The notes: generated by a model from the letters alone, not told the origin. A stretch of DNA of 64,000 nt from Phoronis australis (GCA_002633005.1 NMRA01000128.1:237165-301164); one strand, 5' to 3'; shown: positions 1 to 64,000, numbered from the stretch's first letter. Program-made: numbers and translations.

Positions 1-388
1 CGTACTGAGCGATAAATATGATTAATCTTTGCCAATAATTATTAATATCGGCAGCCCTAGACAACAACCATGAAGGCTTTGGCCCGACAAGAATCAAAAA
101 TTACGTCGAGGAAACTATTCCTCGCTACAGCGACCCGCAATTTAAGTCGCAGTTTCGGATGAGTCGGTCAACTTTTGAGGTTAGTTTTCGTGTTGCAGAA
201 CCATAATGGGTTCATATGTTGCAGACGTGAAGCCTTCGCAGGACGCCATCTTGGAAATCTAAGCGAACATGCTCTCGAGGTTGTTCGCGAGCGCTAACGT
301 GAACACAGCTGTTCAGGACGAGGGCGCTCAAATCGCTCGCGGGCGCTCACTCTATTGAACACGCTTCAGGTGGTGTGCAGACTAGACT
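1..388 (+). mobile_element. PIF/Harbinger-type DNA transposon remnant (5' transposase fragment plus probable terminus)
   Basis: 39-179 translates LLISAALDNNHEGFGPTRIKNYVEETIPRYSDPQFKSQFRMSRSTFE then a GTTAGT donor. FxxxFRMSRxTF is the typical N-terminal motif of Harbinger/HARBI1 transposases. In-frame TAA at 36-38; no downstream transposase exon; the GC-rich tail ends GTGTGCAGACTAGACT followed by TAA (Harbinger-type target site). Confidence 0.6.
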
Positions 389-641
389 TAAAACTATTTG
401 TGCCACCATTATATCTATACCATCTTGAAAGTGAAATTTCTAACCTCATAGGTCATGAAACAACAAATGCAGTGTTAGTGACTGTGACTCCTTCGGCCAC
501 TAGAGGGGTGATTTTTACTAAACACCATGAAAAGCGCACTACTGGAATGATAAGTATGCGTCATCATACAATTTACAAAATTAATAAATTGTTTTCAGTT
601 ATATCTTGAAAATCCTGTATTGTTGATCAATGTCAGCCATG

Positions 642-3600
642 TTAAGACTTGTCAGGTAGGTTTTCGATGGGGAACTGAAAAGAAATGACGTACAGCTTAC
701 ACTGGAACATCTTGAAACGAGACATTCTGCATATTAAGTAGCATTTGACCACACAAAATAATAATTTATTGTACCTTCCAAATAACTGAAAATCGACCAA
801 AAATTCAGAGCACAAAAGCTTGGTTGATTCATTGAAAAATTTCATGCTTTTCAATGAAAAGAAACAATTGACAAGATTAAGTCACATTTCTTAACGACTA
901 TGTACATCTCGGCTTTTCAAAAACTACACTTCCCTCAGGTGAAGTGTTCCATTTCAACTGGTAGTGGCCGATCTCACATAAAAAATATGGCAAACACCAT
1001 TTGATGGTGATGAAAAATGGAAATGAGCAACAAGACCACTCACCGATACGCTAATTCCAGGGGCATTAAAGCCAAACACAACTGAATAGAAGTAGAACTC
1101 TCCATCAATGGCCGTGTGAATATTGGCGGCCTCTCTAAAGCCATGTTGCTCTCCTGCAACCACAAAGATATTCATGCGTTCAACGAACAAATCTCAAAGC
1201 AAAATCTCACCAAGTTTGGAAAAATATGAGCCAAAATTACCCACCTTTTCATTTTCATAGATTTGCAACAATGTTGTGAATTTCCACTCAATTTTTAAAA
1301 ATATTGTCCGATAGTACCCCCTGAAATTTCCAAATCTTTACAAATGCCAAAGCTAGGCTTAACGCCCATTCCAAATCGATTCAATTAACACTTCCTTGAA
1401 AGCACCAGTCTGTACTTTTGAAAAGCCATCTCGCACAAGATTTAGCTCCCAAAACATAGAAAACTCACTTATCTTTGAGTAAAAAAAAGAGTGCAGGTGC
1501 ATGTTTTTTGGGGTGCATCGGATGCACGCAAGCCTCGTTGTTGGGCCCACAGCACAAAACTGTTATCAATCAACAGATTGTTCTATCTTTGAGTAACAAA
1601 ATAATAAGACATCAATTGGGATCATGCCTTATTCAGATGGGAAAGTACTCACTACACTGTCCTACTTCATTATATTTGACTCTTGCAAGCAACTTCAATG
1701 TAAACAAAGATTTCTCCTGTGTGTTCACACAATTTCAGTAAACAATGTCATCCTTAAATGTGCATGCCAACTCTTCATTTTTGAGTTCCCTAATTTAAGT
1801 GACTGGGTGATAACCCGTACAAAAATGATACTTATGGCACAGGCCTTGCACATGCAAGAAGATCAATTAGGTGAATCGTGTCATTTATGAAAAAACGAGA
1901 AAATAAAATTTGCCATATTGTGTCCCATATCGATGAAATGACACAGCAAGTACGGACCGCAGATGCCAGATACTGAGTATTAGTGAAATGCAGTATTATT
2001 TTCTTCTCTGAAGATTGAAGCCGAGTTACCCGTCTAACCTTTTACACCCAGAGAATCATGGCTGTTAGAGTTCTGACATGGAGGTTACAAAGTGCTCCTT
2101 CAGTGTATGAACAATATAAAAGTAGCCAACCCAGGGTATCCACACTCTTTACCCCCTCGTATACACACCTGCTACCATCTTTTTCACCTGAATTTTGCCT
2201 CCCAGACGTTACTCATTCATTAGTATGATCACTTCAAGATTAAAAACTCGATCGGAAACAAATGGCTTTTGGTGCAGAAACTGATTTTGTTGCAGGAGAC
2301 AAAGTGCAGCAAATGGTCTTTAAATGAATTGTCAAGCAACAGTTATTTATTAAAGCAAGCAGTAGATACTGAAGAGCCACTAACCAATGTGAGCTCACAT
2401 AAGTCTACCAAGGGAGAGCACAATGCACCTGGCTCTCCGAGATAAAAAAACCAGAGTACAAGAACTATTATATACCCTTAAATTAACTTCTTGAGTATAC
2501 TTCTTTTTTTAATAGTTTAATTATAAAATTCCAAGGTGTATATTAGTGTCCAACCATCTACTGAATCTTTTGAAAACAAAGTATGTCCACGTCTTCAATG
2601 AACTGATAACAAGTGAACATACAAAATTTCTGTGAGTTCTCACCTTTAAAGAGAACATAGGCTGTTGTGATTCCCTTGGCCTTTAAACTATTAAACATCA
2701 TCTCAGCCTGGTTTGGAGGTACAACCTGCAGAATCAACAGGATGACAGCATGTGTGATTGGTCCAATTGACCACAAAAGTAAAAGAAAAACAACGGCAGC
2801 AGAAAACTGACGGAAAGAGAGACAAGGATACGAACTAGGTGAAGACAAATAAGACTTGGTGAAGACAAATAAGACAAAGGTGTAAGCGAAAACTAAACTA
2901 TAAAAGAACAATTGATGTATGGACGACACAGAAAGTAACATTGATGCTATGAGGGTTGAGCTATCTATATGTGTAATAGTCATAGAGATTTATATACAAG
3001 TTTCTGTAACTTCTGTAAAGTGTTACTGGAAAAAATTCAAAATCAGTCAATTTTTATGTCTCAAGAGTTGGGATGATGCACAATCTTTCAAAACCTTTTC
3101 ATGATGGAAACTAATTGATTTGTTTGTCAAGTCAAGTCAAGTCAAGCCATTTTATTTATAGTCAGTTTGGCAAACAACGAGAAAACATTAGCCATAGGCT
3201 AGTACACTGACAAATAAATACATAAGTTGTAAAAATAAATAAATAAAATAACTAAATATATATATGTGTAATTAAAAACAAAATTTAATTAATACTATAA
3301 ACAAGGTTAACAAATTTGAGCAAATGTTATCAAAGTAGTTGCAATCTAAAGGACTTGGGGAAGAAAATAATTTTACAAATAGCTACATGGTACATAAACA
3401 GTGAACATGATCACAGTTTTTCCATTACAGCAATTGCATGATTATAACTTGTGACACTTTCACAGCAAAACCTTAATTGATGACAGAACAACTTCGACAG
3501 TATGTGAAGGTTATTTAACCATACCTTATCTTCATCTCCCTGGAAGAAAATACACGGACTAACAATCTTATCCGTGTGATAAATTGGTGATCTATCAACA

Positions 3601-6600
3601 TAGACCTGCTTGTCTTGCGGATAAGGCCCAATAAGATTGTCCAAGTAGCGACTCTCAAACTTGTGAGTCTCAGCAGTCAGCAACTCAAGATCTGCTACTC
3701 CGTAACTACTGGATGCTACAAATAAAACGCACAATTTGGGATAAAATGCACATTTTGGGAAAGACAGCCATGCCAGGTTATTTACTGTAAAGATTCTTCA
3801 ATTTGGGAGAAATTATTATACTGTCACTTCTCATTTTTCAAAAACCTACGGCATTGCTGCAAATGCAGAACCTCTTATCAAGTGTTACACATGCCATCTA
3901 CAGTGTGTAAACTGCACAAATATTAATTATCTAGACAAAACAAAAATTCACATGTTTGCCCAAAATATTCATAGCATCACACAGAACTACAAAATAAAAA
4001 TGCTTCACAACTCAGTGATGCATAAACATTGCTGTGACTAAAGCATAGATCTCCTAATTGCACTCTTATGTACACATGTACACAACTTTAAAAACTTACA
4101 AGTCCACTACCAACTAACTGTATTACACTTACCAGCCTTGAAAACGTCAGGTTTGAAGGCAAGGCAAGCGAGTGTCGTATACCCCCCTGCAGATCCCCCA
4201 TCAATGCACAGCTTGTTGCGGTCTGCACGCCCCACGCTGGCCATGTGCAGAGCTCCAAAGGCAGCATCTTCGATATCCGTGATGCCCCAGCTATAGATAG
4301 AGTAACAGTTGACTATTAATTCAAGAAACCCTATAGCGGGTTCTACGTGTTAAGGTTATCTCTAACCTTATTTAGTGGCTTCTATTCTAACTCGTATATT
4401 AAAAACACTAAGCTTTGTCAACTAGAACAAGTATATATTTTCTGAAAGAAAATAGATTAGGGAATATGAAAATATTTTCTGTATTAATGTACCATAATTA
4501 TTTTTACATAAAAACCCTTTTAAAGTCAAAATTTTATTTTTAAGAACGGTACATTCATGGTAAAAAACACCTCGGTCGATTTTAATGAAACATTTTTTAA
4601 ATGAAAATTTCACCAGTTACCTCCAAAACACTATTAGGAATTTTCAATTAGTCTTTTCGTTTGGTTTCTACGACAAATCAACTCGCAAAACGTAAGGTAT
4701 CTTTGTAAACAACGGAAGTCGTATTCGTCTTTGATACATTACGCAAAAAATAGGCCTTTATATCAAAAATCCTAACAGCATTTTTGAGACTGATGACTAA
4801 ATATTAAATTTGCAAAGTTTCAGCGAAATCCACCAAGCCGTTTTTGAGAACTCGTAGTCCTAAGTTCAAATGAAGTCGATTTGCCGAAGCCACGAAAAAG
4901 CCGATTAAACTGGGATGAGTGAAAATATCAAAGTCTTCGGTTCATTATTCGGTGAAAGCTTGTTTTTGGTACACATAACCTATACAAGCTTTAAATATGT
5001 TCACTATTTCAACATTCACTCGCAATGGCAACTGATTTTGCAGCACGTAATTAACTTAACTCATTAAAACGTACCGTTCCCAGCTAACTTTTACTGTTGT
5101 TTGCAAGCATTTCACCTACTTCATATAAATAGCTCAAAGTTCATTGTTATACACATAGAATGTACACGTCACGTGCCGGGAGACTGATACGAATCCAATT
5201 ATGAAATGGATAACAAAAATCAAATCGGTGGTTAAAGCATGTCGTTAGCATGAGATCGAAACATTGAAATGTCAATTTATTAATTGAATGAAGGGTACTA
5301 ACAATGACTGCATCAAAACAAAAGAACATCACATGACATGTCAATCTCAATTTCACTGTGACAACCTACTTCAAGTATAGTCGTGTCCTGTACGGTCGAC
5401 CGTACCCTGTGCTCCCTCTGTAGTTGAGGTCGAGTATACCAAACCCTCGGCTCGTGAAGTAATTATACTGCAAATTCATGACTGGAGATGTCTGACTTGT
5501 GGGACCACCATGCACTTTTACCAACAGAGGGGGCAAGCTACCTGATGGGCCTTGATAATCTTTGTTCTGAAATTGCAACAACTTCATACTTAGTGGAAAG
5601 ATTTGATTTATCACCTTTTTAATAATACATCATCATCAAAAGGAACTGTAAATGAGACAAATGACAGATTTCATTATGAACAGGATTCCAAGTCAGATAC
5701 AGCAGGATGGCTGCAACTTTCTACCCCAAAAAATTACTGCATATTTTACTGCTTTTCTGTATTATGATTACATAAGGTATGTGTAATATTCTTTGAGTGC
5801 GCGTATAGTGGTGGTGAACAACGTGTATCGCCATCTACTGAGTAGACAATACAACAGTATGAATTATTAAGTCTGACCTAAGTAAGTTGCACCGTGTAGA
5901 CAGTAACCGTGAGTGCACCTCATGTCACTGTGTCTCACCTGAGGAGGGTAGTAGTATGCGTATGCCTTCTCACCATTCCCTGAGTTGTAAACAACCTCTT
6001 CTGGAATGCTGAAGTATCCGGAGTCTAGAGAGTGCTGTATTGGAGTACTCTCTCGAATCACCTTCACCTGTGAACATCATGAAATCTTTGTCAAGGCCAA
6101 TGACATTCAAGGCGTCCTCGAACAAAAGCGGCTACCACACTCACGTTCTGTTAGCGAAGCAAACTTTTAATTTGGACCTCATTATAAAATCTCAACATGT
6201 TCCTTACTCAGTTGAGAAGTGATTTCTGACAGCATTTCATCAAGACTACGCTCAGTGCATAAAATGACACGCCGTGACGACGTGCCGGACACGCCGTGAC
6301 GACGTGCCGGACACGCCGTGACGTGCCAACATATACAGTCTCATCTCAGGCAACAATGGTCTGTCAGAAATCATCTCTAATTTCACTAGCAAACAACTTG
6401 AGACCAACTTCACAAGGGTAAGTCGTGTAATTCAAACTTTGCTTTATAGGACAGATGTGTTTATGATAGTCGCTATTATGTCTTTACACCAAAATCGTCA
6501 TATACAAGATTCGTCGTGAGATGAATCATACACATGGTCAGTGGCGGCCAAGTGTAGGGATCAGCTAAACTCATATACTAGAGTAGAGACGTATCACCAA

Positions 6601-9600
6601 ACTGCCATTATTCTCATTCAATGAGCAACTTGACCTGAAGAAGATTGCAGAGATCACTTGAAATCAACTAGTCTGATAAATAGTGAAGTAGCCAGGTCAC
6701 CATCAGAGTATTAAAACACACAAAAGATGCATGCTGGAGTTAATCGACTGCTAACCAGGCAGATTCTTGGGAAAGGCTACACTCATATTTTTTGTCTCCC
6801 CTCGCCACATCCTCAATGTTCTGAGATGGGTAAGTAAAATATGTTATTTTGCCACTTTTCATTGTTGGAGTGCACTCATTATTATTGCAAAAAGTGTTGC
6901 ATTCAAAAAAAAAATGAAAATCATTCTATTGTCAGATAACAAATAAATTATTTTGAGCTGCGCACATATTTTACGGTCAGTGGAGCGAGAAGGAACAAAC
7001 TTTATTTTTAACTCTAATATGCTCCTAGCAAAATATCTCTGAGCGCAAATCTTGGCTTAATGCTCGTCAGCTAAAATCACACTGTCAGAGCATGAAAACA
7101 CGACCAACGCGAAATCTCCTCTCGTCTTGTAACAAAGTATCATGTACCTTCCCTGTGTCTGTCTCAACACGGATAATTGCCTGTGCTTTGTTGGGACTTC
7201 CAGCCACTAAGTACAGCACATTGTTACGTCCATGTTGTACATAGGTATTATTAGCATATCCAGTGTCCACATCTTGACTCTGACCACTCGACACATCAAG
7301 AATTTGCAGTTTCTGGAAATGAAGGAAATGAGCAACACTGACTGACCTTCACATATCTGATAGAGAAGGATGGGGGTGGATGGGTGGATGGGGGGTGGAT
7401 GGACAAAGGGTGACAGGTAATCAGGCAATGGGAAAGGAAGAGAAAAGGAGTTTGTAAGAAAAGAATGTTGGAAAAGACTGGGCACGAGGGGGTAGGGGTA
7501 GGAGGGTTGGAGGGAAGGGGTGACAAAGTGCCATAATAAGGGTGAGGGAGGTCAGCAGTGTATGTAACACCTGTCTGCAAGGTAATTATCATCATACATC
7601 ACCTTACATGATTGCAGGTGAGCATGCCATATAATGATACAGATTGCCCACAAACAGAACCTGCTTAAGAGTTAAAAAATCACATGCTGCAGTTTCCAGA
7701 AGGAAAGCTTGACCCTTGCCTCATTTACATAATTCTTATTAAGTAAAAGCATTTAGAGAATGAGAATACAAGATCTTAGCGGTCCCAACAAAGTCTAAAA
7801 ATCCTATAACTCCAAACCACCAGGTCAAGACCTTACTGGCTACCCTTCCCTGAATAATTGGTCATAGGCCAAGCCAACATATTAACTGGGTCAAGTTGGC
7901 ATAATGTGGTCCACTTTTAAGTAGGTCAACAGTTCATTGTTAGACACACCATGCACTGGGAGCTGACTGGATATGGACCCAAGTACAAAATGGATAACAG
8001 AAATCCAACCAGTGGTTAAACCACGTAATGAGCATGAGATCGAAACAACAAAATGTACCCAAATTAAGGAATTTGGGTGAGGATTTATCTCTTTTCACAA
8101 CTTGCTGTGTTCGTGAACACAAAGTTAGCGACTTATAGCATTCGCTCTCAATGATCATATGCATGCAGGCACACAACTTTCTTAGGATCAAAACTACGTT
8201 TTATCTTCGTTTTCCCTGACATCTTTCTATCATATGTACACATCGTTGACGTAATATTATGGCGACTCGGTGAATGAAAGGAATGAGGGTACATACAGAG
8301 CTGCTCTGTGCCTGGCGCGAGATTCGCTTTGAGTGACAGACCCTGTAACCTTTGACCTCGGATATGTAGTAAACAGTTTTCCATGTGGTTGTGTAGTTTC
8401 AAGGTGGTTCTGCTAAATCTTTTTTTCTCGCTACACGATATATATTTGAAGTTTCAAGAGAATGAAGATAAGGTATTTTGCTAGACATGAAATATTGTAA
8501 AAATGGTCAATAAGGTTTGAGATATCCTTAACAATGGGAAAAGGAAGACAGATGGAGTTGTGATGGGTAGACTTTCACTGGAATGAAACAACAGTGACTT
8601 AAAGAAAAATACAGGCAACATACCCCTCCGTACAAAGTAGCAATTTTCCCAAGTGATGACTGGCTGGGATTGAGTGCATAAGATGTCTTTCCAAATACCC
8701 ATCCAGGTCCACCAACTTCTACATCTCTGGCAGCAAGGTTCACATGACGTCCCCCAGCAGGCACATGGTATAGGTTCCACCATGCTGTCTGGTCTCCAAT
8801 GTACAACAGGGAGTTATCTCCCGCCCATCTTGGCTCTATCACACTAACAGTCTGACCTCCAATAACCTATGGACAGTGATAGAGCAGTTAAGTAAAATAT
8901 AAGACAAAATTGTCAAGCCACACGTCTTAGGCATGTATGTAAACATAAAGAGGTGATCTGTCATCTGATTCCACGGCTGATAAAGAATGAATATGGAACT
9001 CTGATTAAGCCGTTCAAAAAAAAAAACAAACAAACCTTTTGAATGACAACAGTTTTGGTAAGTAATAGATAACCATGATATATCAATGATTTGTTAAGTC
9101 TATAAAGTTCATGATAAATGAAACAGCTGTTGAAATGGCCACTTTCTCATTCTAGAGCACCAGGGACATCTAACCTGTTGAGGAGATCCCACAATTCCAC
9201 TGAGGTCATTGGCGAGGTCAGCTTGCCACAGCTCAGTGTTGTCCCAAGGCTGAAAGACAGGAAATCCAAAGATGCAGAATACTAAGATTTCCATAAGTGA
9301 GTCCAGCAAACATACTTTGATTTTAGTAGAATTTCATTTCAACAACTTTGTCAATAAATTCAAAATCTAAATTTCTCTATTTTGTGTTTGTATCGTTTGT
9401 ACTGTAAAGTTACCACAAAAGAAAAGTCCAATAAAATAACATTTCATAAACATAAATTAGCTATTAGATAAATTAAGCTTGATAATTGTTTAAGCAACAT
9501 CTTTTAAGACAGGGGGAACATTGCAACAAGCAGAAAACTTTGAATTTGAGAAAAAAAAGGACTGTGGCTTGTAAAAACTTCCAAAATTCTCTTTAAGCAC

Positions 9601-12600
9601 ATACCCCCTCCTTACCATGTTTGGATGGTGCCACTGAACCCAACAGATTTTCTTACCATCTGGACTCACTCTTGGATTACTGTAGAAGTCTGCCCCACGT
9701 GCCTGACAAGGAAAATCACAAGAACAACTTTCAGAACAACAATAATTTCATGCATTGGTTCCCGATAAAACCACCCCTATATCTCTTGTATGTAGAGACC
9801 CAGTGATAAACATTTGGCTGTCTAATCACAGCCAGTTTTTGTTAGTGCTGACTATGTCAACTGGGTCATTACAGGAGGTTATTATGTCACCACAGGTTGG
9901 TAAATGGCAGATACCACTGGCTCTGAAAGGTTCACTAATACTACGTCATATCGGCTTTAAGTCCACTCTACATGTCCAGAACTCATCCTTAGTGACACTT
10001 GGCTTACCACCAATTCCAAAAGCTGGTTATTGATCCAAGGAATGTGGTGTACTGCATTGTGTCCTGGGTAGAATTAAAGGAATGTAGTTGGCAAAATGAG
10101 ATCAGTCACAGCGCGGAATTGAACCTACAACCCCGCGGTTGCAGTCAAACACTCTGCTGGATGGGACAAATGTCACTTGATAAGTCACACAGTATTTTAA
10201 ACATATTTAAATGGTAAAGCTATCAGCCTCGATTTCAGCGAATGTCTGACAGCCAACAGTAATAATTGGTGAAAACGAATTCAATCACAAAAATGGATTT
10301 TGTTCTTTTATAGCTCTGCTCAAAGCTAACAAGTCAAAGAAGTCTATCCTACCCAAAAGTAGACCCCAAAATGTTTTTTTTGGTCGTAAAACTGACAATG
10401 TCCCTTTAATAAAGAAGGAAACCGACTGTACATTAGTTTCTACCCTATAAGCCAGGACTTTAGATAATCTAATCATGGCGCCTGATTACTGTTTGAGGAG
10501 AGTATCAGCTGGAGAGGGATTGTTTGCTTGGAGGTAACCACACTTTGAGGGGTAAGCCAACAAGTCGAATTGTCTTAAACAGGCTGGGGATGTCATCATC
10601 ACTTCTAAAATGTATTAGTCTATTTACACAAACCTCTAGACCGATAGATTTTAGAAATGATCCGCATCGTCACCTCAAAGACATGGGGTGTCATCATGGT
10701 GCTCTTTTCAAGTAACTTTCTTGGATCCACCCTTGTACATACCAACACAGTCTGCTGTTGAGTAGACAGGTTAATTACTACAACACTGTTCTCTGCTTCT
10801 GTACTCTCCTTCCTGTCAACAACACTGTGGTCTTCTCGTATCGCAAAAACAAAATCACCATTCTGAAAGAGAAAAACAGAATGACTAAGGCAAACGTTCA
10901 TGTAAACATTCAGGATAACTTCTTATAATTATCACTGAATTGGAAAGTGTTTGCTGAAGGTTTGAATATTGAGAAGGTTAATTCTGGTGGGTCTAAATTC
11001 ACGTCGTCTGCTCGCCATTGCATTTTCACAGCTGACTGGTTTCACACCTGAACACTACAAGTCGTGACATCTGCATGTTAAGGTGGGTCGTCATGACTTG
11101 ACCCTGTAACAGGGGCACGTCTTAGCAACATAGAAGCTTAAATCTCACTATGCAAGACCACTGTATCAAGGCACAAGTCAACTAGGTTAAAGTGAAAGCA
11201 TATTCTAAGCAATGAAAAAGCTCTCTTACATGTTTACACTGTTGACTGACATGAGAGGCGTGGCTATAGCTTATTGGGATTTAACAGCCTCTACTTTGTA
11301 AAAAGACTACGACAGAGACAGATTTCACAACTGCTTGCAAAAACTTAGCAACTACCAAGTATCTATTCCTACTGGAACTGTCGATGAAATTTCTGTGTCA
11401 CAAAATTAGCATGACTGAAAGAACAGCACATAACCAGTACATGCAAAACAGTCTGGTAACGAAAATAAACATTTAGGAACAAAATAGGAAAAGATTAACA
11501 GAAAGCAAATGGCACACCTTAGTTTCTGATGTTACTGTGCTGATTCATGCATGAATTAGAACTGGGAATGGAACACTCTGAAATAAGAATACATTAGAGC
11601 GCTCTCCCATTCAGAGACTTTCCCTGACACAGAGCAGTTGTAAGCATGCGATAACATCTAGCTCCTTTGTCAGCTGCCGAGCACAGTCTTTTGTCTGGTA
11701 TAACAACATGCAGGTCTATTATCTGCCGGGTGTATTACCGACCACATGTGAACACAGTCAAAACCAGTGCGAAGACGCCTTTGGACAGAAAATATCTTCT
11801 TAACTTTGCTTGTAGTTGGGCGATTTTAGTAATTCAAAAACTGTACATGATCAGCATTTGACGAGGAATTCAGAAATGTTATTGGTTTGTGTTCAAACAC
11901 TTTATAACTTAACTTTCATTTTTAACAGCACAGCCCAATCAGGCTAGATATGTTCTTATCGGAGATTGAGGAATTATTGAACAAAAGAGAGATCACACGC
12001 CAACCACAAATACCAGAATGGCTACAGCGGTCATCCACTCAAATTGTTGTTGAAGTATACAAGCTAACAAGTTGGATTCAATGGGAGAATGCCGAAATGA
12101 TGTGAATCTATACTTTGAGTGTGTCTGCACCGAAACATGTGCAATAATACTAATATTTATGAGAATATATTCTAAAGTAAAATCAGAGCCAATATTTTGT
12201 AAGCATAAAAAGTTGCCAGCAAAGAAAATGACTTGGCCTCTGTGCCAGAATGTTCAATCATAGGAAAAAGCTTGCACTATAAGCCACGATTTCCCACTGC
12301 AAGTATCACACAAAACATCCCTTTTATAAAACACACCCTACATTACATTTCAGAAACTAAATTACCTTCCTGACCAGCTGTGTATCGGCATATCGCCAAT
12401 TCTCTGCTGGAGTCACTGGTTCTGGGGAGCTTGTGGGTGCCGTCTGCTTGTACAGTCTCTGGTCAGTGAAGTTACTAAAGTACAGCACTCCATCATATAC
12501 TGTAAAGTTGCCACCTCCGTACTCATGAACCCTTGTGCGTGCATTGAAGCCATCCGGGGTCCAGCTAGTAAAATTGGCGTCACCTTCCTTCCATGAGCAA

Positions 12601-13547
12601 ATGACGTAACGACCCTTTTCACTAGGTCTGGACTCTGCCCAATAAACAGTATCTGAAAAAGGATTTCATACATGACAATAAAACAGCGAAATTCAATACA
12701 CATTTTTGTTTGGTCAATGAAGTATTGGTTTCACTTTTCGTAGATCCTCATAAACCAACAACAGAGTGTGTAAGGTCTTATCAAACATGAATGAATAAAA
12801 TAAGAAACAAAGAATACTTTTTACGCACAAAAAATCAAAAAAGTAAAACCCCCGTAAGCTAGATGCATGCAAGTCGGATCTTCCCTTCACCAGCATACAG
12901 TCATGCACTCTGTCAGTCACTGGATTTTGCCCTAGTCTGATAAAAACTCTAGATCCAGTAACATCTGAATCATGTAAGTTAACTGTAAAGAAACTTTAAT
13001 CAATACTGTTGAAACAGTCACAGAGATTGGCAGAACTTAATAACTGCACAAAATTCCAAAGTAACACATGGTGGGCTCCCCTGGTCAAAATTTTGCAGCA
13101 TTTTTTTGGGGGGGGAGGGTATTAAGATCACTCAGATAAGTGTTCTATTGTGCAGTGGTGTTCACAAATCAAGTCACCCCATTGTGTTGCTCAGACAGGT
13201 TACACAGTAGAGTTTGCGATATGTCAAAGAACAAACATTGTGAAAATGCAGTGGTTGCAGCTGACCGCTATCTTTGTTCCCTAAACCCCAAACAAAAGAA
13301 GCCAGCCATGAAAGTCCAGTTGCCGTGCTAATTAATTGCCCATTTTAATCCCTACAGGAAAAAATGTAGTTGCAGTTAGGAAAATCGGATGTTAACGACA
13401 AATGAACACATGTCAAAATCAAAGCTCACCCAAGTTGACAGGATCCACATGTAGAGGTGTTTGGAAACTGACGCGCTCCTTGGTAAGCAAGTCACTAGTT
13501 ATGGGAGATACCCATGAGCCATAGTCTGCTGTCTTCTTGGTCGCCAT
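642..13547 (-). CDS. S9 (prolyl oligopeptidase family) dipeptidyl aminopeptidase/acylaminoacyl peptidase, ~664 aa, 14 coding exons
   Basis: Exons (minus): 13547-13430, 12652-12366, 10862-10743, 9702-9616, 9249-9175, 8866-8624, 7312-7148, 6067-5939, 5566-5370, 4290-4133, 3715-3525, 2725-2644, 1153-1044, 674-642. All GT-AG with consistent phase, 1995 nt. Motifs: [61 protein letters not shown], nucleophile GGSAGG, QGDEDKVVP (Asp), GEQHGF (His). Confidence 0.93.
3126..3160 (-). repeat. (GTCAA)4 microsatellite next to a polyA signal, possible LINE 3' tail
   Basis: gtcaagtcaagtcaagtcaag followed by ttttattta; on the minus strand this reads AATAAA then (TTGAC)n, the layout of CR1/L2-type LINE tails. 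Confidence 0.4.
4544..5079. mobile_element. Possible non-autonomous DNA transposon in peptidase intron
   Basis: 9-bp inverted ends GAACGGTAC (4544) / GTACCGTTC (5071-5079); TTAA at the left end only; AT-rich non-coding interior. Confidence 0.3.
5139..5263. repeat. Dispersed repeat copy 1 (homologous to 7932-8047)
   Basis: Shares gttcattgtta-acac ... aaatggataaca-aaatc-aa-c-gtggttaaa-ca-gt...agcatgagatcgaaaca with 7932-8047. Confidence 0.75.
6110..6490. mobile_element. Foldback/MITE-like element with internal 22-bp tandem repeat
   Basis: Inverted arms agaagtgatttctgacag (6215-6232) / ctgtcagaaatcatctct (6361-6378), extending degenerately outward. The centre carries about 2.7 copies of gacacgccgtgacgacgtgccg (6266-6327). 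Confidence 0.65.
7932..8047. repeat. Dispersed repeat copy 2 (homologous to 5139-5263)
   Basis: Direct similarity to 5139-5263, same orientation. Confidence 0.75.
9900..10170 (-). mobile_element. Probable tRNA-derived SINE
   Basis: Minus strand reads ...gactgcaaccgcggggttgtaGGTTCAATTCCgcgc..., a Pol III B-box in a degenerate tRNA-like head followed by a non-tRNA body; no intact cloverleaf. Confidence 0.45.
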
Positions 13548-14099
13548 AGCTAAGGTCTTGGTACAGTGCAAGAACCTGTAGGAAACACGTGCAGACAACT
13601 GTGGATCGAAAGCAGTGAAGGGTCTCCTACAAAAGCTTTTAGCTTTTTATCAGTGAACTGTATCAGAGGCCAGAAATTATCATTGCATGACATGTGAATT
13701 GTGTTGACTCACCCCTATTGTTAACAGGTGTCCCCAGACAGCCTTATGCACTCTCAAATGATTAAGAAGATAATATCATTGTATGTTGGTTCTGTGAAAA
13801 CAGTGCACGTAACTGCTGAAAATGCAACCAAGCTCATTCGATAAAAGCTAAATACCAGAAGTATCCTACGCAGCAACATTTAGATTGACCCATGTCAATC
13901 AAATAACATCAGAAATGAATTCCATATCACAGAAAATGATATTTATAAATACTGTTTTGCATATCCTTGTAAGTCATCAAGTTCAAAGTAAAACAAGAGC
14001 AACGCGAAGCAATGAAATGCGCCCACGACTGCACCACAAACGGTGTGCTTCTAAGGGTGTTTGTTTGTATCATATCGATGGCCATTAGATAGCACAGAA

Positions 14100-16110
14100 T
14101 ACATTGAACCCATCCAAAAATGGGAAGGTGTCGTGGTTTCTCAAAATCATTTGCCAAATTTCATGAAAGTCGGTCAAAGAACTCCAACAAAGGCAAATAA
14201 AATGTGAAAAAAATCAAACTGCTCTTAGTAGGAACCATAACAGTATAGTCGAATCAGTCCATCTGCTGTCAATTTAATAGGAATACAATTGCAACATTTT
14301 AAAAACATCTTGCAAAGGGTTTAGGAGATACAGCCGTAGATGCAATAAAATGTCACTAGAAGGCATCAAAGTATTTGGACCTGTTTGAAAATCCACGCCA
14401 GTCATGCTCTGGTCAGCAGGAACACGTCTGTCCATTTTCATTATGATCCACAGCGCAGTTAGGCAGATACAGAAGCAGACGACAAAACGGACTAAAAATA
14501 ATTACTAGAAGGCGCCAGAGTAGCCAAACCCATCTGAACATCAGCTGTGGTCTCCTCAAAACACACTAGCCAATTTTCAGCACTTTGGCAGATAGAAAAG
14601 TGGACACCAAAAAACTGATTCAAAAATTTTAAAAAACCCCGTCATGGCCACTACGTAACGCAGAATTGCCAGAGCCATCCCAAAATGGAAAGGTGGCGTC
14701 ATCTCCTTAACAGAAACCTATTTACCAGATTTCATGAAAATCCATCCACGAATTCCAAAAATACAGAGTCAACCGTAAAAAATAAAATTGCCAATAGGGG
14801 GCACAGCAGTGGTCGGAGTGGTTTGGAATTCGTCATCATCCACTGTCAGCTTCATAGGACACATCTGCATTCCTTAATAGAAACCAATTTCCCAAATTTC
14901 ATTGAATTTCAGTAAACAAGACAGAAATATACAAAACAGCAATGAGTTCAGGATATGGAATGGACGACTGTGGATTGAATTGATGTAATAGCACTGAATA
15001 CACAAGACAGGATTGAATTGTCATACAGTTGGCATTGAGTTCATTAAATGGAAGTGAATATACATTTTGATGTTTTTTGCATAAACACTGCCCATACAAG
15101 TCCCAACAACCACAAAGGTCAGGTGGTTAATTAATCACCATATCAGTTACAGTGACCTGCATGTACAGTGGATCCTCTATCACAGGGTGCAATGAGTCGT
15201 ACTTTAGCTGGCAGATCCCTGATAACAACTAGATTGCCATGCTATTTCATTGCTTTACACTAAACTTGCAAAGAAGAGTCTTCCACCATATCTTTAATTG
15301 ATGCAGGAGTGGAGAAATCCCTGGGAGATATACCCAGTGTTTCCAGAGGACAGTTCAAGTTACTTGTCAACATTAAAACGGTTTCTGCACTTTGAAAATT
15401 CTAGGTTGCAGTTTCTTCAAGTTGCTGGCTACTCAGACAGTATAGGCAATGTAATCGTTGGTTCTAGACCATACTAGATGCTAAGTAACTATACTTAAGA
15501 TAAACTGCTTTCTGATTTACGTCACTATAACCACTCTAACAAAAGCCTTACAGGGCACACAGTGGTAGTCGAAACCGTTCGAAAGTCATAGCCATCTACA
15601 GTCAACTTCATAGAAATACACTCATCAAATTAAACACTAAGATTCAGCAAAGGGTTCATGATACACAGCCTCGGATGCAAAAAACAACAAAACTATCACT
15701 AGGAGGTAGCACAGTAGTTGGAGCTATCCAAAAATCATTGTCCTATTCCCAGTAGGAGCACATACACATAGGCCTGCAATTTTCATAACCACCCTTAGAG
15801 TGGTTTGGCTGATAGAGAGGACGCCAAAAACAGACATGAAAACAGTAAATGGCCATTATGTGAAGCAGAATAGGTCAAATTCCTTGGAAAACAAGAAGGC
15901 ATTGTTGCCTCCTCAATAGCTACATATCTGCTACATTTCATGAAAATCCGTCAAAGAACTACTTAAGATACAGAGGCAAAATTGCCACTAGGGGGCACAC
16001 TGGTAGTCGGATCTGTCTAAAAATTCACTCATGCCGTCCCGTCCATGATGGGAACATAACTGCAAAATTTGCAAACATTCACCCGAGGTTTTGGAGATAC
16101 AGCAGCAGAC
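14100..16110 (+). repeat. Degenerate satellite-like array of related units, possibly the central repeats of a Helentron-associated element
   Basis: Recurring blocks (a/c)atttcatgaaa(a/g)tc (about 14157, 14729, 15935), ggagatacag, and gcca(c/a)tagggggcac...tagtcg (14790, 15984; degenerate near 14353, 14502, 15548, 15695). Confidence 0.6.
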
Positions 16111-16292
16111 GCCACACAGACACTAGGGATGGTGGTGCCACACAGACACTAGGGATGGTGGTGCCACACAGACACTAGGGATGGTGGCGCCACACAGACA
16201 CTAGGGATGGTGGCGCCACACAGACACTAGGGATGGTGGCGCCACACAGACACTAGGGATGGTGGTGCCACACAGACACTAGGGATGGTGGC
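16111..16292. repeat. 26-bp minisatellite, 7 copies
   Basis: Unit GCCACACAGACACTAGGGATGGTGG(T/C) repeated head-to-tail at 16111, 16137, 16163, 16189, 16215, 16241, 16267 with no spacers. Confidence 0.97.
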
Positions 16293-18159
16293 AGAACAGT
16301 GGTCTCATCTAACTCCGTTCTGCTCAGTTCAGAAAAGATCTCTGGACTAACGCTGTGTTAATGCTTCAAACTAGACTCAAAGTTTCAAGAAACAATTGTC
16401 ACTGACACTTGCTGTTGAACGGGTTGTTTTTGTTTTTGCAAACTTGGCTAACCCATTACAAACTTGACCCATTTCATACCACCTTGTACTTTGCCAATAG
16501 ATTTTTACAGGAACGGCTCAGTTGTCCAGAAGCTTGTTTATTAGGAAAACTGATCTTAGGTTCCACTTTTCTGAAGTAGAACAATTACAGCAGTACCAAT
16601 GACATTACAGCAACAAAACACCAAGTAAAATATATTGTGACATTCAGTTGATTATTTGTAATTGCTTGGCTTTTGAACATTTGTAAAAAGTTAGATTAGG
16701 AAATAAATAAAATTACTGGTTCTCTGGTATCTGTTGATGGAAGTAATCACTTTGGCTTTCAGAAAACTGTGACAAATAACATATGAGTTCTGATGCTACT
16801 GACATTTATCTCTGTTCCCTGAAATCTCTGAACAAAAGAAGCCAACAATAAAAAGCCCAGTAACTGAGGAAAATGGCAATTCAAATTGCAACTGGTAAGA
16901 AGCATTAAATGTTCACGAGATGTACTAGCTAGCATTGTGCTTATGACTATTGAGTATATGTAAAACCAATAATGAGATTACAAAATAGCAATCAAATAAT
17001 AAATTTCATCTCAGAAAAAACGACAAGTGTCATGTATTTAATCAATTTTGCATAACAGAGAACAAACTAAACTCGAAGGAAGTGATATATGTCAAAAAGA
17101 AATTAGGAGTGTGCAATAAGTGAGATGATGACATGCATGTATTAACAAGAATGGTCAGTGTTGTCTGTTTTCTTTCAAATGAAACAGACAATGCAATGCC
17201 ATGCGTTTAAGCAGCAAGTGCCAAAAATTTCCAGTTGCTATAGATATAACACCAGAATACTTTGCACCCCCTCCAGTGTCAAAACACTGCACATTCTGGT
17301 CATGATCAACATAACTTAACTTATTATTAGCAGCCATAACAAATTACCCCCTTGCACCCCCATGACAGTTCACCACCATAAACCTAATGAAATTATCTAT
17401 AATTTATTGTAGATGAATAATTAACAAATGATGCGTCTGCTGACGAGAAGACTGAATTCGTCAAAGATTGCGTGATGACTTTGAAATATCATATTAAATA
17501 AGTTTCATCAGGAAACTCCATGACTTGACTTGGTTCCAAGATTGGTTCAAAAAGTTATTTAAAATGGGTAACAGAGAACTGAAACCCAGACCAAGATCTT
17601 TTTGGCAAAGTTTCATCGTATTTCTTCCAACAAAAAACTCACAGTAATTTTAAAGTTAAAACTTTTCACAACTCACAAGCTAGGAATTCAATTTCAGGAA
17701 CCAAACACTTAAAAATTACCTGTTTTGCAATGTCTACAAAAACATCAGTTTTTTTTAGTCAGTGCTTTATTGTGGTGCAATCATCACTAACGATCACCTA
17801 ATGGTCAACTCCAGACAGACTCATTATCTGGTATCTTGACGATGACAGAAACTCTGCTTACAAATCTGAGGAAAGTTCTGCTTAAGTTTCCAATGTCATA
17901 TCATGTGGCTTTAACAAATGACTGCAGTCAGCTCTACTGCTGACCTACAGTATCTATTCAGCACTTCACAGCAGGAGCATGTATACATGTTGGCTAATTT
18001 TACTAGATACTCTATCTATCCTGAATAAAGTCCAAGATTTAACTGAATTGGCTGGACTATCACTACTAATATGCCTACTGAATTTCCCGTCTCTGACTGC
18101 CAGCGGTGCTGCCTGAAATAATCGCAGGGATTTACAAGACAAGACATGGCATGCATCTG

Positions 18160-19090
18160 TACTATGGAACTACGCCACTAGTGTTACCTTGTGACGGGTC
18201 TTTCCTGACACTTGGCAAGTCATTTCTAACAGGCTGACATGTCAGTGATGCTGTCAATGTTCTTAAAAGAACCAATCAGTGTTAAGGTTATACAGTGTGT
18301 TGACCAAACCAATGAGGTCGTCAGATGTTTTGATGTTACTGACTTCTAGGACTTTCCGATCTACACGTCTTGTACAAATTTCGTTAAAATTGGACGAAAA
18401 TTGCGACCTGTAGAATGCGAACAAACAAAAAAAAAACTTGCTGTCAGACCAACATACTTGGCGGAAAAATTCCGCCAAGTAAAAATGGCCAGCACAGCCT
18501 CCCACAACTAACAACCTACACAATGTCCTGTATCCACTGAGCAAGACTGGAACATCTTCACTGATTAAGCAAATAGAACCTACAAGGACTCAATTGCTGA
18601 CACAGCACTTGAGCAAATCACTCCAAGGTCACAGACATCAAGTCCTCATCACTCAAACCTTGCCCTCCTTTATTTGGATAAACAGTCTTTCATTTATAAC
18701 ATTTTTGACTGCATGTACATGCGACTCTAACGTAGAAGCCACCGTTGTACTTTTGCAGGGTGCTAACTGTAACACTCCACAGAGGTGGATTATGATTCAT
18801 TTAATTAATACGAGTGTGCATGTAAACTTGTCTCTTGTTGGTCAAATGCAAAGTGGCAGGGCTTATGACCTTTTAGGCTAGTGTCAGGTCAGTTGGGATG
18901 TAAACTGACTGACATAGAAGCATACATCAACGCTGACCAAACCACAACGTCTTATTGGTCGCGCAGTAATGGGACGGTAACTTGGCACACTTGGGAAGTA
19001 AATTTCGAGTCAAGTCTGACACGCTTCAATGACTCGTAACGTGTCAGGAAAGACCTGTCACAAGGTGACGCCAGGGACGTTCCATACTGT
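18160..19090. mobile_element. Non-autonomous Tc1/mariner-like element with long terminal inverted repeats
   Basis: Left tatggaac...gtgttaccttgtgacgggtctttcctgacac is the reverse complement of right gtgtcaggaaagacctgtcacaaggtgacgc...gttccatactg|ta; the right end is ACTG-TA. Confidence 0.65.
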
Positions 19091-19891
19091 ACAACCTGGC
19101 TCAGTCACTGATGCTGCAAGCAGTAAACTTCAAGATGACCAAGCCGGTGTGTTACCATTGTGGCATTTTCTTGTTGCTCACAACTTAATTTTTCGATTCT
19201 TTATCCCAACATCAAGTTGGGAAGTTTACCCCCGGCCTGTAGCCAATATCTTACATGGCAGATGGTTGGTGGGCCACGCGCAGCTCTCTTTTGTTCGATA
19301 ATTGCTTTAATCTAAGATCGTATCTAGCCTGACTAGGCTGTGCTGTTAAAAATAACAGTTAAGTTATAACATATTTGAACATAAACCATTAGCATTTCTG
19401 AAATCCTGGTCAAATGGTGATCATGTTTAGTTTTTGAAACGCCAAAATCGCCCCAACTGCCACCGAAGTTAAAATAATCTAGCTATTCTACACATGATCC
19501 GTAATAAGCCTGCCTGTTGTCATAACAGACAAAAGAGAATGCTTGGCAGTTAACAAAGCTAGATGTTATCACACGCTCACAACCCCCTACGTCTGGTAAA
19601 GTCACTGAACGGGAAAACGGTGCGTAACGTATGGCCACGGGAGCGACGCCGCGGTAGACTCCCACTGCCGTTGCCCTGGATTGCCACGAGGGTCATGACG
19701 ACATTTTACATGTGCTTATCAAATTCAGAGAGAACCAAATACGTCACATACCTGAAGGAAGGCCCTGTAACATTCACCACCTGAACACAGATAAAAGAGC
19801 TGGAAACTCTTCTTGAACTCGTCGCAATGAGGCGAAGGGCCTGAAACCGTATTCTCATCATGTGGCGACACCTGGCAGACAACTGCAGAGC

Positions 19892-20319
19892 TGCCGGTGT
19901 AGAAATGATCCACCGGGTCATTTTTCACAGTAAATTTTTTTTCACGGTATCTAAATTAATGTGAAAAATTCCAATCCATGAAAAAATGACTCACGTCAGT
20001 GAAAACTTCTATCATTATTCAAAAGTTCCCCCTCAACAGGCGGGGTTGGGATAAGCAGATATATGATACCCGCAATGGGACCCTTCTCAACAATGTTCGG
20101 TGCGCGGATGTTTATGTCTGGGGCATAGACTATAATCTATGGTCTGGGGTGATTTCCTCCGGGGGTCATTTTTCACAGTAATTTACATTCAATTTAGACT
20201 CCATTAAAAAGCGACCCGGGTCGTTTTTAATATTAAAAAGTGGCCCGGGGTCATTTTAGTATTGAAAAAACGACCCATGGGTCATTTTTCACGCTGTCAT
20301 TATCAATGCTACACCGGCA
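19892..20319. mobile_element. MITE-like element with 11-bp TIRs and subterminal repeats
   Basis: TGCCGGTGTAG (19892) / CTACACCGGCA (20309-20319); the interior has repeated gggtcatttttcac and aaaaa(c/g)cgaccc motifs in both orientations. Confidence 0.65.
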
Positions 20320-22487
20320 ACATTGCATTTATAGCAACAGACCCATGAAAGACGTGTATCTATTTATCATATTCTATTATTAAATTACTATACAACCGGA
20401 AGAGCTATTTTAAATTTTAAGAGTTCCCTTGGGTAAGAATTAATAGCACCCTTAGTTCCCACTAAAACCTTATTTTTTTCTTAGGTAGTATTTCGGTGGT
20501 TACATATGAGACACTTCGTACTTTTAAACATTCTCCCATCAATTAGGTCACGTGATCGTGTCTGATCAGTAAAATTCAACAAGTAGAGAGGCATGTCTAT
20601 AATAGCAAAACAACTCGGTCAATAAATCTTCAGCTTCGCATTTTTGTAATGCTCATGCTCAAAACCAGTTTTCTAAATTACAGTTTCGTTTTTGTTTCAT
20701 ATACGTTATTTTTAGACTTTTCATCTGGGTCCGGAAAACATGATAAAATACTTGAGCTGTTACTGATGGCCGACGATTGGGCAACTCGTGTGAAGCGACA
20801 TCGACAAAAGAGTGTACGCCGGCTCACGATTTCCACCGACAGCCGCGTCTTGCATCTGGATGACAAACGCAAACCAATACCTTCTGACACCTCAGACTAC
20901 GCATATCACCTACTCCTGTCCCACTACCTTTCGTATAGAAAGCGAATGTACCCACCCTTGTAACTGGAAACTTTTCCTCAAAGTTTCCAACAAAGCTCAT
21001 TTCTTGTGGGCCCTTAATACTTATGAAATTTTTCATTACTTAATTCATTAAGACGCAATGACTGCAGTGTTTATCTACGCAGACGAGCACTTCCTAAATG
21101 TCGCCCACCTGTTCTGAATTAGGCCAACACAAACTTCGTTCTTAGAAATCAGTGGTTCACACAAAATGCTTGCCAACCCAATGCATTGTCTTTTCTAAGG
21201 CATCAGTTAACTATAAAGATAATTATTTCTTCTGGTTGACGACACAGCCATCAGCAGCAAAAATGATAATAAAATCCTTTGACAAAGAAAAATGATTTTG
21301 ATACCCATGTGTCAAATATTTGTAAAAAGGTTTCATGTCAGTTCAGTGCTCTATTTAGAATACGCCTCGTGCATGATTTACAATGTAAACAAATGGTATT
21401 CAATTCGTTCATATGATCTTAATTACTGTTGCCTCATATGGTTCCAATGTGGAATTCAAAAGAGTAAAAAAGGAATCCAAATACATGCCCCACGCTCTGT
21501 CTCCAATGACTCTGCCTCGGCCCTACAAGCATCTGTTATTCAGGGCAAAGTGTAAAGTACGTAATAATTTATGTAGAAAAATGTTATGCGTAGAGGTTTT
21601 TAAACATATCAACAAGATTGGTCCACACAGTCTGAATGTTTTTGTTGAGTGTGCAGCATAACGTAGTACGTTTTACGCAGTACGAATACGCGCTATATTC
21701 CACACTCTAATACCAAAAATATAAATTGCCAATTATGCCGGAGCTACATTGGTGTTAGGCTGTGGAATTTACTCCCAAATAATGTACACAACATAAAAGA
21801 TCTAAAAGACTTAGCTAACACTTTTTGATGTCTAATGTGAGGGTTAATGAGTTGTGAATTTCGTACAATTGTAACAATGTAGAGCAAGAAAATTTTCCAT
21901 TTGTTTTTCTCGTGTATGCCATGTCTGTATATAGTTATCTAAAACTGTTGTATAGTCTCACTCAGTTTATGCCGGGGACGAGCACGTGTGCTAACGTTTT
22001 ATCTGTTTGTAAACCATACGAATGTGAAATAAACCTTTAGTCACTTGCTAACTAACAAAAAGGCTCCTGCCGAGTTCCTCTGTTTACAGGCAAGCACGAT
22101 CTATGATAAGTGGAAGTTGTGCGCTGCCAGGAATTAAAAACTGACATCGTCTGGGAAGTTAATTTTTTTGGGTCCATATTCGCCAAACATCTTGTAGAGA
22201 TTACGACAGTGTAGAAACAGAATCCCAAGTTTTCAAGTATGTCAAGAACAGCGGTCCGCTCAAAATTGGACATGAAAATAAATCGTCGGGTACCCGGGTT
22301 TTCACCACTTGGGCCTGGATAACAGCGAGGAAGAGTAGGTTTGTGCCGCTATTTCCTTTGAACTGTGAGTGAGAAAAGCAGTCTAATCCGCTAAGACAGT
22401 GTCTCGTTTGACTACCAGGCCGCTTGATCCAGTGCAATGTTGACTTCACGCGCACACAGGAAGTTGTGCCAGTAGATCCCATATTGC

Positions 22488-22882
22488 ACAGTCCCAAATA
22501 GGATCGCAACTACTTCGCTTAAATAGTCAGCGTTTTTGTGTCTGTTTACTCACAAATGTTATATTTTCACTATCATTTTATCTTTATTAACAACTCCTTT
22601 TGACTCAGTTCCGTTTTTTAAATAATTTATCTAAAACAGCCTTTATTTCAATCAAATTAAATAGGGACTTAGTTCTTAGACTAGGGGTGTTGCACGAAAA
22701 GATCCCTGCCGATTTTCAATAATATTTAGGATTCAACGTAGAGTTCATTCTCAGTGTGTATCAAAGCCAAAAATAGACTTAGTATTGAAAACACAACAGC
22801 ATAAGAACGGACAATCTGTTTTCACAAGTCTACAAATGCAGTAAAATTGAAGAAACATTGCTGAGTACCTATTTGGGACTGT
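22488..22882. mobile_element. Possible MITE bounded by a perfect 15-bp inverted repeat
   Basis: ACAGTCCCAAATAGG (22488-22502) / CCTATTTGGGACTGT (22868-22882); no clear target-site duplication. Confidence 0.4.
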
Positions 22883-25800
22883 TCTATGAAACCGAGCACA
22901 GCGAAAATGCGCCGATTTTCTTATTCCTTGACACCCGTCTATTTGTTTTCTGGTTGAACAAAACTATTCACATAAGAATTGTAAACGATTAATTGTACAT
23001 CACTGTCCCTTCATGAAGGTTACATTTGCCTAAACCATGAATGCCTTATAATCAAAACTTTAACATTTTCAACACGCTTACGACTTGTGATAGCATGTTG
23101 TGGTGTATTTAGGATGCTAGCACAAAAGACAACACTTTGTACATCCGAAGGGAATTATTCATACACATAGACGAATACATGTGTGAACCGAGAATGAGCA
23201 CGGGACGGGTGGCGCACACGACTTGTAACGGAAGGAGGCGCTGGTAGCTCCTCTACAATAACGTGTCCGATAGGAATTTCAATAAAGAAATTGCGGCGAC
23301 TTTTTCAACCATTGGCGACAACTCCGCGGTGAAAAGATGAAATTTCCTGGCCTGGGCAAAAAAGTGGTCAATCCTCAACCCCTGGGACCACCAGATCCCT
23401 AATGGACGTAAATGCTTTTTGAAATCAGTTTTCACAAATCGTATAGAGTAATGGAATCAAGTGCAGCTCAGTTTGTAAAACATGTATTTAAATTGGAACT
23501 AACAAGGGCACAGCATTGGTCCAACTTTATATTCAATCATCACAGGAAACAAGTTATTTTTGGGAGTTTACAAAGACAGTAACTTATATAACTGTCAAGG
23601 AAAGCAGGTGTGTGGTCACTGATAATAGATGAAAGTCGTGTGAAAGGCTCATGACTTTTGCAACACACCATTATATGTTACTAGGCACCATGCCATTAGC
23701 AACAGATTAAACTTATGAAACACAAGTGCATGTCATTCTTCTAATATTAAGATGAAATACAGCTAAAAATAATGAACAACCCGATTATCCAAAAATAAGA
23801 CATCAAGTGGCTCTTCTGCTTTTCTTAAAAAAAACACAAAAAGAAAAACAATTTGAAAATGAATCCCAATACAAACGAGATTACAGTAAACAACTCTCCA
23901 AACATTGCCTTTTCAATCAGTTAGACCCTTTTTCAAAAACAAAACACAATATCAACAAAGAAAACAAGTTTGATTTCTTAATTTCTGGTGCTTATACAGA
24001 AGTAAACAAGTTATACACATGCATAGCGNTGGTACTATTATGGACCCACATATGCAAATGAGGGTGCATATTGCTGTCATTTCTGTTTGGCGTCCATGCA
24101 GCAGCAGCATCTGTATCTTGGTGAGAGTTTGCAAGTGTATTCCTGTCTGGATGATCACCACTGTTGGTCAAATTCGACTACTGCTGTGCAACCTACTAGA
24201 AATTGTATTTCTTTTTGTATTCTTCCATATCTCCCAGGTCTCTTAATGTATCTTAATGTGGCTGATATGGGAGTGTCATCGGACAATGCTTGCCTTAATA
24301 TTACTAAGTTCAGTGACGGTTTGTCAAATGTTTCTGGTTAGGTAAGCATGTCTAACGTTGATTTTCGGACTATTATGACTGCTGTTGTGCCCCCTTGGGG
24401 TAATTGCCTTTTTGCCTGCCTCAATACTTACCAAGTTCAGTGATGGAATAGGACCGTAGTGAAGTTTGACATATTAACTCCTAGTGAGGTGAACATGGCT
24501 TACATTGATTTTGATGAATTCGACTGGCTATGCTCCCTAGTGGCAGTTCTATTTTTTCATCTGACTCAATGCTTACCAAGTCGTCACACTGTTCGTGTTA
24601 ATAAAACCTTAGCTTACCTTGACTTTCAGATGGTTCCAATTACTGTGGCAATTTAAAAAAAATGAGCACTACTCGTATCCTTGACATTGAGGATTTGTAC
24701 AGTGGGCATATATCAACGATGTGTTGCCTCTGTTTACATTTAAGTGCTTGCCCACGAAATGTAGATTTAAGGTACAATAAACGGACACCTTCTGTCAAAA
24801 TCAAGGCTTGAAAAGAATGGACTGTTAAGTTTATTTCTTCAGACCAGTTGCAGTAAGTTGGTTGTCTCCTATGGTAAATTTCAGTTGGAGAAGCAGTATA
24901 GATGCCAGATAAATTTCAGGCATTAATGTTTTCAATTCAAATAAAGGATCAGAATGTGATGATGATTTAACAAACTAACAATGCAAAGTGGGATCCGTGA
25001 CATCCACAGTTAGAGATTAAATGAAGTAGTTTAAATTTAAATCATCATTGTTACGGTAGTTCATGAGAGTGTAATGGGTCAAACTTTGTGGCCTGAGCAT
25101 GCATTGTGCATCTCAGAAGGCACCAGGCCTCCTGCCTATTTTTTAGAGCATGGGATAATGAGAGGCTCAAACACGGGGTCATCCGGGATAAAAAAGCGGG
25201 ATTTCAAAAACAGGGTGTCCAAATAACGTCCATGACCAATTACGCGTAAATGTGTTTTTATGCTGTTGTGGTATGGTTCGTTTCTGCAGAGACATGGGTA
25301 TGTAATGCAGTTAAATTTATGTCAACCAATATACGATAGATTGCGTTGTGCAGTGTTCAGTAAGTTGAAGTATTTACATAAATGTGGCCTCATATAAATG
25401 TCTCCTATAAATGTGGCCTCATTTGATAATTGTACCAGTGCAATTTGAACCAAACTTTTCATGATCCCTGATAATGTTGCTCTGTGCTCTGATAATAACC
25501 TTGTTTTGTAATCCACCAGTTCATTCATTGTTGAAAAATGGGAGTCGTACTGTGCCTGTTATCAGGGTTTTTTTTTGTCTGATTATCCCTGTATGGTGTG
25601 ACATGTGTAGGTGGATACTATCACGTAGAAGAGTTGTACTGTAGTATTACTGTGTACAGTCAACTGCGCTACAATGGACCTTCTTTGAACCTTTCTAAAA
25701 TGTTTGTTGTAATCGATGTTCATTATAACTGGCCCTTGATGCCTTGAATTTGGGATCAAATATCTGCCCTGTTCCCCTACAAAAAATATTTTAAATCTCG

Positions 25801-26950
25801 TGAAATTCCTCTCATCAGGCTCTCAAATTCCTCTCCAAATCTTTTCAAGGTTGGAATCGCTTCTGCAAAACTTAAGTTTTGGCTACTTGAGGCATCGTTG
25901 GGTGGAAAAAGGAATGGGGAGATTTCCTCCTCAACCAAAAAATTATTTTCTCAGTAGGTGCAGGCACCTGTCCCCTTAAAATTGAGCAAAAGTTCAATGT
26001 AACCAAATCAAATTGTGTGCAGTACATTTGGCTTTGGTCTTGTTGAATGGAATGTTATGTGCAAGGAAATGTTATTAGTCAAGTTAGTTGTAACACGAAA
26101 TATGGTTCAGCTGTATATTTGCGCAGTGATGGGCTTGACATGTTAAATCCATACAACTGTAAAAATAGACTCCACTGACACTCAGAACTTGACCAAAAAA
26201 CAGCTGTTATGGTTTTCCAGTTTCCTAGGCTATCACTAACTCCTGTTTTTTTGGACACTAGTCAAGTTCCCCTCATGATATCCTAGATCCACCACTGTGG
26301 AGTTGAGTGTAGGTATAATGCAGACCAACTTACATTGAGCAACAAGTCCCAATATCACAGTTGTACAGTAAAGTTTCTTAGACTTCGGAGAAAAAGAGTG
26401 GCCAAGATTTTTCATTTTTCAGATGCTCACTGCAGTGTTAGAAATTGCAAAATTTTACCATGTGTTGGGTGATCTCAGCTGTTCAATATAAACACTGGTT
26501 GTCATGAAGTAAACTTTTCTTCCTATTTATTTTTGTTGAGAAATTTAATAAAATGTCAGTCAGTCGTGTTGTTTGGTCATGACTACATGGTTCTGTTCTG
26601 GCGCTTTCTGCACATTTGTAAGAATTCTGAGTAACTAATTTCACTTTCTGACACTTCAACACATTTCTTATCAGTGCAATCATCAACATGTAAGGAGGAA
26701 GTCGCACAAAAAGCATACTATTTTGAAAGCTTAATGTTATGGAGAAACGCTAAAATATAACCTCCCATGTTATTTTTCATTGTCTTCTCAAACCATACAA
26801 AATTTCTATGTATGGTACTACTGTATCCAGCATTGGTAGAAGGCTTAGCTTACCAAACCATGTAAAACATATTTAGTTTTTGTAAAAATGTGTTGTATAC
26901 GGTATGATTTTGAAAGCATTTTGACCAGTGATCATGTTTTGTCATTTCAG

Positions 26951-27094
26951 CTGCGTAAAATTGCTCCCGAGTATTACGAGGACCTGCCATGCCATACATC
27001 GTGGGTGAAAGTATTGTGGGACTTTGTCACTGACCCTGCCATCGGGCCCTACTCCCGTGTGCGTCGCTCAACAGAGATCTATAAGCACGACTAA
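26951..27094 (+). CDS. DEGS1: Terminal coding exon of sphingolipid delta(4)-desaturase (DES1/DEGS); upstream exons not found in window
   Basis: tttcag acceptor then [47 protein letters not shown], matching the conserved DEGS C-terminus (RKIAxEYYDxLPxxxSWxKVLxDFV...PYSR); long U-rich 3' UTR follows. Confidence 0.88.
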
Positions 27095-30000
27095 GACTTG
27101 TTCACGGCATAGCTCTTGCTGTTATGGCTTTCACATTCTTTGTCTACATGTTTACGTAACCAGGCCCAGGGTTGTGGTCAGGAAGACTGGTATCGTTCGA
27201 GTTTTACACAAGGAATATTGTCATGCTTTATTAATTGAAATACATGATCTCTCTTTCACTTGTGAAATACTTGTGTTACTGAACGCAACCGTATATTTTC
27301 CCCTACAGATGTATAAATTAAGTGATGCTTAATGCATGTCTATCGAAATGGAGTAACTAAGCAGTGTTGTGATAATTGGTCCTGCCAAGGTCGTTTCATT
27401 TATCTTCACTTTTTGAATGTGATTTAGATTTAGTGTCAAAATTGTCTTTCATGTCAAGTTTATGTGGTTACGAAACCAACAAATTATTTATCAATTTCCA
27501 ATTTCTAGTCTCGTTGAAATTTTACAATTAGTGTCACAGACTCTTAAGTAGTGTTACTGATCTTGTAAAAGCTTTAAATCATTGGAGTACTCTAAGCTGG
27601 TGTGGGGTCTGTAGATGAGAGAACATCGTGAAAACGCAAGATCATGTCATTAATTGGTCACTAAGTAACACTAGCTTCATTCGCGAGATTCTTGGGTCTG
27701 CGGAACTCTGGTAAGGTATCCAAATACTTATGTTGAGCACAACTACAACATTATAACACTATAGTTACGCGTTTATGTGATTTTAGGACTTGATTTTTCA
27801 TGTTCTATTTCTCTAGTTTTTACTTGAGTTACATACATTCAGTCCATATTCAGTTTAATGACAAGTTGTTGTATATGTTGTTGTCTTGTTGTTAATGTTT
27901 CACTCCTGTTGGGCAATCAGAGGTTTTTATATCCTGGTAACATGGGCTCGGTTTGTTCAGCGCACTACTTTGCTTGTTTGTGAGGTGCATTTCGAGCTTT
28001 TGTTTTTATTATCCGGTGTTTAATTTCCTGTGATCTCATGTCACCGATTACTTGATCATGTGTTTATACCTACCTGTAAGGTTTGTATCTTGTAATTTTT
28101 TCTCTTTATGGAAGTATAATTTACCTATACATCTGCATAGTTTGTTTGTACACTTTTTTGTATTGTTTATCTGTAATAGCTTTGGTAGTTCTCGGTTTCT
28201 TCAGTTTTCAATTGTTATTCAAATTTCTTCCGAAATCTGTGAAGTTTTGTACCCAGAATAATTATGTTTGTGAATGAGATAATGTTTTAACAGTTTTCTG
28301 TGATACTTTCATTAAAGAAGCTGTTTTGACATTGTTACAATTTTCGTGAAACTTCCAAAAACGGGCCATTTAGTTATACCCTTTCTGGAGTAAGTATGTC
28401 ACAGAGAAGTTGTTAGGTAGTTACATACTAGCAAATAGTTGTCCAAAAAAGTTTTTGGATTGGATATTTAAGACCAGATTCTGTTTGAGATGTGTAAAAC
28501 GCTTATAGAAAGACATGGTATAATTTTTCAAAATTCATTGTTGAAAATACTCTAATGCAGAGGTGTTTTGTTTTATATTACAATGGAAATAAATTGTTTT
28601 CGCTTTCATATAATGAGTAATCTTTTCCATGTACATGCAGTTTCAAGATGTGTGAGTGTAGAAGTAAGCAGATTGTGGCATGTATTTTGGTGAGTGAAAG
28701 GCCAATGAGAAAAACTCCACAAAAACTGAATTGTTTCCTGTATGACCATGGCGTGTGTGTGGTTTAGGAGCTACTACGCCATTTGGTTAATTTTGACACT
28801 TCATTTTTTTCTGTTGAAAATTCGTAAAGCCAAGCTCAGATCAGGAAACACCGGTACACGGCTCGCGGCTACGGTGACTGCGGGTGAATTAAAAAATCTA
28901 TAACAACAGCGGTGTCAGTTGTAAAAATTGTCTGTTGAAAATAAACTGCAAAGAATGATGGAGCGCACTTGGGGCCAATTCTTTGCAATGTTTTTCGTGA
29001 CTTATTTTGTTTCCCATTTTTGTACAACCACTTTACTTTGTATTTGTAAAGTTATACATATTTTACGTGTTGTGGACACAGGTGAGGTTCCACCCACACG
29101 CGAATTTCGCACTCGGAATCTTTTTGGTACATTTTTTTTTCTCCCAGAAATCACTAATTATTAGTGAATATGGGGTTGGGTGGTCACAGCTACTTGTCCT
29201 TACAACGAAAATAAAAATGCATCTTACTGAATTAATGACTATTCTGGAAATAATTCTGATATAAGGCTGGAGGAAAGAAAAATGAAAAGGGCTTTCATAC
29301 ACTCATTCACACACATATTCACTGGATTTAACTAACTTAATTTATATGAAAAGGTTAAATTGTTTTATTCATTTAAAGAGATGTCTGGAAAATCTTCCAC
29401 TCTAAAGGTTTATCCGAGGCGCTAAGTACAACAACGTTCATTGAATCGAAAAGTATCAATTCGAAATTGCGAAAACTTGGGTGAAACCCATGTCTCGACA
29501 TTGAGTATACACGGTATTAAAGATTACACTTTGTTTGCCAAAGAAGCAAACTAAAATGTGATGTATATGGATGGTTCAATATTGCACGTTAACAATTTAT
29601 TTATAAAACGACATAGGGAATCCTAACACAGATGCAGCTGTAAAACGTGCTGAAAAGGCTGAACGTCGTAACAGTAGGGACATTGGTCGGTTTGTAAAAT
29701 ACCTACATTTTTAAAATGAATTATTTTGTGAGTGAAAAATATTTAAACATTAAAGTGAAATTAAGACTAGCCAACATTTCTTTAAGTTCGTCGTTTGTAT
29801 GGTAATTGAGTAAAGACGCATAACTATCTAGTTTCACAGAAAACTTGTGCATAAACACGTTTTAACTCATGAAATGGATCTATTGGTAAATAAAAGTCTG
29901 TTGTTACAACTATTAAGTCTGCTATCAACCTCTGACCCACAGAATTCCTCAAGGCCATTGTAAACGAAGAGTAGGATATGATGAAAGTATCCTTCTGACT

Positions 30001-31049
30001 ATCTAAAAAGTCACCACAAAAGATTCGGCCTGCATTGTATAGATCTTGATAAAATTTATCATTAGTGGTTAAATTACAATTCTTCCATATCACCGGCTTG
30101 TTTCAAGTTAGCTGCGGCAACTTCACAACATATTTCAGGATTAAGAATGTCCAAAGTTGTCAGAACATCCGAAGGAGGTATAATTTCGCATTTTAAGGTT
30201 TTCAGGTGAAAATGGATGAAAAAAATGAAGTCACCACCAACATGATTGAAAAGATGGATTGCCCGACGAGTCGCTTTCCACCTTGAATGTCACTAAGCGA
30301 AAAATTTTCCATTAAAACAATTTGAACTGATTGTGTCTTTTTCGTAACCTCTTGTGCAAAAGAGACTTCCGATTTCCATTTTAAGAAGATTCCAAAATAA
30401 ATGTTGTCTTCAATGATGATAATGTACACTAAGAAAGTCGACTGCTTTTGTTGATTTCGTTGGCATCCTTTAAATAATTAATATTAAATTTGCAGGACCT
30501 CTCTTCTCATTTTCGGTATTTCGAATGGCAGAGTGATCTGAGTAACGTCGTTGATATCAACTTCTTTGACTGAAATATGCCACATGTCAATTTTAGCGTG
30601 ACATATTGATCTATACCTTTCACGCAACGTTCGCCGGTGTAGGCCTACTGGCCACATGGGAATATAGTACGCCCCTGATGAAACTTAAATGACGCTTTTA
30701 AAATATCGATGTTCTGTATTATGCAAATTTTCGTGGAATACACAAGTTTCCTTTTGTTTTGTCTAAGTCTGAGGGAGCGCAATTAAAATCTCCAGCACAA
30801 AGAAGACATTCCGTCAACTGGTTAGCAAGCTGCGGAGTTCTAAATTAATCCAGAATTCGTTTCTTGGTTTCATTTGGAAAGTACGGATTGTCTATCCACC
30901 CTGAGAGAAGACCATGCAGAAACGCCTGCATGTCTCTCCTAGTGCTGATTGACGGAGTGACCTCGGAAACGGCGGGTGCGGGAACCGACCAGCTAAATCA
31001 TCACCAGACACATCAAATCTACTACACCAAGATACACTCTTACGGCCGT

Positions 31050-31640
31050 ATTCAGTGACGTAAGATGGCGGTAAACAGCAGTGTGTGTGTAGCAATATTC
31101 GCTGTTAAAAATGTATTATTTAAGTAAAGTTATCACACTTCACTTTGAAATACGCGGTGTGAAAAGGAGATTAAGCCTAATATTGGCTTGAAATTTGGTG
31201 TAAATTTATTCATATTTTGTGTTATTACCAAAATAAAAGTAACGTTGTCAGTGTTTCTTTTTTCAAGCGTAGGTATTTTGTTGTTATCGTGAGTGCTAAA
31301 AAGAAGATGGCGAGACATGTTGTGATGTTCTGTGGTCAATGTTTCCGATCAAGATTTGTTTGTTGATTTGGGATTTGTTTAAGGTATCAGACAACAATTT
31401 TCTTTAGTGTAGTATCTAAGCCATTGCGAAGTGTTTGCTTGCTTTGTCACTGTTGCCATTTTGTCTATGCAATTACAGCCAGGCGATCACTCCGAATGAC
31501 GAATGTACTTTGTAGTCGGTAGTGGCTGCTGACTGTGCATGACTTCCGGACTCGAAACTCGACCTACACTCCACTATTAACAACCTCTTAAATTGATGAG
31601 TAGTTGTTACTTCCACTGAATATAAAATGGCGTTATTCAG
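31050..31640 (+). promoter_or_regulatory. Housekeeping-type promoter/5' region, probably of BTBD9
   Basis: TGACGTAA (CRE-like, 31056) overlapping AAGATGGCGG (YY1 consensus, 31062); further YY1-like AAGATGGCG (~31304) and AAAATGGCG (~31624); ETS-type ACTTCCGG (~31542); locally CpG-rich; about 2.7 kb upstream of the BTBD9 ATG. Confidence 0.55.
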
Positions 31641-33780
31641 TGGACGTAACTGATTTCCAATTCCAATGACGTCCAGGATAATATATCTGGTTAGAATGCA
31701 GGATTACTGTCGTCAAGTGTTGCTACTCATTTAGTGAATGTATCAAAATTGTCTGATGGCAGAGCTCTGTTTGGTCTGCAGATTGCCAATTAGGCAATTA
31801 CATCTCCCTGAATGCCGCAGGCATACATGGGCGATAGTACATCCCCTTAAAAAGTTACTCATTTCAAAATATAGAAAGTAATATCGAATGAAACATGCAT
31901 ATATGCACCTGGAGTTATAATTAACACATACCATGACTCTGGATACAATTAAGTCACCATATCTTGAACACATCCTTGAAAATCTGCTGGGATTCGCTGG
32001 AGTTTCATTTCCATGTTGAGGAAGTTATGTGAAATCATGCCTGTTGACGAACAAAAAGTCCAAGGGGCACAAATCTTATTAATTTCACCTGATATCTTCC
32101 CATGCTGTTTTGACACGTGCCAGGTCACATGCTCTCAGTCTCGCACTAGCCTTTACCTCACTCACGTGACTCAGTTGAAATAGTTTGTGGTTATCAGGCG
32201 CGTACGGTGAAAAAGTTAATGGTGACCAAAAAGTGGAGTTGGGTTTCTTCACCAAATTCACCTTAATTCTTGTAACTAAGCTTCATCGAAGGTATGTGTA
32301 GAAGCAGAAAGGATCAGTGAAGAAAGTAAGCGTTTTTTTAACAAATCGTTTTAAGTAGAGAATGCATTTTTGATGAGGTGAAAACTCTTAATTGGGAAGT
32401 GGATTTTGCCTACTGCCCGTTTAAAATACACGGGACAAAGTTCGTACAGAAAGTGATGGGAAGTATTGTAGCCCCTAACTGGCCAGCTGAGGGGCTATGT
32501 GTTGCCTAATTGCCAATGTGACCTTGGATTTTAGTTAGAGACCTGGTAAAAATACCAAGTTACCAAGAAGTTGCCATGCACACATCCAAGTATGCACTTA
32601 AATTACTACAGGAATGAAACAGTTGGAAAATGGAATCATTCAGCAAAAACGAGTCGTGCTGATCATCTCCACCTGCCTGACAGGAGGTGAGATTATTCAG
32701 GAAAAAAAGGACCTGAGATGGAGAAATTGCCTGAGGTCGCCGGACACTCCTGGTTTTCTGTTCTACTATAAAAGGCTGGAAGCTTAGCTGTATTAGGCAA
32801 ATCTTACGCTAACAGGATTTGCACACAAGTGGACAAGAGAGCATGCAAACTGTTTACCCCAGAGTATCTAGCGAAGTCCTCGCCACATCAATGGCTTAAT
32901 GGCACCGTTCCGGTTTGAAGTGAGCTAGTCACTATTCATGGGCTTGGCTGAATGTGGTGGATGAGATAATTTCAGTCATAAACCAACACACCTGTTTAGC
33001 ATATTAGTTTCAAAGTCAAAAAACAAACAATAAATAAGGCAACCGACCAACACGACTGTGGTGTTATTGGACTTGTCTCTCCTAGAATTTGTTAAGGACA
33101 GTTTTTGTTAGGAGACTTGGTATATAGTGACTTCCTGCTAGTGGATTATAAGCATAGATCATGTATTAAAATTCCGTTTATGCGACAGCATTATAAGAGT
33201 AATGAGCGAATATGTTTTCTTCAGAATTGAGGCTTAGCTTCGAGGATCAGTACACAAGGTCTGGCTTAGGCTTGTTTAGGCGTTGGGGCAACAAAACTCC
33301 AAATGCTAGTGTAGGAGTTGTCTCATGTGAGCATTGGCTTGCTTAATCTGAACATTTTCAAAAGGGGGGTGGGCGCTTACATGAGCATGGATGTTAAGCT
33401 GATTGTTTTTGACTTTTTTTTAAAAAGATAGTTTATTCAAGACGACACGTACAGACATTCTACATTTCTTATGTTGACCTCTCATGAGACTATAGTGGTT
33501 ATGTTAAAGTCACAAGCATGGCCATCATTGTTTTGGTCATGTTTTGAGTTGAAACCAACCCTTTGGTTTGGCTCCGTAGTACGGCGAGTTACCGCTCCTT
33601 GTTAGGTTATCAACATGATCCCTGAATGGAGTTCATTGATTGTTTCAACAGATTCTCTGCCGCTTGCAGTAAAGTTTCTTCTAATTAGAGCACATTATGG
33701 TGGAACATTAAAATTTCTGTGAACTTCACGCATACAAATGTTCTATTTCTTCCTCAACCTGTAGTTTGTTTAATTTCAGA

Positions 33781-36700
33781 ATGTGTGACCACCACAGATT
33801 ACAAGGACAGTTGCCTACAGGTGAAATTGACCATGTACATCATCTGTCAGAGAACATTGGCGCCCTGTTTTCCAATGACGAGTACATGGATGTTACTATA
33901 GTTGTGGAGGGCAAGAAGTTCCCTGCGCACAAGGTCATCCTGGCGGCTAGATCAGACTACTTTAGGTAGGCTGTCCCCTGTTCATTCTGACTAGCGCTGA
34001 TACTATTCAACTCAGTAGTTTCCTGGTCTGTAGATTGTTGAACTAATATTCTTAACTAGTTCCTGCGTCTTTGTTAACATGCCGCAACTTGATCACTTAC
34101 AACTTTGACAAAAGACATTTGAAGACCTGCAGTCAACTCTAAAAATGTTTAACTCTTTTGGTTACTTATTCTATATTGTTTATTTCAATATGTTCCTGAG
34201 AAAATGCTTGGAGTTAAATGGATTTAAAGTGATATAAATCTGACCTCTGTCACAAGAACAACTTTTGATTTAGACCACGTGCCAGTATTAAATTTATCTC
34301 CATTTGCAGGGATATTTTTAGGGCCGCACCCTGCGTCAATGGCACAAAAAAATTTCATTGATGTTTGCTCACCTCAGGTCAACTGACGCGTTGAAAATAT
34401 GTTGGCAATCACGCCTTATGTTGTCTTGACGCGGAAATAATTACGTATTGGTACCAATTCCAAAACTGTGGAGACATGTGGTTGTGGTTTGCAGCTAGAC
34501 CAAGCACTAGCTCCAAAATAAACAGCAGATGAAATTATGCGCGTGAAAGATGCGTGAAAATAGAAAGATGACAACAAAACTGACATAAGTGTAATTAAGA
34601 TTAATGTACATATAAGGTGACTATTGTAATTGTTTACTGCACATTGTGTTGAAAATTAAGGAACTGTTTAACAAAATACATTAGCGTCTGACGGTGTCTT
34701 GTCCAGCTGTATAACTAGTGTAACTAAGAAAGTCCCCACGTAATTATCTCAGTCAAAATTTATGAATCCTAGAGATTGCCATTAAGCTTCTTGTGGACAC
34801 CAGTTTGCAATAAAACAACTGGTGTTACGCTGTATGGGTCTCCAATAAATGCCAGGTTTCCAAGTATGTGGAGAAAATATCATAAAGCACTCTTTTTAGA
34901 CTGCGACAGATGGGAGCAAGTGTTCAATTGCTGGCTGGACAAAAAGAATCTTTAATTGATGTTCTTCAACAAATTCTCTTGACGTCTTGCCGAGTGTAGT
35001 ATATTTTTGAACAGGCATCTAATTAATGACATTTACCCATGTAGCGGGGCTTAATCTATAAATGACACACACAGTGTCATGGACATGTTGAAAGCTTCCG
35101 CTTATAAATGGCTTTTTGTTTGATTTGTTTTTAAACTAACATGCCCGAGTAGCTGTGTACACCCTGTTGTAACCTGGAGTTATGAAAAACCTGCTTATTT
35201 TTGAAGGTTAATATATGTATGTTCAAAATGTCCAAAGTACATTTTAAGTGACTTAGTGCCTTGGGATTTAATCGTAAGGAAGGCACAGAAATAAAAAATG
35301 ACAGTGGCTAGGTTTTCATAAAAGAGAAACTGAAGAAAACTTGTGGCTAAGTTTTCTTAAAAGAGGAAATGAAGAAAACACACTACTAGAGGGATTTAAA
35401 AACAAGAAAAAGCAAACTTAAAGCATGCAAACAATACAAGAAAAACCCGCACAATTGACCCTTAGATACATTTTTCTGAAATGAAATCTGCAGTTGTTCC
35501 TTAGTCATGGTCTCAAGCGATAATGAACTATTGGTTCTTTGCAAGACCAAAAATCACTTCTCATATGAATGAGGATTAAGTTGAGAGCAATTTTATGTTT
35601 GGAAACGGTGTAAATCAAAAGTTAGTTTCTTAGATGTAACGGAGGCTTGTTGAGACTTGGTGGTGTTGCTGTATTGTGCCTTTTTGGTATGCCTGAATGA
35701 TGTTTTGGTTTCCAGAGCTCTGTTATTCGGTGGCCTTCGTGAGTCGCAGCCAGGCACCACAGAGATTGAGCTGAAGGATACACGGGCTAGTGCCTTTCAG
35801 ATGTTACTTCGTTACATTTACACTGGAAAACTTGCTGTTAGTGAATTGAAGGTACTTGCTTTCTTTGGCCTGAGGGCAGTTGTTAAAAACTGGTTTAACC
35901 AGTATTATCGATATCTGTCCATGTGATTTTCAGGCATGCATTAAGTAAGAATTGGATACCCTGAGTATGAGAGCAATACAGTAGTGTTGTATTTCAAAGT
36001 ATTTCACAGCTTCTAATAAATGCAAGAATTTCATGGCCAGCAGAAAAAAAAAATCAGCATGGACATATTAGTAATATTAAGTTGATTGTAAATTTATTTT
36101 CCGTTTTATTACACTCAGTATTATTAATTTGTAATGAATGTATGTTGATTCGATGTTGAACGTGTGTGTACTTGTAAACACAGACAGTGTAGTTATCTGC
36201 CAAATTTTGGGTATGTTGAAATCTTTTTTCTGGAAATGATTTCGTGAAGGTGTTTTCCTGTATATATAATCAAAGTCATGACGCCTGTGCTTGAGTGGTC
36301 CAGGATGTTATGCATTCTTGATCATAGCTCATAAAAACTTTTGTTTAGTTGAAAAATTCCAGCTGTACCCCATTAAGCTCAATGTTTAACCATAAGCAAA
36401 ATGTTGAGCTAACTTCAGAACATCATAATTCAAACGTGTTTGATGGAATTCAAATGAAACTTTCAGATACTGTGTCTTATGCACTGTTCTCTGAAATGTT
36501 TTAGGAACTCTTTTTGAAATATGACACTTTTGTATGAAGAAATATCAGAAATGGAATTGAGGATTTCTACGAAAAATTGCGTAAAGCGAAAACAAAACAA
36601 TAACAGAGGAAAATGTAACATTGTTTTTAAGAATTCTTCTTACATTTATATCAAGAGACATTTGCCCATATTATTGATACAGTTGTTTTGCTGTGAGTGT

Positions 36701-39700
36701 ATCTTTCTTTTTATTTTGCTAAATATTATTAAAATACATTGTAAGGTGACCTAATTAATGGCAGACTAGTATTAATCATAAATAAAATTGTATTGGGCTT
36801 TCTACTTTTGAAGTACTTTTACTGAGTTAAATGCAATAATTTTGTAGATTACTGACTACCGTAAATGCACAACTTGTTGATAAGGTTATGCAGTTACATG
36901 TATTTTGTATTTTTCTGCCCGTTCAGGAAGATGTATTGCTTGACGTTCTCGGTCTGTCTCATCAGTACGGCTTCGTCGACCTTGAGACATCCTTGTCCGA
37001 GTATCTGCGTGCCTCGCTCAACACACGCAATGTGTGCGCCATCTATGACATGGCAAACATGTTCGGCCTTACCCACCTTGTCAATACCTGCTGTGAATAC
37101 ATGGATAAGAATGCCCAGGACATTGTACAGACAGAGAACTTCTTGTTGTTGTCAAAGGTATTTGAAACAAAAGTGGTTATTATATGGAATTTATATGATA
37201 TGTACTGATCAGATGAGGGTACAGTCTTGACTTGACTCGATACTCAAAACATAACCAATCATGCCGCATTATTCAGGTACAAATTTATGTTTGCTTGTGC
37301 CCTGCAGTTGGTCAATTTTCCAGCCCAATTCTCTGAGTGACTGTATCTCATTAACCCCTTGAGTCATGGCCTTGAAATTACGCAGACGTGCTCCTATCAA
37401 GGTGAAATGGCTGACACTGTACAATTATTGGTTTTCAGACCCAAAAATCTGATAATGACTGAGGCTTCATTTAGGCTTTCAATTGCATGTCACTCGTTCA
37501 GCCAGTCACCTTTCATTGTTTTACCAAAAAACGTTCAGAATTATGTGGAATATAGATGGGAACAATATGTTTTTGCAAATATGCCACACAATGGCCATTT
37601 TGAATGCAGTTTCAAGCTGTGTGTCAGTTCCGTATGTGTGCATACGCTAAAGTGCATGTAAGTGACATGTGAGCATTTTAGCCTTCAAATACACACCGTT
37701 TGTACTGGACTGTGATGGAGGGAACTGTGATGCCTTGATTAGACTAGCATTAACCAAGGTGTTTTACAGTTATTTAACAAATGCGACATCAGAATTTGGT
37801 ACATGTCTTACGTTAAAGGATCATTTTTGACAGATGTGTTTCTGTTGAAGAAGGCATGGCTGAGTTTGATTTTTGGATGTATCAGATCAGTACCCCCTAG
37901 TGGCAGTTTCGATTTTTTTCGCATCTGCTTCAGTCTCTACTGTGTTGGTTAATGAATCTATGAATTATGGGGAGATGTTCAGCATCAAGGATTGGATAGC
38001 GATTCCATGCTTTTTTCTATGTCTAATAATAAATTCAGCGAAACAGTAGAACTCACATTTATTTTCTTAATTGTCTAATAACGCATCTTCTTTCTCTATT
38101 GCAGTCATCTCTTCTTGAAGTGATAAAGAGAGACTCTTTTTGTGCCTTTGAGATTGATCTGTTCAAGTCCTTATGCGAATGGTCTAAGAAGAATCCTGAA
38201 GTGGACACCGATGACATCGTGCAGGAAATACGTCTGCCGCTCATGTCCTTGCACGACTTGTTGAATATTGTAAGACCTTCTGGTTTGATCCCAGCTGACA
38301 CAATCCTTGATGCGATAAAAATGCAGACGGAGTGCCGAGACATGGAACTGAAGTACAGGGGATTCCTCAGTAAGTTATTGTGACTGAACTTCAACAGGAG
38401 ATAATCTTTTGCCTTTTGTATATTGTCCTAAAGTAGTTGTGGCAGTAGTCACTTACATGGGCCCGGGATTTTGAGAACCAGTTTGATGACTGTTATTGAG
38501 TGGAGAAAAAACTGGTTCTCAAAATGCGGGACCCTGTAAGTGGCTATTACTGTAGTTGTTATTACTCATTTACACATTTTTTGACTAAATGTTCTAAAAT
38601 ATAAGCGTCAAATGTTCCCAATGTTAAAATATCATGTCTATACTTTGTGTTGCTCTCAGTTCCAGAAGAGAATGTAGCTACACTGAGGCACGGCGCCACT
38701 GTGATTCGAGGGGAGTGCAAGAAGGCCCTTCTGGACGGAGATATCCAGAACTATGACCTGGACAGGGGCTTCACTCGTCACCCCATCGACGATACCTACA
38801 GTCAAGGCATAGTTATCCGTCTGGGACAACCCACCATCATTAACACCATTAAGATGCTGCTTTGGGATAGAGACATGAGGTAAGTCACGTGACTTATGTG
38901 GGGATGGACTGAGTTCTGGTATTTTAAGTCTTTGTTTTAGGTCAGTATATTATATATGGGCCCTGACCTACATTGATATGGTTAAAGGAATAGTACCTAG
39001 TTCTTTAATTGTTAGACGAGATTTAAAATTGCTCAGATTAAATTTTAATTGGCAGTTAACGTCCAAGACTGGCAGTTGCATTTTTCCTACATGTAGAATG
39101 AACAGCAGAAATTGTGATTAATTCATCGTGTTTCAAATGCTGTTGACTTCATATATTATTTTCCAAAGCACATTTTCATATTTGATTGTATGGATTCCCT
39201 TAAAAGATATCCCAGTTGATGTTTGTCAGAATTGTGGCCTTTTGAACTCTGGAAATGTTCATCATTCTAGTCTTCTTCTTTATAATGAGTTATTGTATTA
39301 ATGTACCTGTAGGTCGTACAGCTACTACATTGAGGTTTCTATGGATGACAAGGATTATGTTCGTGTTGTTGATCATCAGAATTACCTGTGTCGGTCATGG
39401 CAGAGGCTTCATTTCAAGTCTAGAGTGGTCAGGTAATGTAGCTGACACCATAGAAGGCATTTGGAGTGACAGACTTTCATCGGAGTCCACATTTCATTAC
39501 TGTAATGAAATTTATTATCAAATCTCTTGGGTGAGATCCTAAAACTAAAGTCCTAATAGTCACACTGTATTTGTTGTGTTAAGTCATGCAAAAGTAGTTT
39601 TGACTGATTCCTAAGGTGTGCTAATTCTGGCTTCCTACTTGTAGACATCTAGCAGTGCTAGATATTACCTGCCTTGCAAGTACCATTTAGTGCTGAGCAA

Positions 39701-42700
39701 TCTGCCATCTGTGTTCTAGCGACATGAGGAAAGTGCTCATTAGAAAGGTCACCAACTGCATGTTGGTTTGGACACAGTTGTTGCATTTCATTTTTCTCAC
39801 TTGCAGATATGTCCGTATTATTGTGGTTACATTTCATTTTTCTCCCTTATAGGTATGTCCGTATTATTGGTACTCATAACTCGGTGAACAAAGTATTCCA
39901 CGTGGTTGCCGTTGAATGTCTCTATCTTAACAAGACATTCCAAGTTGACCGAGGACTTCTAGGTACGTTGTCATTTCCGTTCCAAAATGAATTTCTGACT
40001 TCGTTTACAAATTTTTCTTGTCAAAGCAGCTATGAAATATCGTTCATCACAAAGATAAGCTTTTGGTTTAGACCACTTAACTTCATGGAATTGATCTCAC
40101 ATTGTTCTTTCGTCAAATTGGTGGGGATTTCAGGGCCTTGAAAAAATTGGCATTTCATTTTTGCTTGACAGGATACCAAACCCTGTTTTGGTGATTTCAA
40201 TCAAGGGCTTGTTCTGCCACTTCCTAATGCATCACTGGCATGATTAAAGCAAAATTCAAGTAAAAATTCGTACCATCTCCAAGTCACAAATTGGACATTA
40301 TGGTCTTCCGTATAGTTGTTGTGTAACTCGCCTAAAGTATATGTCATGCTTCACCCCTTTAGCAGACTTTGTAAGGAGTTTTACTCCAAATTTTTTAGGG
40401 TTATCCAGGGTTACAGAGCATTATTTTGTGTCAGAGAACTGTATGGGAAAATTGTTTTCAATATGTGTTAATAGGCCAAAACCAGGTTTTATATCCTTAA
40501 AGACTAGGTTCTAAAATTTGGCATGTCACTGTGTGTCATTTCATGTCAGTTCTTTGCAAACCCTTAAATCACTTGTCATTTTATAGCGGCAATTGGTATA
40601 AATCGAATGTTGTTGTATGTAACATGACTTTATAGCCACTTGAAATATTTCTTTTGGAGATTAAGTGTTGACAGTTTTGGAAATTGACGAACAATGAGTT
40701 AGTAGGATTGTAATATATGGGACATATATGGTACAGTCCTAGCTGACAATGTGTTAAGGTTTGAAAGTTTCTCTATTTTTATGCTAAGTCCAGTCAACTT
40801 AGTAATTTTTCTATTTTGTGCGCACGCACATACACACTCGTACGCAATGTTACTGTTGTTTATGATCCTTCAATTTTGTTAATTTTGTGTCACAGTCCCC
40901 ACTGAAAATGTGGCCACTACGAGTATGAGTGCATGCGTGATAGAGGGCGTCAGTCGTAGCCGCAATGCGTTGATCAACGGCGACACCAGAAACTACGACT
41001 GGGACTCTGGTTACACTTGCCACCAACTGGGCAGCGGTGCAATAGTGGTACAGCTGGCGCAGCCGTACATATTAGGCTCCATGAGGTGTGTTCTTCTCTT
41101 TCATGGTCTTCAAATTTAATGATCTTGACACATGTTAACCGTAGAATGTTTTGATTACCTTGGTTCACGTGTTTCAAGTAAGCAGGCCTTAAGTCCATAT
41201 CACAATGTACATTCAAGAAAACAAGTGCAAGTTTAAGTGCAGCCTGCCATTGATAGTGGCTAATGAAGTGAATAATATAGGCATTTTCCGATATAGTGAC
41301 ACTAAATGGCGATAAGTTAGTTGGTAGCCAGCATTTTGCATTCTTGTGTGGATTTAATGTAGGGGGATAGTTTCCAGTATTTCTCAAAAATGCTTTGCAA
41401 CCATCAATTGCCACTGTTGTGTGGTAGGATATCTTAATGATTCTGAGAAAAATGTCTGTCTTAAAATGTCTGTGAATGACAGCAATTACCATTTGTCCTT
41501 GTCAACTCTACTAATCTTGCACACCAAAATTAGAAGCTGGGACAAGCAAGAGACACAGCTGTGTGCTCTCACAATGTTTAACTTTTAAATGTGGAATGCT
41601 TGCTACTATTTGTTTAAAGTGGTCAGTTAAAAGTGACACCTGTGGGTAAGTTATCACTGTATCGACTGATGGTTGGAATTGCTCTGTGTAACTGATCAAG
41701 TAAAGTTTGTTTTTACCTCTTCTTTTTAGATATGCATATGTGTATTTGTCAATTTATAATTACTGTCCCCGAAAAGTAATCTGACAGAATACCATTTCCT
41801 GTCGTGACTGCTTATTCTTTAACTGCAAAACTGACTGGTAATAACCACTGGGTGCTTCTCTCAATTAGGACCCAAACTTTTGCTAACAATTTTTTCTTCT
41901 ATTTAAAAGCTTAGGGTGCGAAACTTTGCGTTAAACCTGCTTAATTCCATAGCGAAAAAATGCTGTAGCACGCTCTGCAAAAAGATTGTTTAGCGCTACT
42001 TATCAACATTATTTCGGCAGTGTGTCAATTTTACATGCGACGAATGTATTCCATAGAGCAGCACATGTTTTTTTCTGTTTTGAAAGGTGCATTGAGTTGT
42101 GATGAGAAGCTGATGGGGGACATTTCCAGCACGTATTGTAAAAGTGCTTGAATTCATAGTTGAAATACTCAGTTAGCTTATGTTGTCAGCTTAACTAGAC
42201 CATCTTTACAGACATTATTTCATGCCTCCTCACGCTTCATTGGACTGAATGCAATAAGCATCGGGGAGAACTACAGGCGAAAACACTAGCATTAGGAAAC
42301 ATTCAACATCAGCACAAGCTCAATACATAAAACTGGCGGTATACAAAATTTGAAGTTACTGCCTCAATTGGAGAAGAATTATCAGCAAAAATTTGGGGCC
42401 TGTTTCGGGATAGTGGCAAAATTCTTATTACAGAAGTGTGTAGCTACCTGACTAACTTTCCTATTGATTCCCCTTCAGTCTTGGTCTTGGGGACGTTTCT
42501 CTGTCAGTGAATTCGGCTTCCACCGAGCTGTCATGACAGAGAATTCTGGGTAATTTTGTTTGAACACTTGGCTTGTACTGTAACTGCAAACGGCAGTTGC
42601 TGCACATGCAACGAGGAGTGTTCAGTTACAAGGAGGTTAGTTAAGAAAACAGAACAGGCATTTGACATACTGTCTGAACAAAAGAAATGGTGTTTAAAAG

Positions 42701-44158
42701 AATCACAATCAGTATTGGCTTGTATTTTCACTGTATTTATGCATGTGCCTTCACTTCAGGTTGTTGTTGTGGGACTGTGATGATAGGAGTTACAGGTTCA
42801 CAATAGAGGTCTCCACCGATCAGCTTAACTGGAAAATGGTAGCTGACAAGTCAAAAGAAGACTGCAAGTATGTCATTGTGTTCGTCTTTTTGGATAAAGT
42901 AATCTTGAAGTACACACTCTGCGCAGAAAATTACTTTACACCTATTGAACAGTTGAACGTTAAAAGTTCTATAAACCGTGCAATCAATCACTTAACAAGT
43001 TGTGGTCACATGCTGAATTTTGATAATTTAAAGATTTCAGATCTTGGTTAGTGCAAGTACTTGTAATGAAAAGTTCTCAAGTTACAAAATTTTTAAATGT
43101 CCCCTCAACAGAGCGACATCATGTGATATCTTATTATTTATCTGAATCTCCTTGTATTTTGTCCGCACTATATTGTGACATTTCATTCACTTGTTGGTGC
43201 AGCCAACACACGGTTCGGAATTGATTTTGCCAAACATATCTATAATTTCATATCAAAACATTGGTTACAAACTTTCCATTGTTGTTACCATTGAATTTAC
43301 ACTTTCTTCCCTTACTGCCCAAAACACTGTATCAATAACATATTCCGTATTTATATATTCTGAACAGGAGCAGCTAATTGGATATTTTTGTTTTGCCGTT
43401 TTGCCTTGTGCTTTTGAGTAAGTTGGTTGATAAAAGTTGCTCATTTGTTTTAACAACACTCTTTTGTAGGTCCTGGCAGCTGATTAGGTTTCCTAAGCGT
43501 CCTGTGACATTTATAAGAATAATTGGCTCTCACAACACAGCTAATGAGGTAAAGAAGAAATCTCTTAACGTCACGTGTATCACATGAAACTTCCACGAGC
43601 GAAATTTCATTCTGTTGGTCAGAATATTTGTTGAGAAAAATCATCAAAATTTTTAAGTTGATCCCCTTTGTCAGCTACCCCCGTATCTTAATTCTTTCAG
43701 CAAAATTGTGTTGTTGCTGACCACAGCGAGAATCGATTTCAGTCACGAAACAACTGACCTTTTTCAGTTAAATACACGTTGTAGATGTTCCTCTTTGTAA
43801 AAATATGCTTTCTGATATAATAAGTAACATGTTGCAAATTGTGAATATGCCTCTTAACTGCATTACTGGTTTACTAAGTACATGTCTCCTGTAATTACGA
43901 GAATTCATGTTAGTTGCCAAAGTTCACTTACTTCCCTACCTACAGGTTTTCCACTGCGTACACTTTGAGTGTCCAGCTGTCTCAGACGACGACCTTCAGT
44001 CGTCCGTTGACCTTGATGATAGTTATGGCGAACCAGTCAAAGATAGCCTTAGTTCATCCAGCTCAGATGATGGTAGCGCAAACAACGCGGGACAGGACCA
44101 ATCGAACAAAAGTGCTTCACTGAATATGCAATTGGCTCGTAGTTTGAGCCTAGCATAG
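33781..44158 (+). CDS. BTBD9: BTB/POZ domain-containing protein 9 (BTB-BACK plus two F5/8-like domains), ~618 aa, 11 coding exons
   Basis: Exons: 33781-33965, 35716-35851, 36927-37157, 38105-38369, 38660-38879, 39313-39432, 39853-39962, 40896-41085, 42760-42867, 43470-43548, 43946-44158. All GT-AG, 1857 nt. Diagnostic peptides GEIDHVHHLSENIG, FPAHKVILAARSDYFRALLFGG, PEENVAT, NYDLDRGFTRHPI, SRSRNALINGDTRNYDWDSGYTCHQLGSG, HNTANEVFHCVHFECP. Confidence 0.96.
38440..38552. mobile_element. Short hairpin MITE (Tc1/mariner-like) in BTBD9 intron
   Basis: cagtagtcacttacatgggcccgggattttgagaaccagttt / aaactggttctcaaaatgcgggaccctgtaagtggctattactg|ta form an imperfect ~42-bp inverted repeat. Confidence 0.75.
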
Positions 44159-46050
44159 TCAGACAATGAATCTGTTGGGTGGGTGAAGATGATGCATGCG
44201 ATTTTTTGAATCTTAACGTGCAACAAAATTTGGTGAAAACTGAAAATTCAAAAGTGATTTTACCAGAGGTTTACATAGTAATTCTTTTCTGGAAGATTTT
44301 TGACTTTAGTGGGTTATGAATTGCAACCCGTGGCTTAGTTGATCTGTGGTGATTTAATTACCTCTATTTTTCTTGTCTTTAAGTTTTCATTTGTGGTAAG
44401 GAATTTTTATTCGATCAAAATAAAAAAGAATGGAACACAGAAATAATGCCCTTTTCTCTGTGTTTTTGGAAAATGAACTTGCAACTGGTTCTGAGTAAAA
44501 TTATTTGCAATTAACCTGCCTTCCCCCAGAAAATTTTAATTTTGATTTAAACCACTAGGTGCCGCTATAAAAGTGGTCTTGACTTGTTTCTTAGTCATGT
44601 GAGAAGTGATTTTTGGTCTTGTAGAGAAGTTTATGTTATACCTTAAGATCATGCGTGGCGTATAAATTGACATGCTGTGACAAATCAAGTTGTAGACCCA
44701 GGTTTCAATCAATAATTATTTGTGAGTGCTGTGCCAGCCCAGAAATGACACCTAATTTGACTAATGTGCTGTTTGAGACCAATTTCATCATGGCAGGTGG
44801 TCTGAATCAAAAATTTATTTTTTGTGTTGGAAAGCAGGTTCATAGCTACTTCAAGGCTGAACACTTTTATTATTTCTAGGGTTACGATGTCATGTAAATA
44901 TTGTCTATTATTTATTTGCAGTTGAGGGATTTATTTATTGGCAACAGTGTTCGGTTTATGCAGTTTTATTATTCGAATTTCCTGCTAGTTGAACTTTTGA
45001 TTCAAAAGTACCTCTCAATGGGTGGAAAATGATGAGATTGTATATCACATAAAACAGCAAGTTTTGGACAAAATTTAGCATTTAGTCAAATGATTCTTAA
45101 GGCTCTCAGAGCATTGGATTGTTTGTGTATTATTTTTCTACTGAGGAATGTTAACTGTTAATGCTTTGGCATGTATTAATTTACTGCTAATAAATAGTTT
45201 GTTTTGTAATAACTTTGTTTATTTTGGAATAGCTATTATTAATTTCAGAAATGCTCTCCGGGAAATATTTGGTCCAGCTGTGACAACTTTCCATCAAAAG
45301 TGGTTCCATAATTTTGTTTAGATTCTGTTTAAAATCTTTTTCGTATTGTGGTATACTCCCAATGCGATTGTTTCATCGAAGGTCTAGCACATCATAGTTA
45401 CGCAGTTCATTAATGAGGTCCATGAAGAAAGTCGTGTGTTGATACTACCAATAAGTTATGCGAGTTCCGATGTTATATTCGCGTTAAAACAGCCTTGCAT
45501 TCACAGTCACGTAGGCAAAGGACCATCGTAGCTACCAGTGGTCGTATATCTGACAAAACTCTGCTACCAGTTAGTTACCTGGAACGCTATGTTTAAAACC
45601 CTCTGTTTGGCTATGAGAAGCCCCGAACTAGATTTATCTTGGGGGGGGGGCTTTCTCTATTTTTTGGACTGGTTTCGTTGGAAGGATATCTGATTGCTTG
45701 TCACCCAGTAATGGGCGTGCGATGTGGCTAAACGTTTATTGGTAACATTGTATTTATAGTGTCCTTGTTTGAATCTTCATGAAGTATTTGTAAGGAATGC
45801 TGATTAGTTGTAACAAGGTTTTTATTACTAAAAGCAGTAGTCTTACTCAGTTCACTTTCTTTTGGGGGCACATCATTCTTTCTAGTCTAGTGCTGTGAGT
45901 CAATATATCTTATTTGCAGTGCGCAATGACTGTGCGCATGACCATACTCAAACAACTTCTGTAATCACCCAAGCCTGACAGTCTGGTGTATTGATGTACT
46001 TTTGACGAGTCTATTCTTTGCATAATTAATAAGGGAAAGTAAATGCCACG

Positions 46051-49000
46051 TCATGCCTGACTCTCAGCTGTTGTAGTCCGTGCTCGGGACGAATTCGGAA
46101 CTTTTGGTAGCACCCTCTTTAGTCCTTGCAAGATACTTGCCGCGGATGGTGGTGGCGTTGCAATCCATGTTTCTATGACGACATCGGTGATCTAAAAAGA
46201 AAATCTATGTTAAAATGTCTGGAGGCCCTTACAATACAATGCAAAACTATTCCAAGTCACTCCACTGTAACAACAGGAGTACACCATTGTAGGCGACCGT
46301 GACACATGCCAGTAGAGTGACGTTACCCATCTGCTATAATAGCCTTTTTTATCTTGGTAAGAAATACAAAATAGGTCTAAGGCTCCGAGGTTCCCATCAA
46401 AAAGTTCAAGACTTATGAGTGGTCCCGGATTCTGGGTTCATAGAAAAAATGTGTCTATAGTCGATAAGCCGACGTATTTCCAGAATATCATTCCTTACCC
46501 TTACTAGCCACTGTGCCATTTTGTATTAATGTGGCATTCTTGCTTACCTGTTTTGATATTGCGTCCATTGAACCTCTGTCAACAATGTTGTTCATCATTG
46601 TTCTCATCTTATCCCCGTCACTCTCCACTAGCGTTTTGTAATCAACTTCCAGAAACATGCCTGAAAGCTCTTTGCAATACTTTAACGGGCGCTGACTGTC
46701 GCAGCGTTTAGGCTTTTCCGTGGGCCTGTTGAAAGCGTCCTGATACAGTTCGATGCGAATGCTATCTTGCTGGAAACGGTCAATCAGTATCCCCGAATCC
46801 AATATAAGAGAACTGACAGACTTTGACTCTTCTTGTTGATGTATGTCGTCATTGTGCTCACATAACTTTACAGGTTTTACGGTCGCTAATGGGTGGTTCA
46901 GAAAGTGTTCATCAATATGGCATTCTTCACAGATATTTCCCATCGTGTTCTCTTTCACTTGTCGTTTTGGCGTAGGTAGTTGTCTGCCTATAGGGGTCGT
47001 TGACCTTGCTGAACATTCTGGCATTTTTACATTGGAGCACGTTTCCGAAGTAAAAGCTTCGTTGTAGAAGCACAGCATGTCAGATTCTTCGTCAAACGTT
47101 TGTTGGCTTTTGTCATTTATGCTACAGGAAGCTAGACCTACTTTTGGCATTGTAGACTCTAGACTAGATGTCGATCCTTTCAAAGGCTGCTCGTACTGGT
47201 CACATGAGGAAGCTTCGTCTATCGTTGAATAAATGTCCTCGTCACTCAATTCTTGATCAACCTCTTTTATGCATGTGCTTAAAAAGGAGTCTGTCGTGCT
47301 CAAGTTAGAACGATAATAATCGCTATGTTGTCCGTGAGAGAAACCAGAGTCGATGCTACTGATGGATTCCCTGGTCATACGTCTAAATATTTTAGGGTGC
47401 TTTCTTGAGAACGAACCTCTTGATAAAGATAACTTGTTCTCGGCGTCAACACAAGATGGAGCATATATCGTTCTCCTGTTTCTTGGAATGTTGTGAAATA
47501 CCTCTGGAGATTTGTCATTGTCATCAAAAGGCGCGCCAATCCCACTGTCTCTGCTAACTGTGCTTAGAGTGGAATCCAGTCGACGGCATTTGGCATGAGC
47601 TGCCATATCCGCCATCAACTGAACTCCAGAGTCTACCGTCTGGTCATTTGTGGCCTCCTCCCAACACTCAATTTCAAATTCCCGTTCCTTTTGGGCTTCT
47701 AACCTTAAAGGTTGTTTCAGAACCCTACTGCTCTTTGTCGGTATAGGTGGCAGACGTCTCCTTGGCGTCTTTGTAACCTCTTTCCTTTCATCCAGTTCGT
47801 CTAGATTAATATTCGCCACTGATGTGGTATCGTAACATATCTTGTAAGCATCGAAACTCATTTTGTGTACATTTGCAATGAGACAGTCAACACTCATGGT
47901 CAATTCTTTCGATCTTGGTGTGGGTGCTACACTGAAAGGAGCACCCATAGTGGAAATGCGGGTAACTGTTGAAGGACTAACAATTGGAGATAGTTCCCTG
48001 GTATCGTTTGACAGTGTCCTTGGTTTATTGTTTGTCCTTGGTTCAAACCCTGAGTGAAGCAACACATCAATTTCCCCTTCAAGGTCGGAAAGCACCGACT
48101 CGCGGCCGGATTTTACCAATGGAATCAACGGCAACTTTCGTTTGGCGATAGGAATTTCCCACTTCTTTTTTGTAACATTGGTGTTATGTATCGGTGTGCT
48201 CGTTAGGTTACCGGGCGAGGAACTACCCGCAGCGTTTCCTGGTAAGCGTGACGTAGTCCTGACTCTATGGCGACTTAAAGACGCCACCATTTCAAGTAAT
48301 ACGAGAGAATAGGAGCGGATGTCGCCTTCGCCGTCAAATGGAGCAAGGTGACGATTCGGCTGCACTGCCTGATGCTGCGTTTCATCTTCAGTCTCTGAAT
48401 TTGAAGCTTCGTCGAAATCTCCGATCACGATTTTAGGGCATCGGTCCTGAAACACCAGTTACAAATTTTGTAAAAAATAATTTAAATTTATGCTGTTTGC
48501 TGTCGTGCCCAAAAATTCTTGACGTGTTGTTTACTTTTCGCTGGGAAGCATAACTGAAACACTCCATCCCTGTTTGAGCCTACTTTAAAGGGGATAGTTT
48601 CGAAACCCTACTTTTCAACAGTTGTTGGATAAGTATAGTAAATTAGATTCGTACAGACAAATGTTTCCGGCAAAAGGAAAATTATACTTACCATTGTTTG
48701 GTGGCCGAAGCCTATTACAGAGAGTGAACTCGACGTGAGCTTGTTGTGGAAAATACCCAACTCGTGCACGTGATGGAGTCCGTTAGCGATGTCGGAGCTC
48801 ATGGATCGAACCATGGTTTCGGTGACTTTGTCGATTTTGCTTTGAAGAAATTGGCGAAGGTTGCCATGTTTTGCATATTCCACGCAAATGAGTCTACAAA
48901 ATAGAACAAATATACACGAGGTCATTGGGTTTTCGTGAGTGAGAATTGTAAAATGTCGAGACTCATGCACAATCGGGGAAAGAGTTTTAACTAGAGAAGG

Positions 49001-52000
49001 CTAGATTGTTTAAAAGTTATTGTTCACGTTTATTTGTTCTTGAATAATAGACGAGAATTGAGGACATCACTGAGAATATATTTTACTATAAAACTAAATG
49101 AAAGTTTTTCGATCACTAAAGCTGTATCTCGCCCCGCTTAGAAATCGAATTAGGCCTTTTGCTCTCCTAACATCGTGATGGAATTCTGTTTCCGTTACCA
49201 ACAAGAACACCGAAACGATCAGCGACTCGACAGAACGCTTCAGTTTATTGGGGTTGACCAAGCCTAAAATTGCAAATTCGAAAATGGTGCATTTACGCAT
49301 TGCCTTCGTTATGACTTGAGTTGGCATCTTATCAGGCTAAGGAATCTTACAAGACCGAGAGTTAAAGGACTCCCGTTTCTAAGCCAGGCATTCACAGCGA
49401 AATCCATCTTTAAAAGGGAAATCTCGTCAACATTAATTTGGAATCACCAACAGTCTCATAACATTTCCGCGTTTTGTAACAGGTTGTGAGTACGTAGGTT
49501 TATATAGTTTGTGAGAACTTGGCACCATTATGAATTTTTCTGCCAACACATTATTTAGGACAAATTTTGTTTAAGTTCACTGAGAGCGGGTAGCTAAAAC
49601 GTGCACCGATAATTGCTTTCTCGTTGTATTTGATTGTCTCAATTTCTCTCATTGTTTTTACAATTATAAACAATGTTACCAATCATGCGAGTATGATTAA
49701 CCGATCGCTTACATAGAAAAACAAGTGATCGATAACTGATGAGGGATGTGATGTTCTATTCCGGTCTTTGTTCCCAGTTCGATGACATCGAACTCAATAT
49801 TTCACCTGGCTTGCACAATAGAATTGTTAGAATGTTACTTTCACAACATGTGTGGAGAGAATTGATTGCGCCTTTTCAACAACAAACGTTTCACGGTCAT
49901 GGCGCCACCAGAGTACAATGGATGGGACATTTCTAAATAGTTAAACCTGTGTTCAAGCCAGGCTTAACACAAAGGTTTCACATAATACATGGAAGCAATT
50001 AGACTCTATAATTGCCCCCCGATTATATAATTAATAAAGGAACCTTCTCTGCTTTGGCGTCAACAGTTCTGACGAACCATCCTGACGTTGTTGTCAGGTA
50101 CTTGTACGAGTACGACGCCAGCGACGCATTTTGCGTTCTGGAGATCTGGTTGTCCGACTGCAAACTTCAGTATGCATTCTTATTGAACGACCTCGACAAA
50201 AACAACCATGCCGGCGGAATGGGTATTATGGATTGCATATGGTCCTGCATCCGAACTTAGTACAACACATTTAGCAAATTTCCATTCCAATATTTAAATG
50301 ATTTCACTAGGTCATTACACTTTTCACGAAGACGACAACGTCTTGCACTGACCGTTCTGTGTGTGTTCCCACATACCTGTCTTTTCGATCCAGTGTCATG
50401 TCAACAGCTGCTTTGAACAAAGCTGATTTGAACTTATTGGTTTTACAAAACCACTGGCATTTGGCTACATTCTTGTTCACTTGTTGTGAAAGAATCATTA
50501 GAGCGTCCTTCTCGGTTTTCCATTTGTCGTAATGTGACCGCGAGTAGACCTTCAAAAGTCCCGTTTCTGTNTTTCGAGTAAAAAGATTGGAGACCGGGCC
50601 CTGGTTGTCCGACTGCAAACTTCAGTATGCATTCTTATTGAGCGACCTCGACAAAAACAACCATGCCGGCGGAATGGGTATTATGGATTGCATATGGTCC
50701 TGCATCCGAACTTAGTACAGCACATTTAGCAAATTTCCATTCCAATATTTAACTGATTTCACTAGGTCATTACACTTTTCACGAAGACGACAACGTCTTG
50801 CACTGACCGTTCTGTGTGTGTTCCCACATACCTGTCTTTTCGATCCAGTGTCATGTCAACAGCTGCTTTGAACAAAGCTGATTTGAACTTATTGGTTTTA
50901 CAAAACCACTGGCATTTGGCTACATTCTTGTTCACTTGTTGTGAAAGAATCATTAGAGCGTCCTTCTCGGTTTTCCATTTGTCGTAATGTGACCGCGAGT
51001 AGACCTTCAAAAGTCCCGTTTCTGTCGAGAACTCGCCAGCCCATTGGACTCGGAATAGTTTGCAGTTGGAGCTCTAAAATGAACGAAACATGTATGTGTC
51101 TTGCAATCGGTGAGCATACTTAACTAAAGCATTTCAAGTTAACTGTTAATAAATGGTCCATAGTCAAGACAATAACATTTTCTGGGAAACGATAATTTGG
51201 AACAGTTAAGGCAGTTTACGATGTCACTTACGGAGGGCAATACTACTACAATAAATACTTTTATACTGTTTTTTGTGTGCATGGTCCTGCACAGACGTGT
51301 TTAACTACAAATGGACAACTTAGTGCCGATAGGTGAATTTCTCAAACAAGTAATGAGGAATAGCATTTTTAAAAATGGAAGGCACTGTACTCACCCTGTC
51401 TGCAATTTTGATAACACTGGTGAGACTTCCAGGGGCATCAAATTGAAATCTGTGTTTTCGACCTTGAAGAGGATGGCCAGACCTAGATGCACAAAAAATG
51501 GGGCGTCTCGGTCCACATACCAAATGTAGTATAGGATGAAGAACGTTCAAACCAGACGAGTACAAAACTAATGTCCATATGACATGTTCATTCACAGGCG
51601 ATAAGAAGTAGGCGTAGCTGAAAATGGCAAGAACAGCAATCCAACATGCTGTTTCAATAAACAAAGCGATTGATATCCTTTTCGCTTCTTGAAGTGGAGA
51701 AGTCTGTTCAGATGACGACGACGAATCTCTGCTGGTTCTCAAAATGGCCGTCATGTTGCTACCTAAACCGAGTCCGATGGAAATCCATTGGGCAGCAAGA
51801 GTTGTCACGCTGAACTGCCACCCTTTTTGACCAACCAATCTCACGGGAAGGCATGTGAATGGAGTGGTATCGTTGTTATTGAATAGCAGTGAATCCGTCA
51901 GCGGCATGAAAGTTAAAAACGAAATAGCAACAAATTGAAGCAACACCACGCCAATGAAAACGACTCCATGCCTTTTTTCAGAGTCAGGTGTTACTCTACC

Positions 52001-52321
52001 AAATCTCCAAAGTAATATAAGTAGCGAACCTGATACTAAAAAACACACAGTCATCTGAGAAGAAAACATGACAAAATAGCCACCAGTTTGGCACAAGATG
52101 TTGGCTTCCGTAACGTTCCATAATACGAATAACAATAGTGCCAGCCCTTGGAGGAAATAGGAGGCATCCAAAAACAACATAAAATATTTCATAACGATCG
52201 TAAATCCTTTCGGGAACGTTCCAATGCGATACACAAAAAGCAACAAGTTGCCTAGTAGTCCTAAGCTGGCCACAACACTTAGAACGTAATCCGCAACCAC
52301 TATGTCTGCTTCAACAGCCAT
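46051..52321 (-). CDS. LGR/RXFP-like 7TM domain fused to a TKL (TGF-beta receptor-like) pseudokinase with large C-lobe insert, ~1136 aa, 5 exons
   Basis: Exons (minus): 52321-51395 (7TM, donor GTGAGT, phase 0), 51073-50832 (kinase N-lobe, phase 2), 48893-48692 (hinge to catalytic loop, phase 0), 48446-46548 (DFD, subdomain IX, insert, phase 0), 46191-46051 (subdomain XI, TGA). All canonical GT-AG, 3411 nt, no stops. 7TM: LLGNLL, CQTGGYFVMFSSQMTV, TCLP, GWQFS, AKRISIALFIETACWI, HPIL. Kinase: LLKVY, WKTEKD, VEYAKHGNLRQFL, DIANGLHHVH, HNKLTSSS, IGDFD, RHLAP, DIRSYSLVLLEM, ETW...PPSAASIL. Confidence 0.82.
50146..51025. repeat. 425-bp near-identical direct duplication flanking N at 50571 (probable haplotype-overlap assembly artefact)
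   Basis: 50146-50570 vs 50601-51025 differ at about 3 substitutions; copy 1 ends exactly at the N. Confidence 0.9.
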
Positions 52322-55300
52322 ATCTTTTCCTCGTTGCCTTAAATAGTCCTATTTTTTCATATATATTTCACGCGGACCGTCAAAGGTTGCGCGCTGCACG
52401 TTATAGTTCCCGACGCCGTGTATCCGGCACAATAATTGACGGTAGTCATCGATGGTATGTACATTGTAATGTTCATCAGACATGCAGTATCGACCAACCT
52501 GCAATCACAAATCAATGCGACGTGTTTATGGTACTGAGAAAATATACAACTGATTCGCAACAGGATAAAGACTACTTTTTACATTTCCTAGAATTCGCAA
52601 TGCCTGATTCATGAAGTTATCTTTTTTGAAACTTTGCACGGTGTTAAAAAATTACAAGACCAATACCCAATATTGTGTGAACAAAGTGCAGTGATGGTTT
52701 ATTTCTTTGCCATTTTGAGTAAAACAGTTACGTTTCACCTAAACAAATTCACGAATAAATTACACGATGTATGAATATTTCTCCACAGAAGTGCAGATCG
52801 TGATAAGCAATTATAGGTTTAGAAATCTACTGTGGCGCGAAATTGTTGGAATTAATTATGTGGTGCACTGTTAAACTTTGGACTGGTTATTTTATGAATA
52901 GAACAGCAGTGTATTAATGAATAATTCCACAAAAGCACGTCACTATACCATAAACATACAGTGACGTCTCGTTCGAATTAGAAAATGTTGCAACTTTCTG
53001 GTGCCCTAGCTTATCACTAAAGCGGACGCTAAAAATGCACACCACCTAACGCATGACACCGACTTTGTTGTGTTTCACCGGAGTTTACTTTGACTAGTTA
53101 TTGGTACAAAATACCTATTGATAAATAAAATGAAATAAAACGGCAGCAGTTCTGTCATAAAAACAAAACAACTCAATACCCTCAAAATTGAAATTAAAAT
53201 AAAACATTATCTTGATGTTGAGACTTGAGAGTACCAGTGCACGCAAGCACAAAGTCAAATATTCCAAAATTTCCTCGATGTATGATCTCTTTGCAAAACT
53301 CACCTGTCCCATACATATGCTGTATACTAAATCGACACCTGAGTTGTAGCAGAGCGATCTACACACGACTGCTAACGTTCATAGACTACAAGCACCTAAG
53401 CGACAACTCGGTCCATTTGATAGATGTTGATCTCCGAATATCTTTTGAACCCTTTTAGTTTGCTCACACGTCATTACGGAATATACGACAAAGGCGTAAG
53501 AGTTATACGCTTATAATAGGCGCGTAACAGCCTATCGACCAATGATTAGGGATCCCGGGAAGAATTAATGGGCGTGGATAATTGCACGATATAACATGTT
53601 GACGACTTCTGTGGGCAACATGTAAAAGTTTTATGGATTTAATATTTAAATCAAACCTCTGGTGACACAGAACGTCGCTCTGGTAATGCTCGCAGTGTGA
53701 GGGAGTTTCGACAGTACAATGGATATTTATGGCGCAAGTCACTTGTGCACCTTTCCAATTACGCGACTTGTTTTGACTAGTTTCCAACTACTAATGCCTT
53801 CTCTGAGAATGAAAAACAAAATCGGACATAAGTGTCTATGCTGTATGTTCAATAAATATCATTTTCTTTGTATTAGTAATCATTTGGGGTATTACAACAT
53901 TGTCAAGACATTATGTCAAACTTATTTACTCCTAAAACAACCTACAACAGAATTTTACCAGATGTTGGTCATTTTAAGGTGATGAGCAATATTCATTACC
54001 AGGGACCGAATTTCTTTATTAACTTTCTCAGGTCAATATTAGAGAAGTTCAACTATACAAATTTAAAATCCTTGATCGTCATAAATTATGTCTTTTAATC
54101 GTTCGCTGTCAAAAATGAAGACGTTAACATTCCTTAAAAAACAGAAGTCTTGACGTTTGACAGCCGAAGTCTCGGACTAAAAAGGCCTTAAAAAATCCCA
54201 GACATACTTCTGTAACTAATAGAATTGAGAAACATAAGTTTGTAAGTTTCCTGTGCAAAACAGTGTTTGTGGAAAATACGGCGATCTCCGTGAAAAAAAC
54301 GCAGTCACGTGATTACGAACATTTGTGAAGTGCTTTCGCCCCCATAACGTTCTGTGATGATCAAGGATTAAAAGTTTACAGTTTTACAGACCTACTATTA
54401 AGATTTTAAAAAATCCTTTGAGAAATTCAATCCTTGGTAATGAAGGCAGCCTATAATCTTATTACTTGTGGTATTTATGGGCAGCGTAACCTGCAAACAT
54501 TGTTTAAGAATAAAAAATGCTATTTAATAAATTCAATCCCATTTGAAATAAAAATCAATCCTATTTTGTAAATTGAATGCTATCCAATCAATTCAATCCT
54601 ATAAGTAAGTGGCAGAAATTGACGGGAATATGTCTTTTAAAGATAACCAAAGATCTGTACATGTGTTTTTTTCTAAAGGTAACATCAAAACCGGCTCCTT
54701 TCTCCCTAAAGTCCAAAAATTGTTTGGGAAATAAATTCGATCTTTGATAACGAAGGCAGCCTGTTACCTTAATTGAAGCTTGAAATTCATTTCAATTTGC
54801 TCGCATTTGATTTTTTTAAACCAGCAAAAGTACGTTCATATTGGCCACGACACAGTGTGAGTAAAAGTTCTACAACTGGAATACGACCTGACTTTGAATC
54901 TTTTATAAAACACAGAAAGTCTACCGAAAAACAAATAAACACATTTACTTAGTAAAGGTAATGATGACGTTACTGACCCAGAAACCACCGACTGTTAAAC
55001 GCTGATCATAACTTCAAGAAGTTGAGGTCGAGTTTTGTATCAACAAAAGTACTATACGGGAAATAAATAGGTGTGATATCAAAACAAGTCTTAGCGGAGT
55101 TATCTTCTAAGTAAACAAGTTGGTTCTGAGAAGAGCTACATGTTTAGGACGGATATTATAACGAAAGCAAACAGTTTAAAAGCATATTGCTATGACGTAA
55201 TGGAAGCTCCTGGGCATCTCCATTTAAACGTTGTTGTTCCAGTCAACCTTGGCTTTGATTGGCGGTCCACCACATTTGGCGTTTAATGGACAGATATCAG

Positions 55301-55644
55301 CTTTCCAGAGGAGAAATGAAAACAGTCAAGGATCTTTGATTGTGGTGGATAAGGGTAATTTAACATTCTTGTTTGGTTAATAGTCCTGTGACCCGAACAG
55401 GACCTGAACTATGGACTAAAGGCAAGCTTATGGCGAAGCCGTTTGTGAAGACATGTGCTACGATGCAGGTTAAAAAAAATATTCTCGTGAATTTTAGAAG
55501 CAATTCTAAAAATAGTAATGGTCCTGTCATGCATTTCTAAGTAAGCACTTGTTGGCTGTTATTTCCTGGAGGCTTTTTTAACCTTTGATGAAGTCTAGAC
55601 GTACTTGGCTTTTTATAGGCACAATTGTGCCACCACCACGTACG

Positions 55645-55735
55645 ACTTGTTTACAAAGTCACCAATGAATAGACCTTGTAAACACTCCGTGACGTCACAG
55701 AGTAGATAATATAACTCGATGCTCTATAAAGGGCA
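55645..55735 (+). promoter_or_regulatory. TATA promoter of the LRR gene with palindromic CRE, CCAAT and two forkhead sites
   Basis: TGTTTAC (55648), CCAAT (55662), GTAAACA (55678), GTGACGTCAC (55689-55698), TATAAA (55725-55730), about 70 nt upstream of the ATG at 55797. Confidence 0.65.
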
Positions 55736-55796
55736 GAAGAAACAGCTGGTTTCAGAAATTTTCAGCATCTTAATCAAGATTACACTGAGACAAGGC

Positions 55797-58374
55797 ATGA
55801 TCGGTAAGTAGGAATAGTCTCAAATAAAAAATATCGTCAGGTGATGAAACGAGACAACTTTACTCAGGATTTAACTGTTCACATCCACTGTACTATGTTG
55901 TCTATCACCTCACCACTGAGGGCAGGTTCCAACTCAACGTGTCGAGCAGTTTCCCGTCTCAGTGAACATGTAAGTAAAACGGTAATGTATATCCACAACG
56001 TCGCATTGACAAAAAGAATTAATAATGGGACGTCATTTGTTACCATGCAGCGTATCGAAAAGCACCAGACAATTTGTTACTTCAAAAAATGCGATAGTAC
56101 TGAGGTTCAGGTGCGTGATTCAGAGTCAGGAGCGCATCACCTGCACTGGGTATACCTACACCTGGCTCAGTAAAAGTCGAAGGAAAGGGTTTTAATGACG
56201 ATGGTCCTGCAAGCGAGTTTGCTTCCGCTGTCCGTTGATGCAGCAGACAGTCCTACTGAACCATAAGGTTCAAACAAACTGTTATGTTTAGGTATGCTTG
56301 CTATAAGGCAGCTGATCCAGGTTATTCCTGGACACTTCAACCTAACTCGGCACCGTAACATCACAGGCCACATATCATGTTCATTGTGTCTCAACTTTGG
56401 CTTGGAGGCCGAGACTCCTCAACATCTGTGGTGGAGATTTCCCCTGCCTACAATAGACACCGTAATTTACTACTTGGTGGACATTAGTTCATACAAGTTT
56501 AGTCTTTCTGTCTTTCAGTGCCACAAACGGGCAGATTGGAAGATTTTAGCCATGAGGAATCCGGTGATGTCGTGTCGCTATGAGTCATAATCAGGCCGGG
56601 TGATAATGGGCCCGGCCTTGTGACCTAAACACGCCTGATGTACCTCAAAAGGCATCGGGCCACCTGCACCTTTTTTGAGTTTGCTTCCTCTGTCAGCCTC
56701 GCACATCCCCTACGGGATGGATAATGTGGTTTCAGTTTATAATGATCTGAGCGACATGATTTTAATATTAATTATTTATATTAATCAGCACAATATGATT
56801 TTAATCATTACAATAATTATAATTACGCGCGTTTAGTTTCAGCGGTTCGAGGATTCCAGGCCCTGGCCATCGCCACTTTGATAGCGGTCAATATGGTGGA
56901 GTCCACGTGTCCGGGAGGGTGCGAGTGTAGCTACGAGCGTGCACAGGTGTATTGTTCCTACGTTACTAGGGTACCAACGCGGATTCCTGCAGGAACTCGC
57001 CAACTAGTCATCTACGGTGGCAATATACAGGCCATCGATCACAACGACATGATCGCTGTCAGGGACGTCGAAGAGCTCATTATACAACACACAGGGCTAG
57101 AACTGGTTGCGCCGGGGACATTCCAGGGGTTCAACAGGTTGAGGAAGTTGGACTTGTCAAAAAACCTGCTTGAAGTTGTGGACGACTATTCCTTTGTAGG
57201 ATGTCCAAGTCTTACACATCTTGTACTTTTTGAGAATAGGATTAAAGTGTTGCGACCTCGTGCATTCTACAACGTATCGACTTTAGAAAGACTGGACCTC
57301 TTCTCGAACAATTTGGCAGTTATACCACGAGATATATTCCGTCACCTAACCTGCTTGACGAGAATCTCTTTAACAAAGAATATTATAGAAACAATTGAAC
57401 CAGGCGCTTTCAGAGGAGTGGAATCTCTGACGGAGTTAAACTTGTGGGACAACCGGTTACAAGACATACCAGTTGACGCTTTCCTTGGACTAAAACGTTT
57501 AGAAAAACTAGTCCTCAAAAGGAATATCCTAACGTCTATATCCAGTGGCGTTTTTGTACCTCTTCGTTCATTGAGAACCTTGGATTTGAGATCAAATAAG
57601 TTAGTTTTGAGGAGTCAAACGTTCAGTTCCCTCGAGTCTCTGGAAGAACTCATGATAGGCTCAAATAGCATCTCAGAACTACCCCCGTTTGCCTTCACCG
57701 GCTTGTCAAATTTAACTAAGTTAATCATGGAAGCCAACGAAATCACAAAACTGGAAAGGGGCGTTTTCAGTGGCTTGAACCAGTTAGAGTATTTGATCTT
57801 GGATGAAAATCGAATAGATTTCATAGATGATAATGTTTTTGCGCCAATGCAAAATTTGAAAACTTTATCGGTAATGGGAAATGGGCTAAATTTGAAGGAT
57901 GGATCTATATTTAATTGTCTACCTAATTTAAATGTGTTGTATCTAGCCAGAAACGCCTTCACCCAAATTCCGGCTCCAATGAAACTACCAGAACTTAAAG
58001 TCGTGGTCTTTGCTTTCAACCAACTAAGCCGTCTTCCAGCCAAATTGAACTTGGCCAATTCCACAAAACTGGAATTCATCGAATTTTCAGGAAACAAAAT
58101 ATCCACTCTTCTCTCTGAACATATAACTGGATTCCCGCATTTGAAACATCTGGGCATAGCCAACAACAAGATCCACAAATTCAATGAACAAGACCTTAGG
58201 TTAGTGTTCTCAAAGTTGAGGTACTTAGACATTCGCGGTAACCCCATTGTTTGTGACTGTGAGGTTTCATGGTTAAAAAACTTAACCATTGATTATTTTC
58301 CTGAACCAAGATGTGCTAGTCCTCATAACAAAATGTTGTTTTCAGAAACTAAAGTGTCTGATCTTGTCTGTTAG
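55797..58374 (+). CDS. Secreted LRR-only protein (signal peptide, LRRNT, roughly 16-17 LRRs, LRRCT), ~512 aa, 2 exons
   Basis: Micro-exon 55797-55803 (ATG ATC G|gtaagt) splices to tttcag|56843-58374, giving signal peptide MIAVRGFQALAIATLIAVNMVES, LRRNT CPGGCECSYERAQVYC, 24-aa typical LRRs (LxxLxLxxNxL...F) and LRRCT GNPIVCDC...CASP...DLVC*. No TM or GPI tail. Confidence 0.92.
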
Positions 58375-59458
58375 TTTACTTCAGTATAAAATATTGCTCA
58401 TAGTCTGGATACTTTATCATATCAGAATAAATGCAAGGAATCTAACACATTAAACTTAATTCAGGTATTCAGCCACCAGGATGTAAACTCTAAGTGAGGG
58501 CAACTCACATAGTAAGCTATATCAAACAAAAATGCAGTGGTTTACAAAGCCAAAAAATCTGTTTCATTGCCAATGCAGTATTACCATAAAAACAGCAAGA
58601 GTTAACTTGCCTTATTTCACAACCTTTTGTAACAATTGCAAAATAAATTGCCAATGCCAATGTGTGAAACAGGATGTCCCAGGTAATTGGATTGTTATGT
58701 AACCAGCACTTAGTAAAACTTCAAGTATTCCTATGTTACTTTTAGTTTTTCTATTTTCTAAAAATCAAGTGTTCAAAAGCAGTTCTGCATAGATCAGAAC
58801 CATGCATTTTGACTTGATAAACACCTGTATATTGCTGATTGAAGTGTCACCTCCATACATGGCTTCAAACCAGTTTTGAAAAAACGAATCTTTGCCTAGC
58901 ACCACAACGTGTTTAGTAAACCCAGCTTTGCTCAAGCTTCGAGTACAGCTTTGTTTCACTGAACAAACTTTCAAATTCATACGATTTAAATGTCATAAAA
59001 GAGACCAGCTTTAACTAGAGGGATTTAAAATGGTGTTGCTTACTGCCCAGGTTACCAGTTCAAATGGAGATGTTTAGGGCCACCACATTTGGATAGCTAT
59101 GAGATCAGCAGTGTGGCTCACATGATCATAGCTCAACGCTGGTTATCTGTGTTCAAAGAGGCAAATGTTCACTGTTCTGTGAACTAGTTGGATAAGCATT
59201 TAGCTCACCTTGCAACATACTATGAGGATTTATACTGGTCTCCTGACACAAATCATCACAGTTCACTTTGCAACAGATGGAAGCCATGAGCTGAACTCAT
59301 TTGCATTAGACACCAGTTACATTCCTGTTTCAAATTAGATAGCATATAGCATTTTGTTAGCAAGTAGGGTGTTGTGACCAACTAGTAACTTTTATAACTT
59401 ACAGGATGTATTTTATTTACTCATTTATACTGTACAAAAACAGAAACAAATTTTAGCA

Positions 59459-60517
59459 TGAATATTTCCAATACTAAAGTCTACCTGTTAATAAAGACCT
59501 GGAGGTACCTGCGGTGCTTTTCTTGGGCCAAATACCCTTCACAGATGAATTGAACATGCCAAATAGGTTAAACTTAGGATCTGTGAATAACTTACTGGGG
59601 GTGTGATAGGGTGGTCACACAAACATGACCCTGGCACGTGTGATTAGTAACTGCCACACCGACCTCCTAATCAGACCAGACTTTAGCAGCAGTCTTTGAA
59701 CACTTTTAATAGCAAATAATAGAACAGTCCTGTGCTCAACCTCTTCGATGGATCTCTACTGCCGACACAATACGGCAACTTTCTCATGAAGGAAGGTTGT
59801 AACAAGACACAGCTCCACCAGTCAGCAATGCTACAAAAGCACATGAGTAGGTGTACTATGCATGAACCACAATTGTTGGACCACCATTACACAATCATTT
59901 CTAGCTCACGGGCGTACTCGATTGTCTTTTCGGCTAAATCAAAGGCTGGTACATGTTCATCTACATTCTTTTCTTCTTGGACAAAGTNTGAATATTTCCA
60001 TTACTAAAGTCTACCTCTTAATAAAGACCTGGAGGTACTTGCGGTGCTTTTCTTGGGCCAAATACCCTTCACAGATGAATTGAACATGCCAAATAGGTTA
60101 AACTTAGGATCTGTGAATAACTTACTGGGGGTGTGATAGGGTGGTCACACAAACACGACCCTGGCATGTGTGATTAGTAACTGCCACACCGACCTCCTGA
60201 TCAGACCAGACTTTAGCAGCAGTCTTTCAACACTTTTAATAGCAAATAATAGAACAGTCCTGTGCTCAACCTCTTCGATGGATCTCTACTGCCGACACAA
60301 TACGGCAACTTTCTCATGAAGGAAGGTTGTAACAAGACACAGCTCCACCAGTCAGCAATGCTACAAAAGCACATGAGTAGGTGTACTATGCATGAACCAC
60401 AATTGTTGGACCACCATTACACAATCATTTCTAGCTCACGGGCGTACTCGATTGTCTTTTCGGCTAAATCAAAGGCTGGTACATGTTCATCTACATTCTT
60501 TTCTTCTTGGACAAAGT
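59459..60517. repeat. 529-bp near-identical direct duplication flanking N at 59988 (probable haplotype-overlap assembly artefact)
   Basis: 59459-59987 vs 59989-60517 abut the N directly and differ at about 7 substitutions; duplicates most of the PSMD8 last exon and 3' UTR. Confidence 0.92.
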
Positions 60518-63500
60518 GAAAAAAGTTATCGGATCCCACAGTCCAGTTTCTCTACAAAAGAGCAACAAACAAATAGATAAAATAATTCCTATTTCAACAT
60601 AGCCTAAAATGTGGACAGACAAATGAGATGACCTTGCAGATAACCGTTATTCATGGGAAATCAAGATACCACAACCAACTGCTTCTGTCTTTGTTTTCAG
60701 ACAACACTAAAGCAACAAATACACTGCCATAAATCATGTCACTGACAAGTATGTAACAGGAAAAATATATCAGAGCCCCGCATTAATGCACAGCAATTAT
60801 GTACTTAAAGTGGGAATGAAGGGACATTCCATAACATAAACTTTTGATTTAGACCCCTTAGCAGAAAGCAGATTATTTGTCTGCGTTATGTTACCAATAT
60901 CGACCAATAATGAATATGAACGGTGAATGCATAACCAGGTAAGTAGCAAACATCAGCTTTAGAGGCTACAAACCCTTCAGTCACAAAAACCAATTTTGGT
61001 TTAGACCATGTACCATTATGAAATTGGTCGTGAATTGCTCCTTAGTCACATTTGACTTGATATCAGGGCTTGAAAAGAACCGACAGTCTCTCATTGCTCG
61101 AGACCAGGCCCTAAAAGTTGACTTGTCATAGTGTGTCATTTTATGCGTAGAGCGTGATTGGTCTTGAGGAATTAATAACTTTAAATATCTTTGCAAGCCC
61201 AGAAATCACTTGCCATCTGAACGAGGATCAACTTAATACTTGAGTTATATCAGTAAGAGGTCTAAATCAAAAGAAACTACAGTAAAAGTCAGATCCAACT
61301 AGACTACGAGATTTTATCAGTTAGTCGAAATCCGACTTACACGAAGGGCTGAGGGCACAAACAAGAACAAACATACTGTTAAAATTTGTCCGAGTTAAAT
61401 GATAGAATATTCAGCTTTTACAAGTCTGACTTATGGCAGCTTTACTGCATATAGAAGTAAAAATTCAAAAAGCTAATCAACCAATACCTGTTCAGCATAC
61501 TGCTTCATGGGCTTCTGAGAGTCAAAGAACAACATCCTAGCTGCTTCACTAAATGCGATCTTCTCATACGCCTTTTCCATGCAGTCGGCTATTTCACCCC
61601 TGGAACACATCAACGGACTAGTAACAGATATGTAAGCAAACATCGGCAGCATGTACTTCATTCAGACGACCCCTAAAAATAGTTACCCAGCCTAAAACCT
61701 GGTCACGAGCTCTTCCTTACTCACTTCATGGAGGAAGTAAAAAGAGGCAGAGTATTAGAAACAAACGCTGTTTGTTATTCATTAATTCTTTCTGTTGTCA
61801 TTGTTGTTATCCTAATCTGGATTTTGTATGTAACCAAAATTAGCAAATGTTCAGCAAAGCGAAAAGAATATCGATTGAATTTATGTGTGTGGAATTTGCA
61901 ACAAATGCTAGCCATTCATTAACTAGCAGTATCTATTTTCAAAAACTTTGGGAGTAAAGACGGTGGTTTCATGGTGATGAAGCAAGTGTCACTGGAATTC
62001 ATGTCTTTACAACACACCAGAAAACTGACCTCACTCACCTGATGGTGTTGAGTAGAATGTCCATGAAATAGTTGTAACTGTCTGCTGGTACATTCCCTTT
62101 GGCTAAAAATATCTAAAGAAAAAACACAAAATTAATGATATTTTTATCACACATTCTAGCTAACCTAACAAATAACAAGTGGCCCATACTGACTTTGGGT
62201 AATAACATAATTACATTCCTTGACAAATAGTACTTAAAGGTTATGTACAACCTTAACGACAAATCTGTACATTTAGTGATGTAACTCCAAAAGGATAACT
62301 CATCAAAAGTATATATTTCCCGAAAGTATAAAAGTGTAGAATTTGATTTTTGACTTTACACCAATCTGCCACTAACTAGTTCATGTGGCCTTGCTTTTCT
62401 CAAAAATTTTACCCAAAAAGAAAGGTAGATTCATAACAAAACAACAGGATCAATAACATGACGAAATTTTGTATGATATAAATGTTCATAAAATCAAAAA
62501 CACTGTTACAGTTTTTCTTTTATGCAATTTAAAATTTTAATTTCATAAAAATCATAAAAGTCCCAGTTTTTGATAGCCCCTCATGCAAAGTGAAACACTC
62601 AACAAACCATTCCTAACAGCGTTTTGGAGAACAGTGTATAAAGCACATTATAACACAATATTAGCGTCAAATGGCAGATACAACCGTGTAATAACCCATA
62701 AAGTTATCTCACTAGTGAGATAACGATTTGGTGGGAAACCGAGGACGGAGTCAAACCAGGGACCCTTGCATTGCTGGTTGCCGACTTTACCACTGCACCA
62801 TGCAGCAACTGACGTCATCAAGAGTGAAAATAGAATACTTAAATGAGCACGCTCAATAATCGCATGTTCAACAAACCACATTGTACTGTACTTATACGCT
62901 ACGAAAAGTAAGACAGATAATTTCCATAAAAATGATATCTTAATTCAGTGAAATTTTTCTCTCATGTCCTCTTACTTGTAAATCACCGATCTCCAGTTTG
63001 AATGCGGGTATCGTGTCGTCAGGATCTTTGACTTGAGAATTATATTCAGTTACCAGTAACCTACTTTAGCAGACGATAATTTCCCGGTCGAAGCTTAGCG
63101 TGAAAAAAACGTGTTTTAAGCTATAATAGTTGGTAAACCTTAATCTATGAATNCCCGGGCCTCTGACATAGAAAGTAGTTACAAAGCCGTGGAGAGTCAG
63201 AAAAGGTAAATCGATTCATTGCAATGTTTCTCGTTTAGTATGTGGTATAAATAGATTATTACATGTTCTCAGCCGTTATCCCCCTTATCTAGAGCCCTCA
63301 TGGATTTTGGAGAATTTTCACCCTCGGGGCTAATGCCCCTCGGGCGATAATTCTCCAAAATCCACTCGGGCTCTAGATAACGGGGGATAACGACTTCGCC
63401 ATGTAATAATCTATATGTATCTAGAAATTCATCTGAATCTGATCGGCACTGGAAGTGTTATTTGGGATTGCTTAAAATGTACTAACAGCTAGCTGTCACA

Positions 63501-63965
63501 AAACTGTACAAACCTTGTTGAAACTTCCTTCCATTAAATATTGCTCCATGGAAACAGGGTGCTTGATGTAGATATTGTGGTGAATATCTTTAGTTGGCAA
63601 AAGCTCCAGTTCCTGTAACATACATAGACTAATCATTACGTAACCTCCACTAGAAAGGACTGACCATATCCAATGAAAATTTAACTTAACCTGTACAATG
63701 AAACTAGAATACATTTCTCTATGAGCATATGAAACACTGACCACAATGCTGGCATTAACTATATCTCAAGGTACATGAATGAAGTCTTGGTAAAATACAA
63801 GGCGACATATTTCCATCATGATTCACAGGAACAGGAAGTAATGTCTATGGTTAGTTCTGGATCCCACTTACTGTGTGAAACTCGGCCAATCTGTTCTGTG
63901 CCAAAAGACATAAGAGATTCAGTCCTAATAATTGGTACTTGTAGGCAGAATCGGGCAAATCATCT
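60417..63965 (-). CDS. PSMD8: 26S proteasome non-ATPase regulatory subunit 8 (Rpn12), last five exons; 5' part lies beyond the window
   Basis: Exons (minus): 63965-63872 [31 protein letters not shown]; 63612-63514 ELELLP...[16 protein letters not shown]; 62112-62039 [25 protein letters not shown]; 61599-61488 [14 protein letters not shown]...; 60551-60417 ...[11 protein letters not shown]. Confidence 0.96.
62650..62810 (-). mobile_element. tRNA-derived SINE in PSMD8 intron
   Basis: Minus strand A-box TGGTGCAGTGGT (62800-62789) and B-box-like GGTTTGACTCC (62757-62747) at tRNA spacing, followed by a non-tRNA body. Confidence 0.6.
63251..63414. mobile_element. 164-bp palindromic MITE in PSMD8 intron
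   Basis: atagattattacatg...cgttatccccc-ttatctagagccc...tggattttggagaatt...ggggc taat gcccc...aattctccaaaatcca...gggctctagataa-gggggataacg...catgtaataatctat: near-perfect foldback with a 4-nt loop. Confidence 0.85.
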
Positions 63966-64000
63966 CTGCAAGTGAAGAATACATAAGTGGAACAAAAGTC

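Follow-up and report, generated by a model that had tools for sequence, protein, structure and literature searches.

The receptor-pseudokinase of Phoronis australis described here is a single spliced and expressed gene, and the fusion of its two halves is real, transcribed and conserved. The gene lies on the minus strand of the window, which is the whole stretch of 64,000 nucleotides that was analysed. Its product joins a seven-transmembrane (7TM) domain, derived from the leucine-rich-repeat GPCRs (LGRs), to a kinase domain that is predicted to be catalytically dead and to be split by a long insert. GPCR-kinase fusions as such were already known, and what is new here is the combination of an LGR-derived 7TM with a dead, split kinase in bilaterians. 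The parts of the gene, together with one assembly feature, are listed in the direction of transcription.

52764..52950, minus strand: non-coding 5' exon; its joint 52764/52498 occurs in 3+1 reads, and its upstream end is approximate
52322..52498, minus strand: 5' UTR portion of exon 1, with an in-frame TAG ~30 nt 5' of the ATG
52321-51395, minus strand: coding exon 1 (927 nt, aa 1-309)
51395..52321, minus strand: within this exon, the LGR-derived 7TM (~aa 9-270), placed by phmmer, ESM Atlas, profile and the model of the Lingula homolog
End of exon 1, minus strand: first kinase strand (~aa 302-308), after a short linker, placed by the Lingula model
51073-50832, minus strand: exon 2 (242 nt, aa 310-390), the predicted kinase N-lobe, with Lys332 (51007-51005) and Glu345 (50968-50966) and no GxGxxG
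50146..50570, minus strand: second copy of 51025-50601 (intron and the 3' part of exon 2) due to an assembly overlap, adjoining the N at 50571
48893-48692, minus strand: exon 3 (202 nt, aa 390-457), the predicted hinge, helix E and a catalytic loop that has degenerated, with His439 (48748-48746) and with Lys441 where the catalytic Asp would stand
48446-46548, minus strand: exon 4 (1899 nt, starting at aa 458 and ending at aa 1090)
48279..48446, minus strand: GDF motif, short activation segment without APE and helix F (aa 458-513), with Asp467 (48419-48417)
46695..48278, minus strand: low-complexity insert (~aa 514-1041), Ser/Thr-rich and predicted from its composition to be disordered
46548..46694, minus strand: first part of the C-terminal block (aa 1042-1090, end of exon 4), likely the kinase helix G region
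46191-46051, minus strand: exon 5 (141 nt, aa 1091-1136, with the stop codon), the W..PP part of the C-terminal block, likely kinase helices H-I

Gene structure and transcription

The five coding exons form a frame of 1136 aa without an internal stop, all introns have GT donors and AG acceptors, and the phases are 0, 2, 0 and 0. The five-exon model of the first-pass annotation is therefore confirmed in its splice sites, phases and reading frame. Transcription was followed in three RNA runs of one study (X1, X2 and X3), with ~18-19% of each of X1 and X2 used. Stranded reads from X1 and X2 fall on the exons in the expected orientation and span each of the four proposed junctions, namely 51395/51073 (6+13, total 19), the exon 2/exon 3 junction (4+4, plus 4+7 placed on the duplicate copy of exon 2, total 19), 48692/48446 (19+6, total 25) and 46548/46191 (14+15, total 29). 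Run X3 has zero depth over the receptor-kinase exons, and expression thus varies among samples. The X4 contigs likewise provide no coverage of these exons. Intron 1 keeps about one tenth of the exon depth, a rough estimate from binned RNA depth, so a minor transcript with intron 1 unspliced, encoding the 7TM alone, is possible alongside the spliced form.

The same-strand RNA depth of the non-coding 5' exon stops near 52950. Because this upstream exon is non-coding and an in-frame stop precedes the ATG, there is no ectodomain in this transcript; none of the listed read differences falls at the in-frame TAG. A neighbouring LRR gene was considered as the missing ectodomain and rejected, as it lies on the opposite strand, has its own 5' exons, finds its best matches in IGFALS and LRRC15, and is expressed in X3, where the receptor-kinase gene is not. 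The non-coding upstream exon, like the ~510-aa insert in the kinase, was absent from the earlier reading of this DNA.

The duplicated piece of exon 2 is an assembly overlap and not a second exon, because the copy differs at only 3 positions in 425 nt, all of them intronic, and is missing the splice acceptor. When it is left out, 6+11 reads connect 50832 with the beginning of exon 3. The adjacent positions 50572-50605 are a high-copy repeat. The N at 50571 does not unite unrelated loci, as had been judged earlier, since the overlap copies match and reads cross the exon 2/3 joint.

The receptor, the pseudokinase and the insert

The 7TM is assigned, on sequence profiles and a structural model, to the LGR lineage and to the rhodopsin-class fold. 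A profile of 36 family 7TM sequences retrieves RXFP1 (E 2.7e-8), LHCGR (5.2e-7) and TSHR (5.8e-6), also ranks a C. elegans LGR, FSHR and LGR4 over all other solved proteins, and has only LGRs in its first 15 rows. In this search the alignments with LHCGR and RXFP1 include TM3 and TM6, which agrees with the LGR/RXFP-like helices first recognized by eye. The ESM Atlas matches of exon 1 are rhodopsin-class clusters at 0.95. Of the Pfam profiles proposed as a check, 7tm_1 is silent on exon 1 of the window, and among the 39 phmmer relatives it matches just two, including the GRL101 outlier; the kinase profile PF07714, however, matches exon 3 (E 7.5e-8, above the cut-off), the sole exon with a kinase-model match.

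The window exon 1 modelled as a single sequence reached a pLDDT of 43, and Foldseek found nothing with this low-confidence model. The Lingula homolog (aa 1-512), which is 27% identical to the window protein, was modelled with AlphaFold2 from a 65-row alignment at a pLDDT of 84.2 and a pTM of 0.72, and the model has seven helices ending at 282 followed by a kinase starting at 304. The seven helices claimed for exon 1 are present in the model of the homolog, but only five of the seven exceed the hydropathy threshold in the window protein. In a VIA structural alignment, the C. elegans LGR was first of 48,161 chains (Z 23.0, rmsd 2.9, 242 aa); GPCRs dominate the list at Z 19-23, with many non-LGR GPCRs at 19-21. 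A second VIA run, on the Foldseek top 1000, again put LGRs in first place and gave FSHR a Z of 24.1 (rmsd 3.5, 265 aa) and LGR4 22.4.

The activation motifs of canonical class A GPCRs are missing from nearly the whole family. Just one of 56 family sequences has an E/DRx motif close to where TM3 ends, with the column of the DRY arginine occupied by Leu in 44, and NPxxY occurs in none, with the TM7 Asn replaced by His in 46. The TM6 proline is lost across the family. Both E/DRx and NPxxY are present in the crayfish GRL101 control. The TM3-ECL2 cysteine pair is retained (Cys77 and Cys157, each kept in 54 of 56), and extracellular residues of ECL2 and TM5 are conserved. The positions that we take, from the usual numbering, to be Asn1.50, Asp2.50 and Trp6.48 are kept in 44, 36 and 38 of the 56 sequences, respectively. 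The homologs start shortly before TM1 and have no N-terminal LRR ectodomain.

The kinase domain is, judged from its residues, a pseudokinase with a bilobal fold from beta1 to helix F. A family HMM built with the window protein left out scores 125 bits on aa 313-519, against at most 3.5 on 200 shuffles, and structural alignment of the kinase part reaches a Z of ~17 over 174-195 aa aligned to kinases. At the canonical motif positions, the beta3 Lys is present in 35 of 36 sequences and the alphaC Glu, the catalytic-loop His and GDF in all 36, but the catalytic Asp is found in none, the position being Asn in 33, Lys in two and His in one. The Mg-binding Asn, GxGxxG and an APE-like motif are each missing throughout (0 of 36). 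With the Lys, the Glu and the Asp of the DFG position kept and the catalytic Asp gone, the earlier proposal of a (pseudo)kinase is upheld in its second sense. Exon 1 already opens the N-lobe, as had been noted; the first strand falls at its end, and the exon-1 ORFs of homologs diverge right after this strand, just where exon 1 of the window ends.

The origin of the kinase is TKL/TK-like, and possibly lies among the STKR group. In a Foldseek search with the kinase, 30 of the 45 rows listed are TGF-beta-family receptors, and these show the highest identities (20-24% vs 13-20%), with Z values that tie with those of WEE1, EGFR, JAK and EphA3. The kinase sequence profile scores best on LIMK1 (5e-8) and MLKL and also prefers BRAF and LRRK2. 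Neither exon 2 nor exon 5, searched by itself, has a relevant PDB match. The TKL/TK kinases and pseudokinases (TGFBR2, ACVR1, BMPR2, LIMK and MLKL) have the kinase fold in common with the window family, but the latter lacks catalytic residues and carries an insert of 0.5-1.3 kaa after helix F.

This insert is ~510 aa long in the window protein and up to 1345 aa in bivalves, with a range of 511-1345 aa in 36 sequences. In the window protein it consists of 65% disorder-promoting residues and 20% Ser+Thr, and its sequence is not conserved. The block of ~80 aa beyond it is conserved in the family with a CW..PP pattern, which resembles that of kinase subdomain XI. A C-terminal family HMM (window left out) scores 36.8 bits on aa 1042-1117 and at most 3.2 on 200 shuffles. 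As a kinase piece the block found no match, and it found no usable match in the Atlas. Going by this pattern, the block likely supplies the last kinase helices (G-I) and would complete the C-lobe. The exons had been read as kinase subdomains in order, which stands up to helix F; beyond it the insert splits the kinase, and the helices assigned to exon 5 are putative. An ending of the class I PDZ type occurs in 33 of 35 homologs. The window protein terminates in ESQA and the Lingula homolog in SQDY, and the PDZ-type ending appears from such termini to be weak or absent outside molluscs and Owenia.

Homologs and known receptor kinases

Used as query in an exhaustive phmmer search, exon 1 matched 39 proteins (best E 1.8e-22). 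Five are long matches of 1401-1828 aa, from Argopecten, Owenia, Pinctada, Lingula and Plakobranchus; the others are mostly exon-sized ORFs, judged from 30 of the 39, and a crayfish GRL101-like 7TM appears among the matches weakly (E 8.4e-6). Word-index searches, an insensitive method, found no longer protein with exon 1 and two proteins only with a six-sequence profile. The kinase region of the scallop homolog, used as query, retrieved 48 proteins, 33 spanning at least 92% of the region and 15 being exon-4-sized pieces. Species could be assigned to 27 of the 33 near-complete matches, and all are molluscs.

The first-pass annotation had asked whether the two halves co-occur elsewhere, and they do so in the same order in 34 of 35 long homologs (molluscs, Owenia and Lingula), in which membrane helices detected by hydropathy precede the kinase. 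The single long homolog without helices is annotated as partial, and four others begin inside the 7TM. The order of the parts is conserved in bivalves, gastropods, octopus, Owenia and Lingula. In addition, three intron positions are common to the window gene and its homologs. Besides the position at the end of exon 1, exon-4 ORFs start just before the GDF motif, matching intron 3/4 of the window, and at the intron 4/5 position 12 of 15 mollusc exon-sized ORFs read through at the same GxQ site.

Compared with the scallop query, the pseudokinase region keeps 47-98% identity across molluscs and therefore looks to be under strong selection. The window protein is 21-27% identical to nine homologs over ~500 aa, and 7TM identity between phyla is ~20-30%. 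In a tree made by a quick method, the mollusc rows group by class (cephalopods, gastropods and bivalves), as would be expected of one ortholog per genome, and the window protein is unplaced among the non-mollusc rows.

Earlier knowledge had been summarized as GPCR fusions of the PIP-kinase type only, which must be corrected, because fusions to protein kinases have been published as oomycete and amoebozoan GPCR-TKLs, choanoflagellate GPCR-TKL/K and choanoflagellate and sponge GPCR-TK, with a single sentence on sea urchins. In the available text of a 2018 paper, GPCR-TKLs are confined to oomycetes and amoebozoans, and GPCR-kinase fusions are termed rare or non-existent in metazoans (PMC5784254). 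A 2025 study in eLife, in the portion available, describes choanoflagellate GPCR-TKL/K, places GPCR-TK in choanoflagellates and sponges only, reports none as functionally characterised, and notes that acanthoecid 7TMs cluster with no other GPCRs (PMC12716839). Both GPCR-TKL/K and GPCR-TK resemble the window family in architecture, a 7TM followed by a protein kinase at the C-terminus. Going by their descriptions, they are set apart from the window family, which has an LGR-derived 7TM, a dead split kinase and bilaterian hosts. None of the choanoflagellate, sponge or oomycete GPCR-kinases is named among 30 of the 39 exon-1 phmmer matches.

One sentence in the available text of Yin et al. (2023, PMC10463195) mentions several GPCR-TMKs from sea urchins and Felidae, which nest within the TK clade. 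Among 55 of the 66 sea-urchin rows of Table S5, one protein, XP_030855453, has the topology of the window family, a likeness drawn from the table description. It is 545 aa long, with seven helices spanning 13-291 and a partial match to PF07714 at 462-527, and it has no signal peptide (PMC10463195). The available parts of that paper place it in the TK clade and, for this protein, do not mention an LGR origin, a dead active site or an insert; nor do the names Crassostrea, Octopus, Lingula, Capitella, Lottia or Branchiostoma occur in the accessible parts of its supplements (PMC10463195).

Compared with the leucine-rich-repeat GPCRs (RXFP1, LHCGR, TSHR, FSHR, LGR4 and GRL101), the window family is alike in 7TM profile and fold but has no signal peptide, LRR/LDLa ectodomain, DRY arginine or NPxxY, and it has a C-terminal pseudokinase. 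An LGR-derived, ectodomain-less family with a split pseudokinase was not found described in the literature, although subscription papers and supplements could contain one, and the window family is not mentioned in the accessible parts of the literature on the oyster kinome, LGR evolution, placozoan immunity and amphioxus GPCRs. The suggestion of an undescribed class of receptor-(pseudo)kinase holds in that no description was found, but the broader category of GPCR-protein-kinase fusions had already been published.

Signaling and significance

The reading that we favor, with a probability of roughly 0.55, is that a seven-helix receptor of LGR origin and its catalytically dead kinase signal as a G-protein-independent scaffold. 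The input would act on the helical bundle, whether a small ligand or a peptide occupies the extracellular pocket, which keeps the TM3-ECL2 cysteine pair, or another receptor pairs with the bundle. The change in the bundle would be relayed by the linker of ~20-30 aa directly into the N-lobe of the pseudokinase, which may still bind nucleotide and work either as a docking surface or as a switch between conformations. By folding back, the C-terminal block would complete the C-lobe, with the insert looped out as a platform for phosphorylation or docking, and the C-terminal PDZ-type motif could anchor the receptor to scaffolds.

It is rather unlikely that the receptor is still coupled to G proteins or arrestin and that the pseudokinase and insert form a regulatory tail for trafficking, desensitisation or localisation. 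The rhodopsin-class fold is intact, Asn1.50, Asp2.50 and Trp6.48 are largely retained, and the Ser/Thr-rich insert resembles receptor tails. Even the loss of DRY and NPxxY is compatible with coupling, because other GPCR classes couple to G proteins without them. However, the DRY arginine, TM6 proline and NPxxY are lost family-wide, and a kinase fold better conserved than the 7TM begins ~20-30 aa past TM7. Still less probable is a receptor kinase that is atypical yet active, its weak phosphotransfer being triggered by the 7TM or when the split C-lobe closes. The Lys, Glu, His and DFG-Asp hardly vary, and low activity persists in some kinases that have Asn as the catalytic base, such as HER3; nevertheless, all 36 sequences lack the catalytic Asp, the Mg-binding Asn, the glycine loop and APE, and the catalytic position itself varies among Asn, Lys and His. 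There is little to recommend a ligand-free 7TM that would only anchor the protein in the membrane or dimerise with intact LGRs or TGF-beta-type receptors. The absence of an ectodomain, the fast evolution of the 7TM and the lean of the kinase to the TGF-beta receptor family would fit, but conservation extends to the extracellular cysteine pair and to residues of ECL2/TM5, and this explanation overlaps with the scaffold and differs in the input alone. That the halves are two separate genes, or that assembly produced an artefact at the N, can practically be dismissed, for although intron 2 holds both the N-join and the duplicated exon piece, all junctions are spanned by reads, the fusion recurs in 34 of 35 long homologs, and Logan contigs of 4.3-6.8 kb carry seven uninterrupted ORFs of 1309-1900 aa and are thus probably spliced transcripts.

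Returning to the G-protein-independent scaffold, a wider and more tentative proposal is that the family might be an old, probably single-copy class, an LGR minus its ectodomain and G-protein switches plus a TGF-beta-receptor-like pseudokinase as effector. The receptor would control the closing of two lobe halves 500-1300 residues apart, and a G-protein-free 7TM pathway would exist in molluscs, annelids, brachiopods and possibly echinoderms.

A conserved bilaterian GPCR-kinase family contrasts with a survey that, in its accessible parts, places GPCR-TK in choanoflagellates and sponges only. Pfam 7tm_1 is blind to the 7TM of this family, which may explain its omission from GPCR inventories. The family occurs in tractable animals, including Aplysia, Biomphalaria, oysters, mussels and octopus. 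It offers a direct test case for the possible control of an intracellular domain by a rhodopsin-class bundle with no G protein involved, and another for the tolerance of the kinase fold to a very long insert.

Annotation of homologs of the 7TM-pseudokinase protein

A second copy in Lingula (entries P0041 and P0042) shares 97% identity with the first Lingula homolog, P0031, and is annotated as a kinase-only protein whose start lies after TM7. This kinase-only copy is probably a split gene model. The Plakobranchus ortholog carries the GenBank label LRRK2.

Repeats, assembly joins and other genes

50572-50605, short high-copy repeat
49240-49295, short high-copy repeat
~59720-60520, second overlap-type duplication, adjoining the N join at 59988
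~33700-44200, + strand, multi-exon BTBD9-like gene
~3400-12700, - strand, multi-exon S9-family peptidase-like gene

At both short repeats, unrelated reads pile up in the hundreds on either strand, and the repeat at 50572-50605 probably caused the assembly break in the 7TM gene. Around the N at 59988, a frame of 88-94 aa is present twice. The two multi-exon genes were read by eye from ORF fragments. The first, with BTB/BACK and discoidin-like pieces, we take to resemble BTBD9, and the second, with a GGSAGG motif, appears to be an S9-family peptidase.

The neighbouring LRR gene

56785-58374, + strand, exon of an LRR-only protein, expressed
ends at ~55353 and ~55802, + strand, two alternative 5' exons

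This gene and the 7TM gene are arranged head-to-head, ~2 kb apart. The LRR-only protein possesses LRR caps and likely a signal peptide, no TM was found within exon 56785-58374, and its nearest PDB relatives are IGFALS and LRRC15.

An upstream ORF in the 7TM gene

~52350-52490, - strand, upstream ORF of 46 codons, in frame with the main ORF

A single TAG closes this ORF ~30 nt ahead of the main-ORF ATG. The upstream ORF could either damp translation or permit a read-through extension.
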